Program-made: the position numbers and the translations under genes
Notes under the pieces: model-generated
Databases searched by the model: none
What the model saw: the letters and a program-made list of their open reading frames with translations, nothing else
Told to the model about the DNA's origin: nothing
IMG/VR virus record: IMGVR_UViG_3300019487_000030
DNA length: 64,000 bases
Source of the DNA: a virus
Direction: 5' to 3' (one strand)
Shown: positions 1 to 64,000 of the stretch, piece after piece
How the letters are laid out: the number at the start of each line of letters is the position of its first letter
Position numbering within the stretch: position 1 is the stretch's first letter

Positions 1-2
1 TT

Positions 3-203
3 CTACCGATTCACGTTGGTCGCGTTGTTGACGGCCGCCTGGAGATCACGCGCCGCTACGGTCACGCGCTTGCCGTTGACGTGCAGTACGACGAGCGAAT
101 CACGGTTCCAGTGCGACGCCACTGTCATTGTCGGCATCGGGATGCCACCGGTCGCTTGACCGTCAACCTCGTAGATCGTCACCTCGTTGGACACCTTGAT
201 CAC
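3..203 (-). CDS. hypothetical protein (66 aa)
   Basis: GTG start overlaps the thyX stop (GTGA); TAG at 3-5. Confidence 0.7.
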   Translation of the reverse strand: MIKVSNEVTIYEVDGQATGGIPMPTMTVASHWNRDSLVVLHVNGKRVTVAARDLQAAVNNATNVNR

Positions 204-1594
204 GCTTTCTTCTCCGTGATGGTCTGCTCGCCGCGACGCACGCTCCAGTCGTCCGGGTCCATGTCTGCGTGCAGTGCGACCTCGGGGTACTCGTGCTTGA
301 ACTTCTTGACCATCGCGTGGATGACACGGCGTAGGCTCGGGTGCACCGTTTTGCCCGAGCGCAGCTCCAGAACGTAGAGCAGCGCCGGCAGCGCATACGT
401 GACTGTGCACGGCACGCGGAAGCCGAGTGCGTTGTAGTACTGGCGCTTCACTTCGCGATCGGACTCACCGAAGCCGAGCTTGGAGATCTCGAAGCGCTGT
501 TCGTCGATCAGCGTGTCCGCTTCCTTGCCCAGCTCGCCGAGCTGTTCGAGGTACCACGGCTCGAACCCCCAGCTCGTATCGAGCAGCGGCATGCGGCACA
601 CACCGTTGCGATGGCGCTGGATGTCGCGGAACGAGCCGAAGTCGAGCAGGAAGTCGAACGTGAACGACGCGAGGTCGCTCATGAAGTGCGGCAGCACGCA
701 GCCGCGCGGGCGCGTCTTGAGAATCTCACGGTAGCGTGTGCCCTCTTCGGTGAGCATCGACGGCGGGTAGCCGGGACGGCCCCACGACGGCGTCATGCGA
801 CAGATCGCGTCGGGACCGGTGAGTGCGTGATGGTAGCGGCGGTCGACCGAGTACGTGAAGTCCTTCGCGACCAGGTACTCCCACTCCTCGCGGGCCTTGC
901 GCGCGGTCTCGTCCTTGTTGTCGACGCCGCTGACCGTCGCGAGCGAACGCGCGAAACCGCTCGACGGGTAGCGCTCGGCGAGCAGCACGCGGAGCTTGTC
1001 GACGATCTGCGTGATCTCGGCGACCGGATGCTGTTCGAGACCGGTCAGGTGATCACCACCCTGGCGTAGGTTCGTGTGCCACGAGAGCTGCGTCGTAATG
1101 CCCGCCGGCAGGAAGCCGCGCAGGATGTCGAACGTGCGCGCCTTGATCGCACCGTCGTACGCCGTCTGCTTCTCGGTCTCGCGCTTGGGGTACCTCGCGC
1201 GCAGGATCTCACCGACGGCATCTTGCTTGTTGATGTAGAACGCCATCCAGCGGTCGAGCACGGCCTTCGACTCGTGCGTGTCGAACGGATCGATGATGGG
1301 TTGCTTGCCCATGTCGATGTAGCGCGTGCTCGTCTCTTGCCCGCTGTAGAGCGGCCAGTCCTGGATCGCTTTCGCGGCAAGCAAGCTCACGCCCTCGATG
1401 AACATCGTGGTCGAGCCGCAGTCGGCGATGCTCTTGTGCGAGTACCCAACGTAGAACTTCTCCATGAATTTGCTCGATCCAGTCGCTTTGACCTTTTCGA
1501 GATGAACGTCCACAGATTCAGGGCTGCGCGAATACAGAGCCTGAAGCATCGCCACATCCTCGGGGCCTAGATCGTCGATGACACGAAGTTTCAC
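200..1594 (-). CDS. thyX: FAD-dependent thymidylate synthase ThyX (tandem-domain type)
   Basis: GYSHKSIAD, QETSTRY and RDIQRHR motifs; GTG start at 1594 with GGAG upstream, overlapping the HNH stop. Confidence 0.88.
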   Translation of the reverse strand: MKLRVIDDLGPEDVAMLQALYSRSPESVDVHLEKVKATGSSKFMEKFYVGYSHKSIADCGSTTMFIEGVSLLAAKAIQDWPLYSGQETSTRYIDMGKQPIIDPFDTHESKAVLDRWMAFYINKQDAVGEILRARYPKRETEKQTAYDGAIKARTFDILRGFLPAGITTQLSWHTNLRQGGDHLTGLEQHPVAEITQIVDKLRVLLAERYPSSGFARSLATVSGVDNKDETARKAREEWEYLVAKDFTYSVDRRYHHALTGPDAICRMTPSWGRPGYPPSMLTEEGTRYREILKTRPRGCVLPHFMSDLASFTFDFLLDFGSFRDIQRHRNGVCRMPLLDTSWGFEPWYLEQLGELGKEADTLIDEQRFEISKLGFGESDREVKRQYYNALGFRVPCTVTYALPALLYVLELRSGKTVHPSLRRVIHAMVKKFKHEYPEVALHADMDPDDWSVRRGEQTITEKKA

Positions 1595-2283
1595 GTCGGG
1601 TTCTCCACGCACCGCCATGTGGTGCCATTGCTAATGAATCGGATCGTTGACTCGGAAACTGTGAAACGACGCGCAAGCTCGGCTTTTGAGACACCGTCGG
1701 CTAACGCGACGCGAATTTGCTGGACGGCGCCCTCGGTCAACTTCGCACGACCGTTGAGCGTCCCACGACGCGGTGACTTGTAGACACCGTTCGCGGCACC
1801 ACGTGCAGCGCGCTCGGGGTGCTTACGCAAGCCGTGTGCATCGCCACGTGCAAGACGTTCCGGGCGCTGCCGTGCCCAGTGGTCATCGCCGCGTGGACGT
1901 GCTTCTGGACACGTGCGTGAGCCACTACGATCTCCTGTCGGGCCGCGATCCTTCAGGTACATGTCCATGACGTTGTCAGCCATCGACCCTAGAAGGAGAT
2001 GGTCAGGGTTGCAGCATGGTGGGTTGTCGCAACGGTGAAGGACGCAGCCACCGTGATAGCCGCCGAGGTCGGTGACGATGTTGGCGTGTTCCATCATCCA
2101 CGCGATGCGGTGCGCATAGAGCTGCACGCCGTCGACCTTGAACAGGCCGTAACCATCCTTGTGTCGTGCGGCCGTCCACGACCAACAGACGTCGGCTGGA
2201 CCGATCGTGACCTTGTCCCAGAACCGGCGTTGCACACCGGGATCGAAGAGGCGCCGCAATAGGATTTCTTCTTCGAGAGTCAC
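1591..2283 (-). CDS. HNH homing endonuclease
   Basis: CWSWT...YAHRIAW...VLHRCDNPPCCNPDHL...DN; C-terminal KLT-HTH. Confidence 0.9.
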   Translation of the reverse strand: MTLEEEILLRRLFDPGVQRRFWDKVTIGPADVCWSWTAARHKDGYGLFKVDGVQLYAHRIAWMMEHANIVTDLGGYHGGCVLHRCDNPPCCNPDHLLLGSMADNVMDMYLKDRGPTGDRSGSRTCPEARPRGDDHWARQRPERLARGDAHGLRKHPERAARGAANGVYKSPRRGTLNGRAKLTEGAVQQIRVALADGVSKAELARRFTVSESTIRFISNGTTWRCVENPT

Positions 2284-2295
2284 TTGAGTCCGGTC

Positions 2296-2745
2296 CTAGT
2301 TGGGGCGCGCTTTGAGCGCGTTGCGAGTTGACGTGTACGTTTGGAGGTAATGTTTGACGCGTCGGTGATCACGCCGATATGGGTAGATCGCGAGCAATCC
2401 ATCGATTCGCGCCCTTCGACGTGCACCCATGCGCGACTTGATCACTCGCATGAGCTGCCGTGCGTGATCATTGAAGATGTACCAACGGTACTGCACGCTG
2501 TGAACGTCCCGTGCTGGACGCGTGTAACGAACAGATCCAGTCCCGACGATCGCCTGAACGCGCAGTACTACATCGAGGTCCGTCATATTAACACTCACGC
2601 GAACGTTGAGCCCGTTCCGCACCTTGTTGTGTGTGAAACAACCTTCTCCTTCAAGCAGTCCGACCAGCCAATTCAAATCAGCCGCTTTGATGCGTCGAAC
2701 GTGGTTGCCGGGCGACAGTGACACAAGTGTGGTTGATATCGTCAC
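2296..2745 (-). CDS. LAGLIDADG homing endonuclease (single motif)
   Basis: WLVGLLEGEGCF and MTDLDV motifs. Confidence 0.85.
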   Translation of the reverse strand: MTISTTLVSLSPGNHVRRIKAADLNWLVGLLEGEGCFTHNKVRNGLNVRVSVNMTDLDVVLRVQAIVGTGSVRYTRPARDVHSVQYRWYIFNDHARQLMRVIKSRMGARRRARIDGLLAIYPYRRDHRRVKHYLQTYTSTRNALKARPN

Positions 2746-2747
2746 GG

Positions 2748-2894
2748 CTACTCGACGGGCTGCATGAACTTGCCCGAGCCGGACTGTTTCACCTTCTCCA
2801 GATGCACGTCGACACTCTCGGCCGAGCGCGAGTAGAGCGCCTGCAGCATGGCGACGTCTTCGGGGGTCAGGTCATCAACGATGCGTAGCTTCAC
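2748..2894 (-). pseudogene. thyX: truncated original thyX 5' end (48 codons)
   Basis: AGGGAG RBS + GTG; MKLRIVDDLTPEDVAMLQALYSRS...KFM matches the ThyX N-terminus, then QPVE-stop. Confidence 0.85.
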
Positions 2895-2905
2895 GGTGTC
2901 TCTCC

Positions 2906-3235
2906 CTAGATGTTGCCGATCAATACGAGGATCGGCCGCTTGACTTCGTCGTACGTCACCTTCGCGGCCCACGGCTGTGCTCGGTGGTACCAGCGCCCGG
3001 TGCCGTCCCAGTCTTCGTTGCACCACGCCTTGAGGCGTTCCTTGCGGCCGATCATGTCGGCCTTGATCTTCGTGTAGTCGTCGGCGTGCTTGACGGGATC
3101 GAACACGTACCAACACACGTGCGAGAACTCGCTCGGTGGGCCTTCCCAGTTCTTGGGCACGAAGCGGTACTCCATGACGCCCTTCACGTCACTGAGCTTC
3201 GTCACCCGTCCTGTCTTCTCCGTCGCTGCTGTCAC
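2906..3235 (-). CDS. hypothetical protein
   Basis: ORF with GAGGAG RBS and genome-typical codons. Confidence 0.7.
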   Translation of the reverse strand: MTAATEKTGRVTKLSDVKGVMEYRFVPKNWEGPPSEFSHVCWYVFDPVKHADDYTKIKADMIGRKERLKAWCNEDWDGTGRWYHRAQPWAAKVTYDEVKRPILVLIGNI

Positions 3236-3320
3236 GCTCAACTCCTCGATGCCTGCGCGCTCGTCGCGCCCCTACGCAGGCTTGCTAGTAGCTTGCTAGT
3301 TACTTCTTAGATCGCATGCT

Positions 3321-3524
3321 CTACCCAAGCAGCTCGGCACCGGTCAACTTCACCGGACCGCCGTTGAGCTTGATGATCTGATCGGCGACGCGCTTCTGCT
3401 GCTTGCGGATGCCCGCAGCCGTGCCGAGGTCACCGTGCGTGCGCGCGATGTTGAACGCACGCGACAACGCCGCTGATGCTTGGTTCAGTTCTTTGGTGAG
3501 CATCGCCTTGTGCACGGGCGTCAT
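3321..3524 (-). CDS. hypothetical protein
   Basis: GAGGAG RBS, ATG at 3524. Confidence 0.7.
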   Translation of the reverse strand: MTPVHKAMLTKELNQASAALSRAFNIARTHGDLGTAAGIRKQQKRVADQIIKLNGGPVKLTGAELLG

Positions 3525-3526
3525 GA

Positions 3527-3793
3527 TCAGCTCCTCGACGGCCAAGAGCAGCCGGGTGTGGAAGGGTTCGCTGGATTGTACGGGCGCACGAACATCTGAT
3601 TCTGCGCGGGCGGTCGGTACGGATTGGACGCGAAGTCGTTCGGCTCAAAGAACACGAACAGATTGACGACGTCGTCGCTCGCACCGATAGACGTCACCAT
3701 CGCGGGCCGCAACAGATGCACGAGTTTGTGATCATCGCCCATGATCGAGAAGTGGTAGAGCACGATGCGACACGGCGTGGGGTTTGGAATCAC
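3527..3793 (-). CDS. small phage protein (PTPCRIV...RPAMVT...VNLFVF type)
   Basis: overlapping ORF resembling a common small phage beta-protein family. Confidence 0.65.
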   Translation of the reverse strand: MIPNPTPCRIVLYHFSIMGDDHKLVHLLRPAMVTSIGASDDVVNLFVFFEPNDFASNPYRPPAQNQMFVRPYNPANPSTPGCSWPSRS

Positions 3794-4326
3794 GCGAGCC
3801 TTCTCCAGCCGTGGTAGTTCGACGAGTTGCCATACAGAGTCTGGTCAAGCCCCGGCCGTTTCAATCCGCGCTGCCGCGTCCACTCAGCGAGATTGATCGT
3901 GGTCTCGATCCGTCCCGACTTGACGTGCTGCAACTTGAAAACGTAGTTGCGCACCGACTCGAACCCTCTGAGCAGTGCACGGATCTTCGTCGCGCGCCGT
4001 TGTCCCATCTCGGGTTCGATCTGCTTCATGAGATCGTAGGCCGACGCTCCGATGATCGCGACTGTATACATCGGTTTGTTGTTTCGGTTCGCGTACGGTC
4101 CACGAACCGTACCGGCGCCGACGATTCGGCAAAGGCGTTGCAGCACGTCACGGTCAGTCATCGAACACGTGATACGGATGTTCCGCAGTGACGCTTTCTT
4201 AGAACGATTCGTTCGATCGAAACTGCCTTCGCCTTCAAGCAACCCTGCGACCCAGCCCAACTCACGTTCTGTGAGTCGTCGGACGGTGCTTGGTGTCAGC
4301 TTGCTGCCATTGCGGATCACGGTCAT
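3790..4326 (-). CDS. LAGLIDADG homing endonuclease with C-terminal extension
   Basis: WVAGLLEGEGSF and MTDRDV; clearly similar to 2296-2745. Confidence 0.85.
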   Translation of the reverse strand: MTVIRNGSKLTPSTVRRLTERELGWVAGLLEGEGSFDRTNRSKKASLRNIRITCSMTDRDVLQRLCRIVGAGTVRGPYANRNNKPMYTVAIIGASAYDLMKQIEPEMGQRRATKIRALLRGFESVRNYVFKLQHVKSGRIETTINLAEWTRQRGLKRPGLDQTLYGNSSNYHGWRRLA

Positions 4327-4610
4327 GGTTGCGTCTCCAGCCACTCGACGATGATCATCCCGTGACAGGGCATGGGGGCACACCAGCAGCCCAACCTGAG
4401 ACCTTTGAGCGCCAGGACGCGACGACGAAACTCAGGGTCCATCTCGATGCGGCGCAGGAAATATTCCTTGTACTTCTGCAGCACGACTTGCCGATCTCCA
4501 TCTTTGCCGAGATGGAACGGGTTGCCGAACGACGACGAGCGATCGATCGCAACGTCGTAGTTGCTGGTCGTCCGCATGTTGACGACGACCGTGTCGACGA
4601 TGGTCGCCAC
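4323..4610 (-). CDS. DUF4326-like protein
   Basis: RSSSFGNPF...LKGLRLGCWCAPMPCHG signature. Confidence 0.85.
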   Translation of the reverse strand: MATIVDTVVVNMRTTSNYDVAIDRSSSFGNPFHLGKDGDRQVVLQKYKEYFLRRIEMDPEFRRRVLALKGLRLGCWCAPMPCHGMIIVEWLETQP

Positions 4611-4613
4611 GGA

Positions 4614-4898
4614 CTACGCCGCCGTCGGACGGTTCTTGATCGATTCGTGGTACGCGGCGACGAGCTGCTTGGCGTGCTGCACCTGGTGTGGTCCGGGACC
4701 GACGACGCCGACGTAGTTGTCAGCCTGCGTTGCGTCGCAGACGTCGCCGCCGAGCGCGCACATCGGATGCACTTCAGCAGACTGGTGCGGCGCTTCATGC
4801 AGCAACCAACACGCGATGGGCTCGACGGAAAAACCGTCACCGTCGATCTGATGGAACACTGCTACCCAGCCTGGCTGACACGCGATCAAATTGCTCAT
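4614..4898 (-). CDS. hypothetical protein
   Basis: ORF in operon context. Confidence 0.65.
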   Translation of the reverse strand: MSNLIACQPGWVAVFHQIDGDGFSVEPIACWLLHEAPHQSAEVHPMCALGGDVCDATQADNYVGVVGPGPHQVQHAKQLVAAYHESIKNRPTAA

Positions 4899-4931
4899 GG
4901 AACCGCTACCCCTAGGTGAAACGTCTGGTCA

Positions 4932-6635
4932 CTATGTGCGCCGGAACGTGTACAGCATGACGTCGCCCGCTCCGGTTTGTCGGGTGACGTCGAAGTGCCG
5001 ACCGAGAGCGCCACCTGCTTCACGGAACCGCGCGGCGAGTCCCTTCGGTGATTTGAAGAACGTCTGGTTGCCGGTCACCTTCGCAATCATCGCTAGCTCA
5101 CGATGAAGGTCGGCGATCCGCATCTCACGACCTTGGTTCGATGTAACGTCGAGCCACTTGTCGAGCAGCTCGATCAACTGGTCGCCTTCGCCGATCACGA
5201 GCGCGTCACGCTCGGCCTGCATGGCTGCCAGCATCTCGTCGATGGCTTCGGGGCTCCAGTCGCCCGGAGGTCCCGCCGGCTGATTCAGTACGCGACCGAT
5301 CACGTGCGCGACGCGTGCGAAGTCGGCCATACGATACGGCGACGTCATCATCGGCTGCGGACGGCGCAGCTCGCGCACGATCTCGTTGAGCCAGTACAGC
5401 CACTCGCCTTGAAGCTGTGGTCGCCAGCTCTGTGCGCGTTCGAGGAGCTGATCGGCCGAGCCGAAGTTGTCGGCGCGCCGGTCGAGCTTGATGATCAGGC
5501 ACCGATCAGCGAGCTGGCCTTGGCGGAACGTCGTCGGGTTGTTGCTCGTGATCTGCAGGAAGCTCTGCGGCCGGATCACGTGCTCGGTGTCGTCGGTAAA
5601 CAGCTTGCGCTTGGACCACGTGCCGCCGGTCGCGTACGAGCACAGCGTGTCCTGCAGCCACTCGATGTGCGTGTTGACGTCGTCGATGATCGCGAGCGGC
5701 GAGCGCAGGATCTTCACGCCGAAGTCGGGATCCTCCTTCTTCGAGATCGTGAGCGGCAGGCTCTTGCCGTGCAGGATCATCGCGATGCGCTGTAGCGCGA
5801 ACGTCTTGCCCGAGCCGGGATCACCCTCGACCAGCAAGAGCGGCTTGGTCGGCATGAGATCCGGGAACGCCACCGCGAACAGCCAGATCCCAAGGCACGT
5901 CTTCTGCGTCGCAGGTGACATGCTGCCCGCTGTCGTCGGCACGTAGTTGAGATCGTCGATGAGCTGCTTCATCAGCTCGTGGTGGTTGCCGACAATCGGT
6001 CCGTCATCTGGTGGCGCGTCGCAGTTGAAGCCGCCATCGTCGTCGAGGAACACCGCCGAGCCGTAGCCGTTGTTGCGGATCTTCACCTCGTCGCCGTCGA
6101 CCTCATAGCAGGTACCGTCGTAGCGCGAGATGTAGAGCGTCTGGCGGTTCCGATCCCAGTACGAGAACCGGCGCACGTCGCGCAGGTTGCCGGTCGCGAT
6201 CGTTGCGTTTTGCAGCGCCGACATCACGTGGCGTGTGAGCTGCTCGCTGGAGTTGAGTCCGTACGCGAGCTGCATGTAGCCGCGGAACTCGGCGTCCTTC
6301 TCGTCGATGCGGTACAGCTTGCACGCCCGGCCGTCGAACAGGTACGCGCGCTTGTCGGTCGTCTTCAAGAACGCACCGTGCGGCGTCTTCCGGTTCTCGT
6401 GCGTCGTGATGAAGTTGAACAGGATCCTGCGCTTCTGATCCTCGTTGTACTTCTTGTGGTAGCGGATCGCCCAGACCTGTTGGCGCGTCCACGTATGCGG
6501 ATCGCTGCTGGGACTTCCACCACCGCCGCCACTGCCACCGCTCGACGTCGATCCGGACGAGCTAGTGCTCGCGCTTGCTGCCGCGTTCGCGCTCGTCCCG
6601 GGGAACGGGATGATGTTGTTGTTGCCGCCGGCCAT
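4932..6635 (-). CDS. P-loop NTPase, probable replicative helicase (primase-helicase C-terminal-like)
   Basis: Walker A GDPGSGKT, Walker B AIIDD, DRC arginine-finger-like motif; Ser/Gly-rich N-terminal linker; wHTH-like C-terminus. Confidence 0.7.
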   Translation of the reverse strand: MAGGNNNIIPFPGTSANAAASASTSSSGSTSSGGSGGGGGSPSSDPHTWTRQQVWAIRYHKKYNEDQKRRILFNFITTHENRKTPHGAFLKTTDKRAYLFDGRACKLYRIDEKDAEFRGYMQLAYGLNSSEQLTRHVMSALQNATIATGNLRDVRRFSYWDRNRQTLYISRYDGTCYEVDGDEVKIRNNGYGSAVFLDDDGGFNCDAPPDDGPIVGNHHELMKQLIDDLNYVPTTAGSMSPATQKTCLGIWLFAVAFPDLMPTKPLLLVEGDPGSGKTFALQRIAMILHGKSLPLTISKKEDPDFGVKILRSPLAIIDDVNTHIEWLQDTLCSYATGGTWSKRKLFTDDTEHVIRPQSFLQITSNNPTTFRQGQLADRCLIIKLDRRADNFGSADQLLERAQSWRPQLQGEWLYWLNEIVRELRRPQPMMTSPYRMADFARVAHVIGRVLNQPAGPPGDWSPEAIDEMLAAMQAERDALVIGEGDQLIELLDKWLDVTSNQGREMRIADLHRELAMIAKVTGNQTFFKSPKGLAARFREAGGALGRHFDVTRQTGAGDVMLYTFRRT

Positions 6636-6637
6636 CC

Positions 6638-6844
6638 TTAGCCTGCGGCCAACTGACGGCGCTTGTGCGCCAGTGTGTCGATGTTCGCCTTCATGAAGAC
6701 GGTGCGACCCAGCACGCGCTTCGGCGTCAACGTGCCGGCCTTGACCCACCGCCACAACGTGGCGATCGAAATGTCAAGCGCCGCCGCCGTCTGCTCGGGG
6801 GTCATGATGTCAGCGATGCGTTTCGTGCGACTCACTGTGCTCAT
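6638..6844 (-). CDS. small helix-turn-helix DNA-binding protein (MerR/excisionase-like)
   Basis: MTPEQTAAALDISIATLWRWVKAGTL. Confidence 0.85.
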   Translation of the reverse strand: MSTVSRTKRIADIMTPEQTAAALDISIATLWRWVKAGTLTPKRVLGRTVFMKANIDTLAHKRRQLAAG

Positions 6845-7100
6845 AATTCTCACCGAGCGTGAGAGCCCGAAGTACATGACCCAAACGCGCACGTCAAGAG
6901 CACGGAAGTTATGCACAGGGATCTCTCGCCGAGATCACGTGATCGATCGCGAAGATCAACTCGATCAATTCACAGCCTGCGGATCCGGAGCAGATCTCGA
7001 TGGGTAGTTTTGCGTACGTCGGCGTGACATCGGCGCTCGATCCGACTTGACAGTTTCGGAGGCGCCGCCTAGCGTGCGACTTCGAGCTAGGGGCTGAAAA

Positions 7101-9932
7101 ATGAGAGCTGCTGCGGCGGGCCGGGGAAGAGCAACCCTGGTTGCGCACCCGACACGACGCGACTGGTTTGCGATTCCTTCGGCATGGACGCCGGAGGTGT
7201 CGCCCGCGCCGTGCGTGCAGCTCGACGGTCGCTGGGGCGTGCTGGTGCACCGCTCGCACCTGCCGATTCTTGCGCAGCATCATCCCGAGGTCGAAAATTT
7301 TTTGTCCTCGTACGGATCGCTGCAGCGACTAGATTCTGATCGCAGCAGCGATCGAGCTGCTTTCGACGCCGCGACCGACGCCAACGGCTGGAAACTGCGC
7401 AGTTATCAGCACGATGGCCGCGACTTCATCCGCAACCGCCGCGGGACGCTCCTCGCCGATCAGATGCGGTTGGGGAAGGCCCAACCTCTCGACGCGAAGG
7501 TCTTGACGCCGACTGGATTTCGCCTGATGGGCGATCTGCACGTCGGTGACGAGATTGTAGATCCCGACGGCGGTGTCGCCTATGTCGAGGCGATCTACCC
7601 GCAGGGTATGAAACCGATCTACCGCGTGAAGTTCGCTGACGGTGCGGCCACCGAATGCTGTGACGAGCATTTGTGGGCGGTGCAGACAGCCGACGGCAAG
7701 CACGGCAATCGGCCGTTGCAGGTGCGCTCGCTGCAGAGCATGCGCGACATCTTGTGGATGCCGACGGCGAGTCGCGGTCGGGGACGCGGCAACCGGCGGT
7801 TCTTCGTACCGTTGACGCAGCCAGTGACATTCGCGGTGCGCGATCCACTGCCATTGGATCCATATCTGCTTGGAGCGTTGCTCGGTGACGGTGGTTTGAC
7901 GAATCACAGCCCGATGTTCAGTTGCGCCGACGAGGAAATTCTCGATCGCGTACGCCAAGCGCTGCCTGCGGGCGTTCGCGTCATGCCTCAAGCAGGCGTG
8001 GACTATCGCTTGAGCGTCGCGGACGGTAACTGCGTCAACCCGAATCCACTCACGGTGCAACTTCGTGAGCTGGAGTTGTGGAGCTGCGACAGCTTCACCA
8101 AGTTCATCCCGTTGATGTACTTGCGCGCTTCCGTCGAGGATCGGCTCGCGTTGCTTCAGGGTCTTATGGACACTGACGGTGACGTGACCGAGGACCGCGT
8201 CACGTGCTTCAACACGACATCGAAGCAGCTACGCGACGGCGTCCTCGATCTGGTGCAATCGCTCGGCGGTTTCGCGTCGGTCGGACTCAAGCGCCCGACC
8301 TACACGTACCGAGGCCAAAAGCAGATCGGCGCGATCTCGTATCGCCTGCACATTCGCATGCCCGTGAACCCGTTCTACTTGCCACGCAAAGTCGAACGCT
8401 GGTACGTGGGACCGCTTGCACGCGGCTTCGACAGCATCGAACTGATCGGTGAGAAGCCTTGTCAGTGCATCAAGGTCAGCTCGAAGCGGTCGCTGTACAT
8501 CACGGACGACTACATTGTCACGCACAACACCGCTCAGCTTGTCGCCTCTCACGAACTTGACGACGGACCGTTGATCGTCGTCGCGCCGCTCGCGACCCGC
8601 GAGGTCTGGCTCGGATGGTTCCGCCGACGCTGGCCGGACATTCGTCCGACGGTGTTGCAGGGCAAACGCGTCGCGTACCTCGATCCGAAGAAGGCACCGA
8701 AACGCAAGAAAGATCGCGGCTACGACCTGCTCGAAGGCGAGTTCTTCGACGAGGAGCTTCTCAAGAACGCGCAGCTCGTGTTCATGAACTACGACATCCT
8801 TGCCGGCTGGAAGAACTTCGGCAACCGGCGCATCGGCACGTTGATCTTTGACGAGATCCACCTGCTCTCCAACAAGGCCAGCCATCGCAGCAAGGCTGCG
8901 CTGTTCATGTCAACAGTCGCCGGCCGCGTGATCGGCGCGACGGGCACGCCCGTATGGAACAAGCCCGCAGGTCTCTACACGACGCTCGCGAGCATCACGC
9001 CCGGTGCATGGGGCAAGTACTTCGAGTACGCGACTCGCTACGCAGCGGGCCGCATGGGCGCACACGGCTTCGTCGCCGACGGCGCCTCGCACGAGGAAGA
9101 GTTTCGCCTCCGCATGCAGGAGGTGATGATCCGTCGTACATGGCAGAGCGTCATCGGTCAGGTTCCGCCGATCACGCGCACTGTCGAGGTCGTCGAGATC
9201 ACCGAGCGCCAAGCGTTTCAGGTCGAGAAAGAAGCCGAGCGGATGCGCGATCACGCGCGCAAGTCGACGACGATCGGCGCGACCGCGCGATTCCGCCGCC
9301 TGCTTGCGCAGCTCAAGCTCGAAGGCTCCATCGACGCTGCCAAACGCGTACTCGATGGCGGCGAGCGCGTGATCGTCTGGACGTGGCACCGCGACATCGC
9401 GCTCCGCATCGAAGAAGCACTCGCGAAGCAGGACTACCCTGGCTTCGTTGTCTCGGGTGCTACGCATCAGGACATCCGCGAGACCATCTACAACCGGTGG
9501 CGTGCCCACCCGTGTTCGCCGCTGTGCATCACACTCTCCGTCGGTCAGGTCGGCATCGACCTCAGTGCCGCACGCCAGGAAGTGTTCGCCGAACTGGACT
9601 ACACGCCTGCGATCGTCGCGCAGGCCGAGATGCGGCCGTTCAACGGACAACAGCCCGTCGCGGCGACGTACGTGATCATCGATCACGACATCGAGCGGAA
9701 GATCCTCGAAGCGCTCCAGACCAAGTGCGAGCTAGCGTTCCGGCTCGGCGTTCCTGCAGCCGAGAGCGCGATCGACGTGATCGCCAGCGGCTTCACTGGC
9801 ATTGGCGGCGGTGAACTCACGCCCGACGATCTCGACGCACTTGCTTCAGCCGTTCTCGCGGATCATCCCGAGGACGAAGACGACCACGACTACCACGGCA
9901 CGCTGTGGAACTTCGACTGGGAGAAGGAATGA
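7101..9932 (+). CDS. SNF2-like helicase with intein
   Basis: LADQMRLGK/T, IFDEIH, GATGTPVWN, QAEMR; start codon uncertain. Confidence 0.85.
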   Translation: MRAAAAGRGRATLVAHPTRRDWFAIPSAWTPEVSPAPCVQLDGRWGVLVHRSHLPILAQHHPEVENFLSSYGSLQRLDSDRSSDRAAFDAATDANGWKLRSYQHDGRDFIRNRRGTLLADQMRLGKAQPLDAKVLTPTGFRLMGDLHVGDEIVDPDGGVAYVEAIYPQGMKPIYRVKFADGAATECCDEHLWAVQTADGKHGNRPLQVRSLQSMRDILWMPTASRGRGRGNRRFFVPLTQPVTFAVRDPLPLDPYLLGALLGDGGLTNHSPMFSCADEEILDRVRQALPAGVRVMPQAGVDYRLSVADGNCVNPNPLTVQLRELELWSCDSFTKFIPLMYLRASVEDRLALLQGLMDTDGDVTEDRVTCFNTTSKQLRDGVLDLVQSLGGFASVGLKRPTYTYRGQKQIGAISYRLHIRMPVNPFYLPRKVERWYVGPLARGFDSIELIGEKPCQCIKVSSKRSLYITDDYIVTHNTAQLVASHELDDGPLIVVAPLATREVWLGWFRRRWPDIRPTVLQGKRVAYLDPKKAPKRKKDRGYDLLEGEFFDEELLKNAQLVFMNYDILAGWKNFGNRRIGTLIFDEIHLLSNKASHRSKAALFMSTVAGRVIGATGTPVWNKPAGLYTTLASITPGAWGKYFEYATRYAAGRMGAHGFVADGASHEEEFRLRMQEVMIRRTWQSVIGQVPPITRTVEVVEITERQAFQVEKEAERMRDHARKSTTIGATARFRRLLAQLKLEGSIDAAKRVLDGGERVIVWTWHRDIALRIEEALAKQDYPGFVVSGATHQDIRETIYNRWRAHPCSPLCITLSVGQVGIDLSAARQEVFAELDYTPAIVAQAEMRPFNGQQPVAATYVIIDHDIERKILEALQTKCELAFRLGVPAAESAIDVIASGFTGIGGGELTPDDLDALASAVLADHPEDEDDHDYHGTLWNFDWEKE
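7479..8528 (+). mobile_element. intein (350 aa) with LAGLIDADG domain, class 3-like
   Basis: GK|AQPLDAKVLTP ... CCDEHLW ... LLGALLGDG, LQGLMDTDG ... CQCIKV ... IVTHN|T; Ala1 plus Trp-Cys-Thr triplet. Confidence 0.92.
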
Positions 9933-11044
9933 CGAAAGCAGCAGAGCTGGAAGACTTCGAGGTCGAGGGCAGCACGCGCGAGCCCAACATGATCGTCCCG
10001 CCACCGATCGCGCAGCCGGACTACTTCTCGATGAACGGCGACCCGAATCGCATGTACTTCGAGGACGCGATGAACGAGATCTTCAAGCACCACAACATCG
10101 AGAAGATGGGCGGCGCGTCCGGTCGTGGCTGGTCGAGCCACGCGACGTTCCAGCGGTGCCCGTACCTGTTCAAGCTGTCGTACCTCGAAGGTCACCGTGG
10201 GCCGCCCGCCGCCGCACTCGAAACGGGCTCGGCGTTCCACACGTTCCTCGCGCTTCACTACACGTGGATGCTCAACGGTGATCTGACGCTGACACCGTAC
10301 GTCGCGAAGGACTCGCTGCTCGCGATGAACGTCGACGCGAAAGCCGTGATCGAGGCGTTTCGCCTCTACGAGGCGTACGCGGATCGCTACGAAGGTGACT
10401 ATCTGCATCCAATCGAGATGGAAGCGTGGGCGCAGGATCCCGACGGCAACACATGCCGCTACGACTTGATCGCCGAGGTAAAAGAAGCGCAGCCCGGCGT
10501 GATGCCCGGTGTGTACATCGTCGAGCACAAGACGGCCGCACGCTTCACTGCAGACGCGCTCGAAGGCTGGCGCAACGACGGTGAAATCCTCGGCCAGATC
10601 ATGGTGTGGAAGCGCGCCAAGCTCGACAAGAAGTACGGCAAGCTCCGCGGCACCATCGTCAACATCGTCGGCAAGCAGAAGGTCATCCAGTTCCATCGCA
10701 CGATCGTGCCCGCTCAGAAGTGGCACGTGACGCAGCACATGGAAGACCTCAAGATGTGGTCTGCGCTACAGCAGATGTACGCGGCCACGGGAGTTTGGCC
10801 GAAGGCTCGCGCGAACTGCGTGACCAAGTTCGGCATGTGCAGTTTTTTCGATCACTGCGCCGAGAATCAGAAACTCGTGCCGATTCGCAAGCGTGAGTGG
10901 GCTCCGCAGGCGCGCCCCGCGATCGCTGATCCGACTACGTCGCAAGAGGGACTTGCGATTACCAACCCGATCGGGCAAACGTCGTCAGCTCCGGCTGGTG
11001 GCGTGAGTGACAACGCAGCAGAGAGCGAAGGGAGCAACGCATGA
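9929..11044 (+). CDS. PD-(D/E)XK exonuclease, Cas4/RecB-like with probable Fe-S cysteines
   Basis: QRCPY, RYDLI, IVEHKT, C-terminal C..C..C; ATGA overlap with upstream gene. Confidence 0.82.
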   Translation: MTKAAELEDFEVEGSTREPNMIVPPPIAQPDYFSMNGDPNRMYFEDAMNEIFKHHNIEKMGGASGRGWSSHATFQRCPYLFKLSYLEGHRGPPAAALETGSAFHTFLALHYTWMLNGDLTLTPYVAKDSLLAMNVDAKAVIEAFRLYEAYADRYEGDYLHPIEMEAWAQDPDGNTCRYDLIAEVKEAQPGVMPGVYIVEHKTAARFTADALEGWRNDGEILGQIMVWKRAKLDKKYGKLRGTIVNIVGKQKVIQFHRTIVPAQKWHVTQHMEDLKMWSALQQMYAATGVWPKARANCVTKFGMCSFFDHCAENQKLVPIRKREWAPQARPAIADPTTSQEGLAITNPIGQTSSAPAGGVSDNAAESEGSNA

Positions 11045-11937
11045 AGGTCATCGACGTCAGCCGGCCCGGCAAGATCCAGCGCATCACGGTGCTGTCGTAC
11101 GGGCAATCTCGCGCGGGCAAGACCCGCTTCGCCGGTTCATGGCCTCGTCCGCTGTTTCTCAGCGACGCGACCGAGTCCGGCTGGACCACCCTCTCGAACA
11201 TGGACCACAACGCGCGCTTCGAGCCCGAACGCGCGCCGGTCGTGTGGGCGATCGAGAAGGCCGCCGACATGATGCAGGCGGTGCACGACGCCGAGCCGAT
11301 GGTGAAGCGCGGCGAGATCCACACGATCGTGATCGACTCGCTCACGTTCTACGCCGACCTGTTCTTCAACACGCTCGACGCTGCCGGTGGTAACCGCGCC
11401 GACGGTCGTCAGCTCTACCAGAAGCTCGGCCAGCACCTGAAGAACCTGCGCGAGCAGGTTCACCTGCTGGGCTCGAACGTCGTCTGGCTCGCGCTGGAGA
11501 AGCCTCCCGGCGAGGACACGCCGATTGGCGGTCCGATGCTGTCGGGCCAGAACGCGGCGAAGTTCGCTGCCGGCTGCGACTACGTGTTCTATCACCGCAG
11601 CTTCCAATCGCAGCCGAACCAGCCGCTGCAGTTCGAGATCCGTACGCGCAAGTATCAGCACTACCAAGCCGGTGGTCGCGACGAAGGTCGCCTGCCGGAT
11701 CCGCTCGGGTACATGCAAGCCGTCGAAGGTGGCAACGACATCTTCGTTCCCGACTGCACGTACCGCACGCTCGCCGAGGCGTTGGGCATCTTGCCCATCG
11801 TCGACGGTGCGTCGATCGCTCCCGCGACTGCTCCGGTAGTCGCTGCAGCGACTGCGCCCGCGAGCAATGGCAAGGGCGCCTCTGGGCGTCCGAGCCCGCC
11901 CACCTCGTCTCAACCTGGTCGGAGCACGACCAGGTAG
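11041..11937 (+). CDS. AAA_24 ATPase (Sak4-like annealing recombinase)
   Basis: YGQSRAGKT and IVIDSLT; adjacent to exonuclease and SSB. Confidence 0.8.
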   Translation: MKVIDVSRPGKIQRITVLSYGQSRAGKTRFAGSWPRPLFLSDATESGWTTLSNMDHNARFEPERAPVVWAIEKAADMMQAVHDAEPMVKRGEIHTIVIDSLTFYADLFFNTLDAAGGNRADGRQLYQKLGQHLKNLREQVHLLGSNVVWLALEKPPGEDTPIGGPMLSGQNAAKFAAGCDYVFYHRSFQSQPNQPLQFEIRTRKYQHYQAGGRDEGRLPDPLGYMQAVEGGNDIFVPDCTYRTLAEALGILPIVDGASIAPATAPVVAAATAPASNGKGASGRPSPPTSSQPGRSTTR

Positions 11938-11982
11938 ATGTTCACGTTCGAGTCACTGCAACCCTAGAAAGAGAGCATTCCG

Positions 11983-12546
11983 ATGGCCGAGTTTGTCGAT
12001 TACATCAGCAACATGGGTCTCAACGACCCGAACCTCACCCCGCACGACGGCCGCAACCAGCGCGTCGAGCCCGGCACCTACGACTGGGAGATCACCAAGG
12101 CGGTGTTCGATCAGTCGAAGAAGGGCAACCGCACGCTGCGCGTGACCGCGATCGTGACCACCGAGGAGAGCCCGATGAAGGGCCGCTCGCTGGTGGGCAC
12201 GTACGTCATCAGCGAGGACGACTTCGCGCGTCGTCGCATGAAGGCGCTCGTCGAGGCGACCGGCGTCCAGGTCGACGCGAACGGTGGCCTCTCGAAGGAC
12301 GCGTTCGTGGGCACGCACTTCACGGCCGATGTCGTCGTCGACACGTTCGACGACATCGACTCGAAGACGGGCCAGCCGGTCACCAAGGACTTCACGAAGT
12401 GGATCGGCGAGCGCCCGTACGAGGGTACGGCGCCCGCTGCCGCTGCGTCGAAGCCCACGGCGGCTCCGGCGGCGTCCGGCTCCGCGCCCCGTCGTCCGGC
12501 CGCTCCAGCGGCCGGCGGCAACGGTGCCGCACGTCCGCGCAGCTAA
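11983..12546 (+). CDS. DUF669-type single-stranded DNA-binding protein
   Basis: VEPGTYDWEITKAVFDQSKKGN; flexible Ala/Pro-rich tail. Confidence 0.75.
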   Translation: MAEFVDYISNMGLNDPNLTPHDGRNQRVEPGTYDWEITKAVFDQSKKGNRTLRVTAIVTTEESPMKGRSLVGTYVISEDDFARRRMKALVEATGVQVDANGGLSKDAFVGTHFTADVVVDTFDDIDSKTGQPVTKDFTKWIGERPYEGTAPAAAASKPTAAPAASGSAPRRPAAPAAGGNGAARPRS

Positions 12547-12562
12547 CCGCTGCGCAACGCAA

Positions 12563-12650
12563 CGTCAGCACGGGGGTGCTGACGGCCGCGATCGTTCGCT
12601 AATGGTTGTCCGCGCGACGGACAACGCGAGCTAGCTGCTCGCATCGCGGC
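12563..12650 (+). ncRNA. candidate structured RNA / leader upstream of nrdJ
   Basis: hairpin 12563-12584 plus stem 12585-92/12643-50 enclosing two perfect hairpins. Confidence 0.45.
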
Positions 12651-12683
12651 CCACAAGTTCGTTGACAGTCCAACCCAGACGGA

Positions 12684-15122
12684 GTGAGCGCACACATGAT
12701 CGAGCCCGTTCTGACCGCCATCTCTCAGAAGATCCTCGCGACGCGGTACCTGATCCGCAACGAGAAGCAGGAGGTCATCGAGACCCCCAAAGCGTTGTTC
12801 CAGCGGGTCGCGAAGTTCCTCGCGTCCGCGGAGACGACGCCCCACGACAAGGACAAGTGGGAGGCGATCTTCTACCGGTTGATGGCGTCGTGCGAGTTCG
12901 AGCCGAACACGCCGTGCCTCGTCAACGCCGGTCGCCCCGACGGTACCGGCCAGCTCAGCGCGTGCTTCGTGATCCCAGTGCCCGACTCGATGGATGGCAT
13001 CTTCAGCGCGATGCGCCACATGGCGCTCGTCCAGAAGACCGGCGGCGGCACCGGGTTCTCGTTCTCGCGGCTGCGGCCCGAGGGCGACTTCGTCGCGTCG
13101 ACGTCTGGCATCGCGTCGGGCCCGATCTCCTTCATGGAAGTCTTTGACTTCTCGACGGAGCGCATCAAGCAAGGCGGCGTTCGTCGCGGCGCGAACATGG
13201 GCATCCTGCGCGTCGACCACCCGGACATCATGAAGTTCATCCGGCTCAAGCTGGATCGCGTGAAGATGCAGAACTTCAACGTGTCGGTGGCGATCACCGA
13301 CGCGTTCATGCTCGCGCTCGAAGCGGGCAAGGACTACGACCTCATCCACCCGGTGACCAGGGCCATCGTCGGTCAACTGCACGCGCCAACGGTCTGGAAG
13401 GAGATCGTCGAGTGCGCGCACACGATCGGTGATCCGGGGCTGTGGTTCATCGATCGCACCAACGCCGCCGATCCGCTCTCGCACTCGCTTGGTCCGATCG
13501 AAGCGCCCAACCCGTGCGGCGAGGTTCCGCTGCGTCCGTTCGACGCGTGCTGCCTCGGCTCGGTGAACCTCGCGAAGTTCTACGTCGAGAAGGACACACC
13601 GAACACGAAGGTCGGCAACGTCGTGCTGCGCCACGGCTCGATCGACTTCGATCGTCTGCAGCGCACGGTGCAGCACAGCGTGCGGTTCCTCGACAACATG
13701 CTCACCGTCAACCAGTACCCAATCCCCGAGATCGCCGACGTCACGTCGAAGACGCGCAAGATCGGTCTCGGCATCATGGGCTGGGCCGACCTGCTGATCA
13801 TGCTCGGCATGCCGTACGGGTCGATCGAGGCGCGCGAGCTGGGGGCGCACGTGATGAAGCTCGTCAACACGTGGGCAGTCGACGCCAGCGAGAAGCTCGC
13901 CGAGGAGCGCGCCCCGTTCCACCACTGGCCGATCTCGAAGTGGGCCGAGCGCGGCGACAAGCCGCGCCGCCACGCAACGGTCACGGTCATCGCGCCGACG
14001 GGAACTATCAGCATGATCGCCGGCTGCAGCTCGGGTTGCGAGCCCGCCTTCGCGCACTCGATGACGCGCGAGCAAGCCGGCCTGACGATGCTCGAAGTGA
14101 ACCCACTCGTCGAGAAGATCGCCAAGCGCGAGGGCTTCTGGAGCGACGAGCTGGCCGAGACCGTCCGCAAGACCGGTTCGCTGAAAGACGCGCCCGGCGT
14201 GCCCGATCACTGGCGTGCGGTGTTCGCGATCGCCAACGAGCTGGACACCGAAGCGCACATCGGGATGCAGGCGGCCTTCCAGGCGCACACCGAGGACGCC
14301 GTCAGCAAGACGATCAACCTGCACCGCGACGCGACACCCGATGACGTCGAGCGCGCGTACATGCTCGCGTGGTCGAAGGGCTGCAAGGGCATCACCGTCT
14401 ACCGTGATGGTTGCCGCGAAGGTCAGGTACTGACCGCGGGCGCTGCACCCATCGAGCCGAAGTCGATGTCACTCGACGACGCGAACAAGATCCTGCAGGA
14501 AGCCGTCGCAGCCGTCGAGCGCAGCATCGGTACCGCGATCGTCCCGGCGGTCAAGCGCCGCGTGCCCAACGACGGTCGCCGCGAGGGCGTCACGCTCTCG
14601 AAGTCGACGCCGTACGGCACGGTCCACATGACCGTCAACAATCACCCTGACGACAACGAGCCGTTCGAGCTGTTCGTGCGCGTCGGCAAGAGCGGCTCCG
14701 AGGTCATGGCATGGGCCGAAGCGTTCGGTCGCGTCGTGAGCTACACGCTCGCACTGCCGTCGCCGTTCACGCCCAAGATGCGCCTCGAAGAGGTCGCGCG
14801 CCAGCTCGCGAGCATCGGCGGCGGCGACGTGTGGAACATCGGCATGGAGCGCGTCGTGTCGGCACCCGACGCGATCTCGAAGCTCCTGCTGAGTCACCTC
14901 GGCGTCGACGAGGGTCCGCACTACCAGCCGGCGACCGTAACCGTCGCGGCGGGCACGTCGACGCCGTTCCCGGTCGGTGCGCCGAGTGCGATGGCGTTCA
15001 GTACGCATGCGCGGGCCAAGAGCCGCTCACTCAGCGATCTGTGCCCGTCGTGCGGCAAGGCGACGTTCATCTACCAACAGCGCTGCGGCCTCTGCACGAG
15101 CTGCGGCCACTCGAAGTGCTAG
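12684..15122 (+). CDS. nrdJ: class II (B12-dependent) ribonucleotide reductase
   Basis: PNTPCLVNAG, QLSACFV, NPCGE, CCLGSVNL, IAPTGTIS, KGITVYRDG; C-terminal Zn ribbon; start may be 12696. Confidence 0.95.
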   Translation: MSAHMIEPVLTAISQKILATRYLIRNEKQEVIETPKALFQRVAKFLASAETTPHDKDKWEAIFYRLMASCEFEPNTPCLVNAGRPDGTGQLSACFVIPVPDSMDGIFSAMRHMALVQKTGGGTGFSFSRLRPEGDFVASTSGIASGPISFMEVFDFSTERIKQGGVRRGANMGILRVDHPDIMKFIRLKLDRVKMQNFNVSVAITDAFMLALEAGKDYDLIHPVTRAIVGQLHAPTVWKEIVECAHTIGDPGLWFIDRTNAADPLSHSLGPIEAPNPCGEVPLRPFDACCLGSVNLAKFYVEKDTPNTKVGNVVLRHGSIDFDRLQRTVQHSVRFLDNMLTVNQYPIPEIADVTSKTRKIGLGIMGWADLLIMLGMPYGSIEARELGAHVMKLVNTWAVDASEKLAEERAPFHHWPISKWAERGDKPRRHATVTVIAPTGTISMIAGCSSGCEPAFAHSMTREQAGLTMLEVNPLVEKIAKREGFWSDELAETVRKTGSLKDAPGVPDHWRAVFAIANELDTEAHIGMQAAFQAHTEDAVSKTINLHRDATPDDVERAYMLAWSKGCKGITVYRDGCREGQVLTAGAAPIEPKSMSLDDANKILQEAVAAVERSIGTAIVPAVKRRVPNDGRREGVTLSKSTPYGTVHMTVNNHPDDNEPFELFVRVGKSGSEVMAWAEAFGRVVSYTLALPSPFTPKMRLEEVARQLASIGGGDVWNIGMERVVSAPDAISKLLLSHLGVDEGPHYQPATVTVAAGTSTPFPVGAPSAMAFSTHARAKSRSLSDLCPSCGKATFIYQQRCGLCTSCGHSKC

Positions 15123-15130
15123 GAGCCACC

Positions 15131-15649
15131 ATGCAGAACGGCAACGGCAACGGCAAGCGTCACGTCATCGAGCGGTCTCCCTTCAACCGCAGCGGCGAGG
15201 TCATCGTCAAGGCGAACGAGAAGGGCCACGTCATCCCCGACAGCGGAACCACCCACAACATGGATCGGGACTTCGAGGTCCCGCACCTGACGTTCAAGCT
15301 GACGGCGCTCGCCGACGGCGCCGTCTGTGATCCGCAGCCGGACGTCCTCGACCGCTTCATCAAGATCGACATCCTCGACGCGAGCCGCAACGAGCCGGTC
15401 GGCGCCGTCGTACTCACGGCTGTCGGCGACGGTGTCTACCGCTGGATCCCGCGCGTACCGATCACGCTGCGCCGTGGCGACTACTGGCGTATCCAGGTCA
15501 ACAGCCGCGAGTCGTTCGACATCGCGTTCGACGGCTCGCGCAAGCGTCTCGACGCGATCCGCGTCGAGGTCACGTTCGAGGGTGAGCTGCTGCGGTACGC
15601 GCCGTACACCGAAGCGCATACCGTAGGCGTCGAAGCGCCGCTGGGCTAA
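15131..15649 (+). CDS. hypothetical beta-rich protein
   Basis: AGGAG RBS; ATG at 15131. Confidence 0.75.
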   Translation: MQNGNGNGKRHVIERSPFNRSGEVIVKANEKGHVIPDSGTTHNMDRDFEVPHLTFKLTALADGAVCDPQPDVLDRFIKIDILDASRNEPVGAVVLTAVGDGVYRWIPRVPITLRRGDYWRIQVNSRESFDIAFDGSRKRLDAIRVEVTFEGELLRYAPYTEAHTVGVEAPLG

Positions 15650-15707
15650 GCGGCACTTCGATCCGAACAGCGCACCGACAACTCCAACTCGTCAGTAGGG
15701 AGACGAG

Positions 15708-17441
15708 ATGACCAAAAATCCATCGCTAGCACCAGACTGTCCGATCAACGTCGAACGCCTCGTCGAGAGCAAGCTGCTCGTCCAGGCGAACAGCGGTGGC
15801 GGCAAGAGCCGAACGATTCGGCGCATCGCCGAGCAGACGTACGGCAAGGTGCAGCAGATCATCATCGACCACGACGGTGAGTACCACACGCTCGCTGAGC
15901 AGTTCGACTACGTGATCGCGCGCAAGGGTGGAGAGGCGCCGGCCGACATCAAGAGCGCCGCGCTACTCGCTCGGCGACTCTTGGAGTTGGGCGTCTCGGC
16001 GATCGTCGACATCTACGAGCTGGGTGTGCAGCGCGCCGAGTTCGTGCGGCGCTTCCTTGACGCGATCACCAACTCACCGCGCGACCTGTGGCATCCGTGC
16101 CTCGTGTTCATCGACGAGGCGCACCTCTACTGCCCCGAGAAGGGCAGCGCGATCAGCGCCGAGGCCGTCAAACAGTTCATGTCGCTCGGGCGCAAGCGCG
16201 GATTCGCTGGCATTCTTGCCACGCAGCGAATCGCCAAGCTCAACAAGGACGCCGCCGCCGAGTGCAACAGCAAGCTGATCGGGCGCTCGTCGCTCGACGT
16301 CGACATGAAGCGTGCGTCTGACGAGCTGGGCTTCACGACGAAGGACGACATGCGTGCGCTACGCACGCTCAAGCCAGGTCAGTTCTACGCGTTCGGACCT
16401 GCATTCTCCGACGAAGTCACGTTGATCCAGGTCGGCGACGTCAAGACGACGCACCTGCGCGCCGGCCAACGTGCGATGGCACCGCCCGCGCCGCGCGACA
16501 AGGTGAAGAAGATCCTCGCGCAGTTGAAAGATCTGCCGCAGGAAGCCGAACAGGAAGCCAAGACAGTCGTCGAGCTGCAAGCGCAGGTGAAGCAGTTGCG
16601 TGCGCAGCTCAAGAAGGCCGAGAGCGAGGGACCGACGCCCGTCGAGAAGATCGTCGAGAAGTCGGTGCTGTCCGACAAGCAGATCACACGGCTCGAAGCG
16701 ATCGTCGACAAGGCGATGGGCCTCGGCGACAAGATGCTCAACGACCTCGGCCTGCTCAACACCGAGCTGGGCGTCGTCAAGAACGTCTGGCTCGCGAAGG
16801 GCCTCGTGCTGCCGGTCAAGCAACCGACGCAGCCGCCGCCGGGCTTCAAGATCCGACCCGTCGATACGCTGATCAAGGGCACGGCACAAGCTGTTCGTGA
16901 TCGTGACCGCGCCCAAACGCCGGTTCGTCCCGAACGTAAGCCAGCGCCCGTGACGCGTCCGTCCGACAGTGACAGCGGCGAGCTGCCTGCAGGCGAGCAG
17001 GCGGTCCTACGTGCGCTGATCCAGTTCCCCAAGGGTTTACAGCGCACGCAGCTCACGGTCCTCACCGGCTACGCACGCAGCTCGCGCGACGCGTACATCA
17101 GCCGTCTGAAGGCGAAAGGGCTCGTCGAGACCAACCTCGTCTACGTGTTCGCGACCGAAGCCGGCATCGCTGCGATGCCACACGCCGAGCCGTTGCCGAC
17201 GGGCCAGGCGCTGCAGGACTACTGGTACCGCGAGCTGCCCGACGGCGAGCGCAACGTGCTGCGGATCCTGATCGACTCGTACCCGGATGCCGTCGACAAG
17301 ACGGCGATCGACGAGCAGACCGGCTACGCGCGGTCGTCGCGCGACGCGTACATCAGCCGCATGCGCGCGAAGCAGCTCGTCGTCGATGTTGGTCGCGGCG
17401 CGGTCAAGGCGAGCGAGACGCTGTTCGAGATCGACGCATGA
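15708..17441 (+). CDS. HerA/FtsK-like ATPase (DUF87-like) with two C-terminal winged-HTH repeats
   Basis: QANSGGGKS, FIDEAH, GRKRG, ATQR; duplicated TGYARSSRDAYISR motif. Confidence 0.82.
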   Translation: MTKNPSLAPDCPINVERLVESKLLVQANSGGGKSRTIRRIAEQTYGKVQQIIIDHDGEYHTLAEQFDYVIARKGGEAPADIKSAALLARRLLELGVSAIVDIYELGVQRAEFVRRFLDAITNSPRDLWHPCLVFIDEAHLYCPEKGSAISAEAVKQFMSLGRKRGFAGILATQRIAKLNKDAAAECNSKLIGRSSLDVDMKRASDELGFTTKDDMRALRTLKPGQFYAFGPAFSDEVTLIQVGDVKTTHLRAGQRAMAPPAPRDKVKKILAQLKDLPQEAEQEAKTVVELQAQVKQLRAQLKKAESEGPTPVEKIVEKSVLSDKQITRLEAIVDKAMGLGDKMLNDLGLLNTELGVVKNVWLAKGLVLPVKQPTQPPPGFKIRPVDTLIKGTAQAVRDRDRAQTPVRPERKPAPVTRPSDSDSGELPAGEQAVLRALIQFPKGLQRTQLTVLTGYARSSRDAYISRLKAKGLVETNLVYVFATEAGIAAMPHAEPLPTGQALQDYWYRELPDGERNVLRILIDSYPDAVDKTAIDEQTGYARSSRDAYISRMRAKQLVVDVGRGAVKASETLFEIDA

Positions 17442-18049
17442 GCATCACAGGTCCCGACGGCGGCAAGATCGAGATCCATGACATCAGCCCCCGGCAGTTC
17501 GTTGTACCGGTCGGTACTGTGTTGCGGATCCCCAACGACCACGAGTGGTACGTCACGGGCGTTGCTGTGCTGCCCACGCGCGGATACACGCCGCCGCTCG
17601 GCGCGGGTGAAGACCGTGATGCTCGTGCGTGGGGAGATCTGCAGCTTCGCGTGAACGACGCCCCGGACGCGCAATTCCGCGCCAACATCCTGACGCTGAT
17701 CGACCGGTACTGGGGGCGTTACAACCTGAACCCGACGTTGCCAGAACTCGCGGCACGCCTCACAGCAGCACAGCAAGCGATGTACACCGCACCGAAGATC
17801 TCGGAGCTGTACACGCTGTTGGATCACGTTCTCGTTCAGTACACCCAGTACCTGGACGCTGCCGCGCCCAAGCTGGAAACGCCGTTGATTCTCCGTGGCG
17901 GCTGGCACTTCACGGTCGAGTGCGTTCCCTCGGAGGGACCTGTCGCGACCGAAGTACTGCACGACAGCGGGCTCGGGATGCTGCCGATCAAGGTCGTGCG
18001 CGCACTCGACGTCGAGTTGTCGACGATCGTCAAGAGGCCCGTCTCGTGA
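17438..18049 (+). CDS. hypothetical beta-rich protein
   Basis: ATGA overlap; typical codon usage. Confidence 0.75.
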   Translation: MSITGPDGGKIEIHDISPRQFVVPVGTVLRIPNDHEWYVTGVAVLPTRGYTPPLGAGEDRDARAWGDLQLRVNDAPDAQFRANILTLIDRYWGRYNLNPTLPELAARLTAAQQAMYTAPKISELYTLLDHVLVQYTQYLDAAAPKLETPLILRGGWHFTVECVPSEGPVATEVLHDSGLGMLPIKVVRALDVELSTIVKRPVS

Positions 18050-18474
18050 CCCTCAGCGGCGTCCTGACCGAAGGTGTGGGCCTCGTCGCGTTCGCGACGA
18101 ACGTCTGGGCCAACATCCTCATCGCGCGCAAGAGCGAGACCGGCTGGATCATTCGGCTGGTCTCGAACGTGTTCTGGCTCGCGTTCGGCATCGTCGCGCT
18201 CAGCATCGCCAACATGCTCAACGCGGTTACGTTCGCTGCCATCAACGTGTATGGCCTGCGCCGCTGGCGCAAGGAGAGGCTCATGCCGCCGAAGTGCGAA
18301 GACCACTACCGCATCGACTGCCGCTACTGCACGAACATCATCCGGCAGTGCCGCTGCCACATCGGCACGGACAAGCCGATCACGCGCGACGGTATCTGCG
18401 GCATCTGCGTCAAGATGTTGCCGCCGACCGCCGACGACGAGACGACACCCTTCATCAAGGAATCTGTCGCGTGA
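18046..18474 (+). CDS. PnuC-like small membrane protein with Cys-rich tail
   Basis: three hydrophobic segments (GW...NVFWLAF...N.YGLRRWRK), then CxxC motifs. Confidence 0.6.
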   Translation: MTLSGVLTEGVGLVAFATNVWANILIARKSETGWIIRLVSNVFWLAFGIVALSIANMLNAVTFAAINVYGLRRWRKERLMPPKCEDHYRIDCRYCTNIIRQCRCHIGTDKPITRDGICGICVKMLPPTADDETTPFIKESVA

Positions 18475-21089
18475 CCGGCATGGCCGCACCCACGCCCGCG
18501 CCCGCCGAAGAAGAGGTGTGGGAACCGCCGCTGATTGTCCGCGGCAAGGTCGACGGCGCCCAGTGTGCGACGTGTCCGTTCGCGTCACACGGCAAGCCGC
18601 GCCAACCTGTCGTCGCTGAAGGTCCCGAGCGGCCGATCTGGCTCGTCGTCGGTGAAGGTCCCGGCCACAACGAAGTCATCCAGGGTCGTCCGTTCGTCGG
18701 ACAGTCCGGTCGCATGGTCTCGGACGCGCTCCTGCGCATCAAGACGCGCCGCGAGAGCGTCTGGATCACGAACGCAACCTTGTGCCAGCCACCGAGTGGT
18801 GCCACCGACACACAGAAGAAAGAGGCGCGTCGCTGCTGTGCGCCGCGTCTGCAGCGCGAGCTAGCTGAATTCCCAGGTCGACCCGTTGCCGCGCTCGGCG
18901 CGATTGCTGCGCAAGGTTTCTGCGGCGAGAAGTTCTCGATCACGCAGATGGCCGGCGCACTGCACGAAGTCGACTTCGACGGCACCGGCAAGCGCTATGT
19001 CATTCCGACGACGCACCCGGCAGCGATTCTCCGTGGCGGTGGCGGTTCCGGCGGCGGCGCGCACACGAGCGACCTCGGCTTCTGGTCGCTCATGTACGAC
19101 CTTCAGAAGGTCAACCTGCTCGCGCGCGGGATCGACATCAAGTTCACCGACGACATCGAGTACGAGACCGCCGATCCAGTTCGTGCTGAGAAGCTCGTCG
19201 AGGAAATGGTCCGCGACATCCGCGCCAAACGCGAGATGGCTTGCGATACCGAGACCTACGTCGACGATCCGAAGAAGCACTCGGCCCTGCAGGCCGCGCA
19301 CGCCAAGCTCAACGCGATTGGCCTCGCCACCGTCGATCGCGCGATCAGCGTCGCGTGGCAGATCCTCACTCAGCGCGCGAAGCGCTTGATCGCTGCTATC
19401 CTCGCCGACAGTAGCATCACGAAGTGGTTCCACAACGGCCTCTACGATGTGCCGGTATTGAACCGCCACGGCTTCGAGGTCAACGGTCCACGCGAGGACA
19501 CGCTGCTCATGCACCACAGCGCGTTTCCGGGCTTGCCGCACGACCTGCAGCGTGTGACGACGCAGTTCCACGCGATCACGCCGTGGAAGGCCGAGTACCG
19601 CCATGGGCAAGGCTCGCTCGAAGAGCTGCTGCCGTACAACGCGCGCGACACGCTCGCGACGATGCGCGACGCCGCGCCGTTGACCATCGCGATCAAGAAA
19701 TCGAACTCGGAGAAGACGTACGAGGTCGACAAGGCGATGGCCCGCGCGGCGGCCATCATGCACGTCAAGGGCGTGCCGATCGACCGCGAGGTCAACGAGC
19801 AGCTCCGGGTCGGCTTCAAGGCGCACATCGATCGCACGCGCGGTGAGCTGAACGCGAAGGTCTTCGAGCCCGGCATCAACGCCCGTTTCCGTGAGCGTCT
19901 TGCACTCGAACAGGCGCGCCGCCCACGCAAGCACGACTCCCTCGACCTCGAAGAGCGCATCACCAAGCGCCTCGCCGAGATGGAGAACCCGAAGAAGCCG
20001 TTCAAGTTCCTGCTCGACTCCGGCGATCACGTCGTGTCGTTCCTCAAGGCCTGCGGCGTCCCGCTGTCGATCCAGACCGCGAGTGGCAAGATCTCGACGA
20101 AGAAGGACATCCTGGAGAGCTTCGTGCACTACCCCGAGGTGCGCGCACTCCTGACCTACCGCGAGAACGCGAAGCTGCTCAACACGTTCGTCGAGCGCCT
20201 GTTCACGCGCCAGTACGGTGAGAAGATCGTCTACGGCTTCGCTGACGAAGACGACCGTGTGCACCCGCGCTGGAGCGTCCACAAGATCACCGGCCGTTGG
20301 GGCTCCGAAGCACCTGGCTCGCAGAACTGGCCCAAGGCCGACAAGAAGAAGGGTCGCCCGAACCTGCGATCGCAGGTCATTGCGCGCCCCGGTCGCGCAC
20401 TTGTTGCCTTCGATGCCAAGCAGCTCGAAGCGCGCATCATCGCGCTGCTCTCGGCCGATCCATTCCTCCTCGACATCTTCAACAACGACAAGGACATTCA
20501 CAGCGAGTTCGCTCGCATCGTCTGGCCCGACTTCGACACGCGCCCCGTCGACGAACGGAAAGTCCTCCGCGACATGATCAAGCGGCCTGAGTACGGCGCG
20601 TTCTACGGCGGCGCCGTCGACACGCTGTGGAAGGCCGTCGTGCGCGACTACCCGAACGTCACGATTGGGATGATCGGCAAGATGGTCGCGACAATGAAGA
20701 CGAAGATGCCCGCCGTCACGGCGTGGCACCAGCGCATGATGCGCACCGCCGAGGAAGTCGGCGAGGTGCGCAGCGCGATTCTCGGCCGCCGCCGCTGCTT
20801 CCCGCTCAAGCAGTTCGAGCTGTCCGAGGTCGTCAACTTCCCGGTGCAGTCGACCGGCGCCGACATCATCAACCTGGGCCTGATGGACATCATGCCGCGG
20901 TTGCCGCTGACCGCGTTCCCGATCCTGCAGATCCACGACGCCGTCGTGTTCGAGTGTGACGAAGACGATCAGGACATGATGAAGAAGCTCATCATCGAGA
21001 GCTTCACGCGCGAAGTCACGTACGAGGGTACCACGGTCAACTTTCCGGTCGATGCAAAGGCCGGCAAGAGCTGGGCAGAGGTCAACTGA
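18471..21089 (+). CDS. polA: family A DNA polymerase with N-terminal family-4 UDG domain and 3'-5' exonuclease
   Basis: CxxC...GEGPG...GRPFVG...HPAAILR (UDG); DTET, FHNGLYD, YNARD (exo); DAKQLEAR, KRPEYGAFYG, QIHDAV (pol). Confidence 0.92.
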   Translation: MTGMAAPTPAPAEEEVWEPPLIVRGKVDGAQCATCPFASHGKPRQPVVAEGPERPIWLVVGEGPGHNEVIQGRPFVGQSGRMVSDALLRIKTRRESVWITNATLCQPPSGATDTQKKEARRCCAPRLQRELAEFPGRPVAALGAIAAQGFCGEKFSITQMAGALHEVDFDGTGKRYVIPTTHPAAILRGGGGSGGGAHTSDLGFWSLMYDLQKVNLLARGIDIKFTDDIEYETADPVRAEKLVEEMVRDIRAKREMACDTETYVDDPKKHSALQAAHAKLNAIGLATVDRAISVAWQILTQRAKRLIAAILADSSITKWFHNGLYDVPVLNRHGFEVNGPREDTLLMHHSAFPGLPHDLQRVTTQFHAITPWKAEYRHGQGSLEELLPYNARDTLATMRDAAPLTIAIKKSNSEKTYEVDKAMARAAAIMHVKGVPIDREVNEQLRVGFKAHIDRTRGELNAKVFEPGINARFRERLALEQARRPRKHDSLDLEERITKRLAEMENPKKPFKFLLDSGDHVVSFLKACGVPLSIQTASGKISTKKDILESFVHYPEVRALLTYRENAKLLNTFVERLFTRQYGEKIVYGFADEDDRVHPRWSVHKITGRWGSEAPGSQNWPKADKKKGRPNLRSQVIARPGRALVAFDAKQLEARIIALLSADPFLLDIFNNDKDIHSEFARIVWPDFDTRPVDERKVLRDMIKRPEYGAFYGGAVDTLWKAVVRDYPNVTIGMIGKMVATMKTKMPAVTAWHQRMMRTAEEVGEVRSAILGRRRCFPLKQFELSEVVNFPVQSTGADIINLGLMDIMPRLPLTAFPILQIHDAVVFECDEDDQDMMKKLIIESFTREVTYEGTTVNFPVDAKAGKSWAEVN

Positions 21090-21553
21090 TGAAGACCGAC
21101 GAAGAAGCTCGCGAAGCGATCGAGAGGGCCCACCGTCACGAAGCTGCGTTCGCTACCTACCTGCGCAGCTACGGCCTCACCGTCTAGGAAAAGTCACACG
21201 GCTTCCGCGAATCGATCGATGACATCGACGCCTACACGCACGACATCGATTTCAGGATCGAAGGATTCACGTGTCAGTACAAGCACCGGTACAAGTGGCT
21301 CTGCGCGTTCACGCACGGCAACAACCCGATCGTCGACGAGAAGGTCAAGGCAGACCGGACGCCGGTCGACTTCTACATCCTTCGGTTCGCGGACGGCACC
21401 ATCGTCGCACCATACGAACCTGCGACATGGGGACTCGAAACGATCCGTGATCGAAAGGATCGCGCGACGAAGGACTTCTACACCGTCAATCCAGCGGACT
21501 GTTTGCCGCTGCACATCTGGATCGAGTCGTTCCTGTCAGAGGGTCTTTTCTAG
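21089..21553 (+). pseudogene. 154-codon gene with one in-frame TAG at 21185-21187 (PD-(D/E)XK-like; pseudogene or readthrough)
   Basis: ATG overlaps the polA stop; frame stays open 121 codons beyond the TAG; DIDF...QYK motif. Confidence 0.65.
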
Positions 21554-21565
21554 GGGAGCAAGAGC

Positions 21566-23539
21566 ATGACGAGCAACATCGAAGCACTGTTCGAGGACCA
21601 GACCGGGGCCCTCGCACGATTCATCCCCGGTTACGAGCGTCGCGAGGGCCAAGTGCAGCTCGCGCGCGACATCTGGAACGTCGCCAATCGCGGCGGCATC
21701 CTGCTCGCTGAAGGTCCGACGGGCATCGGCAAGTCGTTCGCGTACGCGATCCCGGCGATCCTGCGCGCGGTCGCGACACGTCAGCCGTCGCTGATCGTGA
21801 CCGCCAACAAGGCGCTGCAGGATCAACTCGCCGAGAAAGACCTGCCGCTGCTCGCCGAGATCCTCAAGGGCACCATCGCTGAGAACTTCAAGTTCAAGCT
21901 GCTCAAGGGCCGCTCGAACTACATCTGCCAGCGCGAGCTGATCCTGCGCGAGTCACGGAGCCTCAACTGGCCGATGGGCTCCGAGAACGAGGGCGACGCC
22001 CTGAGTGCGTGGGTGGCTGCGCCACCGTGCTCTGGCGATCGCAACGATGCACCTGTGGTCAGCGATCAGACTTGGCGCGCCGTCTCGATCTCGGGTGACG
22101 ACTGTGACCACAGTGCCTGCGTGCACTACCAGACCTGCTTCCACGAGCTGGCCGCCATCGAAGCCGAGGCGGCGCACGTCGTGATCGTCAACTACGACCT
22201 GTTCTACTCGAAGCTGCAGCACAGCAACGATCCGTTCTGGCACAAGTTCGGTTTCGTCGTGTTCGACGAAGCGCACGAGGCTGCATCGATCGCACGGCGC
22301 TGCTTCGGTACCGAGATCAGCGAATGGGGCATCCGGCGACTCGCGACGGCTGTCAGCGACCGCGTCGGCGAGCGCGAGCTAGCCAAGACGCTGCGCCAGG
22401 TCGCCGCGCCCGTGTTCGAGAAGATCGCCGACTATGCGCTGCAGTACCGTACGAGCGGTCGGTTGAAAGACCCCGGCTTCGTCAACGTCGACGACCTCTG
22501 CGACACGCTCAAGGAAGTCGTGCAGGCCGCGAGTGGTGGTTGCGGCGCGTGCATGGTCGACGAGATCTGCGCTGCCTGCAACAACCGCAAGAAGGTCCAG
22601 GAGCGCGCCCAGGAATTCGCCGACAACATCCGCGCGTTCGTCGATCAGACCGATGACATGACCGCGTACTGGCTCGACAAGCCGATGGACACCGCGCGCG
22701 TCACTGGCTCGACGATCAAGCTGTGCGCGGCGCCGTATCACGTCGGCGACACGCTCAAGAAGCTCGTGTTCTCGAAGTACGACTCGATCGTCTGCGTGTC
22801 GGCGACGCTCGCGGCAGGTGGCGGCTTCGACTTCATTCGCGGCGAGCTGGGCCTGACCGATCCGGTGCTGACTGCGAAGACGCAGGTCATCAAGGTCGCG
22901 AGTCCGTTCGACTACGCGAAGCAGGCGCGGTTCGTGATCCCACTCGGGATCCCGTTCCCAACCGGCGAGAACGAAGCCATCTTCGACGCAGCGGCGTCGA
23001 ACGCGCTCGTGCAGCTCATCCAGGAGTGCAAGGGCCGCACGCTCGCACTGTTCACGTCGTGGCGCCGCCTCAAGCACATCGCCGAGCAGATCAAGGACCG
23101 CATCGACTACCCGCTGCTCGTCCAAGGCGACGCGCCGAACAAGATGCTCGCGCAGATGTTCCGCGAGCAAACCGACAGCGTGTTGCTCGCGACGCGCAGC
23201 TTCTGGATGGGTCTCGACGTCTCGGGCGAGTCACTGTCGTGCCTCGTGATCGACAAGCTGCCGTTCGAGAGCTTCGACGATCCCTTCGTCGACATGATGA
23301 AGGAGAAGCACCCGGACACGTTCTACGAGGACTTCTACGTGCCGCGCGCGACGATCACGCTCGCACAAGGTGCCGGTCGCCTCATTCGCAGCGTGAACGA
23401 CCACGGCGTGTTCGTGCTACTCGACCAGCGCATCAAAACCAAGCGCTACGGCCGGCAGTTCCTCGCGAGCTTGCCGTTCAAAGGCTACTCCCAGGATCTC
23501 GCCGATGCTGGCAAGTTCCTCGCGACCGTCACCCCGTAA
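21566..23539 (+). CDS. dinG: DinG/YoaA-like Fe-S 5'-3' helicase
   Basis: EGPTGIGKS, KGRSNYIC, Fe-S cysteines, VFDEAH, SATL, FWMGLDV, QGAGRLIR. Confidence 0.93.
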   Translation: MTSNIEALFEDQTGALARFIPGYERREGQVQLARDIWNVANRGGILLAEGPTGIGKSFAYAIPAILRAVATRQPSLIVTANKALQDQLAEKDLPLLAEILKGTIAENFKFKLLKGRSNYICQRELILRESRSLNWPMGSENEGDALSAWVAAPPCSGDRNDAPVVSDQTWRAVSISGDDCDHSACVHYQTCFHELAAIEAEAAHVVIVNYDLFYSKLQHSNDPFWHKFGFVVFDEAHEAASIARRCFGTEISEWGIRRLATAVSDRVGERELAKTLRQVAAPVFEKIADYALQYRTSGRLKDPGFVNVDDLCDTLKEVVQAASGGCGACMVDEICAACNNRKKVQERAQEFADNIRAFVDQTDDMTAYWLDKPMDTARVTGSTIKLCAAPYHVGDTLKKLVFSKYDSIVCVSATLAAGGGFDFIRGELGLTDPVLTAKTQVIKVASPFDYAKQARFVIPLGIPFPTGENEAIFDAAASNALVQLIQECKGRTLALFTSWRRLKHIAEQIKDRIDYPLLVQGDAPNKMLAQMFREQTDSVLLATRSFWMGLDVSGESLSCLVIDKLPFESFDDPFVDMMKEKHPDTFYEDFYVPRATITLAQGAGRLIRSVNDHGVFVLLDQRIKTKRYGRQFLASLPFKGYSQDLADAGKFLATVTP

Positions 23540-23555
23540 CGAAAAGAGAACCATC

Positions 23556-23774
23556 ATGTCGTTGATTCCAACCAAGTACGAGTACGTCCCGCCCGTCCAG
23601 ACCGCCGGCATGGCGAAGGACTTCACCACCAAGATCGAGATCGCGCAGGGCTCCGGCGGCTGGACCGCCACGCTGCACATCACGTCGAGCCCGCTCCACA
23701 CCGCGGGCGACGCCCAGAACAAGCTCGCACAGCACCTGATCCGTCTCGCCGAGTCGCTCGGCGGCGCCAAGTGA
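23556..23774 (+). CDS. hypothetical protein
   Basis: ORF overlapping tmk start. Confidence 0.65.
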   Translation: MSLIPTKYEYVPPVQTAGMAKDFTTKIEIAQGSGGWTATLHITSSPLHTAGDAQNKLAQHLIRLAESLGGAK

Positions 23775-24400
23775 AGATGCGCGGCAAGTACGTCGTCTTC
23801 GAGGGTCCTGACGGCTCCGGCAAGTCAACGCTCGCGAAACGGCTCGGTGAGCTGATCTGCCGTGTTCCGGATCAACACGTGCGCCACATGGCGTTTCCCG
23901 GTCGTGAGTCCGTCGTCGGATCGCTGATCCGCGACACGTTCGAGGGCAAAGCGATCGTCAGCCCGAAGGCCATGATGTGGCTGTTCGTCGCCGAAGGCGT
24001 CGACATGGAACCGCAGATCCGGCGCGCCGTGTCCGACGGCAACTGGCTCATCTGCGATCGCCACACGATGGTTTCGGGCAACGTCTACCAGGGCGAAGTC
24101 CACGGCATCGATCGCGTCAGTCAGGTCACAGCGCCGGCCGGCTTCATCATCCCCGATCGCATCTATCTCGTCGACGTGCCCGCCGAAGTCGCGATGGAGC
24201 GGCGCAAGGCGCGCGGCGAGGCGCGCAACGTGCTCTACGAACCGGAGCAGCTCGAACGGCTAGAGAAGATGTGTCAAGCGTATCGTGACCTGCGCGTGCG
24301 TTTCGCATCTGCCGTGATCATCGACGGGACCAAACCGTTCGAGCAGAACCTGCGCTGGATGTGGCAGGATCTCGGCCTTCCCGGCGAGTTCCCTACGTGA
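23771..24400 (+). CDS. tmk: thymidylate kinase
   Basis: FEGPDGSGKST, AFPG, CDRH, PDRIYLVDV. Confidence 0.93.
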   Translation: MKMRGKYVVFEGPDGSGKSTLAKRLGELICRVPDQHVRHMAFPGRESVVGSLIRDTFEGKAIVSPKAMMWLFVAEGVDMEPQIRRAVSDGNWLICDRHTMVSGNVYQGEVHGIDRVSQVTAPAGFIIPDRIYLVDVPAEVAMERRKARGEARNVLYEPEQLERLEKMCQAYRDLRVRFASAVIIDGTKPFEQNLRWMWQDLGLPGEFPT

Positions 24401-24696
24401 CCACCAACTCCGACCTCATCGCACGCGCCCACGAAGAACACCTCATGGCGGCGCTTGCCGTGGTGCTTACGCACCCGGCCGGCTTTGGCATCGAGCTGTT
24501 CGCCACGCTCTGGCTCGATCGCGTCGAGGACGGACGATTCCGCATCGCTGAGTACGACAAGGACCACAAGATGACGTCCGAAGAGCTATTCGACGACGTC
24601 CGTGAAGCGATCGGGTACTACCTCGACCTGCGCGACCAACGCCAGCTCGGGATGGACTACGAAGCGACACCACCAACGACCAATGCTAAAGCGTGA
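24397..24696 (+). CDS. hypothetical protein
   Basis: GTGA overlap. Confidence 0.65.
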   Translation: MTTNSDLIARAHEEHLMAALAVVLTHPAGFGIELFATLWLDRVEDGRFRIAEYDKDHKMTSEELFDDVREAIGYYLDLRDQRQLGMDYEATPPTTNAKA

Positions 24697-24835
24697 GACC
24701 CAGAAACAGTTGATGCGCGATCTGCTCGCGCGTGGCGCACCGCCGGACCGACCTCACTCGTCGTCGTCGACGCTCGCTATCGGCCTGACGATTCTGTTCG
24801 TCAGCGTCGCGCTGTTCTGGCTCACACGCACCTAG
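24683..24835 (+). CDS. small single-TM protein
   Basis: C-terminal hydrophobic helix. Confidence 0.55.
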   Translation: MLKRETQKQLMRDLLARGAPPDRPHSSSSTLAIGLTILFVSVALFWLTRT

Positions 24836-24842
24836 GGGAGCC

Positions 24843-25763
24843 ATGATGTCGACCGAGACTGAAACCGAGACCGAGACCAGCACCAACAGTGTGCACCAAG
24901 CTGAGCTACCGAACACCGAACCGTTGCTGCCTCCACGTGCTCACTGCACCGCTCCGATCAAGTGGGTGGGCGGCAAGCGTTGGCTCGTGCCGACGATCGC
25001 ACCGTCGATCTACGAGCGCCTCGGCACGACGCAGGGTCGCTACATCGAGCCGTTCATGGGCTCGGCGGCAGTCGCGCTCGATCTCGGCTTGCCGGGAATG
25101 ATCCTCGCCGATGTTTGCAAGCCGCTCGTCGCGACCTACGCAACCATCCGTAAGAGCCCAGAAGCGGTCGCGTGGGCACTACAGACGCTCGTCGAGAAGG
25201 GCACCGACAAGGAGAGCTACCTGGCCGTTCGAGCCAGTGAGCCGTCGAGCGTCGTGTTTGCAGCGGCGCGCTTCATCTTCCTCAACAAGTTCGGTTTCAA
25301 CGGGCTCTACCGCGAGAACAGCAAGGGCAAGTTCAACGTCCCGCATGGCGGTGATCGTTCGAGCGCAGGTATTCCCGGCAAGGATGAGCTGCACGCCGTC
25401 GCGAAGGCGCTCAAGGACGCCGAGATCCGCGTTGCCGACTTCCGATCGACGATCCTGCGCGCGACGGCCGGCGACGTGCTCTACGTCGATTCACCGTACT
25501 ACGAGACGTTCAGCGACTACACGGCCGGTGGCTTCACCGACGAAGATCATCTCGATCTCGCCACGGCCTTGAGGGAAGCGCACGAGCGCGGCGCCGTGTT
25601 CATCGCCTCGAACAGCGACCACGAACGTGTTCGCGAGCTGTACGCGTGGGCCACCGTCGTGCCGGTGTCCGAGCGCCACGCGGTCGGCGCAACCGGCGAA
25701 CGACGTGGTATGAAGCCCGCGGTGCTGATCATGTCCGACGACACGATTCTGCGAGGAGCTTAG
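24843..25763 (+). CDS. dam: Dam-family (D12 class) N6-adenine DNA methyltransferase
   Basis: KWVGGKR, YIEPFMGSAAV, FNGLYRENSKGKFNVP, motif IV as DSPY. Confidence 0.9.
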   Translation: MMSTETETETETSTNSVHQAELPNTEPLLPPRAHCTAPIKWVGGKRWLVPTIAPSIYERLGTTQGRYIEPFMGSAAVALDLGLPGMILADVCKPLVATYATIRKSPEAVAWALQTLVEKGTDKESYLAVRASEPSSVVFAAARFIFLNKFGFNGLYRENSKGKFNVPHGGDRSSAGIPGKDELHAVAKALKDAEIRVADFRSTILRATAGDVLYVDSPYYETFSDYTAGGFTDEDHLDLATALREAHERGAVFIASNSDHERVRELYAWATVVPVSERHAVGATGERRGMKPAVLIMSDDTILRGA

Positions 25764-25765
25764 CC

Positions 25766-26041
25766 GTGCCGCGCAGCCCCAAGCTCTTCAACCTACCCGA
25801 CGATTACATCTACCCCGACGGGATGTCGTTGAAGCAGATCCGCGACGCGATCGTCGCGTCCGGGAAGATCGGCATGTTCCGCGTCGGCTGGGACATGGCG
25901 AAGCAGTACAATCTGCAGGAAGCGTTGTGCATGAAGTGCGCGTGCGCGATGCATCCGTCGCAGGGCACATACCTGACGCGCAACCAGCAAGCGATGCGGT
26001 TCTGCTCGAAGTGCGTGAGCCAGATGCCGCGGAATCACTAG
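25766..26041 (+). CDS. small Zn-finger protein
   Basis: GAGGAG RBS; CxxC...CxxC. Confidence 0.65.
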   Translation: MPRSPKLFNLPDDYIYPDGMSLKQIRDAIVASGKIGMFRVGWDMAKQYNLQEALCMKCACAMHPSQGTYLTRNQQAMRFCSKCVSQMPRNH

Positions 26042-26751
26042 CTGCGACGCTTGTCTTGGCGCAGCCACCAGAAGCTGGTGATGCTGTCGAGCGACGCCGG
26101 GTTAACCTGTCCACGCGAGACAGCCTGCCGCGTGCCGTTCTCGGACAGATCGAACAGGTCGGCGAGTTCGCGGTACCCGTACGACCAGCGGTTGCGCCGC
26201 GCGCTACGCACGTGGACGTCAGGCGGCACCGCGAGGTTGTCGGGATGGTTGTTCCACGGATTCTGATCGATGTGCTCGACCGACCCGCTACCAATGACAC
26301 CGAACACGACGCGGCACAGCGGCGTGTACTCGTGGCCGGTCAAGATCATGAAGTGGTCGTCCACGATCTTCGCGAACGGCTGCAGTGGACCGCCGTGCTT
26401 GTCGCAGAGTCCCGGCTGCAGCATCGTCGCGCTGCAGCTCGGGAACCCGCATGCATACAGATCGAAGCGCGGCCAGCGTGCGCGCCACTGTGCGAGCGTC
26501 GCGACACCGTGCAGAGCTTGTACGGCCTGCACGTCCGTGAGCCGGACGGAGCGCCCCGCGAGCGCATCTATGATGTAGCGCGCGGCCGTTCGCGCATCGG
26601 TCGACGTCCGCAACCGTGACCGTGTCGTGGCCGGTGCCTCGTCGGCCGCTGCTGCCAGATCATCGAACGTGAACAGCTTGCTGGGGCCGCGCTCACGGTG
26701 CCGCTGCCGGAACACCTTCCGTGGATTCTCGCCTCGTTTGAGGATAGGCAT
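26038..26751 (-). CDS. HNH-motif protein with HTH-like segments
   Basis: VEHIDQNPWNNHPDNL; YRELADLFDLSENGTRQAVSRG. Confidence 0.65.
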   Translation of the reverse strand: MPILKRGENPRKVFRQRHRERGPSKLFTFDDLAAAADEAPATTRSRLRTSTDARTAARYIIDALAGRSVRLTDVQAVQALHGVATLAQWRARWPRFDLYACGFPSCSATMLQPGLCDKHGGPLQPFAKIVDDHFMILTGHEYTPLCRVVFGVIGSGSVEHIDQNPWNNHPDNLAVPPDVHVRSARRNRWSYGYRELADLFDLSENGTRQAVSRGQVNPASLDSITSFWWLRQDKRRS

Positions 26752-26811
26752 CGCGCGTTGACCGCGAGTGTACTTCAAATGTGGTCAAAACACGCCGGGC
26801 GCCATGACGAC

Positions 26812-26827
26812 GATCGCGGATGCGATC
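26812..26827. promoter_or_regulatory. GATCGC-N4-GCGATC palindrome (imperfect second copy 26842-26857)
   Basis: perfect match in a divergent intergenic region. Confidence 0.7.
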
Positions 26828-26920
26828 GTCTTGACGCCGAGGATCGCTCATGGGATCGTCTTCCTCACAACCCCGAGAGAAGGCATACCGCCAACTTCAG
26901 GGTCAACTTTCACGAAGGAC

Positions 26921-27151
26921 ATGAAGATGAGCATCGAGAACCTCTCGGGTGACGGTCTCGGCAAGCGCCGCCGTCGCCGTCGTCGCCGCCTCGGTTCGAG
27001 CGGCGTGACCCTGGTCGGTCGCCGCCGCCGCGGCAAGGGCTGCAGCGCCGCGGGCGTCAAGGCCAACGGTCGGCTCCGCAAGGGCTACCGCTGGGCGAAG
27101 GGTCGCGCGGGCTGCGCGATCCCGGCCCGCCGCCGCCGCAAGCGCCGCTAG
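26921..27151 (+). CDS. small Arg-rich basic protein
   Basis: GLG-KRRRRRRRR-LG; C-terminal RRRRKRR. Confidence 0.8.
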   Translation: MKMSIENLSGDGLGKRRRRRRRRLGSSGVTLVGRRRRGKGCSAAGVKANGRLRKGYRWAKGRAGCAIPARRRRKRR

Positions 27152-27181
27152 TCGCGGCGCGCTCCGGCGCCAGCCTGAGAG

Positions 27182-27218
27182 AAGGGCCGCGTGCGTTTGA
27201 CGTACGCGGCCTTTTTCT
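27182..27218 (+). terminator. intrinsic terminator
   Basis: GGCCGCGT...ACGCGGCC stem followed by TTTTT. Confidence 0.8.
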
Positions 27219-27252
27219 TGTCCGTCCCCCGTTCTATTTCCCGAGGCTTCTC

Positions 27253-27435
27253 ATGCCGAAGCAACGCTGCCAGGACATGCTCGAAGATCTGCTCTACGAA
27301 GCCGTGGATGCCGGCGCCGCGAACCGCGACGTCAATCCACGGAAGATCGGGCATTTCATCGACGTCTGCGTTCGTCCGAACGCGGCCGGGCTCGGTCGCC
27401 GTAAGCGTCGTACGCGGCGCAGGAGCCGTCGGTGA
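27253..27435 (+). CDS. small protein with GLG + poly-Arg tail
   Basis: AAGLGRRKRRTRRRSRR. Confidence 0.75.
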   Translation: MPKQRCQDMLEDLLYEAVDAGAANRDVNPRKIGHFIDVCVRPNAAGLGRRKRRTRRRSRR

Positions 27436-27662
27436 GCACGTCCACCACCTTCGAGCGTCTGCCGGTCGGCGCGTGCTTCGCGTACAGCCCGAGCAGCAAG
27501 CAAGCAACGCGTCGCAAGATCGACGAGCGTCACATCACGCTCGTTCCCACCACCAAGCGTGAGTGGCGCGTCGACGACGTCGAGATGCACGTCTTCGCGA
27601 AGGCGTGCCCCGTCAACTTCGGTCGCCGTCGCAAGCGGCGCCGAGCCAAGAGGAGTCGCTAG
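27432..27662 (+). CDS. small protein with FG + poly-Arg tail
   Basis: VNFGRRRKRRRAKRSR. Confidence 0.75.
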   Translation: MSTSTTFERLPVGACFAYSPSSKQATRRKIDERHITLVPTTKREWRVDDVEMHVFAKACPVNFGRRRKRRRAKRSR

Positions 27663-27664
27663 TC

Positions 27665-27943
27665 ATGGCGAAGAGGAAGAAGAGGCGCAGGACCCTGCGC
27701 GGTTCGAGTGATCGCTTCGTCGTCAGCGGCCCCGCCACGTGGCGCCGCAGTGTCCACACGACCAAGAGCGCCGCGCTCGATCAGGCCAAGGCCTGCTCGA
27801 AGAAGCACCCGAACGCGGTGTGCCGCGTCACCGAAGGTCTCCCCGGCCTGCAGCGCACGGTTGCCGAGTGCAACCGCAGCGAGTGCTACGCGGTCGGTGG
27901 CGGTGTCGGTCGGCGGCGTCGTCGTCGCAAGGCGAGGCGCTAG
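27665..27943 (+). CDS. small protein with basic N- and C-termini
   Basis: MAKRKKRRRTLRG...GGVGRRRRRKARR. Confidence 0.75.
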   Translation: MAKRKKRRRTLRGSSDRFVVSGPATWRRSVHTTKSAALDQAKACSKKHPNAVCRVTEGLPGLQRTVAECNRSECYAVGGGVGRRRRRRKARR

Positions 27944-27945
27944 TC

Positions 27946-28281
27946 ATGGCGCGGCGCAAGCGTCGTCGCGGGCTCGGCAGCTCCGAGGCGATCCACACCA
28001 AGAAGATGACCGAGGCGTCCGAGGAGATCGGACACATGGTCGCGCTCGTCACCAACAAGTCCCGCAACGGTCGGTGCGGTGCCGCATCGAACGCGTACGG
28101 CTCGATGATGACCGCGTACGGTCAGTACCTCGCGCATCAGGGTGCGGGCGGCCGGGCGAGCGCGCCGTCGCACGCGGCGCTGGTCCGCAAGGCCGCGACC
28201 GAGTTCAACAGCGCGTGCCTCGTCAACCACAGCCACACGATGACCGGTCGCAAGCGCCGTCGGCGGAAAGCGCGCCGCTGA
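27946..28281 (+). CDS. small protein with basic N- and C-termini
   Basis: MARRKRRRGLG...MTGRKRRRRKARR. Confidence 0.75.
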   Translation: MARRKRRRGLGSSEAIHTKKMTEASEEIGHMVALVTNKSRNGRCGAASNAYGSMMTAYGQYLAHQGAGGRASAPSHAALVRKAATEFNSACLVNHSHTMTGRKRRRRKARR

Positions 28282-28283
28282 TC

Positions 28284-28589
28284 ATGGCGAAGCGTCAACG
28301 CCGCGAGCACGTCTCGCTGATCGCCAAGGGTCCGAAGAAGAGTATCCAGCGCGAGGCGGCCCGCTACGGCATCCCGATGTCGTCGTGCGTCTCGCACGGC
28401 AAGGACGTGCAGTGCTTCACGGCTTGCACGCCATCGACACGTGACCGCCTCGACGAGTGGTTCAGGGCGAGCAAGCCGAACCGCTCGACGCAGCGGACGT
28501 GGAGCCGGCCCGGCGCACTGCTGTACGTCGGAGGTTCGTGCCTGAGCGCACTCGGAGCACGCTCGCGTCGACGCCGAAAGGCGCGGTAG
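28284..28589 (+). CDS. small protein with LG + poly-Arg tail
   Basis: MAKRQRR...SALGARSRRRRKAR. Confidence 0.75.
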   Translation: MAKRQRREHVSLIAKGPKKSIQREAARYGIPMSSCVSHGKDVQCFTACTPSTRDRLDEWFRASKPNRSTQRTWSRPGALLYVGGSCLSALGARSRRRRKAR

Positions 28590-28598
28590 AGTCCCGTC

Positions 28599-29888
28599 AT
28601 GGCCGCGATCATCCCGCACCTCGAAGTCCCCGGCGACGTCACCGCGATCGAGCGTGCCTACGACATGTGTGTCGGCTCGCTCAGCGGCCCGAACCTCGGC
28701 GAAGATCACCACGCGTGCCCCGCACCGCAATCGGTCCTCGCGGACGCCCACGCTGGCCTACTCGGCATGGTGTTCGTGCGCGATGCCGTGTTCGAGAGCC
28801 TGAAAGGCCTGCAGTTCATCGTCCGACCCGGCAACGTAGAGGGCAAGGACACGAAGAAGGTCTTCCTCGTGCTCGACCGTCCGATCGGTCCGGGCCCGGC
28901 ATGGAACCCAGCCACGAATCCCGACGTCTCGCAGTACAAGCTCTTGTCGTGGACGTCGAAGATGAACGCGCCGTCGTGGTCGCTGCCGGCTGGCGCACCG
29001 CAGATCGGCGGCGCGTGCCCTGGTGCGGTCGCCGGTCAGAGCGTCGTTCCCGAGAAGGCGCTCGACGCAGGCGCGCGGCTCGTCAACATCGGTCTCGGCC
29101 GACCGGCGAACACGCCGGTCAATCTCGCGCAAGCGATCTGCGAGCACTGCTACGCAACGGGCGGCCAGTACTCGACAGGCCAGGTGCAGTTCGCGCAGAT
29201 CCTCCGGTTCCTGTGGGCGCGCCAGGCGATCAACTACGTGCTGCCGAACGGCTCGACGGCGTTCGTCGAGGCGATGGTCTACGCGATCGACAACGCCGAC
29301 TACAAGCTCAACGGCGGTACGGTGCAGGGTGAAGGCGCCGAAGCGACGCAGGATCTACCGCCCGAGCCGACGGGGCGGCGGTTCTTTCGCATCCACGACT
29401 CAGGCGACTTCTTCGAGGAAGAGTACCTACACCAGTGGAAGATGATCGCGGACCGGCTCCCGGACATCACGTTCTGGGCGCCGTCGCGCATCTGGGCAAC
29501 GAGCTGGGGCATCAACGCGGTCAACAAGATCAACCGCGAGCCGCGCAACCTGATCATCCGTCCGAGCGCATACGAGGTGAACGAACACGGCCCCATCGAT
29601 CTCGGCCCCGGTTGGGCTGGACCAACGACGGTGATTGCGGTCTCGCAGAACCTCGGCATGACGCCCGAGCGTGAGCGCTACGTCTACGAGCACGCGCATC
29701 GGTTCCCGCCCAAGCTCACGGGCCCGGACCCGCGCTACACGTGGAACTGCCAAGCGTACGCGACCGACGACGCGAAGCACACGTGCCGCAAAGCTGTCGC
29801 GCCTCCCGGTCTCGGCGATGCGAACGGCAAGGGCTGTCGCGCGTGCTGGATCGCGCCGACGGAGATCGTCAACTACTCGCTCCACTGA
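28599..29888 (+). CDS. Gp88-like phage protein (Cys-rich, possibly Fe-S/radical-SAM-like)
   Basis: SWSLPAG...ACPGA...CEHCYA...FRIHDSGDF...FWAPSR...CRACW. Confidence 0.7.
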   Translation: MAAIIPHLEVPGDVTAIERAYDMCVGSLSGPNLGEDHHACPAPQSVLADAHAGLLGMVFVRDAVFESLKGLQFIVRPGNVEGKDTKKVFLVLDRPIGPGPAWNPATNPDVSQYKLLSWTSKMNAPSWSLPAGAPQIGGACPGAVAGQSVVPEKALDAGARLVNIGLGRPANTPVNLAQAICEHCYATGGQYSTGQVQFAQILRFLWARQAINYVLPNGSTAFVEAMVYAIDNADYKLNGGTVQGEGAEATQDLPPEPTGRRFFRIHDSGDFFEEEYLHQWKMIADRLPDITFWAPSRIWATSWGINAVNKINREPRNLIIRPSAYEVNEHGPIDLGPGWAGPTTVIAVSQNLGMTPERERYVYEHAHRFPPKLTGPDPRYTWNCQAYATDDAKHTCRKAVAPPGLGDANGKGCRACWIAPTEIVNYSLH

Positions 29889-29896
29889 GGAACGTC

Positions 29897-30358
29897 ATGC
29901 CGAAGAAGAAGCCACCGACCGCGAAGGGCGTCGTCAGCAAGGACGACGTGCCGTGTCTGCGCGTCGTCGTCGGCGGAAAGCCCGGCAAAACCGGACAGAC
30001 CGACGCGAAGTCGTGTGCTCTCGTCGGCGAGAGCCGTGGCGGCATCAGCAAGTTCAACCTCGGCAAGAAGTTCAACTCGACGAGCAAAACGGTCGCGACG
30101 CCCAAGAACAACAAGCCGTGTCTCGGCGCGCTCAAGCGTATTGGCTGCCCGGTGCAGCTCGCGTTCGAGAACGGACAGCCGTTCCTGCGGTTCTGTACGA
30201 CCGAGAAGCAACCCGGCTATCGCGTCGACGTCAACAACCCGGCCGAGGCGGTCGCACAGGCGAACGCAGCGTGTGCGACCTGGAAGGCCAAGGGCAAGTT
30301 CGAGTTCCCGCCGGGAACGCCGCTCCGCGGCGCCCGTAAGCGCAAACGAGCGAAGTGA
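29897..30358 (+). CDS. basic Cys-containing protein with LRG + basic tail
   Basis: PLRGARKRKRAK C-terminus. Confidence 0.72.
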   Translation: MPKKKPPTAKGVVSKDDVPCLRVVVGGKPGKTGQTDAKSCALVGESRGGISKFNLGKKFNSTSKTVATPKNNKPCLGALKRIGCPVQLAFENGQPFLRFCTTEKQPGYRVDVNNPAEAVAQANAACATWKAKGKFEFPPGTPLRGARKRKRAK

Positions 30359-30359
30359 C

Positions 30360-30385
30360 GATCGCGCACGCGATCGTGGTAGGCT
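30360..30385 (+). promoter_or_regulatory. palindrome + TAGGCT box
   Basis: GATCGCGCACGCGATC-GTGG-TAGGCT. Confidence 0.7.
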
Positions 30386-30405
30386 ATTGACCAAGGAGCT
30401 GCCCT

Positions 30406-30870
30406 GTGCCTGTGCACCTGATCAAACGCAACAGCCCGTTCGAGGACCGGTTCATCCCGGAACCGAACAGCGGCTGCTGGTTGTGGTTGGGCGGAACACA
30501 ATCTCAAGGCTACGGCGTGCTCGGTCCAAAGAATGCGAAGGTTCTCGCTTCGCGCTTTGCGTATGAGAAGTATCGCGGTCCGGTCCCAGCAAAGCTGCAT
30601 GTACTGCACAAGTGCGACACGCCTTCGTGCGTCAATCCTGATCACCTGTTCGTCGGCACACGACGGGACAATATGCAGGACGCGTCTCGCAAGGGTCGTA
30701 TGCACCCAGGTGAGGCTGATGGAATGGCGAAGCTGACCCAACAGCAAGTCGATCAAATCCGTCAGGACGCGAACCGTGGCGTCTCCAAGACCCACCTCGC
30801 GCAGCGGTTCAACGTTCACCGATCTCAAATCAGCCGCATCATCAATCGGCGGCGCTGGAAGAGGAATTAG
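30406..30870 (+). CDS. HNH homing endonuclease
   Basis: PNSGCWLW, VLHKCDTPSCVNPDHL...DN, KLT-HTH. Confidence 0.9.
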   Translation: MPVHLIKRNSPFEDRFIPEPNSGCWLWLGGTQSQGYGVLGPKNAKVLASRFAYEKYRGPVPAKLHVLHKCDTPSCVNPDHLFVGTRRDNMQDASRKGRMHPGEADGMAKLTQQQVDQIRQDANRGVSKTHLAQRFNVHRSQISRIINRRRWKRN

Positions 30871-30875
30871 CGCCA

Positions 30876-31318
30876 TGCCACATGTTTTTACGCTCGAAGG
30901 CAACACCCCCGCGCAGCTCGCAGGTCTGGGCGCGAACATCGTGTCGTACCCGCCCGCCGGCTCGGCGATCTCGCCGCATGCTGCAGTCATCGGCCCCACA
31001 CGTGTCGCGATGCAGGTGTTCGGACCCGGCGGCACGCCGGTCATGTACCGTCGGCGCTACCCTGCGCGCGGTCCGGTCTGCGACTACTGCGATCCGAGCT
31101 ACTTCACCGTGATGAACGGCGGCCTGCAAGTCATCCCGCAGCAACAGCAACAGCTCGGTGACGTCGTCGACTTCCTGCGCGCACGCAACCCCGTCGTCGC
31201 AGGCCTCATGGTGCTCGGTGGCTCACTCGCAACCGGTGCGATTCTCGGTGGCCGCGCAATCTTCCTGATGCACAAGGCCGGCTACCAGACGCCGAAAGCC
31301 TACGACCACGACTGGTAG
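30876..31318 (+). CDS. membrane protein with LG motifs
   Basis: AGLG, CDYC, QQQQQLGD, C-terminal TM. Confidence 0.7.
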
Positions 31319-31323
31319 TGAAC

Positions 31324-31430
31324 GTTGATCGCTCGCGCGATCACAGGTAGCCTCTGAGAACCTCGTCGCACAGCGCGACCCGGTCACGGCAAGGAGGCCA
31401 TCATGGGTACGAAAGCAGGAGCACTTCTCT
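31324..31430 (+). repeat. about 110-bp promoter/leader/gene-start repeat, copy 1 (copy 2 at 33718-33830)
   Basis: shared palindrome, TAGCCT, ACCTCGTCGCA and AGGAGGCCATCATGGGTACGAAAGCAGGAGCACTTCTCTGGAA. Confidence 0.85.
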
Positions 31431-31792
31431 GGAACCGACAGCATCTGACGCTGCTCGCCGGTCTGACCGAGGTCGATACCGGCATCGAGCAGGTCAACAA
31501 GGGATTCGGCAGCATGTCGCCGAACGAACCGCCGATGGGCATCACGATCGCGCCGCCCGGCCCGCCGGATGGCGCACTGCCCGCGTCGCGTGTCATGGTC
31601 ATCCCGCAGGCACCGACGACGCCGTGGGCCAACATCACGCACAGCGAGCCGTACGTGAACCCCGCCACCGGGACGATCTTCGTCACGTTCAACAACGCCG
31701 ACAAGACGCCCGCCACCATCAATGTCCTGTTCTGGGATCCGCACTCGCTGATCGGTCCCGGTGACGCGGACGCCTACAACGAGGAGGGCTAG
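31403..31792 (+). CDS. WDPHS-family protein, paralog 1
   Basis: MGTKAGALLWNR...INVLFWDPHSLIGPGDAD. Confidence 0.85.
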   Translation: MGTKAGALLWNRQHLTLLAGLTEVDTGIEQVNKGFGSMSPNEPPMGITIAPPGPPDGALPASRVMVIPQAPTTPWANITHSEPYVNPATGTIFVTFNNADKTPATINVLFWDPHSLIGPGDADAYNEEG

Positions 31793-31794
31793 TC

Positions 31795-32175
31795 ATGGGA
31801 AGGAAGGCAGCAGCACTTCTCTGGAATCGCATGCGCGTCGAGATCCTCGACGGCGTCATCGACATCGACACCGGGCTGACGCAGCCCAACCGCAGCTTCC
31901 CGGACTACTCGCCGGGTGAGCCGCCGTTAGGTGTCAACGCGGCCGTGTCGCCGGTCGCCGGCACGCCGCCCGCGTCACGCATCCAGGTCATTCCGATGGC
32001 ACCGCTCTCGGACTGGCAAGGCGTGACCCACGGCGAGCCGTACTTCAACACGACGACGAACACGATCCACGTGCAGTTCTCGAACGGCGTGCAGACGTTC
32101 ATCAACGTCCTGTTCTGGGATCCGCACTCGCTGATCGGTCCCGGCGACGCCGACACGTACAACGCGGCGCCGTAG
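31795..32175 (+). CDS. WDPHS-family protein, paralog 2
   Basis: MGRKAAALLWNR...INVLFWDPHSLIGPGDAD. Confidence 0.85.
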   Translation: MGRKAAALLWNRMRVEILDGVIDIDTGLTQPNRSFPDYSPGEPPLGVNAAVSPVAGTPPASRIQVIPMAPLSDWQGVTHGEPYFNTTTNTIHVQFSNGVQTFINVLFWDPHSLIGPGDADTYNAAP

Positions 32176-32730
32176 CTACGACGACGCTGCGCGAGCAGCG
32201 TTTCGTACAATGCGCGAACGGATCGTCAAGACCCAGTTCGTGTATCGCGACGTCTTATAGTTCGTGAGCGCCTGATTGCCGCCGTTGTAGCCGGCGAGCG
32301 CGCACCGAAGTCGATCATCGACGGGCAGTCGTGCACAGCGCTTATCGTCGAGCCACGCCTGCAGATGTGCAGCCCCGACGCCGTACGCGTACGCGACGTC
32401 TGTGCGCATGCGCTGGCATTCGTCCCACGGCACGTAGCCACCGGTCTGCATCGGACCGCAGTACCAACTCGGTCGAGCCTTCGGCGGCCTCGCGGCTCTC
32501 GGCCACACGCCCGTCTTGCGCGTGCAGCTTTCTGGATCTGCACTCTCGCATTCGTTGCGACTGAGCGCGCGGGGGTCGTAGCGCGACTCGATGAACGCGA
32601 TGCTGAGTAGTAGCTCGACCGGTGTCTGCTCGGTCGCAGCGGCCGTCGCTGCTTCGACGTGTTCACGCGCCTGCTCGGGTGACAGGGACGTAACCAGGGC
32701 AGTGATAGCGAAGATCAAGGGTTCGAGCAT
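32176..32730 (-). CDS. lytic transglycosylase (SLT-like) with N-terminal signal/TM
   Basis: IAFIESRY, GPMQT, LAGYNGG; hydrophobic N-terminus. Confidence 0.82.
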   Translation of the reverse strand: MLEPLIFAITALVTSLSPEQAREHVEAATAAATEQTPVELLLSIAFIESRYDPRALSRNECESADPESCTRKTGVWPRAARPPKARPSWYCGPMQTGGYVPWDECQRMRTDVAYAYGVGAAHLQAWLDDKRCARLPVDDRLRCALAGYNGGNQALTNYKTSRYTNWVLTIRSRIVRNAARAASS

Positions 32731-32769
32731 CGCTGGACCCTACTACGGGTTTCGTCAAGAGGAATCGAT

Positions 32770-32796
32770 GATCGCTCGCACGATCGATGATAGGCT
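32770..32796 (+). promoter_or_regulatory. palindrome (1 mismatch) + TAGGCT
   Basis: GATCGCTCGCACGATC-GATGA-TAGGCT. Confidence 0.65.
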
Positions 32797-32802
32797 CGAC
32801 GG

Positions 32803-33216
32803 GTGCTGACCCTCCAGTGCGCCGACGGGCTCGGAGACCCCATCTCGGATCTCTCGTCGCTGCTCTCGAAGGGTGGCGCGATTCTCCAGAAGGCAGGCCC
32901 GTACCTCGACACGGTGCTCGAAGTCGTCCAGGACCCAGCACTGCCGCAGTTAGTGACGAAGATCAAGACGCTCAAGGCGCTCGACACCGGCACAAGCATG
33001 CCAAGTGCTCCAGGCGCACCGTCGACACCGGGCGTCGGCCTCAACCGTGTACTGCCGCTCTGGGACGCGGCAATCTGGTACACGAAGTACCCATGGGCAC
33101 CGTGGGTGATCGGCGGCGGCACGATCCTCGTGCTCGGCGGCATCGGTTTTGGAATCGGCCGCGCGACCAAGAAGTGTCGTACGGGTATGGGACGCTCGTA
33201 TCGTAGGAGACGCTGA
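32803..33216 (+). CDS. membrane protein with GLG-D motif
   Basis: ADGLGDP; C-terminal TM followed by basic tail. Confidence 0.72.
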   Translation: MLTLQCADGLGDPISDLSSLLSKGGAILQKAGPYLDTVLEVVQDPALPQLVTKIKTLKALDTGTSMPSAPGAPSTPGVGLNRVLPLWDAAIWYTKYPWAPWVIGGGTILVLGGIGFGIGRATKKCRTGMGRSYRRRR

Positions 33217-33218
33217 AC

Positions 33219-33722
33219 ATGCCCGAGCAACGCTCTGACAAGATCACCATCGATGCGCTCGCGAAGATGTTCGGTCTGCCCGACTGGGACAAGATCGACG
33301 AGATGAACCAGGAGTACTACTGGGAAGAAGCGCGCGGGATTCCCGACGAGGACGAGCGCATGGCTGCCGAGCAGCGTGCCCAAGAAGAGGTCTTCGCGAA
33401 GTGGTACGACGCCGTCGAAAAGGTGGCCGACACGCTGTTCGAGGAACACGGGCTCACGCTCGAACCGGTTCGCAAGAAGGACCGCCGCTCGTACGAGCTG
33501 CGCGTCATGCCACGCTACTCGTGGAAGGACGCCGCCGACAAGATTCGCGAGACGATCAACGGCGCGGGGCCGTTCTGGTACAAGAACCTGCGCGAGTTCC
33601 TTGACTCGGGGCCGTACACGGCGCGCCAGGCCGTGCTCTCGCACCTCGGCTGGATCAAGCACTATCCGGCCGTCTACGGGGGCTCCGGCGCCCATCAGAT
33701 GTACGAAGCAGCCTGGCGTTGA
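33219..33722 (+). CDS. hypothetical protein
   Basis: AGGAG RBS; typical codons. Confidence 0.75.
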   Translation: MPEQRSDKITIDALAKMFGLPDWDKIDEMNQEYYWEEARGIPDEDERMAAEQRAQEEVFAKWYDAVEKVADTLFEEHGLTLEPVRKKDRRSYELRVMPRYSWKDAADKIRETINGAGPFWYKNLREFLDSGPYTARQAVLSHLGWIKHYPAVYGGSGAHQMYEAAWR

Positions 33723-33830
33723 TCGCTCACGCGATCGGCAGTAGCCTCGGGGATACCTCGTCGCATCTCGCGACACCGGCTACGGCTTAGGAGGCCATCA
33801 TGGGTACGAAAGCAGGAGCACTTCTCTGGA
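33718..33830 (+). repeat. promoter/leader repeat, copy 2 (palindrome 33721-33736)
   Basis: matches 31324-31430. Confidence 0.85.
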
Positions 33831-34150
33831 ATCGAATGCGGATCGCCGTTCCCGGCAATGACACGCTCGACGTCGACACGGGTATCACGCAGGTGAACCA
33901 GTCGTTCGCTGACATGTCGCCGGACGAGCCAGGCTTCGGAGATCCGTCGCGTATCCAGGTGATGCCCATGATGCCCATCGACGCCTGGGCGACGATCTCA
34001 CACGGCGAGCCCTACTTCGATCCGGCCACGGGCACGATTCGCGTCGCGTTCTCGAACACCGACGAAGGCACCGTGACGATCAACGCGCTGTTCTGGAACC
34101 CGCACTCGCTCGTCGGTCCGGGCGAGGCAGATCCGTACAACGACGACTGA
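33800..34150 (+). CDS. WDPHS-family protein, paralog 3
   Basis: MGTKAGALLWNR...INALFWNPHSLVGPGEAD. Confidence 0.85.
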   Translation: MGTKAGALLWNRMRIAVPGNDTLDVDTGITQVNQSFADMSPDEPGFGDPSRIQVMPMMPIDAWATISHGEPYFDPATGTIRVAFSNTDEGTVTINALFWNPHSLVGPGEADPYNDD

Positions 34151-34153
34151 TCG

Positions 34154-34513
34154 CTACGCCGCGAGCGTGTGACGGAATTCGAGCGCGACAATCGCGACCG
34201 CGTTCGGTTCGGCCATGATCCTCACGGCGGCGCTCGTTGTCGGACCGTGGACGATGCCGTCCATCGCAACGCGCGGGAACGAACGTGGCGTCACGAATGT
34301 GCGCATCGACGGGTTACAGAGCAGGTAACGACACGCTGCTTCGTTGTCGCCGAGCCGCACGCCGCGCGAGATGTAATCCCGCAGCGGGCCTCGAACAGCG
34401 GCTTTGATGAGATCCTCCTGGGTCAGGATGACCTCGCCGCCTTCTTCATCTGCGACGACGCTGTACTTGAGCAAGTTCGGTGTCGCGCCTTCACGTCTGA
34501 TCTGGAGCCCCAT
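34154..34513 (-). CDS. hypothetical protein
   Basis: ORF downstream of 34529-34984, weakly similar to it. Confidence 0.65.
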   Translation of the reverse strand: MGLQIRREGATPNLLKYSVVADEEGGEVILTQEDLIKAAVRGPLRDYISRGVRLGDNEAACRYLLCNPSMRTFVTPRSFPRVAMDGIVHGPTTSAAVRIMAEPNAVAIVALEFRHTLAA

Positions 34514-34528
34514 GGGGCCCCCAGCCTA

Positions 34529-34984
34529 TCAGACTCCGTTCGTGCCCGGGATGTACACGTCGAGGTAGCAGAACTGCGGGGCGGCGGGAGCCGTGATCGC
34601 GAGGACCATGTTCGAGCCCGCGACGTTGGCGTCGATCGCCCAGCCTGCCGCGACGTCGCGCGGCGAGAGTGCCGCACGGGCGGTCGGGAATGCCCCCGAG
34701 TTCGCCGGGGTCGAACCCGACGGCGACGCACCCGCGTAGTCCGAGAGCAGAACCGCACGCGCCTTGGCCTGGGTCATCGGCGTCGCGATCGCGCCGTAAC
34801 CCTCCGTGTTCGCCTTGGCGAGACGCCGCATCTGGCCATTGCGACCGGCGGTGTCGGTCAGCAGATCGGGCGTCGCGCCGCCGGTCGCGCCGATGTTGAG
34901 GGTGGTACCAGCATTACCGTCCTGCGTGAGCAGGTACGTGAGGCGGTTGCCGGAAGCGCGAACGAGGGCAGCAGTGACAGCCAT
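34529..34984 (-). CDS. hypothetical Ala/Gly/Thr-rich protein (possible virion protein)
   Basis: AAGGAG RBS; preceded by palindrome leader. Confidence 0.75.
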   Translation of the reverse strand: MAVTAALVRASGNRLTYLLTQDGNAGTTLNIGATGGATPDLLTDTAGRNGQMRRLAKANTEGYGAIATPMTQAKARAVLLSDYAGASPSGSTPANSGAFPTARAALSPRDVAAGWAIDANVAGSNMVLAITAPAAPQFCYLDVYIPGTNGV

Positions 34985-35048
34985 GATGATTCTCCTTGCC
35001 GTGGCCGGACTCGGGGGATCCGAGTGAGGTTCCCAGAACCGTACCGAC

Positions 35049-35064
35049 GATCGCTCGCGCGATC
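35049..35064. promoter_or_regulatory. GATCGC-N4-GCGATC palindrome
   Basis: perfect match; on minus strand followed by GTCGG-TACGGT and a CACGGCAAGGAG leader like 31385. Confidence 0.7.
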
Positions 35065-35096
35065 AAGCAACGGAATCGGTGTTACTATCGCCGACA

Positions 35097-35494
35097 TGGC
35101 GAGCCCGAGCCAACACGAATACGAGATGCGCGAGCGTCGCGCGGCGCAGCATCACCTCGACGAGATCCGCAAGGCTCCGCTCGCCGATCGAAAGGACGCG
35201 CAGCTCGACTTCTTCAAGGCGATGCGCGACTCACCGCGCCTGGTCGGCGAACGCGTCGGCTGGCTGCTGGACGGCAACTACGGCTACGGCTCGATGCTGC
35301 TCGCAAAGCAGATCTTGCACAGCCCTCGCATGAACCGCGTCGCTGCGCTCACGCAGATGATCGGCGCGTTCGAGTGGCAGTGTCCCGAGGACATGACGCG
35401 CCAAGCATGGAAGCGGCTGACGCCCGGCGAGAAGCACGAGCTGGCACGTGCCGTCGAGAAGGTGATCCACGACGCCGAAGACAATGAAGGCTAG
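35097..35494 (+). CDS. hypothetical protein
   Basis: ORF with typical codons. Confidence 0.7.
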
Positions 35495-36063
35495 CCGTTG
35501 TTCTTGCCGAACGAGTGCGGCACGAACATGTCTTCGAGCCGCCGCGGGTAGATGAGTTGCGGGCCGCCGTTCGAGAGCTTCTCGACGGCTGCTGCACACG
35601 TCTGACGCAGCACGCGGCACACCGGTACGCTCGGGAAGTCGAGCAGGAACCGGCGCTGCAAGTACGGGCCGCCCGTGAAGCCCTTCTCGATCCCGACGAC
35701 GACGCGCGCGAGACCGAGCGTTGCCTTCACCATCCATTCGCCTAGCTCGAATCGCATCTGTGCCGCATAGGTGCGGTTGCAGCGGTGACTGGTCTCGCGT
35801 GCGCACCAGAACAGGATCACACCGTCGCGCGCTGCACGGTCGATGCACGCGCGCTCCCACACGAGCTGCTTGTCCATGCCGCCTTTGAAGTTCGCGCCGC
35901 GCTGACTCGCGACGTGAACGTCAGGTGCAAGCTCCCCGAGCGCATCGATCGCGTCGGCCTGCCAATCACCTACACCTTGGATCGGTCCGGCGAGGTAGAT
36001 CAGTGGTCCGTCGAGCTGCTGGAGAGCGTCGAGCTGCGGCGCGATGATCACGTGTCGCGGCAT
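35491..36063 (-). CDS. nucleoside 2-deoxyribosyltransferase-like protein
   Basis: IYLAGPI...DWQ...QLVWE...VILFW...RFELGEW; start uncertain. Confidence 0.75.
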   Translation of the reverse strand: MPRHVIIAPQLDALQQLDGPLIYLAGPIQGVGDWQADAIDALGELAPDVHVASQRGANFKGGMDKQLVWERACIDRAARDGVILFWCARETSHRCNRTYAAQMRFELGEWMVKATLGLARVVVGIEKGFTGGPYLQRRFLLDFPSVPVCRVLRQTCAAAVEKLSNGGPQLIYPRRLEDMFVPHSFGKNNG

Positions 36064-36079
36064 CTCCGCATCATACCAT

Positions 36080-36973
36080 CTACTTGAGAATTGCCTCGAA
36101 GGCATCGACGCAGCGCTTCGCCGAGACTTTCTGGGCGCGATGGCGTTGCGAGTTGATGCGTCCGAGGCGTGGAACGAGAACACCGTTGATGTTGATCTCC
36201 CAGATCTGCGGCTTGCCGTTGAGCAAGCCGTAGTCGATGCGGCCGTACTCGATGCCGGCGATCTCGAACGCTCGAATCACCTCGGGCAAGATCGGCGGCT
36301 GGTGCTTGATGCCGACGAACGCTGCGTCCTCGGCTGACAGTGCCATCTCGACGACATCGGACGTCTTCGTCACCCAGTTGCGACTGAAGATGACGTGCCG
36401 CGCGACGTAGCGATCACCGATGCGCTGCACGCTGTACTTGCGATAGATGCCGTTCCACACGCCGCCCTTCTCGGCGGTGTCGACGTACTCGGTCACCATC
36501 GAGTCGGGGCTCGCGAGCTGTGGATGCTGTGCGAACAAGCGTTCGGCGTCCGCCTTGTGGTGCAGCAGAATCGACGTGCGCTCGTGTTCGTGACGAGGCC
36601 GCACGAACACAGGGAATCGCCACGCTGCCATCTGCGTCGGGTCGGCGTCGTGCACGTTGTACGTGTTGATGCCGACCTCGTATAGCTTCTTGAGCAGCTC
36701 GAAGCGTCCTAGCACACGCGACGGCATGTTGAACACGCGCTGGTTCTCGTTGCGGAGCTTCGCCTCGACGGCGAGCATCTGCGAACGGCTCTGCGGGTCG
36801 GTTGCTTCGTCATGACCGACGAAGATCCACGTCTTCGCGTCGACACGTTCACCGTTGGCGATGCGCTCGACGTCGATGAAACGAATCCGCGGCACCATCT
36901 TCGGTGCGTACTCGAATAGGAACTCCGAGATCGTGAAGCGATTGGTCCGCGGCGCCATGAGGAAACAGATCAC
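36080..36973 (-). CDS. ATP-grasp fold protein
   Basis: FNMP, FPVFVRP, VTEYVD, YGRIDYGLLNGKPQIWEININ; GGAG + GTG at 36973. Confidence 0.75.
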   Translation of the reverse strand: MICFLMAPRTNRFTISEFLFEYAPKMVPRIRFIDVERIANGERVDAKTWIFVGHDEATDPQSRSQMLAVEAKLRNENQRVFNMPSRVLGRFELLKKLYEVGINTYNVHDADPTQMAAWRFPVFVRPRHEHERTSILLHHKADAERLFAQHPQLASPDSMVTEYVDTAEKGGVWNGIYRKYSVQRIGDRYVARHVIFSRNWVTKTSDVVEMALSAEDAAFVGIKHQPPILPEVIRAFEIAGIEYGRIDYGLLNGKPQIWEININGVLVPRLGRINSQRHRAQKVSAKRCVDAFEAILK

Positions 36974-37338
36974 GTGGGCTCCAGCGATAGATGGGTGTGC
37001 AGTGCGAACCAGCGGTTGTCGACGCGCATCAGCAAGATCGTCGCGCGACCATAGCGCGGTGAATCGTCCGACGTACGCCGAGACGACCACTGCGCGATGA
37101 TCACGCAGAGAGATCCCGCCTCGATGATCTGCGGCGCTTGAAACGTGAATCCGTACGTCGTGTCCCAGATCGGCCGCCACTGCGCGGTTTCGAGCTGCTC
37201 GATCCCGTTCGCAACGGGGATCGCCGTACCGAACGCCCGCACGTCGGGGCAGAACAATGCCCGTGCCGCTGTGTAGTCGCGGTTGCGGACTGCCGATGCG
37301 AACGCGTCCAGCCAGGCTAGGGGCATCGCAGGGACCAT
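36970..37338 (-). CDS. SnoaL/NTF2-like protein
   Basis: WLDAFASAVRNRDY...LFCPDV..FG...GRATILL...WFALHTHLS. Confidence 0.75.
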   Translation of the reverse strand: MVPAMPLAWLDAFASAVRNRDYTAARALFCPDVRAFGTAIPVANGIEQLETAQWRPIWDTTYGFTFQAPQIIEAGSLCVIIAQWSSRRTSDDSPRYGRATILLMRVDNRWFALHTHLSLEPT

Positions 37339-37373
37339 ACCAAAGCGCCCCCAGTTCACGATACGCTGATGCC

Positions 37374-38102
37374 ATGCTCGCAGCCGCCTACCTCGGTGAC
37401 GTCGAACCGTCTCGTGGACGCTTCGGCCGAACATGGACGGACGCACAGTTACGTACCGCCATTGCAGCGTCCCGAAACTTCGCTGAAGTCTGCGCGAAAC
37501 TGGGGCTGACCTCACAGCGCAATCGAGTCGTCGTGGAACGCACCCGGACGCTCGGGCTCGACACGATGCACTTCACGAGTCAGACGACGCGTGGCGAGAA
37601 GCGACAAAACGCAGTCACGCTCGATGACATCCTGACCAACAAACGACCGTTCGAGTCGTCGTACGTCAAGAAGCGGCTCTTGAAGGCCGGACTGCTCACG
37701 TACCACTGCTACGAGTGCAAGCTCGTCGAGTGGCGCGGCAAGCCACTGACACTGGAACTGGATCACATCGACGGCAACAACCAGAACAACGCGCTGAACA
37801 ACCTGCGCTTGCTTTGTCCGAACTGTCACGCACAGACGCCGACGTTTCGCGGACGGAACATCACGCAGCGGATGACAAAGACGTTGGTATACCGTTGCGA
37901 AAAGTGTGAGAAGCAGATCTCGTGCGGTGCCCGATTCTGCCGTTCGTGCGCTCCCAAGCGTAGCAAACCGCGCGAATGGCCGCCCGACACAGAGTTGCAG
38001 ATGCTCGTCGAAACGCTCGGACCTCTTGCGACGTCGCGTCGTCTCGGCGTAAGTCGCCACGTACTGCACGAACACCTCCAGCAGATGGGATCCCCAGCAT
38101 GA
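37374..38102 (+). CDS. HNH homing endonuclease
   Basis: CYEC...LELDHIDGNNQNNALNNLRLLCPNCHAQT; C-terminal Zn finger/HTH. Confidence 0.9.
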   Translation: MLAAAYLGDVEPSRGRFGRTWTDAQLRTAIAASRNFAEVCAKLGLTSQRNRVVVERTRTLGLDTMHFTSQTTRGEKRQNAVTLDDILTNKRPFESSYVKKRLLKAGLLTYHCYECKLVEWRGKPLTLELDHIDGNNQNNALNNLRLLCPNCHAQTPTFRGRNITQRMTKTLVYRCEKCEKQISCGARFCRSCAPKRSKPREWPPDTELQMLVETLGPLATSRRLGVSRHVLHEHLQQMGSPA

Positions 38103-38689
38103 TGTCTATGCAGCAGCTCGGCGATGTCGAGCCATACCAACAGGTCGAGCGCTATTCGTGTGGAGCGGCCACGCTCAAGGCCGTGCTCGGCCACTGGGGC
38201 GAGCGTCTTCCCGAACGAAAGCTGATCAAGGAGATCGGCATCGATCCCGAGAACGGCTCGACGGCGCTCCAGGTCGCCGACGCCGCTCGCCGACGCGGCT
38301 ACAACGCGCAGGTCAAGCTGTTCGGCTCGATTGCCGAGCTTGGACGCGTAACGGCGCAGAACACGCCGGTCATCCTTGCGATCCAGAGCTTCACGCGCCC
38401 GAACCAGGGCCACTTCGTCGTCGCGACTGAGGTCAAGCCGACCGTCGTCGGGATCATGGACCCGAACGTCAAAGGCAACCGCCGCACGCTCACGCACCGC
38501 GAGCTGGACAAACGCTGGAAGTTCCGTGATCGGGTCGGCGTGATCGTCACGCCCAAGACGAAGAAGACCCAGCTCGGCTCCGTGTCGTGGACGCCGCGCA
38601 CGACGGTGTTCGCCCTCGCGGGCGCGGCTCTGGCCATTGCTGGCGCGGTGACCGGCGTCGTGATCTACCGTCGCAAGCGCACGAGCTAG
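38099..38689 (+). CDS. stand-alone C39-family cysteine peptidase with C-terminal membrane anchor
   Basis: Q-x5-C (QQVERYSCGAA), GHFVV, MDPN; TM helix then RRKR. Confidence 0.85.
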   Translation: MMSMQQLGDVEPYQQVERYSCGAATLKAVLGHWGERLPERKLIKEIGIDPENGSTALQVADAARRRGYNAQVKLFGSIAELGRVTAQNTPVILAIQSFTRPNQGHFVVATEVKPTVVGIMDPNVKGNRRTLTHRELDKRWKFRDRVGVIVTPKTKKTQLGSVSWTPRTTVFALAGAALAIAGAVTGVVIYRRKRTS

Positions 38690-38859
38690 GACCGCTTCGG
38701 AATCGATCGAAAACCTTTACGCCGGCACACCGCGTAACTGATCGCGGCGGCCTGCTTGCGCTCGCTGCCGATCTTACAGCGGCGCCGCTTCGTCTTACAG
38801 TGCTTCGAGATCTCGCGCGAGACGCAGGCCTGTGCAGCCTTGGAGAGCTTCTTCGCCAT
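38686..38859 (-). CDS. 57-aa basic Cys-containing protein (absent from ORF track)
   Basis: manual translation MAKKLSKAAQAC...KQAAAISYAVCRRKGFRSIPKRS. Confidence 0.6.
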   Translation of the reverse strand: MAKKLSKAAQACVSREISKHCKTKRRRCKIGSERKQAAAISYAVCRRKGFRSIPKRS

Positions 38860-38871
38860 GTACTGAAGGTA

Positions 38872-39129
38872 TCAGGCGCTGCCCCGCGCTTCCATCGCCG
38901 CGATCATCGTCTCGATCGGGCACGGCTTGGGCCGCGTACCGTTGAGCCACATGACCCAGTTGTCGATCCAGCGGTTGACAAGGTTGCGCGCGTCGAGCGC
39001 GCTCTCACACTCGCACTTCGCGATGTCGGCGAGGATCCTGTTCATCTCGGTGTCCTCGATCATCTGGAAGTAGCCGACGAGCCACTCGCGCACGGGCTTG
39101 AGCAGCGATGACGAACGCTTGCGGGGCAT
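38872..39129 (-). CDS. hypothetical protein
   Basis: AAGGAG RBS. Confidence 0.7.
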   Translation of the reverse strand: MPRKRSSSLLKPVREWLVGYFQMIEDTEMNRILADIAKCECESALDARNLVNRWIDNWVMWLNGTRPKPCPIETMIAAMEARGSA

Positions 39130-39131
39130 GG

Positions 39132-39578
39132 CTACTTGGTCTCCTTCTGGGTTGCTTCAGCGAGGATGTACGCGCGTTGCATCATCGTCGTGCGCAGGTC
39201 GTCGAAGTGCTCGACCTCGACGCGCAACCGAGCGAGTTCTTCGTCGAGCGGCTTCGCGTCGTCGAACTGTGCGCGCGTTGACAGCGCCACGAAATGCGTA
39301 TCGAACGCGGGCCGGTTCAGCTTCCGCACCTGCGCGGAGAAGTCCCAACGGAATGTGAAGCGCGCTTCGTAGCCGTCCCAGTCCCAGTCGACGATGTGCA
39401 TGCCGCACGTGTGCTCGACAAGTTCGTGGAGCGCCTCGCTGTACTTCTCGAACGTGTCGAGATAGCGCTGGTTGATGCCCGCGATGCCAACCTTCGGTTC
39501 GATTTCGCGCAGTGCAACCAGGATCGCCATGACGGTCTCGCGGAGCTTCTGCTCTTTGCTCTGGCGTTGCTTCTTCAC
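39132..39578 (-). CDS. hypothetical protein
   Basis: GTGA overlap. Confidence 0.7.
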   Translation of the reverse strand: MKKQRQSKEQKLRETVMAILVALREIEPKVGIAGINQRYLDTFEKYSEALHELVEHTCGMHIVDWDWDGYEARFTFRWDFSAQVRKLNRPAFDTHFVALSTRAQFDDAKPLDEELARLRVEVEHFDDLRTTMMQRAYILAEATQKETK

Positions 39579-40105
39579 GACAGCACCTCGACGCTGAAGA
39601 GGTTGAGCTTGTTCTTCTGGCAGAACTTCACCGCGAGCTTGACGGCCAGCTCGGGGTCGCGACGCTTCTCGTTGCCGTCGAGCAGCAGCATGCCGTTCGC
39701 GCTGCGAACCTGCACCGTGAACCGGTCGTCCTTGCGATCGTAACCGCGGTGCCGCACCACACGCGCGGTCACGCGCGTCGCGGGATCGTCCGTCAGCGGC
39801 TCAACTTCGGTGCCGAACACGTGGCACTCCGAGTAGCGGCCGTTCTGCTTCACGAACCATTCGGGCGGCGCCAGCGGCTTCACGAGCAGCCCGAGGAAGC
39901 CGTGCTCGATGAAGTAGCTCTCGACGCGCGCCGCACCGATGCGATTGATCCAAACGTGCACGATCGTGCCGATTGCGGGCACGGCGAACGTCAGGTTCGA
40001 CCACTTGTTCTCGGGTGGCAGCTTGTCCGTGGGCGTGTTCGCGGGCGCGAGGAACGCGACGTGCTTCGGGACGGTCGTCATGCGGCGATAGGTAGACTTG
40101 GACAT
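39575..40105 (-). CDS. hypothetical protein
   Basis: AAGGAAAG RBS. Confidence 0.7.
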   Translation of the reverse strand: MSKSTYRRMTTVPKHVAFLAPANTPTDKLPPENKWSNLTFAVPAIGTIVHVWINRIGAARVESYFIEHGFLGLLVKPLAPPEWFVKQNGRYSECHVFGTEVEPLTDDPATRVTARVVRHRGYDRKDDRFTVQVRSANGMLLLDGNEKRRDPELAVKLAVKFCQKNKLNLFSVEVLS

Positions 40106-40107
40106 GG

Positions 40108-40419
40108 CTAGCTTTCCTTGATGACAGGCAGGTCAGACGGATCGAACGGATACGTGCGCAGCACGTACTTGGTGATGAAGCGCCCGGCGGCGCCCGAGAT
40201 GTAGACGAAGTCGTTGTCGGTCAGCTCGTAGATCACGGCGTCGCGCCCGTCGATCTCGACGAACTTGCGGAGCAGCGCGACGGGGATCTCGGTCTCCTGA
40301 CGCGTGTCGACGACGTTGTCGATCTCGACACGCACGACGGACATCGCGCAGTCGAGGATCTTCGCAATCCACGCGCGACCGGCCTTCGTGCGCGCCTTGT
40401 ACTCGACTACGCGCCTCAC
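40108..40419 (-). CDS. hypothetical protein
   Basis: GTGA overlap with upstream gene. Confidence 0.65.
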   Translation of the reverse strand: MRRVVEYKARTKAGRAWIAKILDCAMSVVRVEIDNVVDTRQETEIPVALLRKFVEIDGRDAVIYELTDNDFVYISGAAGRFITKYVLRTYPFDPSDLPVIKES

Positions 40420-41006
40420 GACGCGACCCCCGCGAGCACGTGGTTCATGCGCGCCTGCGCCTGCACTCGGGCCGCGATCAAGTGGACCGGAATCAGCTCG
40501 TCGAAGACGAAGCCGCGGACGGTGAACGTCGCCGGCACGAAGGCGAGCGGCGACGCCACGACCGTGAAGCGCGCGACCGGCGCGACCGGAGCCGGCGCGA
40601 GCGCCCGGCGGGCGACCGCACAAGCCGCCCGGCGCAGCGCCGCCCGAACGAGGGCCGCCGCGAGACGGGCCGCCTTGCGCGCTGCGAGCGCGGCCTGCGC
40701 CTTGCGCAGCGCGGCCTCCGTCACGAGCGCCCGAGCGACCGCCCGGCCGACCGCCGCGAGCGCCTGGAACGCGCCGCGGGCGAGGTTCCGCGCCGTGCGG
40801 GGCGCCGGAGCGACCGGCAGCGGCAGACCCGCCTGAGCGGCCTGCAGGCGACGGAGCGCGCGCTCCGAGGCCTTGGCCGCGCGCCAGGCCTTCGCCTCGG
40901 TGGGCGCGTTCTCCTCGGCGCGGATCGCCGCGTCGTACTCGCGCGACAGGCGACGAACGAGGCAAGCGTTGATCGTGGTGGCGGCGACCGGGGCATTCTT
41001 CATCAT
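40416..41006 (-). CDS. Ala/Arg-rich low-complexity protein
   Basis: first gene of the leftward unit; very high GC. Confidence 0.55.
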   Translation of the reverse strand: MMKNAPVAATTINACLVRRLSREYDAAIRAEENAPTEAKAWRAAKASERALRRLQAAQAGLPLPVAPAPRTARNLARGAFQALAAVGRAVARALVTEAALRKAQAALAARKAARLAAALVRAALRRAACAVARRALAPAPVAPVARFTVVASPLAFVPATFTVRGFVFDELIPVHLIAARVQAQARMNHVLAGVAS

Positions 41007-41221
41007 GGTCACGAACAGACGAGCGACCGGTTCCAGCTATTCAAACAAAGCAAGAGTAAGCTGCGAACGATCCCGGGAGCGATCCGGCCCTCTATAGAAG
41101 GCTTTCGACGGGGCAACCCTCAGAAAAGCCCCCGGACCGGGCAGATCCCTGCCCTTGGGCCTGACCGGAGCCCCCGGGACGTCTCTCAGATACCCCCGTA
41201 TTTACCCCTACTTAGCATGTT

Positions 41222-41255
41222 ACTCTTGCTTTGTGAATACAGGGCCCTGTACAAC
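41222..41255 (+). promoter_or_regulatory. sigma70-like promoter
   Basis: TTGCTT-N18-TACAAC; ACTCTTGCTTTGTGAAT repeated exactly at 44222. Confidence 0.65.
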
Positions 41256-41269
41256 GTCTTACAAGGGCC

Positions 41270-43246
41270 ATGAAGAACAACTACCCCGGAAACTGCAAGA
41301 CCTGCGGCACCCGCGTCCCGGCCATGGCCGGTGAGGCCCTCAAGATCGACGGCCGCTGGGCTGTCCTCTGCTCGGCTCACACCGGGGGCGTGACCGTCGC
41401 TGCCGCTGCCCTCGCGCTGGTCATCCGCCTGTGGGTCGCTGCTGGCAAAGTGCTGTGCGCGCCCGCGAGCCGCCTGAACGGCTCGTTCGACAAGTACCTC
41501 GCGACGACCCGCTCGGCGGGCGCGTTCTACAGCAAGGCCGACAACGCGCAGGTCTGCTCGATGGACAAGGCGGCGGGCCTGGTCGAGGCGCTCCGCGCCG
41601 CTGGCTTCACCTGCGACGTCGCGCCCGAGCTGATCGGCTCGCTGCAGGCGCTCGCATCCCGCGCGACGCACGAGGTCGATGCTGCCGACGCTCGCGCGAT
41701 CGAAGTCGACGCGAAGCTCCGCGCGATCGGCAAGGCGCTCTACCCGTTCCAGGCCTCGGGCGTTAGCTGGCTCGCACCGCGCAAGAAGGCGCTGCTCGGC
41801 GACGATATGGGCCTCGGCAAGACCGTGCAGGCGCTCACCGCCGCTCCGGTCGGCGCGCCGATCGTCGTGGTCTGCCCCGCCGTCGCCAAGGGCGTGTGGG
41901 TCCGCGAGGCGAAGCGCTTCCGCCCCGACCTGACGCCGGTCGCGCTCGACGGTCGCGGTTCGTTCCGCTGGGCGCAGCCGGGCGAGATGATCATCGTCAA
42001 CTACGACATTCTCCCCGGCACGAAGGCCGAGCGTAAGGGCTTCTCGGCCACGCTGCCCGCCGATCTCGCGGTCGCGCCGAAGGGCACCGTGCTGATCTCT
42101 GACGAGGCGCACGCGCTCAAGGCGAGCGGTACGCACCGCACCAGCCAGTTCCGCGCGCTGCGCGATTGCGCGCTCGCTGCCGACGGCCGCGTGTGGCTCC
42201 TCACGGCGACGCCGATCCTCAACCGCGCGTCCGAGCTGTGGGCGGTGCTGCAGGCGATGGGCGCTGCGCGCGACGTGTTTGGCAGCTTCGACAACTACAA
42301 GCGCCTCTGGAATGCCGAGGACGGTCGCTTTGGGATCGAGTGGGGCGAGCCGTCGCCCGAGGTCGCGACGCGCCTGCAGACCGTCATGCTGCGCCGCATG
42401 AAGCACGAAGTGCTCCCCGAGCTGCCCGCGAAGATCTTCCGCGACATCGAGGTCAACGGCCTGTCGGCGTCGGTCAAGAAGCTGTGCGACGCGACCCTCG
42501 CCGCGCTCGAAGCGATCGACGCGGACATCGGCAAGGCGCTCGCGAACGCCGAGAAGAACGAGAACCGCCGCATCACGTTCCGCCAGTTCTCGGAGGCGCG
42601 CGAAGCGCTCGCGCTCGCGAAGCTCCCCTCGGCGATCGAGCTGGTCGAGGCGTACGAGGACGCGGGCGAGCCCGTCGTCGTGTTCTCCGCGCACCGCGCG
42701 CCGATCGACGTCCTCGGCCAGCGTCTGGGCTGGGCAGTCATCACGGGCGATACACCCGCGCACGTTCACACCGAGATCGAGGATGCGTTCCAGGCTGGCA
42801 AGCTCAAGGGCATCGCCGCCACGATCAAGGCAGGCGGCGTTGCGATCACGCTCACCAAGGCCTGCAACGCGCTGTTCATCGACGAGGAGTGGAACCCGGC
42901 GCTCAACAGCCAGGCGCAGGATCGCGTCTGCCGCATCGGCCAGTCGCGCGGCGTGATCATCACCCGCCTGGTCGCGAAGCACGCGCTCGATCGCCGCATC
43001 GCCGAGCTGCTCGCCGAGAAGACCCTGATCATCGACGGCGCGATCAACGCGGCGGCGCGCGACTCGGCCCCGGTCAAGAACACGACGCCGACGGTCGACG
43101 CGACGGCGCTCGCTGCGGACGCCAAGCGTGCGCAGGACGCGCATGACGCGATGAACGCTGCTACAGCGTCGCTGGCGACGATGCTCAAGGCCGAGGAGTC
43201 CAAGCCGGACATCGAGATCGCGGTCACCGAGGAGTGTCCGTTCTGA
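41270..43246 (+). CDS. SNF2-like helicase (intein-free)
   Basis: GDDMGLGKT, SDEAH, LTATPILN, WNPALNSQAQDRVCRIGQ. Confidence 0.92.
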   Translation: MKNNYPGNCKTCGTRVPAMAGEALKIDGRWAVLCSAHTGGVTVAAAALALVIRLWVAAGKVLCAPASRLNGSFDKYLATTRSAGAFYSKADNAQVCSMDKAAGLVEALRAAGFTCDVAPELIGSLQALASRATHEVDAADARAIEVDAKLRAIGKALYPFQASGVSWLAPRKKALLGDDMGLGKTVQALTAAPVGAPIVVVCPAVAKGVWVREAKRFRPDLTPVALDGRGSFRWAQPGEMIIVNYDILPGTKAERKGFSATLPADLAVAPKGTVLISDEAHALKASGTHRTSQFRALRDCALAADGRVWLLTATPILNRASELWAVLQAMGAARDVFGSFDNYKRLWNAEDGRFGIEWGEPSPEVATRLQTVMLRRMKHEVLPELPAKIFRDIEVNGLSASVKKLCDATLAALEAIDADIGKALANAEKNENRRITFRQFSEAREALALAKLPSAIELVEAYEDAGEPVVVFSAHRAPIDVLGQRLGWAVITGDTPAHVHTEIEDAFQAGKLKGIAATIKAGGVAITLTKACNALFIDEEWNPALNSQAQDRVCRIGQSRGVIITRLVAKHALDRRIAELLAEKTLIIDGAINAAARDSAPVKNTTPTVDATALAADAKRAQDAHDAMNAATASLATMLKAEESKPDIEIAVTEECPF

Positions 43247-43464
43247 TGTCGGGCGACGGCTTCGACGCCGAGCTGCTGCAGCGTCCGCTCGCCCAGAAGA
43301 TCATTCGGGCGCTCGACGCGATCGACGAGTTCCATTGCTTCGGCAAGACGCACCGACCCGAAGAGCAGGCCAAGCGCGACGCGGCGCGCGAGACCTTGAA
43401 ATACCTCCGCGAGACCTGTCCCACCGTTTTCAAGGCCGTCATGCGACGGCTCGGAAGGAGCTAG
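43246..43464 (+). CDS. hypothetical protein
   Basis: TGATG overlap. Confidence 0.65.
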   Translation: MSGDGFDAELLQRPLAQKIIRALDAIDEFHCFGKTHRPEEQAKRDAARETLKYLRETCPTVFKAVMRRLGRS

Positions 43465-43466
43465 CG

Positions 43467-43727
43467 ATGCGTCAGAGAGCGGTTGGCGGATACGAGCCCG
43501 ATGATCGCGAACAGCACGAGCTGAGCGAGCTGTGGCACACGTCGCGGACTGCGATCGCGTTGCCCGTTGCCGAACGTCAGGCGCTGTTCGACAAGCACGG
43601 CGGTGAGCGTGGCGCACGCGTCGCGTGGATCGTCGACGAGTTCATGAAGGCCCACGCGGGCGAGCCGAATGTCGGCCGCAAGTGGGTCTACGTCTGGTGC
43701 GTCGAGCACCTCGGCCGTCACGTCTAG
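43467..43727 (+). CDS. hypothetical protein
   Basis: AAGGAG RBS. Confidence 0.65.
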   Translation: MRQRAVGGYEPDDREQHELSELWHTSRTAIALPVAERQALFDKHGGERGARVAWIVDEFMKAHAGEPNVGRKWVYVWCVEHLGRHV

Positions 43728-43736
43728 GAGAACCAC

Positions 43737-44222
43737 ATGACCACGTACCGTCTACCCGTCGCCAAGCCGTGCAGCGACTGTCCATTCAGACGCAAGGCGA
43801 TGCCGGGCTGGCTCGGCGCGTCCTCGCCCGAGGGCTTCATCGACTGCATGGAGCGTGACGAGCCACTGCCGTGTCACCAGACCATCGACTACGACAACAA
43901 TCCGCACTGGCTCGTCGAATGGATGCACCAGAAGACCGGCAACATGTGCGCGGGCGCGCTGATCTTCATGGCGAACAAGGTGCAGCAGCACCCGTTCCAG
44001 AAGATGCCCAAGGATCACGAGACCGTGTTCTCGAACACGATCGAGTTCGTTCGGTATCACCGCGAAGCCGCCGTGCATAGCTGGAACGAAGACGATCAGA
44101 ACGAAGGCGCACAGATGCGGCGGCAGTTGATCACCGACGCAGCCGAGCGCATGAAGCAGCCGATCGTCGACTTCAAGAACCGCAAGCCGCGCCCCGCCGT
44201 GAAAAAGAAGCAGCGCAAGTAA
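43737..44222 (+). CDS. Cys/His-rich protein (DUF6283-like)
   Basis: PCSDCPF...PCH...CAGA. Confidence 0.6.
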   Translation: MTTYRLPVAKPCSDCPFRRKAMPGWLGASSPEGFIDCMERDEPLPCHQTIDYDNNPHWLVEWMHQKTGNMCAGALIFMANKVQQHPFQKMPKDHETVFSNTIEFVRYHREAAVHSWNEDDQNEGAQMRRQLITDAAERMKQPIVDFKNRKPRPAVKKKQRK

Positions 44223-44256
44223 CTCTTGCTTTGTGAATGTCAACGACGCTACAAGC
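44222..44256 (+). promoter_or_regulatory. sigma70-like promoter
   Basis: TTGCTT-N18-TACAAG. Confidence 0.6.
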
Positions 44257-44274
44257 GTCAATCAAAGGTTCGTT

Positions 44275-44610
44275 ATGGGTCACATCGCACGTTCATATCC
44301 GAAGACGCCGAAGCCGCCGAAGCAGAAGTGCCAGGCGACCGTCGAGGACTACAAGAACGGCACGAGCTACAACCTCGCGCGCGCGTTCACCGTCCCCAAG
44401 CATCGACAGTGCAGCCGTTATGCAACGTCGAAGGTCGGCACGCTTTGCCTGTGCGCGTTGCACACGCGGCTCGCACTCGAAGGTCTCGTCGAGGAGAACG
44501 GCGACGTCGCAACGCGCAGTGCGATCGCCGACGTGCGCCGGTACCCGAACAAGTTCGTCGGTGGGCTCTATAGCTGGGCGCGCGACCTCAAGCCCGAGGA
44601 GATCAAGTAG
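44275..44610 (+). CDS. hypothetical Zn-binding protein
   Basis: C...C...CALH. Confidence 0.65.
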   Translation: MGHIARSYPKTPKPPKQKCQATVEDYKNGTSYNLARAFTVPKHRQCSRYATSKVGTLCLCALHTRLALEGLVEENGDVATRSAIADVRRYPNKFVGGLYSWARDLKPEEIK

Positions 44611-44612
44611 CC

Positions 44613-44924
44613 ATGGGAAAGCGTCTGCCACGGTGCAAGCACCGCGAACACGATTGGAAGCCGACGAAGCGTCGCGGCCCGTGCCGTGAGAAGTGCACGA
44701 AGTGCAACGACGTGTTCCCGTGCCGCCACGACTGCGAGCATCTCGACTGCATCGCAGCAACGGGTCGGCCGCTCACGCAGTTCTTCTTGGACACGCTCGT
44801 GAATCCCGAGACGGCCATCGAAGCGATGCTCGACGAGCTGGCGATCATCGCACCGCAGGTCTACCTGCTCTCTCAGAAGCCCAAGCGCAAGCGTGTGCAG
44901 CACGCACTCCCCGAGGCCGCATGA
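44613..44924 (+). CDS. hypothetical Cys/His-rich protein
   Basis: operon packing. Confidence 0.65.
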   Translation: MGKRLPRCKHREHDWKPTKRRGPCREKCTKCNDVFPCRHDCEHLDCIAATGRPLTQFFLDTLVNPETAIEAMLDELAIIAPQVYLLSQKPKRKRVQHALPEAA

Positions 44925-45655
44925 CCAAGCCCAAGCCCGAGAAGATTCTGCCGCGCCCTGACGACATCACGTACGAAGCCGTGCGCAATGCCGTCGTCAA
45001 GTACGCCGAGCAGCACGGCGGCAAGTACTGGCTCTCGACCAACCTTGTCATCGCGTTGATGAACGGCTGGGACGGCGACAGTACGTACAGCAGCAAGTCG
45101 TACCAGCGAGCGCTCGGCAAGCTACAGCAGCGGCCCGGTTACGACATCCACCAGCGTCCAACGTCGTCGCAGGCAACCGCGATCCGCAAGCAGCTCGACA
45201 AGCTCGTCGAGGAGAAGCTCGTCGAGAAGGAGCGTGGCCACACCGACGGCAACAACAGTTGGGGCTACCGCTGGATCACCGACGGGCTCAAGGCGCAGCG
45301 CGAGTTGCGTCGTGAGGTCGGCACGCAAGCTAAGGACATCGCTCGGCGGCTCTCGCTCGCGCTCGGTGGCGACGGTGAATCGGGCGTCACGCCGTTCATC
45401 ACGCCCGACGACGGTGTGGGTATCCGCGTGAACTTCTACGGAACAACTGCCGAGCGGCTGCTCGAAGTGATCCACATGGCTGGCGTCGGCCCCGACTTCT
45501 TCACCGGCAAGCATTGGGAGATTCTCACGTCGTCGGGCGAGGTCATGGGCTGTACCGCCGATCGCTCCGACGTGCGACGCGAAGAACCCGACGCCGCATT
45601 CCGCGAGGTCGCGCTCGAAAAGTGTCGTGGCTGCAAGGGAGGGCTCGACACATGA
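44921..45655 (+). CDS. hypothetical protein (possible wHTH)
   Basis: ATGA overlaps. Confidence 0.7.
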   Translation: MTKPKPEKILPRPDDITYEAVRNAVVKYAEQHGGKYWLSTNLVIALMNGWDGDSTYSSKSYQRALGKLQQRPGYDIHQRPTSSQATAIRKQLDKLVEEKLVEKERGHTDGNNSWGYRWITDGLKAQRELRREVGTQAKDIARRLSLALGGDGESGVTPFITPDDGVGIRVNFYGTTAERLLEVIHMAGVGPDFFTGKHWEILTSSGEVMGCTADRSDVRREEPDAAFREVALEKCRGCKGGLDT

Positions 45656-45918
45656 ACATCGGCATCGGTAACAACCGTTGGATCAAGTTCACGCGCGATG
45701 AGCACGGCGAATGGCGCGGTCGCGGCCACGGCTACCGGTTTCGCGTGACGCGCTCACGCGGCACCTACGGCTCACCGCAGTGGTCGTGTCGCGTGTTCCG
45801 CGACGGTGACGGCAAACCCGCGATCGCATCATGCAAGTTCCACAAGATGAAGTCTGCGATCCAGGAAGGCGCTCGCCTCGCCGATGTCGCGACCACGGAG
45901 TCGTCATGCCCTACGTAG
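45652..45918 (+). CDS. hypothetical protein
   Basis: operon packing. Confidence 0.6.
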   Translation: MNIGIGNNRWIKFTRDEHGEWRGRGHGYRFRVTRSRGTYGSPQWSCRVFRDGDGKPAIASCKFHKMKSAIQEGARLADVATTESSCPT

Positions 45919-46181
45919 ACATCGATTCACGCGACGGCACGTTCAAGATCACCGTCGTACCGCACGAAACTGCAGACGCGCGTATGCAGCAAGGCCACGA
46001 GGTCGCGTACGTCGAGGACGATGTCCACGCCGCATGGCTCAACCACGAGCACGAACGGGCCGCGTTCAACAAGCTCTGGATCCTGATCCAGAACGAAGTG
46101 CAGCACCGGAACGAAGTCTCCGAGCTGCGACACAAGATCCACATGCTGGAGAAGTACGGCCCGTCGAAAGGGAAGCCATGA
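45906..46181 (+). CDS. hypothetical protein
   Basis: GGAG RBS. Confidence 0.6.
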   Translation: MPYVDIDSRDGTFKITVVPHETADARMQQGHEVAYVEDDVHAAWLNHEHERAAFNKLWILIQNEVQHRNEVSELRHKIHMLEKYGPSKGKP

Positions 46182-46726
46182 GCCACCGACTGACCATCAC
46201 CTGCGAAGACTGCAAGGCCGCGATCGATCACCGCTGCAACGTCGATTTGCTGACAGCGATCGTCGATTTGCACACGTGGGGTCCCGAGCACGGCATGCCC
46301 GACTACATGATCCGCGAAGGCAAGCGCGCGCGGATGTTCAGCGAGGGCGACGAAGATGCGCCGTTCATGACCGAAGCGTTCCTGTACACGGCACTCGGCA
46401 AGGAAGACGCGCGCACGCTGCTCGCACTCGTCAACGCTGTGGTCGCCGCATGCGGACTCGATCAGATGGGCATCTACAAGGCCATCAACGAACGGCTCGA
46501 ATCGATCAAGGCCGAACGCGAACGTGCAGAGATTCAACGTCGTCGGGGACAACTGATTGCCGAGATCAGTCGCGCGAAGCCGGACGGCTTTGGCGTCGCC
46601 GAGGACGAGTGGCCGCTGCTGGCACACCTCGCGAAGTACCCCGAGCGCTACCAGATCGGCGAACCGTACGAGCGGGCGGGTCGCCTGTGGAAGAAGTTCA
46701 CCAACGTCGACAAGCGCGAGCGATGA
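46178..46726 (+). CDS. hypothetical protein
   Basis: ATGA overlap. Confidence 0.65.
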   Translation: MSHRLTITCEDCKAAIDHRCNVDLLTAIVDLHTWGPEHGMPDYMIREGKRARMFSEGDEDAPFMTEAFLYTALGKEDARTLLALVNAVVAACGLDQMGIYKAINERLESIKAERERAEIQRRRGQLIAEISRAKPDGFGVAEDEWPLLAHLAKYPERYQIGEPYERAGRLWKKFTNVDKRER

Positions 46727-47169
46727 CGCACAAGCACTATCCATACACCGAGATGTCGATCTCGGAGTCGTACAAGCGCGTCGGTCTCGTTCTGCGCGAT
46801 GTCGTGCACGAGCTGTCCCGCGAGCACAAGGTGCCGCTGACGTCGCGTGTCCTACTTCAGCTCGCACGCGGCATCGCGCTCAGCGCACAAGCCGCTCGGG
46901 TTGCACCAGCCCAGTTCGACAGTGAGAACGGTCGCGACGCGCTCTCGGCGATCGCACACGCGATGTCGCAACGCGAGTTGATCAAGCTCGCCGACAGCAA
47001 CATGACCATTCTCAGCAAACGGTGGTCGCAGGTCACCTACGTCGCGATTCTGGAGCTGTCGACGCCAGGCATGTCAGTTGCCGAACTGCGTCGCGTCGTC
47101 GACATCCAGGAAGACCCACCGCGCTCGCCATACACCAACAAACTCTTCGACAAGTGGATGCCCAAATGA
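46723..47169 (+). CDS. hypothetical protein
   Basis: ATGA overlap. Confidence 0.65.
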   Translation: MTHKHYPYTEMSISESYKRVGLVLRDVVHELSREHKVPLTSRVLLQLARGIALSAQAARVAPAQFDSENGRDALSAIAHAMSQRELIKLADSNMTILSKRWSQVTYVAILELSTPGMSVAELRRVVDIQEDPPRSPYTNKLFDKWMPK

Positions 47170-48896
47170 CGACTGAATCGACGACGACGATCGCACACTT
47201 CCGCATCGACGGTGCCGACCTCACGCGCATCATTCGCGAGCGCCTCTACGAAGACGCGCCCGGCCACGCGTGGCGCATCGCGACGTCGCTCGGCAGCAGC
47301 GATCCAAACAACCGCGAGAAGGGCGTCGCCGATGCTGCTCTCGGGATCCTGAACGGCACCCGCAAGCTCGTCGGCAACGAGAGCGACATGCGTGTGCTCA
47401 AGGAGCGCGCGAACGTCACCAAGAAGCACATGGAGCGCGTACGCGAGATCTACGCGGGTCGCATCCGCATCCGCGACCGATGGTACCGGCCGGTCGCGTA
47501 TGTCACCAACTGCGGTCCACGCGACATGAAGAACGACCACGGCGTGCCGGTGCGGCGCATCGGACCCAACAAGGGCTACTCGAATCGTGCCTGGCACTAC
47601 GCGGGCCGTGACGAGATCGTCGCCGAGTACACCGGCTATCCTGACCCCGAGCACCCGAGCATCAAGCGCGAAGTGATCTTCCGGCTGTGCGGCGAGCGTC
47701 CGCAGTGGATGACGGTACCGTTGACGCCACAGGCCGCGCTCGACGAGTACATCGAGACCGGCCACAGGCTCGAAGAACGTAGCCACACGAAGTGGTACGG
47801 CGACGACGTACCGCGCCACTGGAGCGACACATCCGACGGCTTCGACAGTTTCGACTCCGAGGCCGTCGATCGCGTCGTGCGCGAACGCGACGAGCTGAAG
47901 AAGGGCAACCTCGGCCCGATGAACGCGCGGCTCAATGCCGAGCTGGAACTCGCGCAGGAACTCGACGAGGACGATCGCCCCGAGGTCCAAGCGCTGCGCG
48001 ACGACCCGCAACGCGGGATCATCGAGCGCGCTCGCGCTGTCGGTCCCGGCGTCGGTGTGATGGCCGAGCTGCTCGCTGAGGCCGATCCTGTCGCATTCGC
48101 GTCGATCAAGCCCGCGACGACGTACGAGCAGGAGCTGGAGCGTCTGCGCGACGAGGAACGCCTTGCACAAGAGATCACCGACGAGGGTGACCGCGAGGCT
48201 GCCGAAGAAGCCATCGACCGCGAGCGCGAAGCGCTCCGACTCAAGCGGCTCGGGCAGCTCCGCGAGCAGATCCTGAAGCAAGCGGGCAACGACCTGCTCG
48301 ACCTCGCCTGGCCTGCAACAGAGCGCGTCGAGGCTGGCAACGTGAAAGTTCCGCGCGCGCCGTTCCTGCACTGGGCATTCGCGCGCATGAAGATGTTCGA
48401 GGCGCAGCTACCGCCGTGGCAGACGATCAGCCCGATCGGCCTCAAGATGATCAACGACGACCCGTTCCACACCGACTGGGTGATCGGCGCCGGACTCGAT
48501 CCGGACGATCGCTCGCTGCTCTACTACCCGGGACCGGTCGGCGATGCTGCGATGCAGCTCGCGCACGACCTGCAGGACAAGTTCGACGAGCCGTCCGATG
48601 TTCATGTACTCGTCGACGGTCCGTACGCGAGCGGAACGGTCTATCACGGTCGCAAGAAGAAGCCTTCGCCCGACGGCGCGATCGTCGTACTGCCGAACCT
48701 GCACCCCGACTACCTCGAAGCGATCACCGACGCTGCCGCTGTCATTACCGAGGAAGGCGGCGCTGTCGCGCATCTGGCTAACGTCAGCCGCGAGCGGAAT
48801 CTGCCGATCGTTCGGATCGCGGGCGCCCTCGAACGTTTCAATCCCGGCGACGAGGTCAGCGTCGATACAGCGACGCGCACGGTGCGGGGGTTCTGA
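47166..48896 (+). CDS. large protein with C-terminal PEP-utilizer (phosphohistidine swivel) domain
   Basis: AVITEEGGAVAHLANVSRERNLPIV. Confidence 0.78.
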   Translation: MTTESTTTIAHFRIDGADLTRIIRERLYEDAPGHAWRIATSLGSSDPNNREKGVADAALGILNGTRKLVGNESDMRVLKERANVTKKHMERVREIYAGRIRIRDRWYRPVAYVTNCGPRDMKNDHGVPVRRIGPNKGYSNRAWHYAGRDEIVAEYTGYPDPEHPSIKREVIFRLCGERPQWMTVPLTPQAALDEYIETGHRLEERSHTKWYGDDVPRHWSDTSDGFDSFDSEAVDRVVRERDELKKGNLGPMNARLNAELELAQELDEDDRPEVQALRDDPQRGIIERARAVGPGVGVMAELLAEADPVAFASIKPATTYEQELERLRDEERLAQEITDEGDREAAEEAIDREREALRLKRLGQLREQILKQAGNDLLDLAWPATERVEAGNVKVPRAPFLHWAFARMKMFEAQLPPWQTISPIGLKMINDDPFHTDWVIGAGLDPDDRSLLYYPGPVGDAAMQLAHDLQDKFDEPSDVHVLVDGPYASGTVYHGRKKKPSPDGAIVVLPNLHPDYLEAITDAAAVITEEGGAVAHLANVSRERNLPIVRIAGALERFNPGDEVSVDTATRTVRGF

Positions 48897-49483
48897 TGTC
48901 GTTCGATCGCGGAAATCTAAATCCGAGGCGGCACAACGTCGCGTGGAAATCTCGTGTCAACGCGGCGAACTTCGCTGCAGATGTCGCTGGGCTCTGTTTG
49001 CAACGCTTTCCAAGCTCGGATGCAGAACTCGATCTAACGCTCGCTGTCGATTTTCTTGCGTTGTCACGTCAACTCGCGTCGCGCAATTGCACATTCACAC
49101 GTTGCACAGTTGATCGAGCCGCTGCAGTACATTGGCTACAAGTCGTTAGGCCATTGCATGACCAGTTCGACGCTTGGTCGGAGCAACTGAAGTCACAACC
49201 TGCGCGGGCACTGCACCGTGTAATCGATACAGCCTATGACCTTTACTTCCGTGACGACAAGAAGACCCCGGCAATTGCGAACAACGCCGGTCGCTGGGTG
49301 TATACGTGGGCGCTTTATACAAACGCGATCGCCGAAGCTGAGATCGAGCAATTAGAGATCCGGCATCGTATCGCTGATCGTGTTACGCCGCCGTCGGACA
49401 ACTGTCGGCAAGCGTTCGAGGCAGTGTGGGCGCTTGGTAAGTTCCGCGACGCAATCAAGCTCCTGCACCGGAAAGAACGCTGA
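48896..49483 (+). CDS. hypothetical protein, atypical codon usage
   Basis: TGATG overlaps at both ends; more A/T-ending codons. Confidence 0.6.
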   Translation: MSFDRGNLNPRRHNVAWKSRVNAANFAADVAGLCLQRFPSSDAELDLTLAVDFLALSRQLASRNCTFTRCTVDRAAAVHWLQVVRPLHDQFDAWSEQLKSQPARALHRVIDTAYDLYFRDDKKTPAIANNAGRWVYTWALYTNAIAEAEIEQLEIRHRIADRVTPPSDNCRQAFEAVWALGKFRDAIKLLHRKER

Positions 49484-49635
49484 TGAACTGGATCGCGATC
49501 ATCTGCTGGCGGCAGACCTACGACCCGCACGGCCGCATGTCAGATCTGCAACGTACGATCGTCGAGTCGGCGCTGATGCGCGGCGATACGCGCACCGCCA
49601 AGATCCGCATGCGCGATTGGAAGATCATCCCATGA
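49483..49635 (+). CDS. hypothetical protein (50 aa)
   Basis: manual translation; overlaps at both ends. Confidence 0.5.
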   Translation: MNWIAIICWRQTYDPHGRMSDLQRTIVESALMRGDTRTAKIRMRDWKIIP

Positions 49636-49925
49636 CCCTCGACGAGATGAAGCTGCTCTACACGAAGACGATGGGTGCCGTCGCACGCATGGACCTGACG
49701 ACGTCGAAGACGTTCACGTTGCGTGTGTGGGACGGCATGGACGGCGTCTGGTGTGACGTCGTCGCGAACGTCGAACTCGGATTCGCGTTGCGCGAGTGGT
49801 GCAAGCACACCGCCGACGGCACGAAGGCGACGAAGTACGACGACATCGACTACTACAAGATCTTCTCGGCTGACGTGCACATGCTGTTCAGCGACGACTT
49901 CACGATGCGCGGAGATGACGAATGA
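49632..49925 (+). CDS. hypothetical protein
   Basis: ATGA overlap. Confidence 0.65.
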   Translation: MTLDEMKLLYTKTMGAVARMDLTTSKTFTLRVWDGMDGVWCDVVANVELGFALREWCKHTADGTKATKYDDIDYYKIFSADVHMLFSDDFTMRGDDE

Positions 49926-50767
49926 AGATCATCAAGGGCTACGTCAACTGGATGGAAGGCCGCGCGAATCGTCCGAACATCTACCTGCTCGTCGATACGA
50001 TCCCGACGCTCGAAGAGATGCGGTTCCGACTGCACGACAAGGGCGGCACGATCGACGGTGGGCTCTACTTCGCCGAGAACGACGGCTACTGCCGGTTCTT
50101 CTCGCACCACGGCAAGGGTAACGGCGGCGGCTTCGGCGGTCGGAGCTTCGACCTCACGATGATCGACGGCACGCCCAAGATGATCGTCGGTCCGTGGTCC
50201 TCGAACGCAGGCGAGATCAACGAGCGCGGCTTCGGGCCGTGCACCGAGGTCTACCTGACGACGGAGCCCGAGGCGTTCGAGCGCGGACACACGTTTGGGG
50301 CTGGCGCCATCACGCTTGCGAAGCTGCGCGAAGCAGCCGATCTGATCGCGGTTGGGACTGGGTACACGTGGCGTCCCGGCGCGCCGTACGCAGCCGAGGT
50401 CGTGTTCCCACCTGGTTCGCGGTTCGCGCTCGCCTGCAACGGGCACGTCAGGACGTCGCATCGCGAAGGTCGCGAGGACAAGTTCGTCGCGCGCCCGGAG
50501 GTCTTCCCCGACGGTGTTCTGATCGAGAACATCCGCGAGGCGATCAGTGCGGCGCTCGCGCTCGACGGTCACACGCACCGCTCGGCGTGGGTCCAGAACA
50601 CGCCCGCTGGGCGCCCGATCGGCCACGATCTGGCCTACGAGATCGGCGAGCGCTACCGCCGCCACGTTCCGTTCGACCCGATCGACACGCTCCTGGCGTT
50701 GTCAAGCTACGAGGCCGCGGTTCAGTTTCCCGACGGAGAATACTGGGTCAAGCCGGCGACGACCTGA
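49922..50767 (+). CDS. hypothetical protein
   Basis: ATGA overlap; typical codons. Confidence 0.7.
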   Translation: MKIIKGYVNWMEGRANRPNIYLLVDTIPTLEEMRFRLHDKGGTIDGGLYFAENDGYCRFFSHHGKGNGGGFGGRSFDLTMIDGTPKMIVGPWSSNAGEINERGFGPCTEVYLTTEPEAFERGHTFGAGAITLAKLREAADLIAVGTGYTWRPGAPYAAEVVFPPGSRFALACNGHVRTSHREGREDKFVARPEVFPDGVLIENIREAISAALALDGHTHRSAWVQNTPAGRPIGHDLAYEIGERYRRHVPFDPIDTLLALSSYEAAVQFPDGEYWVKPATT

Positions 50768-50771
50768 GGGC

Positions 50772-50822
50772 GATCGCTCTTGCGATAATACTCTTGACAA
50801 GTCCCAGCAGCGATCGTACAAC
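50772..50822 (+). promoter_or_regulatory. palindrome (1 mismatch) adjoining a sigma70-like promoter
   Basis: GATCGCTCTTGCGATA then TTGACA-N17-TACAAC. Confidence 0.7.
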
Positions 50823-50874
50823 CGTCTGGTAACGATCGCTCACACGATCAAGAGCACCAGGGAGCAAGAGAAAC

Positions 50875-51957
50875 ATGGCACTGTCATTCGCCCAAGCCAA
50901 GAAGGCCCTCATCGCGTGCGTCGAGGCCGGAATCACGCCGTTGCTCGTCGGGCCGCCCGGCGTCGGCAAGACCGCGCTCATGCGCGTCGTCTCGGCCGAG
51001 GTCAACAAGCCCTGCCACGAGCTGCTCGCGTCCAACTGCGATGCGGTCGACATCGCGGGCCTGCCCTACGTCGTCGACGGCGTGCTGAAGCGGGCGCTGA
51101 TCCAGCAGATCAAGGCCTGCGTCGATGCTCCGGGCATCCTGTTCCTCGACGAGCTGACGAGCGTCCCGCCGAGCGTTCAGGCCCCGCTGATGCGGCTTCT
51201 TTTGGAGCACGTCGCGGGTAATGATCGCCTGCACCCGGAGAGCTGTGTCGTCGGCGCCGCGAACCGTCCCGAGGAGTGCCCCGGCGGTATCGAGATGTCG
51301 GCCGCGAGCATCAACCGCGTCATCAAGCTGATCGACTACATCCCGACGGTCGACGAGCTGCGCGGCTTCTACGAGACCGTTGGTGCCGAGGGCACGCGGC
51401 TCCACGAGGAGTTCCTCGACTTCTCCGCGACGCTCACGGTCAACGCAGATCTGCTCGACATGAGCCCGCCCCGAGCGTCGATCGATGCCGGTCAGCCGTT
51501 CGGCTCGCCGCGTGCGTGGGAGCGCGGAATCCGCGCGTACGCCCACTACTGCGACAAGGCCAACATCGGCTTCAACGTCGGCAAGGACGAGGACGACGTC
51601 GGCTACGCCATTCTCGGCGGTGCTGTCGGCGAGCACAAGGCGAGCATGTTCCTCGGCATCCGCAAGCTCCGCAAGTACCTGCCCTCGATCGACGAGATCA
51701 TCGCGGATCCGGTCAAGGCGAAGGTGCCCGAGCAGAAGGATCGCCAGATCGCGGCCGTCGGCCTGCTCTCGCGCGTTGCCGAGAAGGATCTCTGGTGTGC
51801 GTGGCTCTACACCGAGCGCCTGCTGCCCGAGATCAGCGCGGCTTGCGCACGCGTGCTCATGACCCGCCAGGGCACGCCGGGGTCGAGCAAGTTCTTCCAG
51901 GCGGGCAAGAAGGCCCAGATCGACGCGCTCGCCAAGGTGCGTCGGGCGATGCAGTAA
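50875..51957 (+). CDS. MoxR-like AAA+ ATPase
   Basis: GPPGVGKT, LFLDEL, GAANRPE, SINR, SPRAWE. Confidence 0.88.
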   Translation: MALSFAQAKKALIACVEAGITPLLVGPPGVGKTALMRVVSAEVNKPCHELLASNCDAVDIAGLPYVVDGVLKRALIQQIKACVDAPGILFLDELTSVPPSVQAPLMRLLLEHVAGNDRLHPESCVVGAANRPEECPGGIEMSAASINRVIKLIDYIPTVDELRGFYETVGAEGTRLHEEFLDFSATLTVNADLLDMSPPRASIDAGQPFGSPRAWERGIRAYAHYCDKANIGFNVGKDEDDVGYAILGGAVGEHKASMFLGIRKLRKYLPSIDEIIADPVKAKVPEQKDRQIAAVGLLSRVAEKDLWCAWLYTERLLPEISAACARVLMTRQGTPGSSKFFQAGKKAQIDALAKVRRAMQ

Positions 51958-51993
51958 CATCCGAAGCAGCACACGACGTCGAGGACAACGAAC

Positions 51994-53283
51994 ATGGCAC
52001 GCTCCAGCAACAATTCAGCCGAGCCTCAGACCAACGGGCATCGTCGCATCGATCCGGACGTCGCTGCTGCGCTCGTCAAGCGCTGCAAGGCGCAGGCGAT
52101 GTCGCTCGGCTGGAAGTCGCCGTTCTTCCTGCCTGCGATCGCACGCATCGAATTTGTCGCCGCGCACTTTCCACCGACGGCGTGTGTCGACCTCCGCGGA
52201 CGCATCCGTGTCAACCCGGAGTTCGCGGCGTCGCTCAAGGACACCGAGCTGCAGTTCGTGATCGCGCACGAGCTGATGCACCTGCTGATGCTCCACCACG
52301 ACCGCCGCGCGAACCGCGACCCGGTGCGCTGGAACATCGCGACCGACCTGATCATCAACCGCACGCTCAAGAACGCGTCGGCGGCGATGGGTGCGGGTGC
52401 GTTCACGATGCCGTCGGTCGGGATCATCGCCGACGAGAGCCAGGCCGAGATGACGGCCGAGCAGCTCTACAGCGAGGTCCCCGAGCCGAGCGCCCAGCAG
52501 CGCGCACAGGCGGCTGCAGGCACGACGCCGGTCGGCGCCGGCTGTGGCCCCACGCCCGGCGACCAGGATGGCGAGGACGGCCAGGACGGCCAGGACGGCC
52601 GGGGCGGCAAGTCCGACGATCAGCTCAAGCGCGAGTGGCGCGAGTGCGCAGCGCAGAGCCAGATGTCGGGCCGCCAGGCGGGCACGCAGGACGGCAACCT
52701 GCTCGCCGATCTGCTCGACATCCCGCCTCCGAAGGTCCGTTGGGCCGAGGTGCTCCGCGGCGCACTGCACCGCGCGATCGCCGAGGCTGGCCGCGACGAC
52801 GTCTCGTGGTCGCGGCGCTCGCGCCGGAGCGGCACCGACATCATCCTGCCTGGCGGCATCACGTACCGCTGCAAGGCGGCCGTCGTGATCGACACGTCGG
52901 GCTCGATGTCCGACGAGGACTTGAGCCGCTGCGTCGCCGAGACCACGGCCATCGTCAACAACTGCCGCGTGCCGGTGTTCCTCGTCGTCCACGACCACTG
53001 CGTGCAGGAAGCCGCCTGGATTCGTCCCGGCGCGCGTAACGTGGTCCACGCGAACATCAAGAAGAAGATGAAGGGACGTGGCGGTACGAGCTTCGACGAA
53101 GCCTACAACCGCGTCGAGAAGGAACCGGGCAAGTTCAACGTCATGGTCCACCTCACCGACGGTGAGGTCTATGACTGGCCCGAACGTCCGAGTAGCGTTC
53201 GCCGCCTCGTGGTGGCCCTGCTGGGGTCCGCGAACGAGACGCACGCCCCCGCGGACGCGCGTATCATCGAAGTCGAGCTGTGA
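51994..53283 (+). CDS. HExxH metallopeptidase-like + vWA domain protein (DUF2201-like)
   Basis: IAHELMH, WNIATDLIIN, DTSGS, GRGGTSF, LTDG. Confidence 0.88.
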   Translation: MARSSNNSAEPQTNGHRRIDPDVAAALVKRCKAQAMSLGWKSPFFLPAIARIEFVAAHFPPTACVDLRGRIRVNPEFAASLKDTELQFVIAHELMHLLMLHHDRRANRDPVRWNIATDLIINRTLKNASAAMGAGAFTMPSVGIIADESQAEMTAEQLYSEVPEPSAQQRAQAAAGTTPVGAGCGPTPGDQDGEDGQDGQDGRGGKSDDQLKREWRECAAQSQMSGRQAGTQDGNLLADLLDIPPPKVRWAEVLRGALHRAIAEAGRDDVSWSRRSRRSGTDIILPGGITYRCKAAVVIDTSGSMSDEDLSRCVAETTAIVNNCRVPVFLVVHDHCVQEAAWIRPGARNVVHANIKKKMKGRGGTSFDEAYNRVEKEPGKFNVMVHLTDGEVYDWPERPSSVRRLVVALLGSANETHAPADARIIEVEL

Positions 53284-53326
53284 CTCTGGCGCACGCCAGC
53301 GTCTGTGACTACTAGGGAGAAGAGCC

Positions 53327-54157
53327 ATGAGCAAGACGAGCAAGCAGAAGGTCAGCAAGAAGTCCGAGGGCGTTTTCCATTTCCGGCCGGGGTGGATGGT
53401 CGTCGACTGTTCATCGGCCACGGGCGGCATTCGCTACGACCGCGAGCTGCTCGGTGAGGAGCCGATCAACCGCAAGCGCGGTCTGCAGGTCGACCACAAG
53501 ACCCGCAAGACCGTCGACAACGTCGAGTTCTGCGCAGCGGTCGACGCCGTCGTGAAGAAGGTCGACTACGTACTGCGCAAGCACTGCGCGCGGACGGACA
53601 TGGGCTGGTTCGCCGACGACAGCGTGCTCCACAAGATCAAGGCCGAAGTCGCCGAGATCGAGCGCGAGGCACACGAGCTGAACACGGTCGGCGCGAAGAA
53701 GGCCAAGAGTGCGCGCCAGGCGAAGATCCGCGTGGTGCCGCTCAAGCTCGACCTCGCCAAGCCCGAGGCCGTGCAGGAGATCGCCGGCACGATCCGCAGC
53801 GTGCTGATCGAGCTGCGCGACGCGCTCAAGACCGGCAACCTCGCCGATCTGCACAAGCTCCGCATCCGTTCGCGCAACCTGGAGAAGCTCGCGGTCGGCT
53901 TCCAGAGCGACGCGATCAAGTTCGCATTGGAGCGCGTGCCGCTCGCTGCCGCCGAGATCCGCGAGGCAGTGAAGAACGCGACGCGCGCTACGAAGAACGA
54001 CGGCGAGGACAAGGACAGGATCGCCGAGGTCGGCGAGATCACCGCGAAGCGCGCGGGCGGTAAGGTCGACGTCGAGTCGATCGAGGCTGCGATCGCCCAC
54101 TTCGAGGCGTCGCCGCTCGCCGGAACCGACAGCAACGACGTCGACGAAGCGGCGTAA
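53327..54157 (+). CDS. helical hypothetical protein associated with the MoxR-vWA module
   Basis: AGGGAG RBS; position typical of DUF3150-like partners (family unverified). Confidence 0.7.
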   Translation: MSKTSKQKVSKKSEGVFHFRPGWMVVDCSSATGGIRYDRELLGEEPINRKRGLQVDHKTRKTVDNVEFCAAVDAVVKKVDYVLRKHCARTDMGWFADDSVLHKIKAEVAEIEREAHELNTVGAKKAKSARQAKIRVVPLKLDLAKPEAVQEIAGTIRSVLIELRDALKTGNLADLHKLRIRSRNLEKLAVGFQSDAIKFALERVPLAAAEIREAVKNATRATKNDGEDKDRIAEVGEITAKRAGGKVDVESIEAAIAHFEASPLAGTDSNDVDEAA

Positions 54158-54239
54158 GCCGCGACGTCGTAGGGGATGGTCAGCCAGGCAGATCCCGTTG
54201 CGGTTGGTGCACACAGCGGACGGGCGATAGGCAACTCCC

Positions 54240-54280
54240 TGAACCACGGCGGCCTGCCACGTGCCAGTGGTTCACCTTTT
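54240..54280 (+). terminator. probable terminator
   Basis: TGAACCAC...GTGGTTCA stem then CCTTTT. Confidence 0.5.
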
Positions 54281-54295
54281 CTTCTGGGGGCGATC

Positions 54296-54640
54296 GTGAG
54301 CGACGAAGAACCACAACAGGGCGCCTGGCTTCAGGACGCGATCAAGAACGCGAAGCGGAGCGCGTTGCCGATCCTGCTCGCCGACTTCGACATGAGCGGC
54401 GATCCGGAGAACCCGATGGACATGGAGTCGTACGTCGACGCCATCGAGCTTGCGCTCATGGCCGTCACGGGCGACGTCACCGAGGCCAAGCTGCGCGCAG
54501 CGCTCCGGCCGATCGCCGAGATGTTCGCCGAGCCGATCGGCGCCGACTGGGTGAAGGTCGCAGACGCGATCATCGGTACGCTCGAATGGGCACCGCCGGA
54601 CAAGAAGGCGCACGTGCTCGACTCGTGGGGTGGACGGTGA
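54296..54640 (+). CDS. hypothetical protein
   Basis: GTG start. Confidence 0.65.
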   Translation: MSDEEPQQGAWLQDAIKNAKRSALPILLADFDMSGDPENPMDMESYVDAIELALMAVTGDVTEAKLRAALRPIAEMFAEPIGADWVKVADAIIGTLEWAPPDKKAHVLDSWGGR

Positions 54641-54936
54641 GCACCGAGGAAGCACCCTCCGATCGCTTGCTCGACGAGATGCGCGCGGTCCGTGTCACGC
54701 TCCAGTACTTCGAGCACTGGCTGTCGGCCGGCCAGTTCGCGTACGTCGACGAGCTGCTGCAGAGCTTTCCTGTCGAAGCCGCAACGCCCGCGACGTCGCT
54801 GACCGTCCTGACCATCACGTTCCACGGTAAGGCTCACCTCAAGCACCGCGAAGCGTTCCTCGCACGTGTCGCCGATAAGCTCGCTACGGCATTCGGCACC
54901 GAGCGTGCCGAGCGACTGCTGGAGCACCGTCGATGA
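54637..54936 (+). CDS. hypothetical protein
   Basis: GTGA overlap. Confidence 0.65.
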   Translation: MSTEEAPSDRLLDEMRAVRVTLQYFEHWLSAGQFAYVDELLQSFPVEAATPATSLTVLTITFHGKAHLKHREAFLARVADKLATAFGTERAERLLEHRR

Positions 54937-55127
54937 CGTTCAAGAAGCGCGTCGCGGCGCACTTCCCGCTCGCGCGTGCCATCGCGATCTGGATCTTCGC
55001 GATCCTGTTCGTCGGCTACAACAACGATCCCGAGCCGGACTTCGTCGTCGGCGTGCTTGTTCTCGTGTTCGGCTTCCTCGCGATCCTCGGCATCGCGCTC
55101 ACGCCGACGACGAGAGGTGACACATGA
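54933..55127 (+). CDS. small two-TM membrane protein
   Basis: two hydrophobic helices. Confidence 0.65.
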   Translation: MTFKKRVAAHFPLARAIAIWIFAILFVGYNNDPEPDFVVGVLVLVFGFLAILGIALTPTTRGDT

Positions 55128-55417
55128 AGAATGCGAAGAACGCGATCACCGTCGCGGAGTTCATGGACGACATCATCGTGTCCAAGAAGAAGCGCACGCG
55201 CAAGCCGCGTCCGTTGTCGCGCACGCAGATCCGCATGCTCTGCAACGTTCGTGACGGCCGCGACGCGTTCGCGCACTGCAACAACATGTCCGAGTACGGT
55301 GGCGCCGACGGCACATGGCGTTCGCTCGTTCGGCTCGGACTGCTCGTGTGGGAGCAGAACGATCTCGTGATCACCGCTGCGGGTCGCGATCGGCTCCGAG
55401 AGTTGGAGATCGACTAG
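55124..55417 (+). CDS. hypothetical wHTH-like protein
   Basis: WRSLVRLGLL...ITAAGR. Confidence 0.65.
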   Translation: MKNAKNAITVAEFMDDIIVSKKKRTRKPRPLSRTQIRMLCNVRDGRDAFAHCNNMSEYGGADGTWRSLVRLGLLVWEQNDLVITAAGRDRLRELEID

Positions 55418-55429
55418 GGGTGCTACGAA

Positions 55430-55463
55430 ACTCTTGACTTGTCGTATGAAACGAACGTAACTC
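55430..55463 (+). promoter_or_regulatory. sigma70-like promoter
   Basis: ACTCTTGACTTGT-N-TAACTC. Confidence 0.55.
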
Positions 55464-55473
55464 GGGGGAACCT

Positions 55474-55734
55474 ATGTCGAGCGTGCTACCGATCGAGACC
55501 AACACGCTGATGCCGCCGTTCGGCGTCGCAGAAGTGCTCGCGCCCGGCGTCTCGGGGACAGATCAGTTCCTGTTCTGGATGCAGACGCACACGGACCCGC
55601 TCGGCCCCAAGTTCTGGCGCACGGCGGTGCTCCGCGAGTGCCTGCCCGGCCCCGACGACGAGCTGACGTTCGTCGCGTTGTCTCCCGTCGTTCGGCGACA
55701 ACCGCGCACGGCGCTCGTGAGGATCGCACTGTGA
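55474..55734 (+). CDS. hypothetical protein
   Basis: first gene after promoter. Confidence 0.65.
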   Translation: MSSVLPIETNTLMPPFGVAEVLAPGVSGTDQFLFWMQTHTDPLGPKFWRTAVLRECLPGPDDELTFVALSPVVRRQPRTALVRIAL

Positions 55735-56012
55735 CGCTCGCAGCCCGTCAGAAGGTCGCCGAGGTGCTCGCCAAGATCGTACAAGCCGAGTACGTCCGCG
55801 CGCACGGTGTACCAGCGCTGATTCGACGTGGGATCCAGATCATGGCCGAACAGGCCGAGCAGATGGGACTCGCACCCGAGGACATCCTGACTCCCGACGG
55901 CCGCGACGCGTTCATCACGATCGCTCGCGCGATCTTCGCTCCGTACCGACCCAAGGCGCCGCGCAACCAACTCGGCGCCGAGTGGCAAACCGTCATCCAG
56001 CTAGCCGCATGA
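55731..56012 (+). CDS. hypothetical protein
   Basis: GTGA overlap. Confidence 0.65.
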   Translation: MTLAARQKVAEVLAKIVQAEYVRAHGVPALIRRGIQIMAEQAEQMGLAPEDILTPDGRDAFITIARAIFAPYRPKAPRNQLGAEWQTVIQLAA

Positions 56013-56737
56013 CGCTCGAACGCGACACACGTTGTGGGCTGTTCGGCACGCCGCTCTGGGTGCTGTTGATCGCGAAGCCTGACGGTACCGATCGACGGCC
56101 TCGTCGGCTCGTGCTCGAACCGTACTCCCCACTGTCAATGGGGACTGCAACCCGGCTCGATGCTTGGGTCGAGGAACAGCAAGGAATCTACGTTTGGGAA
56201 TCCACGAAGCACGTCCGTAGACCGGCCGGCGCACCCACGTGGCGCACTGAATGGCGACGCATCGATGCGTCGATGCAACACGGTTGCCCTGGACTGCCGA
56301 GCATGGGATTCGCAGTCATCCGTGCGCTCGCCCGGCAAGAACTGGTCGGTGAGTCGGCGAAGGAGGTCATGCACGACCTGTTCTGGTCTGCGTTCGTCGC
56401 CAACGTCGACGGCTTGAACTATCTCGTCCGCTACGCGGACAAAGAAACCGGCGAGTTCTACACGCGACAGCAGTTCGATTGGCAGATCAATCAGCTCAAG
56501 CGTGCCGCCATCGACCGTCGCAAGCCGAACGGTGACAAGGATCCCGTCGCTGAACTGCTGTCGGCCATCGCGCGCGAGGAACACCCGATGCTCGGCTTGC
56601 GCGCCTGGGAGCGCGCTGTCATCGACGACGAATTCTATGATGCGCTCGCCGCGCTCGCAGCTCTGGCTGACACCGATGAGCGCACCGACAGCGTGATTCG
56701 ATTCCTGAAGCTCCACAAGTCGAAGAGGACCCCGTGA
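56009..56737 (+). CDS. hypothetical protein
   Basis: ATGA overlap. Confidence 0.65.
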   Translation: MTLERDTRCGLFGTPLWVLLIAKPDGTDRRPRRLVLEPYSPLSMGTATRLDAWVEEQQGIYVWESTKHVRRPAGAPTWRTEWRRIDASMQHGCPGLPSMGFAVIRALARQELVGESAKEVMHDLFWSAFVANVDGLNYLVRYADKETGEFYTRQQFDWQINQLKRAAIDRRKPNGDKDPVAELLSAIAREEHPMLGLRAWERAVIDDEFYDALAALAALADTDERTDSVIRFLKLHKSKRTP

Positions 56738-57132
56738 ACGATCCCGTCAACCACGCAACCCGTGAACCGCACCAGCCCACGTACGCTATCGCTGTCGAGG
56801 GCGACTTCGAGCAGGACTTCCTGGCTGGTCCGAACAGCATCGAGTACGCCGTGCGGCTCGATCGGCTCGGGCCCGGCAACGTCGAGTTCAAGCTGATCAT
56901 CAACGGTCGGCAGTGCGGCACGCTGCCGTTCGACAATCTCGTGAAGGCCGCAACGCGCATCGATCCCGATCACGCCGTCGGCCCCGAGAAACAGATCCAG
57001 AAGCTGCGCAAGGAGGTCTCCGAGGCACGCGCCGAGAAGTACGACTGGCAGGCACGCGCCGAGCAGCTTGCCGAGCAGGTCGCGCAGCTCGAAGCGAAGA
57101 TCGCCGCGTTCCAGGAGTCCACGAAGGCCTGA
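56734..57132 (+). CDS. hypothetical protein with C-terminal coiled coil
   Basis: GTGA overlap. Confidence 0.7.
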   Translation: MNDPVNHATREPHQPTYAIAVEGDFEQDFLAGPNSIEYAVRLDRLGPGNVEFKLIINGRQCGTLPFDNLVKAATRIDPDHAVGPEKQIQKLRKEVSEARAEKYDWQARAEQLAEQVAQLEAKIAAFQESTKA

Positions 57133-57135
57133 GCC

Positions 57136-57795
57136 ATGCGTACGACGGACACCACACCGATTCGCGACCCACGCAACGCCGCCGGTCTTCTGACCGCGAC
57201 GCTGGAGCTTGCGCTCGCGTCGCCGATCGTCACGAAGTACCCCGGTGTCGTCGCCGAGCTTGCCAGCTTCGTGAAGGTCGGCCACGAGTTCACGAAGATG
57301 CCGCGCAACTACATCAACGGCTACAAGCGGCGCGGCGGCTCGTCGGAGTTCTACCAGCGCATCAAGGCGCTGTGGGAGGCGGCACCGCCCGGCAGCATGG
57401 ACATGTACCTCGACCGCGACAGCGGCCGTCGCGACGTGTACGGGACGGCCAAGTCGATGGCCGATCGCCTGCTGCGCGTCGCCGTCGACACGCTCGAAGA
57501 CGTCACGCGCTGGGACAAGTTCATCAACGAGACGCGCGTGCCCGGCAGTGCGTTCCTCGGCACGTCGTCAAGTACTGCCCCGCCCGAGTGGCGCAAGGCG
57601 TGGCTCGATCACGTGTCGAGCGCAGAACGTCTCGGTGCCGACCTCGGCGCGATCGCGACGGCCGAGTGCGAGTGGCGCTTCCGTGACCTCACCGATCGCA
57701 GTCACCGTGGCCGCAACGTGCGCGCAGCGTGGGAAGCCGCCTGGCTGTCGGGCAACTACAAGTTCGCTGCCGAGCTGATCGAGAGCATCCGATGA
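57136..57795 (+). CDS. hypothetical protein
   Basis: typical codons. Confidence 0.7.
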   Translation: MRTTDTTPIRDPRNAAGLLTATLELALASPIVTKYPGVVAELASFVKVGHEFTKMPRNYINGYKRRGGSSEFYQRIKALWEAAPPGSMDMYLDRDSGRRDVYGTAKSMADRLLRVAVDTLEDVTRWDKFINETRVPGSAFLGTSSSTAPPEWRKAWLDHVSSAERLGADLGAIATAECEWRFRDLTDRSHRGRNVRAAWEAAWLSGNYKFAAELIESIR

Positions 57796-57847
57796 CCCGC
57801 GGCAAGCCCAAGACGGCGTGGCAGCTCTACGTCGAGAAACGTGCGGG

Positions 57848-58090
57848 ATGATCGGCTACCTAGTCGATCAGGGCTTCACCGTCGAGGAATCGTCGACCGA
57901 CAACGCACTCGACGCACTCGAAGCGCTCGTGCTCGCAGCGGCGCAGGTGCGCGAGAAGCAGCCTCCGCACATGATCCACCTCAAGGCGAGCAAGCTCCTG
58001 CACGCCGACGGCACGCCGCTTCCGAACACGTGGACCGACGTCTACAACACCGCGTGGAAGTTCATCGCGGCGATGGACAACCTCGCATGA
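57848..58090 (+). CDS. hypothetical protein (possibly joined to 57792-57851 by frameshift)
   Basis: ATG overlaps the stop of a 19-codon ORF. Confidence 0.55.
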   Translation: MIGYLVDQGFTVEESSTDNALDALEALVLAAAQVREKQPPHMIHLKASKLLHADGTPLPNTWTDVYNTAWKFIAAMDNLA

Positions 58091-58416
58091 TCAACAACGT
58101 GGTCAACAACAGTGTGCTGTGCGGCTGCAAACGCCCACCGCGGATGCTCGTCGACAACTTCGCTATCTGCACGTGCGATCATCTGATCTATCGGCCGTCG
58201 CGCGGTATCGGCCCGATGACGCCGTGGGACAGTTGGAACGCTGAGATCAATCCCGCTGGCCGGAAGGAACTAGTTGCGCGTGCGAAGCGACGCATCGGTC
58301 CTGTGGCCGCCGTTGACCCCACGAACGTTCAGGACGCGGTCGACGTCGCACGACAGATCAACGACAACCAGTTCGCCGACGACCTCGAATACGAACAGTG
58401 GGTCGCACGCCTATGA
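58087..58416 (+). CDS. hypothetical Zn-ribbon protein
   Basis: CGC...CTC. Confidence 0.6.
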   Translation: MINNVVNNSVLCGCKRPPRMLVDNFAICTCDHLIYRPSRGIGPMTPWDSWNAEINPAGRKELVARAKRRIGPVAAVDPTNVQDAVDVARQINDNQFADDLEYEQWVARL

Positions 58417-58619
58417 GCTGGAACGACAAGGCCTTCATGGCGCGCGGGCTCTATGTCCGGCATTCGTACAAGCGCCGTCGCGGCTGCCACGGTGTCTGTA
58501 CGCGGTGCGGCGTGAAACGTCGCTCGACGTCGAGCGGCTATGAGTACTGCGATCCGAAGCAGCGGCCGAAGCACTGGACGACTGCGAATCCACCTTGCGT
58601 CCCACGACGTGTTTCATGA
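58413..58619 (+). CDS. small Zn-finger protein
   Basis: HSY...CTRCG...PPC. Confidence 0.6.
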   Translation: MSWNDKAFMARGLYVRHSYKRRRGCHGVCTRCGVKRRSTSSGYEYCDPKQRPKHWTTANPPCVPRRVS

Positions 58620-58633
58620 CCAGGAGTTTGCCG

Positions 58634-59344
58634 ATGACCTTTACGTCTCGTCCCATGTCCCGCAATGATCGCGGCCAGAACAACGGTTACCGCCGCAAGT
58701 ACACCATCAGCGTGCACGCCATCGAACGGTATCGCGAACGGGTCGACGAAGAGTTTCGACACCGTGACGACGATGACCTCGGCAACATGCTCGATCAGAA
58801 GTTGCAGCATCCCGAGAGCAAACAGACGGTGCGCGACCCGCGCGCTCCGAGCGAGTTGACCGAGCTATTCGAGATCGTCATGCGGACGGGCTCGAACTAC
58901 TACGTGGTCATGCGGAACGGCACCGCGATCACCGTGCTCGACCCGAGCATGGCGCAGACCAATTTCGCGGAAGGTCAGTGGAAGCCGGTGCTCCACACGC
59001 CGTTCGCGAACGACAAGCTCAAGAAGATGGCGACCGACATTCAGCTTGCCGGGCCGAGGAAACTGACACCGCAAGAGCGAGCGATCGCGCGTGGGGACCT
59101 GCCGGCGCCGTCGAAGGCCGAGATCGCGTTGCCTGTGCACGGGAACGCGCCCGAGTTCTCGCCGCTGGAACTTGCCGGCATGGCGCACGCACGGGCGCTG
59201 CGCAAGTGTCGCGAGGTCGATGTTGCTCTCGAACGTGCGAAGCGCGACGTCGAACGCCTCGAAGCAGAGCGGCTCACTGCTCAAACCGAGTGCGAGACCG
59301 CGCGGCTCACGATGTTCAAGCTCGCCGAAGAAGGTGCCGCGTGA
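58634..59344 (+). CDS. hypothetical protein (ISVHAIERYRER N-terminal domain, coiled-coil C-terminus)
   Basis: AGGAG RBS. Confidence 0.7.
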   Translation: MTFTSRPMSRNDRGQNNGYRRKYTISVHAIERYRERVDEEFRHRDDDDLGNMLDQKLQHPESKQTVRDPRAPSELTELFEIVMRTGSNYYVVMRNGTAITVLDPSMAQTNFAEGQWKPVLHTPFANDKLKKMATDIQLAGPRKLTPQERAIARGDLPAPSKAEIALPVHGNAPEFSPLELAGMAHARALRKCREVDVALERAKRDVERLEAERLTAQTECETARLTMFKLAEEGAA

Positions 59345-59661
59345 CGACCAAGGGCGAGTGGATCACGAACGAGGAGCAGCTCGCGCGCTGGGTAGCCGGC
59401 GAGTCGGTACACCGGCAGTTCAAGCTGCAGCTCGTCGACAAAGACGGGATCACCGTCGTCAGTGAACGCGACGCCGACGAGTGCACGCCCGACTTCTCGT
59501 GCTGCCGACCGAACCTGCTCGCCGAGCCCGACATCCGCGTCGCGTTCCGTGATGCGCCGCAGGACGTCCGGCACAAGTTCCTCGGACTGTTTCTGCGCGC
59601 GATGCTCGCGGACATGTCCGAAACCAACGTCGCCGTGATTGCAGGAGAACAACCAACATGA
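59341..59661 (+). CDS. hypothetical protein
   Basis: GTGA overlap. Confidence 0.65.
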   Translation: MTTKGEWITNEEQLARWVAGESVHRQFKLQLVDKDGITVVSERDADECTPDFSCCRPNLLAEPDIRVAFRDAPQDVRHKFLGLFLRAMLADMSETNVAVIAGEQPT

Positions 59662-59948
59662 CCGAGACCCCCGAGGAGCGCCGCGAAATCCTGCGCCGCA
59701 TGCACGCGGCGTCGAACAACTTCTACGCTGCAGCAGCCCGCGCCGGCTGTCACGCTTTCATCGAGTTCACGGGCCTGATGAACGAATTCATCAAGCTCTG
59801 CGAGACGGCCGAAGCGCAAGGCATCCCGTGGGTGCGTGCGAACGTGCACGGCGACGTCCACCTGCCGTTCAAGCCGCACCACATCGAGTACCTGAGCGAG
59901 AAGCTGGAGTGCATCTACGGCAAGCGCATCCAGCTCGTCGACGAGTGA
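59658..59948 (+). CDS. hypothetical protein
   Basis: AGGAG RBS. Confidence 0.7.
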   Translation: MTETPEERREILRRMHAASNNFYAAAARAGCHAFIEFTGLMNEFIKLCETAEAQGIPWVRANVHGDVHLPFKPHHIEYLSEKLECIYGKRIQLVDE

Positions 59949-60166
59949 TGGGCACGCTGCGCGATCGCTATGCACGCGGCGGCGGTCCGCGTCCGCATCA
60001 CAACGGCGCGAAGCGCGGACCGCTGCGCAAGGTCGTCGCCGAAGGTGTCAACGAGCACGGTGTCCACACCGAGACGCTCGAATGCGGCCATGTCGTGCAC
60101 CGCAAGAAAGACCTGTTCGGTTACACGAACGCGGTCCGGCGCCGCTGCCGGAAGTGCAAGACGTGA
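59948..60166 (+). CDS. small Zn-binding protein
   Basis: LECGH...RRCRKC. Confidence 0.65.
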   Translation: MGTLRDRYARGGGPRPHHNGAKRGPLRKVVAEGVNEHGVHTETLECGHVVHRKKDLFGYTNAVRRRCRKCKT

Positions 60167-60360
60167 AGCTGTCCGAAGCCAAAGCGCGCATGCTGCGCGC
60201 GGTCGCGAGTGCGGATCTCCATCACGGCACCGACCAGCGACCGGAGCTGTTCGTCGAGGCGATCAATGCGCTGCCTGACCGTACGCTGTTTGAACAACTT
60301 GCGCCCGAGTTTCGTCACATGATCGAGTACGCGCTGCGTGACGTGGACGAGCCCGATTGA
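60163..60360 (+). CDS. hypothetical protein
   Basis: GTGA overlap. Confidence 0.55.
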   Translation: MKLSEAKARMLRAVASADLHHGTDQRPELFVEAINALPDRTLFEQLAPEFRHMIEYALRDVDEPD

Positions 60361-60707
60361 TGCCGCCGAACCTAACAGATCGCGTTGCGACGCAGCTCAT
60401 GAAGGCTGCGGTCGGTCGACTGCAGTCCAGCTCGATGCAGATCGACAAGCGGGGCAACCTCTCGGCCGAGCCGCTACGTCGTGCGATTTCGCAGCTCGCG
60501 TTCCAAGTCGCGAAGCAAGGCCTGTCGCCGGTCGATCTCGATCGTCCCGAGGGTGTCGACGCGCTACACGCGATCGTGTCCGCGATCCCGCCGAAGCAAA
60601 CCGAAGCGGTTGTCAGTTTCCTGCCGCTCCCCGACGAGTGGAAGCACGTCGTCAATGCGGCGTACCGCCAGGCTGACCATCTACTGCACCAGGTGCGCAA
60701 GGCGTGA
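60360..60707 (+). CDS. hypothetical protein
   Basis: TGATG overlap. Confidence 0.65.
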   Translation: MPPNLTDRVATQLMKAAVGRLQSSSMQIDKRGNLSAEPLRRAISQLAFQVAKQGLSPVDLDRPEGVDALHAIVSAIPPKQTEAVVSFLPLPDEWKHVVNAAYRQADHLLHQVRKA

Positions 60708-61132
60708 GAGAGGTGCGTCGCTACTCGGACAAGACTGTGACTGTTGCTGCGAAGCGTGTGCGCCGCGCGCTGCAGCACATCACGCACAAAGGCTTGTCGA
60801 CGCGTGACCGGCTCGACGTGCTCGTGTGTCAGTTGATCCGGCAAGGGCTCGAACCGATCGACGTCGTGCGTGAAGGCGGCGCCGACGCGCTTGTGATCAT
60901 CGCGAGCGCGTTACCGCCAGCAACAGATGACCCGGCCTTTGATCGTGCGATGGCTACCCGCAAGCCGGGCTGGATCATCGTCGACAGCTACGTGCCCGAG
61001 GTCGAGATCGCGCCCGGCAAGAAGATGCTCCTGCCGACGCCGACACGCATCCGCACGACGAAAGAACCGTCGACGACCTGGCAGCGCGTGATCGATCGCG
61101 TGCTGCAGATGCCCGAGAAGCAGACGCCGTGA
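60704..61132 (+). CDS. hypothetical protein
   Basis: GTGA overlap. Confidence 0.65.
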   Translation: MREVRRYSDKTVTVAAKRVRRALQHITHKGLSTRDRLDVLVCQLIRQGLEPIDVVREGGADALVIIASALPPATDDPAFDRAMATRKPGWIIVDSYVPEVEIAPGKKMLLPTPTRIRTTKEPSTTWQRVIDRVLQMPEKQTP

Positions 61133-61533
61133 CGTGGGATCCCGATGATCCGGCCGCGTGGCGTGTCGCGGACACGATCAACTTCGCGGTCCACTGGTGG
61201 CAGCACCGTCTCAACTACAACCGTGCCGATGACTGGATCGAGGAAGGCCGCGTCGACGTCCAGCTCGCCGCTATCCTAATCACGTACGCACATCGTCAAG
61301 GTCTCGCGGTCGCCGACCTCGACACCGCCAGCGGACCCGGAGCGCTCCGCGCCTTGGCTGAAGCTGTCGCGACCGACAAGACGCTACGTAGGACGCTCAA
61401 GAACGATCTGATCCACGCGGCGTACGGCGGCAAGAGCACGCTGCTGACCGGCGAGTGGGAGGGTGTTCGCAAGGCCTCGGAGCACCTGCTGAGGACACAG
61501 CCTCGACGGTACGACGGTGCGTACAAGGAATGA
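61129..61533 (+). CDS. hypothetical protein
   Basis: GTGA overlap. Confidence 0.65.
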   Translation: MTWDPDDPAAWRVADTINFAVHWWQHRLNYNRADDWIEEGRVDVQLAAILITYAHRQGLAVADLDTASGPGALRALAEAVATDKTLRRTLKNDLIHAAYGGKSTLLTGEWEGVRKASEHLLRTQPRRYDGAYKE

Positions 61534-61534
61534 C

Positions 61535-61559
61535 GATCGCGCGAGCGATCGCGTAGAAT
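61535..61559 (+). promoter_or_regulatory. palindrome + TAGAAT box
   Basis: GATCGCGCGAGCGATC-GCG-TAGAAT, 6 nt before the ATG. Confidence 0.7.
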
Positions 61560-61565
61560 CGCTGC

Positions 61566-62210
61566 ATGCCGACTTGGCCCAAAGGTGGACGTACAACAGA
61601 ACGCTGGCGCAAGAAGCTGGAGCGCGTCGCGACGTGGGTGCCCGTCGACATTCTGCTCGCGTGGATCGATACCGAGTCCGGCGGCCGGCCGACGGTGACG
61701 ACACACCTGGGCGAGCGCGGGCTGTTTCAGGTCCATCCCGCCGAGGTCAAGATGCTGGGCCTGACCGAAGACGAGTTCCAGCGGCTGACCACGGACACCG
61801 ATCTCGCGCTGCGGGTCGGCGTCAAGATGGTCAAGACGTACGCATCGCAGGCCAAGAAAGACCTCGTGAAGGTTGGCACCGCGTGGCACGGCCGCGACTT
61901 CTGGAAGCTCGCGAAGCTCTACCACGGCGCGTATGCGATGCCGTCGAGCGCGCTCAATGCGTTCGCGCGCGTCAACAATCGCGCGCCCGAGAACTGGAAC
62001 GAGCTGCACGCGTTCGCGTTGCAGGAAGCGGCGGCCGGTCGCGATCTGATACCGAACAACGCGTCGTTGTCGGCGACACTGCGACGCCTGACCGAGTTCA
62101 TCATGAACAATGCACACAAGACCGGCGAAGCGTCCGAGCTTCCGGTCTACAACCGCGACAAGGTTGCGATAGTTACGGGCCTGCTGCGCCAGGCGGGCTT
62201 CGCGATCTAG
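61566..62210 (+). CDS. lysozyme-like/SLT transglycosylase (candidate endolysin)
   Basis: LLAWIDTESGG...GERGLFQV...LYHGA. Confidence 0.7.
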   Translation: MPTWPKGGRTTERWRKKLERVATWVPVDILLAWIDTESGGRPTVTTHLGERGLFQVHPAEVKMLGLTEDEFQRLTTDTDLALRVGVKMVKTYASQAKKDLVKVGTAWHGRDFWKLAKLYHGAYAMPSSALNAFARVNNRAPENWNELHAFALQEAAAGRDLIPNNASLSATLRRLTEFIMNNAHKTGEASELPVYNRDKVAIVTGLLRQAGFAI

Positions 62211-62219
62211 ACTCGACGC

Positions 62220-62381
62220 ATGTCATTCATCTTCACGGTGCTGTTCATCGTCGGGTTGTGCATGTACCTGATTCCGACGACCCATGCGAAGGTCACGCGC
62301 ATCGGCGAGATGCTGCTGTTCGCAGGAATCCTCGGGATCATGCTCACGCTCGCGCCCGCGTTCGTCGCGAAGCTACGCTGA
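62220..62381 (+). CDS. 53-aa two-TM holin-like protein
   Basis: manual translation MSFIFTVLFIVGLCMYL...IGEMLLFAGILGIMLTL; follows transglycosylase. Confidence 0.55.
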   Translation: MSFIFTVLFIVGLCMYLIPTTHAKVTRIGEMLLFAGILGIMLTLAPAFVAKLR

Positions 62382-63013
62382 TGGGCGTGCTAACGTGGCC
62401 GCGCACGGGTGATCTCGTGCGTGATCTGGAGAGCTACATGCGGAAGGAACGAGAGCTAGGTGTCTGGGGCTTCCCGCACTACGTGCGGTACCTGCGCGCG
62501 TTGATCATCCGACTGACGCCACAGCCGCATCGCTGCACCATCGAAGTGCTCGACGCGGCCGAGCAGATGCTTGCAGCGAACACAGGCGGCTTGCTCAACA
62601 AGCTCATCACGACACCGCCGGGCGGTCACCGTCCCGCGCGCATGGGCACCGTAGCGGCGTCGCGTGCACACCTCTCAAGGCTCGCTGCGAACGCGATCTG
62701 CGAAGTCATCGGTTGCTGGGCCGGCCATGATCCGCAGCCGGGGCTCGCCGCGGGCGTGAAGTTCCGTGACACGGCCGACGATCGTGCAGCAAGCCACGCG
62801 AATGAGCGTGCGAAGTCGATCGTGCGCACGATCGAGAGCGCCGCACTCGACATCGGTCTCACGATGAACGATCTCATGGAGTGTGCCGTCGACGCGTTCT
62901 CGGACGCGGACGTCGACGTAAATCGGCGCGATGCAGCCGTCGCAGCGATGCAGGCCGGCCACTTCAAGCTCGGGCACGAGATCATCACCGACGCGCCCCG
63001 CGCCAAGAACTGA
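62381..63013 (+). CDS. hypothetical protein
   Basis: TGATG overlap. Confidence 0.65.
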   Translation: MGVLTWPRTGDLVRDLESYMRKERELGVWGFPHYVRYLRALIIRLTPQPHRCTIEVLDAAEQMLAANTGGLLNKLITTPPGGHRPARMGTVAASRAHLSRLAANAICEVIGCWAGHDPQPGLAAGVKFRDTADDRAASHANERAKSIVRTIESAALDIGLTMNDLMECAVDAFSDADVDVNRRDAAVAAMQAGHFKLGHEIITDAPRAKN

Positions 63014-63029
63014 TCCCGGGCGCAACTCG

Positions 63030-63062
63030 CTCTTGACAAGTACAACGCTCCGGCGCTACCAC
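63030..63062 (+). promoter_or_regulatory. sigma70-like promoter
   Basis: CTCTTGACAAGT; TTGACA-N18-TACCAC. Confidence 0.6.
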
Positions 63063-63192
63063 CGTAGGCGACCAAGGATAACGGCAGAGCCTCTGGATAG
63101 TTGATACGGGTCGCACCCGTACGGAACAAGCCAATTGGTCGGCGCCAGAAACAGTCGTGACAGGTCGGAGAGACGGCCCCTACGGGATTCAC

Positions 63193-63810
63193 ATGGAAGA
63201 TCACATCGACTTCGCGAAGGGCATGGCGTCGAACGTCGTCGAAAACGTCGAACGTCGGTGGCGCAACGTCGAACGTCCCGGCTACTTCGGGCGCCGACGT
63301 GATCTCCGCGTCGCGCAGTTCGATGCGCAGTACGGCGCAGGCAACTGGCGCCTCGCGTGGATCGTGTCGGCGTTCGGTGACAACCCATCTGTCACGCTCA
63401 GCTTCGTGCAGGCGTGCAAGGCTGTCTACGAGGAGAGCTACTACCAGTATCTGAAGAATCGGCCCGACGACGTCGACTTCATCTGCGAGTTCACCGAGTG
63501 CATCGACAACGCGCCGACGAACGTGCACAGCGGCCTCGACTACACGATCCAGGAAGCGTTCTCGACGCACATCCAGGACATCGCCGTGCGCAACGTGCTC
63601 GCCAAGCTCGGGCGAACGTTCACCGGCAAGCGCACCGAGCTGCTCGTGATCCGCAGCGCTGACTCGAACGGCTACAAGTTCGGACCGGGCAACATCCCGT
63701 TGTACCGCCCTGAGATCATCACACGACCGTCGCTGTGCCCTGCATGGGCAAACAAGGGCTCCACCGAAGACTTCTGGCAGTCGAACAAGTGGCTGCAGGT
63801 CGCCGCTTGA
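63193..63810 (+). CDS. hypothetical protein (YFGRRRD...YGAGNWRLAW)
   Basis: typical codons; start at 63157 or 63193. Confidence 0.75.
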   Translation: MEDHIDFAKGMASNVVENVERRWRNVERPGYFGRRRDLRVAQFDAQYGAGNWRLAWIVSAFGDNPSVTLSFVQACKAVYEESYYQYLKNRPDDVDFICEFTECIDNAPTNVHSGLDYTIQEAFSTHIQDIAVRNVLAKLGRTFTGKRTELLVIRSADSNGYKFGPGNIPLYRPEIITRPSLCPAWANKGSTEDFWQSNKWLQVAA

Positions 63811-63951
63811 CAGCGCGTACGGCACGACGCAGGATGAAGCTCACGATGCATCGACCGTGAACGCGCAAGCTCGCTGGGACAGCCCAGCACCGACGCCCAC
63901 GAATTCCACGTCGCTCCGAGTTGCAGCTCGTCGAGCGGCCCACCGAAGACG

Positions 63952-64000
63952 CACTACGTGATCGTGCGCGAGGACTTGCCGAAGGGCGTCCTTGCAGCCC
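63952..64000 (+). CDS. partial Pth2-like peptidyl-tRNA hydrolase (runs off window)
   Basis: HYVIVREDLPKGVLAA resembles the Pth2 N-terminal motif; start not resolved. Confidence 0.45.

What the first reader, a model, noticed from the sequence alone, without database searches (positions are those of the whole stretch)
1463..2894. Homing-endonuclease cassette that breaks thyX and supplies a synonymously recoded replacement 5' end
Seen: on the minus strand the order is RBS+GTG thyX codons 1-44 (2894-2763, then QPVE-stop), LAGLIDADG, HNH, then a second copy of codons 1-44 (1594-1463) fused to the rest of thyX. The copies are exactly 1300 bp apart and 37/44 identical in amino acids, yet 24 of the 37 conserved residues use a different codon. 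The new start overlaps the HNH stop (GTGA). Inference: an intron-free, intein-free way to invade an essential gene. The recoded copy would restore thyX, resist re-cutting and avoid deletion by recombination, and it couples thyX translation to the endonucleases. Established analogy: fungal mitochondrial HEGs that duplicate the displaced end of their host gene.
Basis: partly seen in the sequence, partly recalled or inferred. Interest (0 to 1): 0.82.

Follow-up and report, generated by a model that had tools for sequence, protein, structure and literature searches.

The report
Homing nuclease cassette replacing thyX start
A selfish HNH endonuclease gene sits inside an uncultivated phage's thymidylate-synthase (thyX) gene. 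It keeps the gene working by carrying a foreign copy of the first 52 codons. This is a phage, 5'-end counterpart of the rare WHO elements of yeast and the mORF elements of fungal mitochondria.

Summary
On the minus strand the order is:
- thyX codons 1-44 plus QPVE-stop (2894-2748)
- a LAGLIDADG gene (2745-2296)
- an HNH gene (2283-1591)
- a complete thyX (1594-200)

The two copies lie 1300 nt apart. They share 37/44 residues, 24 of the 37 with different codons (70% nt identity).

Six independent contigs or contig pairs link this HNH, or a trace of it, to the same "cassette-type" thyX 5' end:
- Three have a stub, variable cargo and the HNH, as here. In two of them the HNH has decayed.
- Two have the HNH and no stub.
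- Two have lost the HNH but keep 25-60 nt of its 3' end.

Stubs match the recipient lineage (91-93% nt to uninterrupted alleles). The working 5' end is foreign (66-72%). Fixed differences run from nt 16 to nt 156 (codon 52). Carriers are scattered over the thyX tree, needing 8 changes for 8 rows. The source metagenome also holds a relative with the empty allele joining 2763 to 1462.

"Recoding" is ordinary divergence of an imported allele, not extra re-spelling. HNH is the constant partner; the LAGLIDADG gene is variable cargo. Cleavage and homing are inferred, not shown.

This scan noted the same architecture before on other phage DNA. I found no published phage description. Closest known: yeast WHO elements and fungal mORFs.

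The parts
2906..3241 (-). Conserved 111-aa upstream gene of unknown function. It is the left flank shared with unoccupied relatives.
   Evidence: ORF. It is 78-82% identical to the gene directly upstream of thyX in L002 and L062-L065. It has no Pfam or PHROG family. GC3 is 0.86.
2748..2894 (-). thyX stub. It keeps the native RBS (GGGAGAG, 2906-2900) and GTG, then resident-type codons 1-44 (2894-2763), then QPVE and TAG. It is the displaced original 5' end. Inferred roles: left homology arm for homing, and leader ORF for the cargo gene.
   Evidence: It is 91-93% nt identical to the 5' ends of uninterrupted alleles in L062 and L002 and to the L001 stub, but only 70% to the window's own working copy. 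All 44 residues match L002. GC3 is 0.84. The upstream junction matches that of the empty allele in L062.
1463..2762 (-). The 1300-nt stretch that is absent when an unoccupied allele is laid on the window. It holds the stub tail, LAGLIDADG, HNH and imported codons 1-44.
   Evidence: In one search, contigs of the source run X1 (depth 23.8 against 50.3) and of run X4 join 1462 directly to 2763 ('skips 1300'). L062-L065, L002 and L066 have the uninterrupted gene.
2296..2745 (-). Single-motif LAGLIDADG endonuclease gene (149 aa). It is variable cargo of the cassette. Its GTG lies 2 nt after the stub's stop.
   Evidence: PF00961 at 24.3 bits (cut-off 23.1) and phrog_5046 at 6e-18. It is 37% identical to the free-standing LAGLIDADG at 3790-4383. 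No relative exceeds 40%. It is absent from all other occupied loci. GC3 is 0.60.
1591..2283 (-). HNH homing-endonuclease gene (230 aa: His-Me zinc loop, HNH_3, C-terminal HTH). It is the constant partner of the imported thyX 5' end. Its last codons hold the thyX RBS (GGAG, 1606-1603), and its stop overlaps the thyX start.
   Evidence: Orthologues 84-90% identical lie directly upstream of a cassette-type thyX in L067, L072 and L073. L070 has a frameshifted copy, L001 a C-terminal remnant, and L068 and L075 traces of 25 and 60 nt. dN/dS is about 0.05-0.11 among intact copies at dS 0.75-1.76. GC3 is 0.67.
1439..1594 (-). Imported cassette-type thyX codons 1-52. This is the replacement 5' end. Codons 45-52 (1462-1439) lie across the stub's breakpoint and carry E45, K46 and S52 in place of the resident S45, N/S46 and G52. 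I infer this is the mutated target site.
   Evidence: All 19 sites with no shared base between the cassette and resident groups lie at nt 16-156: 13 in nt 1-132, 6 in nt 133-156, none in nt 157-330. The tract is 77-84% nt identical to the other HNH-linked 5' ends and 66-70% to resident alleles. GC3 is 0.57 against 0.88-0.94 for the rest of the gene. Only 8 of 120 homologues have S at codon 52.
200..1594 (-). Complete, chimeric thyX (464 aa from GTG 1594; long Thy1-family form).
   Evidence: PF02511 at 57 bits. It is full-length and 77-83% identical to many 460-aa homologues. Its body is sister to the unoccupied L062 allele with 100/98 support.

Best explanation
A homing genetic element occupies thyX at codon 45-50. 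Its core is a free-standing HNH endonuclease gene joined to its own foreign copy of thyX codons 1-52.

Inferred life cycle:
1. In a mixed infection the HNH cuts or nicks unoccupied thyX alleles in the most conserved stretch of the gene's 5' region, around nt 115-156.
2. The break is repaired from the occupied genome. The recipient's own 5' end pairs with the donor's stub (about 90% identical). The thyX body pairs beyond codon 52.
3. The cargo, the HNH and the replacement 5' end are copied in.
4. The recipient's first 44-49 codons are left as a new stub.

The gene is restored without an intron or intein. The stub lacks the site, and the new copy differs from it at codons 45, 46 and 52 and at many silent positions. 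Both should therefore escape cutting. At 70% identity the two copies should recombine poorly.

Expression is threaded through thyX's own signals: native RBS, stub ORF, cargo gene (start 2 nt after the stub's stop), HNH, then thyX (GTGA overlap, with the RBS inside the HNH).

What is shown:
- the architecture
- the foreign origin of the tract and its linkage to the HNH
- the recipient-type stubs
- occupied, empty and decayed alleles
- the patchy phylogeny

What is inferred:
- cleavage and its position
- immunity of the two copies
- homing in this form
- translational coupling
For: 1. Recurrence. The layout stub, variable cargo, HNH, cassette-type thyX appears in the window, L001, L067 and L070/L071.

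2. Stubs belong to the recipient lineage. The window, L001 and L067 stubs are 83-93% nt identical to uninterrupted alleles. The L070 stub is a different lineage: with its N-terminal extension it is identical over its length to P0047.

3. The working 5' ends group together at 74-96% nt, whatever the gene body. All are linked to the HNH or to 25-60 nt of its 3' end. Fixed differences stop at nt 156.

4. On a tree of thyX bodies, the 8 carriers need 8 changes. Starred branches force 8, and no bootstrap tree makes them one clade. Each carrier's sister is a non-carrier.

5. Stub breakpoints cluster within 16 nt: +0, +4, +4 and +16 after codon 44. They lie in the most conserved 24-nt windows of the first 240 nt across 62 lineages.

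6. The HNH is under purifying selection (dN/dS about 0.05-0.11). Decayed copies also exist: L070 is frameshifted and L001 has lost its catalytic half.

7. Empty alleles exist in relatives (L062-65, L002, L066). One occurs in the source sample itself, joining 2763 to 1462.

8. GC3 of the tract (0.57), the HNH (0.67) and the LAGLIDADG (0.60) is far below that of neighbouring phage genes (0.84-0.94).

9. In all four occupied loci the stub ORF is intact and ends at or over the cargo gene's start: TAG-cc-GTG, ATGA, GTGA, and a 14-nt overlap.

10. The mechanism matches the experimentally supported WHO model (PMC7282813, section 10) and the mORF gene hybrids (PMC3630166).
Against: - No enzyme activity, cut site or homing event has been observed. 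The phage is uncultivated.
- The HNH target is inferred only from breakpoints and fixed differences.
- The three junction types may not be fully independent. Cargo swaps next to one original junction could give nearby breakpoints.
- thyX is mosaic along its whole length, so general phage recombination contributes to the discordant trees.
- L072 and L073 carry the HNH with no stub, so the stub is not required for the HNH to persist.
- L074 has a cassette-like N-terminus and no HNH trace.
- The sample is small: six independent contigs or contig pairs besides the window. Two pattern scans of IMG/VR found only the L001 contig.
Confidence: 0.8

Rival explanations
1. This is a recombination scar, not an active homing element. 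An HNH that normally sits between genes upstream of thyX (as in L072 and L073) was carried into these genomes by ordinary mosaic or illegitimate phage recombination. The stub is a by-product of one-sided homology. Its present spread reflects vertical descent plus general recombination, and the stub has no role.
For: Stub-less forms exist (L072 and L073). thyX shows several other mosaic blocks. The junction lies in the most conserved stretch, which is also a natural crossover point. There is no functional data.
Against: Three junction types fall within 16 nt of a 1.4-kb gene, although a stub could end anywhere. L001 and L070 share the same junction and cargo but have stubs of different thyX lineages, which fits homing into new alleles. 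Eight changes are needed on the body tree. The HNH is kept under purifying selection. The tract always ends at nt 156.
Confidence: 0.12
2. The LAGLIDADG enzyme, not the HNH, drives the invasion in this genome. Alternatively the two act together.
For: The LAGLIDADG gene lies directly against the stub junction. Its motif looks intact (LLEGEG). It has a free-standing paralogue 1 kb away.
Against: It is absent from every other occupied locus, where other cargo takes its place. It has no close relative anywhere (40% or less). The foreign 5' tract co-varies with the HNH, not with the LAGLIDADG gene.
Confidence: 0.05
3. A tandem duplication of the thyX start arose in place and was then silently re-spelled under selection, with nucleases arriving later.
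For: 24 of the 37 conserved residues differ in codon. pS between the copies is 0.84.
Against: The stub is 91-93% identical to relatives, while the working copy is 66-70% to them and 77-84% to the other HNH-linked copies. There are 10 amino-acid changes. The codon-difference fraction (0.64) equals that of unrelated distant lineages (0.66; 0.71 for low-GC3 lineages). GC3 matches the nucleases.
Confidence: 0.02
4. The insert is removed at the RNA or protein level, or is bypassed in translation, so that the stub is joined to the body (group I or II intron, intein, or gene-60-like bypass).
For: Joining 2763 to 1462 would be in frame and would give a normal thyX.
Against: A complete second 5' end with its own RBS makes removal unnecessary. 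A stop follows the stub. The nuclease ORFs have no Hint or intein domain. No Rfam family matches at E of 1 or less over 1-6000. ORFs and the duplicated 132 nt fill all but about 29 nt of the insert, which leaves no room for a ribozyme core.
Confidence: 0.01

Closest known systems
WHO elements at the yeast aldolase gene FBA1 (Coughlan et al. 2020, PMC7282813; Osborne, Monnin and Wolfe 2026, bioRxiv 10.64898/2026.08.13.744650)
   Same: The endonuclease gene lies beside the full-length host gene. The gene end next to it is a divergent allele that confers resistance. The displaced native end is kept on the far side as a fragment that serves as a homology arm. The two gene parts give discordant trees. 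Occupied and unoccupied alleles coexist, and elements decay. The mobile unit is the nuclease gene plus the resistant gene end.
   Different: Here the 5' end is replaced, not the 3' end. The nuclease is an HNH with an HTH, not an intein-derived LAGLIDADG with a zinc finger. The host is a phage, not a diploid yeast. Extra cargo genes ride between the stub and the nuclease. The stub keeps its start and appears to serve as a leader ORF. Cleavage has been shown for WHO but not here. There is no homology, so this works like a WHO element but is not a family member.
Mobile endonuclease ORFs (mORFs) of fungal mitochondria that make gene hybrids: Allomyces macrogynus atp6; Glomus atp6, atp9, cox2 and nad3 (Beaudet et al. 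2013, PMC3630166). Related: partial cob and atp6 duplications next to HEGs (PMC6279837) and a GIY-YIG gene duplicated with the atp9 N-terminus (PMC7487136)
   Same: An endonuclease ORF plus a foreign copy of a gene end is inserted in a conserved gene, and the native end is displaced. The identity numbers are nearly the same: in Glomus the native end is 91-98% identical to the relative's and the inserted end 64-81%; here the figures are 91-93% and 66-70%.
   Different: The mORFs are mostly C-terminal and often in phase with the host gene. They use LAGLIDADG or GIY-YIG enzymes and sit in organelle genomes. Here the element is at the N-terminal end, uses an HNH, has separate ORFs linked by overlapping stops and starts, and sits in a phage.
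Free-standing phage homing endonucleases with intronless homing and co-conversion of flanking markers (T4 seg and mob genes; Edgell, Gibb and Belfort 2010, PMC2988022)
   Same: It is a free-standing HNH gene next to a conserved nucleotide-metabolism gene with patchy distribution. Flanking sequence is imported with it. Expression signals for the downstream host gene are embedded in the nuclease gene. Forms without a stub (L072, L073) look like this ordinary case.
   Different: That review lists introns, inteins, intergenic sites and gene splitting (mobE in nrdA, mobA in the topoisomerase gene, seg in gene 43). It does not mention duplication or replacement of a gene end. Here the gene is neither split nor spliced but rebuilt.

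Membership tests
Gene-end-replacing homing elements (WHO-like / mORF-like organisation) | Endonuclease gene directly adjacent to the full-length host gene | tested here: met
   The HNH stop overlaps the thyX start (GTGA, 1594-1591). The same adjacency occurs in L067, L070, L072 and L073.
Gene-end-replacing homing elements (WHO-like / mORF-like organisation) | The gene end next to the nuclease is a divergent allele, with a history discordant from the rest of the gene | tested here: met
   Fixed differences occur only at nt 16-156. The 5' ends cluster by HNH linkage, while the gene bodies are scattered (8 changes for 8 rows).
Gene-end-replacing homing elements (WHO-like / mORF-like organisation) | The displaced native gene end is kept beyond the nuclease and is closer to relatives' native ends than the working copy is | tested here: met
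   The stub is 91-93% nt identical to L062 and L002, against 66-70% for the working copy. The L070 stub is identical to the P0047 lineage over its length.
Gene-end-replacing homing elements (WHO-like / mORF-like organisation) | Occupied and unoccupied alleles coexist | tested here: met
   L062-65, L002, L066 and L076 are unoccupied. An unoccupied relative is present in the source metagenome at about half the depth.
Gene-end-replacing homing elements (WHO-like / mORF-like organisation) | The nuclease cleaves the unoccupied allele but not the replaced allele | not testable with these tools
   Only indirect evidence: clustered breakpoints, substitutions at codons 45, 46 and 52, and the site lying in the most conserved stretch.
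WHO protein family (homology) | Intein-derived LAGLIDADG endonuclease fused to a zinc finger and related to HO | tested here: not met
   The constant nuclease is an HNH (PF13392, PF05551) with an HTH. No Hint domain was found. The resemblance is in mechanism, not in family.
HNH homing endonuclease (HNH_3 / His-Me finger, free-standing phage type) | HNH_3 and His-Me zinc-loop domains above the curated cut-offs, with the catalytic H...N...H/N motif present | tested here: met
   PF05551 scores 30.8 against 27 and PF13392 scores 26.5 against 24.8. Several PHROG HNH families match at 1e-17 to 1e-24. The motif HRCDN...CCNPDH...ADN is conserved in the window, L072 and L073.
HNH homing endonuclease (HNH_3 / His-Me finger, free-standing phage type) | Patchy presence among close relatives, with decayed copies | tested here: met
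   Intact in the window, L067, L072 and L073. Frameshifted in L070, truncated in L001, deleted in L068 and L075, absent in L062, L002, L066 and L076.
Group I/II intron or intein | A ribozyme core, or an in-frame Hint domain, that removes the insert | tested here: not met
   No Rfam match at E of 1 or less. A stop follows the stub. There are no Hint or intein Pfam hits. About 29 nt of the insert is non-coding and non-duplicated.
ThyX (flavin-dependent thymidylate synthase, Pfam Thy1) | Thy1 domain above the cut-off | tested here: met
   PF02511 scores 57 bits against 24.8, but only over residues 6-210 of 464. This is a long phage form with more than 3800 homologues. Enzyme activity was not tested.

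The most novel reading that the evidence does not exclude
Phages carry a distinct class of homing element that lives inside essential genes without an intron or intein. It brings a cleavage-resistant replacement of the gene's 5' end. It uses the displaced 5' end both as its homing arm and as a translational leader, and it can ferry arbitrary cargo genes between the stub and the nuclease. On this reading the thyX element is an actively homing, long-lived lineage (HNH dS up to about 1.7). It would be the prokaryotic-virus mirror image of the WHO elements, which their discoverers call a third, rare category of homing element.
Probability: 0.5. Interest if true: 0.72.

Novelty: new variant of a known kind. 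Interest (0 to 1): 0.6.

Why it matters
- It shows how a homing endonuclease can colonise the coding sequence of a conserved phage gene with no splicing machinery. This widens the "third category" of homing elements (gene-end replacement) from yeast nuclei and fungal mitochondria to phages, to HNH enzymes and to the 5' end of genes.
- It explains a class of short "orphan" ORFs and chimeric gene starts in phage and metagenome annotation.
- It gives a route by which unrelated cargo genes spread between phages. Examples are a LAGLIDADG nuclease here, and elsewhere a 353-aa protein that the collection's precomputed Pfam hits tag as AcrVA2-like.
- It predicts a testable 25-40-bp HNH target in thyX, with natural sensitive and resistant alleles in hand.

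Tried and rejected
- **Close relatives in GenBank phages:** megablast found none. tblastn gave 31% identity or less.
- **Own genome:** none is held for this window.
- **Rfam** over 1-6000 at E of 1 or less: nothing.
- **HNH protein in IMG/VR:** no locus.
- **HNH against PDB sequences:** no match.
- **DNA patterns for the cassette-type codons 43-56:** only the L001 contig in IMG/VR and nothing in GTDB genomes.
- **Sequencing runs:** no RNA holder is listed, so expression and splicing could not be examined. All runs laid were contigs, so within-strain polymorphism could not be read.
- **Promoter and terminator scan:** nothing on the minus strand and nothing above shuffles.
- **Test for re-spelling beyond saturation:** rejected. 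pS of 0.83-0.87 looked high, but the empirical control with 55 other lineages gives the same codon-difference level.
- **Isogenic before/after pair (L067 against L076):** the proteins are nearly identical but the DNA is only 86% identical, so exact conversion-tract ends could not be read.
- **Native source lineage for the cassette-type tract:** none found. The nearest unlinked sequences are L059 (75%) and L074 (71%).
only a 6-residue match (LGDVEP) is visible. It is not detected by all-against-all BLASTP at 1e-4, so it is left open.
- **Not run:** structure and complex prediction, because no claim here depends on them.
Full report
**1. The observation**

Reading the minus strand gives, in order:
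- A conserved 111-aa gene (3241-2906).
- GGGAGAG and GTG at 2894, followed by 44 thyX codons (to 2763), four unrelated codons (QPVE) and TAG.
- A 149-aa LAGLIDADG ORF (2745-2296), starting two bases after that stop.
- A 230-aa HNH ORF (2283-1591).
- A full thyX (1594-200). Its start overlaps the HNH stop (GTGA).

Pfam confirms all three families above their curated cut-offs. The two copies of codons 1-44 lie 1300 nt apart. They share 37/44 residues. Of the 37 conserved residues, 24 use another codon. Nucleotide identity is 93/132, and 26 of the 39 differences fall at third positions. No other duplication of this kind occurs in the window.

**2. Relatives**

The window has no close relative among GenBank phages, and no genome is held for it. 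Protein and contig look-ups gave many thyX homologues and their loci. They fall into four states.

Unoccupied:
- In L062-L065, whose thyX body is the window's sister (83% aa), the 110-aa gene is followed directly by thyX, with the same junction as at 2906/2894.
- L002, L066 and L076 are also uninterrupted.

Occupied with a stub:
- window (cargo: LAGLIDADG)
- L001
- L067 (cargo: a 207-aa ORF; intact HNH, 89% identical)
- L070/L071 (cargo: a 353-aa ORF; frameshifted HNH)

In L001 the same 353-aa-type ORF is fused to the last 116 residues of the HNH, so the catalytic half is lost.

Occupied without a stub: L072 and L073 have an HNH 84-90% identical directly upstream of thyX.

Nuclease lost: L068/L069 and L075 have no HNH gene, but 25 and 60 nt of its 3' end still precede the thyX start.

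**3. Which copy is native**

The stubs match the recipient lineage. The window's stub is 92-93% nt identical to the 5' ends of L002 and L062, and identical in protein to L002. The L070 stub is a different thyX lineage: with its N-terminal extension it is identical over its length to P0047.

The working 5' ends are only 66-72% identical to resident alleles. They are 74-96% identical to each other, whatever body they are joined to.

I compared six HNH-linked genes with three unoccupied ones and looked for sites where the two groups share no base. There are 13 such sites in nt 1-132, 6 in nt 133-156, and none in nt 157-330. The imported tract is therefore codons 1-52, eight codons beyond the duplicated part. 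Its last part changes residues (E45, K46, S52 for S45, N/S46, G52) immediately before the invariant HKSIADCG block.

Only 8 of 120 homologues have S52. Seven of those are linked to the HNH or its trace. The eighth, L074, has no trace and is not specially close in DNA.

GC3 is 0.57 for the tract, 0.67 for the HNH and 0.60 for the LAGLIDADG. The stub has 0.84, and the thyX body and the upstream gene have 0.86-0.94. L072, where the HNH is simply intergenic, has a low-GC3 thyX throughout (0.57). This shows the kind of genome such a tract could come from. It is not a proven donor.

**4. Is the copy "recoded"?**

pS between the stub and the working copy is 0.83-0.87, which looked above saturation. 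As a control I compared the same codons of resident alleles with 55 other thyX lineages. The fraction of conserved residues with a different codon is 0.66 on average (0.71 for low-GC3 lineages). For resident against cassette it is 0.64.

The silent divergence is therefore what any distant allele would show. Together with the ten amino-acid changes and the linkage to the HNH, this makes the tract an imported allele, not a re-spelled one. They are by-products or selected retention, not evidence of design.

**5. Mobility**

A maximum-likelihood tree of 79 thyX bodies, taken from the HKSIAD block onward, scatters the eight carriers. Eight changes are needed, starred branches force eight, and no bootstrap tree unites them. 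Each carrier's sister is a non-carrier: window with L062, L001 with L066, L067 with P0019, and so on.

The stubs end +0 (window), +4 (L001, L070) and +16 nt (L067) after codon 44. These breakpoints span 16 nt of a 1.4-kb gene, although nothing constrains where a stub may end. L001 and L070 share junction and cargo but have stubs of different lineages, as expected if the element homed into different alleles.

The breakpoints lie in the most conserved 24-nt windows of the first 240 nt across 62 lineages (0.85-0.87 identity to consensus at nt 115-150). That is the sort of site homing enzymes choose.

Intact HNH copies show dN/dS of about 0.05-0.11 at dS 0.75-1.76. The enzyme has therefore been kept functional over a long association, while other copies are decaying. 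This is the usual homing cycle.

In the source run, a second contig at about half the depth joins 2763 directly to 1462. It differs from the window at 62 of 414 and 10 of 103 positions on its two pieces. This is a co-occurring relative with the empty allele, and another run shows the same joint.

**6. Mechanism**

The best reading is a gene-end-replacing homing element:
1. The HNH breaks unoccupied thyX near codons 40-52.
2. The recipient's left end pairs with the donor's stub, and its right end pairs with the conserved body beyond codon 52.
3. Gap repair copies the cargo, the HNH and the resistant 5' end.
4. The recipient's own 5' end becomes the new stub.

Where the upstream gene is shared, ordinary intronless homing would give the stub-less form (L072, L073).

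Expression appears to be threaded through thyX's own signals. All four stubs keep their RBS, start codon and an open frame. Each ends at or over the start of the cargo gene (TAG-cc-GTG, ATGA, GTGA, and a 14-nt overlap). The HNH 3' end holds the GGAG for thyX (1606-1603), and that piece is what survives when the HNH is deleted (L068, L075).

Cleavage, immunity, homing and coupling are all inferred.

**7. Rivals**

- Passive recombination scar: possible, but it fits poorly with the clustered breakpoints, the shared junction on different stubs and the conserved HNH.
- LAGLIDADG as driver: unlikely. It is unique to this window and has no close relative.
- Duplication in place followed by re-spelling: contradicted by sections 3 and 4.
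- Intron, intein or bypass: no Rfam hit, no Hint domain, a stop after the stub, and only about 29 nt of free sequence.

**8. Comparison with what is known**

The T4-centred review of phage homing endonucleases lists introns, inteins, intergenic sites and gene splitting, and never mentions duplication.

The same logic is documented for fungal mitochondrial mORFs. There the native C-terminus is 91-98% identical to the relative's and the inserted one 64-81%. It is also documented, with cleavage data, for yeast WHO elements. Those replace the 3' end of FBA1 and keep the old end as a recombination arm. A 2026 preprint calls them a third, rarer category of homing element.

The thyX element works like these but is not homologous to them. 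It uses an HNH, acts at the 5' end, lives in a phage and carries cargo.

Seven literature searches found no description of this arrangement in phages. The library lacks most subscription journals, so this is not proof of absence.

Earlier notes of this scan report the same architecture on other phage DNA (terL, gp10, DNA polymerase, a glycosyltransferase). I took the WHO and mORF papers from them as leads and read the papers myself. I did not check their loci.

**9. Verdict**

This is a real, recurrent and well-resolved feature. It is a new variant of a known kind. Interest is moderate to high (0.6), because it extends a category thought rare and eukaryotic to phages and offers natural sensitive and resistant alleles for a direct test.

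Noticed in passing
window 3790-4383 (-); L002 3607-4167; L062 4577-5107: A second, free-standing LAGLIDADG gene (197 aa, 37% identical to the cassette's) sits at the same intergenic place after the DUF4326 gene in the window and in unoccupied relatives. It is a separate and apparently older homing-endonuclease site.
   Followed up: partly
L002 5039-5998: An unoccupied relative has an extra 319-aa ORF, with no Pfam or PHROG family, wedged between the conserved 110-aa gene and thyX. The space just upstream of thyX seems to be a hot spot for insertions.
   Followed up: no
L070 3201-4262; L001 4739-5998: The cargo in two occupied loci is a 353-aa protein that the collection's precomputed Pfam hits tag as PF26125 (AcrVA2-like). 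It also has a weak tail match to phrog_15934. In L001 a deletion has fused it in frame to the C-terminal DNA-binding part of the HNH, giving a 419-aa chimera.
   Followed up: partly
L067 2202-2891: This otherwise intact HNH has Cys where the other copies have the second His of the motif (CCNPDC against CCNPDH). It may be an inactive or altered enzyme.
   Followed up: no
window 200-1594 (-): The 'thyX' is a 460-aa long form. The Thy1 profile covers only residues 6-210, and the RHR motif (QRHRNG) lies in the second half. More than 3800 homologues exist, mostly in phage-like contigs. The gene is mosaic: identity to relatives swings between 51% and 96% in 90-nt windows.
   Followed up: partly
I see only a shared LGDVEP hexapeptide after the two starts. 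It is too short to judge and is not detected by BLASTP at 1e-4.
   Followed up: partly
L072 1-2594: The contig with the stub-less HNH also encodes a 901-aa protein carrying intein and homing-endonuclease domains (Hom_end_hint, and weakly Hom_end). These phages therefore host several kinds of homing element.
   Followed up: no
window 1594-1618 (-): The public gene call starts thyX at ATG 1618 (472 aa). That start lies inside the HNH gene and has no RBS. Homologues and the GGAG at 1606-1603 point to GTG 1594 (464 aa).
   Followed up: yes

What the first reader, a model, noticed from the sequence alone, without database searches (positions are those of the whole stretch)
26921..38689. Cassette of poly-Arg-tailed proteins with a shared hydrophobic-Gly motif plus a stand-alone C39 protease: candidate virion maturation/DNA-condensation system
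Seen: seven small unrelated cores (26921-30358) each carry an (L/F/V/T/R)G motif followed by a basic tail: DGLG-KRRRR, AGLG-RRKRR, VNFG-RRRKRR, GGVG-RRRRR, TMTG-RKRRRR, SALG-ARSRRRR and PLRG-ARKRK. Several also have basic N-termini ending in LRG or GLG. LG-D/LG-S recurs in nearby membrane proteins (QQLG-DVV, DGLG-DP) and twice in the C39 protease itself (QQLG-DVE, TQLG-SV just before its TM anchor). Several junctions read stop-TC-ATG. Established: C39 peptidases cut after Gly-Gly/Ala/Ser motifs, and adenovirus protamine-like core proteins are matured at Gly motifs. Inference: basic tails act as detachable DNA-binding/packaging tags that load diverse cargo proteins into the particle and are clipped by the C39 protease, which may also release itself.
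Basis: partly seen in the sequence, partly recalled or inferred. Interest (0 to 1): 0.85.

Follow-up and report, generated by a model that had tools for sequence, protein, structure and literature searches.

The report
Shared poly-arginine tails on phage proteins
In an uncultivated large phage from a cave metagenome, a run of unrelated, very basic small proteins all end in "hydrophobic-Gly plus arginine run" tails kept by selection; what the tails do is unknown, and comparison of related genomes argues against removal by the nearby C39 protease.

Summary
Seven co-directional genes (26921-30358) encode unrelated, strongly basic, Cys-containing small proteins. Each ends in Gly plus an R/K run. 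The cassette and its tails are conserved in nine related IMG/VR phage contigs. About 6.5% of predicted proteins in this clade carry such tails. Phage L5 (same GC) has 0 of 87, and distant GP88-bearing phages of similar GC have none.

Arg codons turn over synonymously, so the peptide is under selection. The last about four codons (KRSR, KARR) also form the next gene's Shine-Dalgarno.

The C39 peptidase (true start 38099) is intact, ComA-like and membrane-anchored. The proposed clipping by C39 is not supported:
- A complete relative (137.9 kb, terminal repeats) has the most uniform tails (LSGARRRRR and similar) but no C39.
- Only one tail contains Gly-Gly.
- The LG-D/LG-S sites in the protease are not conserved.

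Natural gene fusions keep one tail per polypeptide. In the widespread H family the tail is sometimes replaced by a membrane anchor.

Best reading (about 0.4): an uncleaved polycationic address or tether, most likely to nucleic acid. Virion loading is untested.

The scan noted the same phenomenon before in another genome (e1-3508330).

The parts
26808..26862 (.). Two copies of the GATCGC-N4-GCGATC palindrome upstream of gene A; left boundary of the cassette
   Evidence: 20 matches in the window against 1.8 expected; copies at 26812 and 26842.
26921..27151 (+). Gene A, 76 aa, net charge +27. It has a short leader-like start (MKMSIENLSGDGLG), then R8-LGSS, then a Cys-bounded basic segment, and ends ARRRRKRR.
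   Evidence: Orthologues are present in 8 of the 9 related contigs. G003 has a leaderless 30-aa Cys-loop peptide at the same position.
27177..27219 (+). Intrinsic terminator hairpin directly after gene A
   Evidence: -34.2 kcal/mol, z = -8.3. It is conserved in relatives with compensatory changes (GGCCGCG/CGCGGCC versus GGCCACG/CGTGGCC).
27253..27435 (+). Gene B, 60 aa, ends AAGLGRRKRRTRRRSRR. It is the least certain gene call.
   Evidence: GC3 is 0.74. My gene caller preferred an antisense ORF. Orthologues with a tail exist in L002, L004 and L008.
27432..27662 (+). Gene C, 76 aa, ends CPVNFGRRRKRRRAKRSR. The last codons AAG AGG AGT CGC hold the Shine-Dalgarno of gene D.
   Evidence: C is fused to D in L008.
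27665..27943 (+). Gene D, 92 aa. It has the head MAKRKKRRRTLRGSS, a confidently folded small alpha/beta core with 4 Cys, and the tail GGGVGRRRRRRKARR.
   Evidence: (pLDDT above 90 for the core). Weak fold matches to T4 Dmd (Z 6.0) and AcrIF9 (Z 5.2).
27946..28281 (+). Gene E, 111 aa, head MARRKRRRGLGSS, tail TMTGRKRRRRKARR
28284..28589 (+). Gene F, 101 aa, tail SALGARSRRRRKAR. The family has paralogues in relatives, all with tails.
28599..29888 (+). Gene G, 429 aa, long-form GP88 domain protein (PF17338). It has no tail and is the most conserved gene of the cassette.
29897..30358 (+). Gene H, 153 aa, six invariant Cys, tail TPLRGARKRKRAK. It belongs to a widespread family that always follows long-form GP88.
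30360..30375 (.). GATCGCGCACGCGATC palindrome; right boundary of the cassette
32803..33216 (+). Membrane protein, 137 aa: C-terminal TM helix, spacer, then GMGRSYRRRR. An example of the tail on a membrane protein.
   Evidence: Orthologues are present in G001 and G005.
37374..38102 (+). HNH endonuclease inserted at the start of the C39 gene. It begins with the protease's original start (MLAAAYLGDVEP).
   Evidence: in G001, which lacks the HNH gene, the protease starts MLAAAHLGDVEPYQQ.
38099..38689 (+). Stand-alone C39 peptidase, 196 aa, with a C-terminal TM anchor followed by RRKRTS
   Evidence: PF03412 2e-15; PF13529 7.5e-10; ComA peptidase domain, E = 4e-5; Gln, Cys, His and Asp motifs invariant in 7 orthologues.

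Best explanation
The cassette is a translationally coupled operon. It is bounded by the phage's GATC palindromes and has an internal terminator after gene A. It encodes unrelated small, very basic, Cys-containing proteins.

Each protein carries a lineage-specific C-terminal module: a hydrophobic-Gly or Leu-x-Gly hinge followed by five to eight Arg/Lys. The module is selected as a peptide. Its last three to five codons also serve as the Shine-Dalgarno of the next cistron.

The most likely role (inferred, not shown) is an uncleaved polycationic address or tether. It would hold many different small phage proteins on one polyanionic surface. That surface is most probably nucleic acid (phage or host DNA/RNA), given the overall charge of the proteins and the position of the genes beside the DNA-metabolism and Dam methylase genes.

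The C39 peptidase is a separate gene of this subclade and its substrate is unknown.
For: Shown:
- The tails are real, far more frequent than in the control phages, and conserved.
- Arg codons turn over synonymously: 71 synonymous and 27 R<->K changes against 18 other. The last four codons are more often identical and spell AAGAGGAG or AAGGCGAGG, 7-14 nt before the next ATG.
- Tails also stand where no coupled gene follows: A lies before a terminator and H before a gap.
- Fusions keep one tail per polypeptide.
- The whole proteins are basic, net +9 to +27, against a proteome median near 0.
- The same LG-polyR ending sits 10-20 residues after the TM helix of many membrane proteins of the clade.
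- Tails persist, and are most uniform, in a complete genome without any C39.
- The cassette follows the replication genes and the Dam methylase gene on the same strand in the window, and a Dam-like gene in G003.

Inferred: that the tails bind a polyanion, and that this polyanion is nucleic acid.
Against: - No binding data exist.
- The near-invariant Leu/hydrophobic-Gly before the run, and the uniform L-x-G-A/P-R5 endings in G003, point to a specific reader (a receptor or a protease) rather than plain electrostatics.
- In the H family, 19 of 147 relatives carry GLG plus a TM anchor instead of the tail. This fits membrane targeting as well as, or better than, DNA binding.
- The cores gave no DNA-binding fold. 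The best matches for D are small phage inhibitor proteins, at low Z.
- Gene timing is unknown.
Confidence: 0.4

Rival explanations
1. The tails are detachable packaging tags that load cargo proteins into the capsid with the DNA. The membrane-anchored C39 peptidase clips them off after the (L/F/V)G motif, and may also release itself.
For: - A conserved small or hydrophobic motif precedes the run.
- A subset of tails reads L-x-G-[A/G/T], the register cut by C39 and other papain-like enzymes. Examples are PLRGA in H, PLRGG in the L005/L007 orthologues, and LSGA and LTGA in G003.
- The C39 has intact catalytic motifs and is syntenic in 6 of the 9 related contigs and in the window itself.
- Gene A has a short non-basic leader ending GDGLG before its cationic part. 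The C39-less G003 has a leaderless A-like peptide. This is a single lineage, so it counts as one event only.
- Fusions keep one tail per polypeptide.
Against: - G003 is complete and rich in tails but has no C39, C39_2 or C5 peptidase.
- Only 1 of 7 tails has Gly-Gly.
- No double-glycine leader pattern is present.
- The C39 gene is about 8 kb away.
- Its LG sites are not conserved.
- The N-terminal QQLGD of the window's protease is a by-product of the HNH insertion.
- No capsid or terminase gene was recognisable near the cassette.
- The complex prediction gave no answer.
Confidence: 0.08
2. Capsid-loading or DNA-riding tags that do not depend on C39. The tails dock the proteins to the negatively charged capsid interior or to the packaged DNA, so that small effectors (for example counter-defence proteins) enter the next cell with the genome. 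They may or may not be trimmed by another protease.
For: - The tag behaves as one per polypeptide.
- It is shared by unrelated cores.
- The D core weakly resembles the small phage inhibitors Dmd and AcrIF9.
- Engineered capsids load cargo through deca-arginine tags, and encapsulins use C-terminal peptides (own knowledge).
Against: - There is no link to structural genes.
- The tail also sits on many membrane proteins.
- No virion data exist.
- The fold matches fall below the range where a match means more than a common arrangement.
Confidence: 0.17
3. Peripheral membrane anchors. The polybasic tails hold the proteins on the anionic inner leaflet of the host membrane, as polybasic tails do in other systems.
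For: - In the H family the tail is replaced by GLG + TM + KK in 19 of 147 representatives, and in the complete relative G006.
- The clade encodes unusually many proteins with a C-terminal TM helix followed by an Arg run, and the C39 is one of them.
Against: - The tails lack the hydrophobic or amphipathic residues that usually accompany bacterial membrane-targeting sequences.
- The cores themselves are highly basic and Cys-rich, which is more typical of nucleic-acid binders.
Confidence: 0.15
4. No function as a peptide. The tails are a by-product of placing the next gene's Shine-Dalgarno inside the upstream reading frame in a GC-rich genome, plus triplet slippage.
For: - The last four codons are more conserved at the nucleotide level and spell Shine-Dalgarno sequences.
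- Run length varies between orthologues.
Against: - The Arg run upstream of the Shine-Dalgarno zone changes mostly synonymously.
- Tails occur at operon ends.
- Phages of equal GC and equally tight gene coupling have none.
- A Gly/Leu motif precedes the run.
Confidence: 0.05

Closest known systems
C-terminal cargo-loading peptides of encapsulins, and engineered deca-arginine tags for negatively charged protein cages (own knowledge; not tested here)
   Same: A short C-terminal peptide is shared by unrelated proteins, and one copy per polypeptide is sufficient. In the engineered cages the tag is also polycationic.
   Different: No shell gene is adjacent. The motif is Leu-x-Gly plus an Arg run, not the encapsulin Gly-Ser-Leu type. 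The tail also occurs on membrane proteins. Loading into a particle has not been shown.
Double-glycine leader peptides cut by C39 peptidase domains (ComA, PCAT1, LahT)
   Same: The window encodes a true C39 domain whose nearest solved relative is the ComA peptidase domain. Some tails read L-x-G-A/G.
   Different: Known substrates carry an N-terminal helical leader ending Gly-Gly/Ala/Ser, and the enzyme is fused to an ABC exporter. Here the basic part is C-terminal and Gly-Gly is rare. The enzyme stands alone with a C-terminal TM helix. Tails persist in a genome without it.
Adenovirus core proteins VII and pre-Mu matured by adenain; T4 internal proteins with a capsid-targeting sequence cut by gp21 (own knowledge)
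   Same: These are basic proteins associated with viral DNA. The adenain cleavage consensus, (M/I/L)-x-G-x followed by G, or (M/I/L)-x-G-G followed by x, resembles L-x-G-x.
   Different: No C5 peptidase is present. The T4 tags are N-terminal and are cut at L-x-E. Virion location is unknown here.
Translationally coupled operons with the Shine-Dalgarno inside the 3' end of the upstream cistron
   Same: The last 3-5 codons of C, D and E (KRSR, KARR) spell the Shine-Dalgarno of the next gene. The junctions are stop-TC-ATG or GTGA overlaps.
   Different: This explains only the last few residues, not the upstream Arg run or the Gly motif.
Earlier finding of this scan, e1-3508330 (another genome): 'Leu-x-Gly plus arginine/lysine run' tails in an uncultivated virus lineage
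   Same: The same tail, the same dual use as a ribosome-binding site, the same peptide-level selection, and an unknown function.
   Different: This window adds four things:
- the co-occurrence test against the C39 peptidase;
- the natural fusions;
- the conserved pair of a long-form GP88 gene followed by H;
- the exchange of tail for TM anchor in the H family.

Membership tests
Peptidase C39 (bacteriocin-processing, clan CA), for gene 38099-38689 | Match to the family profile above the curated cut-off | tested here: met
   PF03412: 57.2 bits against a cut-off of 22. PF13529: 40 bits against 24.
Peptidase C39 (bacteriocin-processing, clan CA), for gene 38099-38689 | Catalytic Cys and His, plus the Asp and oxyanion Gln motifs | tested here: met
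   YQQ...YSCGAA, QGHFVV and MDPNV are invariant in 7 orthologues. They align with the ComA peptidase domain.
Peptidase C39 (bacteriocin-processing, clan CA), for gene 38099-38689 | N-terminal domain of an ABC exporter (the usual architecture) | tested here: not met
   The protein is a stand-alone 196 aa with one C-terminal TM helix. No ABC transporter gene was found in the window.
Double-glycine leader substrates of C39, for the tailed proteins | N-terminal leader of about 15-25 aa ending Gly-Gly/Ala/Ser, with hydrophobic residues at -4, -7 and -12 | tested here: not met
   The motif lies before a C-terminal tail. Only D has Gly-Gly. Only the 14-aa start of A (ending GDGLG) looks leader-like, and it ends Leu-Gly.
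Double-glycine leader substrates of C39, for the tailed proteins | Co-occurrence of substrate and peptidase | tested here: not met
   G003 is complete, has 13 tails and no C39 or C39_2. G006 is complete, has 2 tails and no C39. G001 and G005 have both tails and C39.
Adenovirus-type core protein and adenain system | A C5 (adenain) peptidase encoded by the virus | tested here: not met
   PF00770 is absent from G001, G003, G005 and G006.
T4-type internal proteins | N-terminal capsid-targeting sequence cut at L/I-x-E by the prohead protease; presence in virions | not testable with these tools
   The tails are C-terminal and have no L-x-E motif. No virion data exist. No capsid or prohead protease gene was recognised.
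Encapsulin-type cargo-loading peptide | C-terminal peptide shared by cargo proteins that are encoded beside the shell gene | tested here: inconclusive
   A shared C-terminal peptide is present. No HK97-type capsid gene was detected by PF05065 in three relatives, so adjacency could not be judged.
GP88 domain family (PF17338), for gene 28599-29888 | Match to the family profile above the cut-off | tested here: met
   73.6 bits against a cut-off of 24.4. Atlas clusters carry GP88 in 88-100% of members. The function of the family is unknown.

The most novel reading that the evidence does not exclude
The 'Leu-x-Gly + poly-Arg' ending is a true address tag read by an undescribed machinery of this phage lineage. 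It would gather many unrelated small effectors, some of them counter-defence-like, onto the phage genome or into the capsid so that they travel with the DNA. The tag could be removed at the Gly, by C39 in one subclade and by another enzyme elsewhere. This would be a natural counterpart of engineered arginine-tag cargo loading.
Probability: 0.15. Interest if true: 0.8.

Novelty: new variant of a known kind. Interest (0 to 1): 0.55.

Why it matters
Short shared targeting peptides are known for encapsulins, secretion systems and T4 internal proteins. I know of no described poly-arginine tail shared by unrelated phage proteins; this rests on my own knowledge and two unproductive literature searches. 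Here about 6.5% of the predicted proteins of a large uncultivated phage clade carry such a tail.

If the tail is an address tag, it would define a simple, portable rule for where dozens of proteins of unknown function act: on DNA, on the membrane or in the capsid. It would also give a handle for sorting phage ORFans by destination.

The case also shows clearly how one stretch of sequence is shaped by two constraints at once: a peptide tail and the next gene's ribosome-binding site.

The negative result matters too. The attractive pairing of a protease with clippable tags does not survive comparison of complete genomes.

Tried and rejected
- Pfam and PHROGs gave no family for any of the small proteins A-F and H. 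PHROGs on ten larger tail-bearing proteins of relatives gave only an RIIB-like protein and a NUDIX-like protein.
- No close isolate exists among 50,697 phage records. C39 itself has only two weak phage matches.
- Structure prediction: the D core is confident, but the C core and H are poor. Foldseek against PDB gave nothing significant. VIA-align gave a best Z of 6.0 (T4 Dmd) and 5.2 (AcrIF9), below the level that means more than a common arrangement. The Atlas shape search returned only hypothetical proteins and DUF2188.
- Complex prediction of the C39 domain with the H C-terminal half gave no answer (score 0.00). It counts neither for nor against binding.
- Searches for terminase (PF17289) and HK97 capsid (PF05065) in three relatives found nothing. 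PHROGs on ten large G003 proteins found RIIA and unknown families only. The structural module was therefore not located, and the distance between the cassette and the capsid genes could not be judged.
- Host search: the H profile found nothing in 185,579 species genomes. The GP88 profile found one 2.3-kb contig binned with an Acidimicrobiia MAG, which is too weak to name a host.
- Literature searches for protamine-like or polyarginine phage proteins, and for PF17338, found nothing relevant.
- The idea of a conserved 'LG before the TM helix' sorting motif across the clade's membrane proteins was rejected: only a minority have it.
- The idea that the genes form a polyprotein read through the stop-TC-ATG junctions was rejected: the ATG is in another frame relative to the stop.

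Full report
**What the window is.** It is part of a large, uncultivated, high-GC (about 63%) tailed-phage genome.
- Upstream of the finding lie thyX, an SNF2 helicase with an intein-like insert, a PD-(D/E)XK nuclease, class II ribonucleotide reductase, a polA-UDG fusion, a DinG-like helicase, thymidylate kinase and a Dam-like methylase.
- Downstream lie another SNF2 protein, a MoxR-like ATPase and a DUF2201 metallopeptidase/VWA protein.
- No isolate is close.
- The only sequencing run that holds the stretch is a cave metagenome.
- Nine IMG/VR contigs, up to 221 kb, carry the same cassette. Their GP88-like proteins are 74-97% identical to the window's.

**The observation.** On the + strand lie A 26921-27151, B 27253-27435, C 27432-27662, D 27665-27943, E 27946-28281, F 28284-28589, G 28599-29888 (GP88 domain, no tail) and H 29897-30358.
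- All the small proteins end in a Gly one to three residues before an R/K run.
- GC3 is 0.83-0.88, except for B at 0.74.
- The cores show no similarity to each other. Every protein is strongly basic overall, net +9 to +27, while the proteome median is near 0.
- D and E start with basic heads ending LRG-SS or GLG-SS. A contains GLG-K-R8-LGSS internally.
- The junctions C/D, D/E and E/F read stop-TC-ATG. B/C overlap as GTGA.
- A is followed by a strong hairpin with a U tract: -34.2 kcal/mol, z = -8.3. The hairpin is kept in relatives through compensatory changes.
- The cassette is bracketed by copies of the GATCGC-N4-GCGATC palindrome, which occurs 20 times in the window against 1.8 expected.

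**More than chance.**
- In the window and three near-complete relatives (G001, G003, G005), 66 of 1008 predicted proteins have an [RK]4+ run in their last nine residues.
- About half of all such runs lie there, although those positions are about 5% of all residues.
- Mycobacteriophage L5, at the same GC, has 0 of 87.
- About 40 distant GP88-bearing phage loci, six of them at GC 0.58-0.64, have essentially none.
- Gly stands at -1 in 27% of tails against a background of 7.8%. In the cassette it is universal within three residues.

**Selection.**
- Among orthologues, the Arg run (codons -10 to -5) shows 71 synonymous and 27 R<->K differences against 18 others. The peptide is therefore what is kept.
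- The last four codons are identical more often (56% against 33%). They spell AAGAGGAG, AAGGCGAGG or GGAAAG, 7-14 nt before the next start. KRSR and KARR are thus dual-coded with the next Shine-Dalgarno.
- This agrees with an earlier finding of this scan on another genome (e1-3508330).
- The Shine-Dalgarno cannot explain the upstream run. It also cannot explain tails at operon ends (A, H).

**Tag-like behaviour.**
- In L008, C and D are one reading frame. C's tail and D's head are replaced there by AGAGG.
- In L002, D is fused to a further domain.
- Each fusion keeps a single C-terminal tail; L002 also keeps D's basic head, while the L008 fusion starts with C's ordinary N-terminus (MKQKPIAF).
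- In G003 the endings are strikingly uniform: LSGARRRRR twice, LHGPRRRRR, LTGASRRRRRK, GLGRARRKRRRK.
- The same LG-polyR ending also closes many membrane proteins of the clade, 10-20 residues after a C-terminal TM helix.

**The H family and GP88.**
- A profile of H finds 161 relatives among 1.84 billion representatives.
- Most end in (P/A)LG or PLRG plus a short R/K stretch. 71 of 147 have at least five R/K in the last 12 residues.
- 19 of 147 end instead in GLG-E/Q, a TM helix and KK.
- H always follows a long-form GP88 gene. This holds in the window's clade, L048, L049, L140 and L069/G006.
- This is a conserved two-gene module of unknown function.
- The exchange of tail for TM anchor is the best clue that the tail localises the protein to a surface.

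**The C39 peptidase.**
- The gene is real and catalytically intact, and its nearest solved relative is the ComA peptidase domain.
- Its true start is 38099. An HNH gene inserted upstream carries the original start. In G001, which has no HNH gene, the protease begins MLAAAHLGDVEPYQQ.
- The N-terminal LGD is therefore part of the conserved fold. The 'QLGS' before the TM helix varies among orthologues.
- LG[DS] occurs in 16% of the window's proteins.

**Co-occurrence of tails and C39.**

| Genome | Status | C39 | Tails |
|---|---|---|---|
| G001 | CheckV 90% | present | many |
| G005 | CheckV 100% | present | many |
| G003 | 137.9 kb, terminal repeats, CheckV 100% | absent | 13, the most uniform set |
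| G006 | 82.7 kb, terminal repeats, CheckV 100% | absent | 2 |

- C39 is also present in four partial contigs.
- Neither PF03412, PF13529 nor PF00770 is found in G003.
- The two tails of G006 are both A-like Cys-loop peptides, and its H is TM-anchored.
A has a 14-residue non-basic start ending GDGLG wherever C39 is present. The A-like peptide of G003 is a leaderless 30-mer. This rests on a single lineage.
- The complex prediction gave no answer.

**Reading.** The tails are a lineage-specific peptide module kept by selection. They are not a product of GC content or of translational coupling alone.
- I take them to be uncleaved polycationic tethers, most probably to nucleic acid (confidence 0.4). 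The reasons are that the whole proteins are basic and Cys-rich and that the operon sits with the DNA-metabolism and Dam genes.
- The rivals are capsid or DNA-riding cargo tags without C39 (0.17), peripheral membrane anchors (0.15), C39-clipped tags (0.08) and a coding by-product (0.05).
- The conserved Leu-x-Gly suggests a specific reader that I could not identify.
- Structure searches gave only weak leads for the D core: T4 Dmd and AcrIF9, Z 5-6.

**Verdict.** The tag idea is supported, the protease link is not, and virion loading is untested. It is a new variant of a known kind, namely a shared terminal address peptide. This scan has already seen it once on other DNA.

Noticed in passing
window 28599-30358; L048, L049:2088-3717, L140:316-2042, L069: A long-form GP88 gene (PF17338) is always followed directly by an H-family gene: a small Cys-rich domain ending (P/A)LG plus a basic stretch or a TM anchor. 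This is a conserved two-gene module of unknown function across several phage lineages. Short-form GP88 loci lack H.
   Followed up: partly
L008:9247-9687 and L002:9041-9721: Natural gene fusions. C+D form one ORF, with the basic junction replaced by AGAGG. D is fused to an unrelated domain of about 140 aa. Together these hint that the cassette proteins act together.
   Followed up: partly
window 27177-27219 and the same position in L001, L002, L004, L005, L007, L008: A strong terminator hairpin follows gene A (-34 kcal/mol). It is kept by compensatory base changes, so A is set apart from the rest of the operon.
   Followed up: yes
window 26921-27151; G003 (L019:4209-4301); G006 64364-64779: A-like genes encode extremely cationic peptides with a Cys...Cys loop, for example RKICIRTAAGTKVCGTRW and CKFGVAKRGKRKGQC. 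These recall disulfide-looped cationic antimicrobial peptides. G003 and G006, which lack C39, have leaderless versions.
   Followed up: partly
G005 and G001 whole contigs (e.g. G001 140590-145375, G005 93399-97324): An unusually large number of proteins (about 25 per genome) have a single C-terminal TM helix followed by an Arg run. They include paralogous families of 240-660 aa.
   Followed up: no
window 26812, 26842, 30360, 31327, 32770, 33721, 35049, 41069, 55919, 61535: GATCGC-N4-GCGATC palindromes (20 against 1.8 expected) stand mostly in intergenic gaps ahead of + strand genes. They contain GATC sites, and the phage encodes a Dam-like methylase (24846-25763).
   Followed up: partly
window 37374-38134; L013:1400-2082: The HNH gene before the C39 gene starts with the protease's original N-terminus. 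The HNH-free relative G001 starts the protease with MLAAAHLGDVEP. This supports the 'insertion with recoded duplication' note e1-5352608.
   Followed up: partly
G003 52699-56247 (L021:12702-16247, minus strand): RIIA- and RIIB-like proteins are present (PHROG E-values of 1e-85 and 5e-51). The RIIB-like protein ends in a basic tail (KRRRKKLAKRTKRAR).
   Followed up: no
L140 (JBBSAM010000144.1, 2.3 kb): The only genome-collection hit for the long-form GP88 gene followed by H is a short contig binned into an Acidimicrobiia MAG. It is a weak hint at best to the host group.
   Followed up: no
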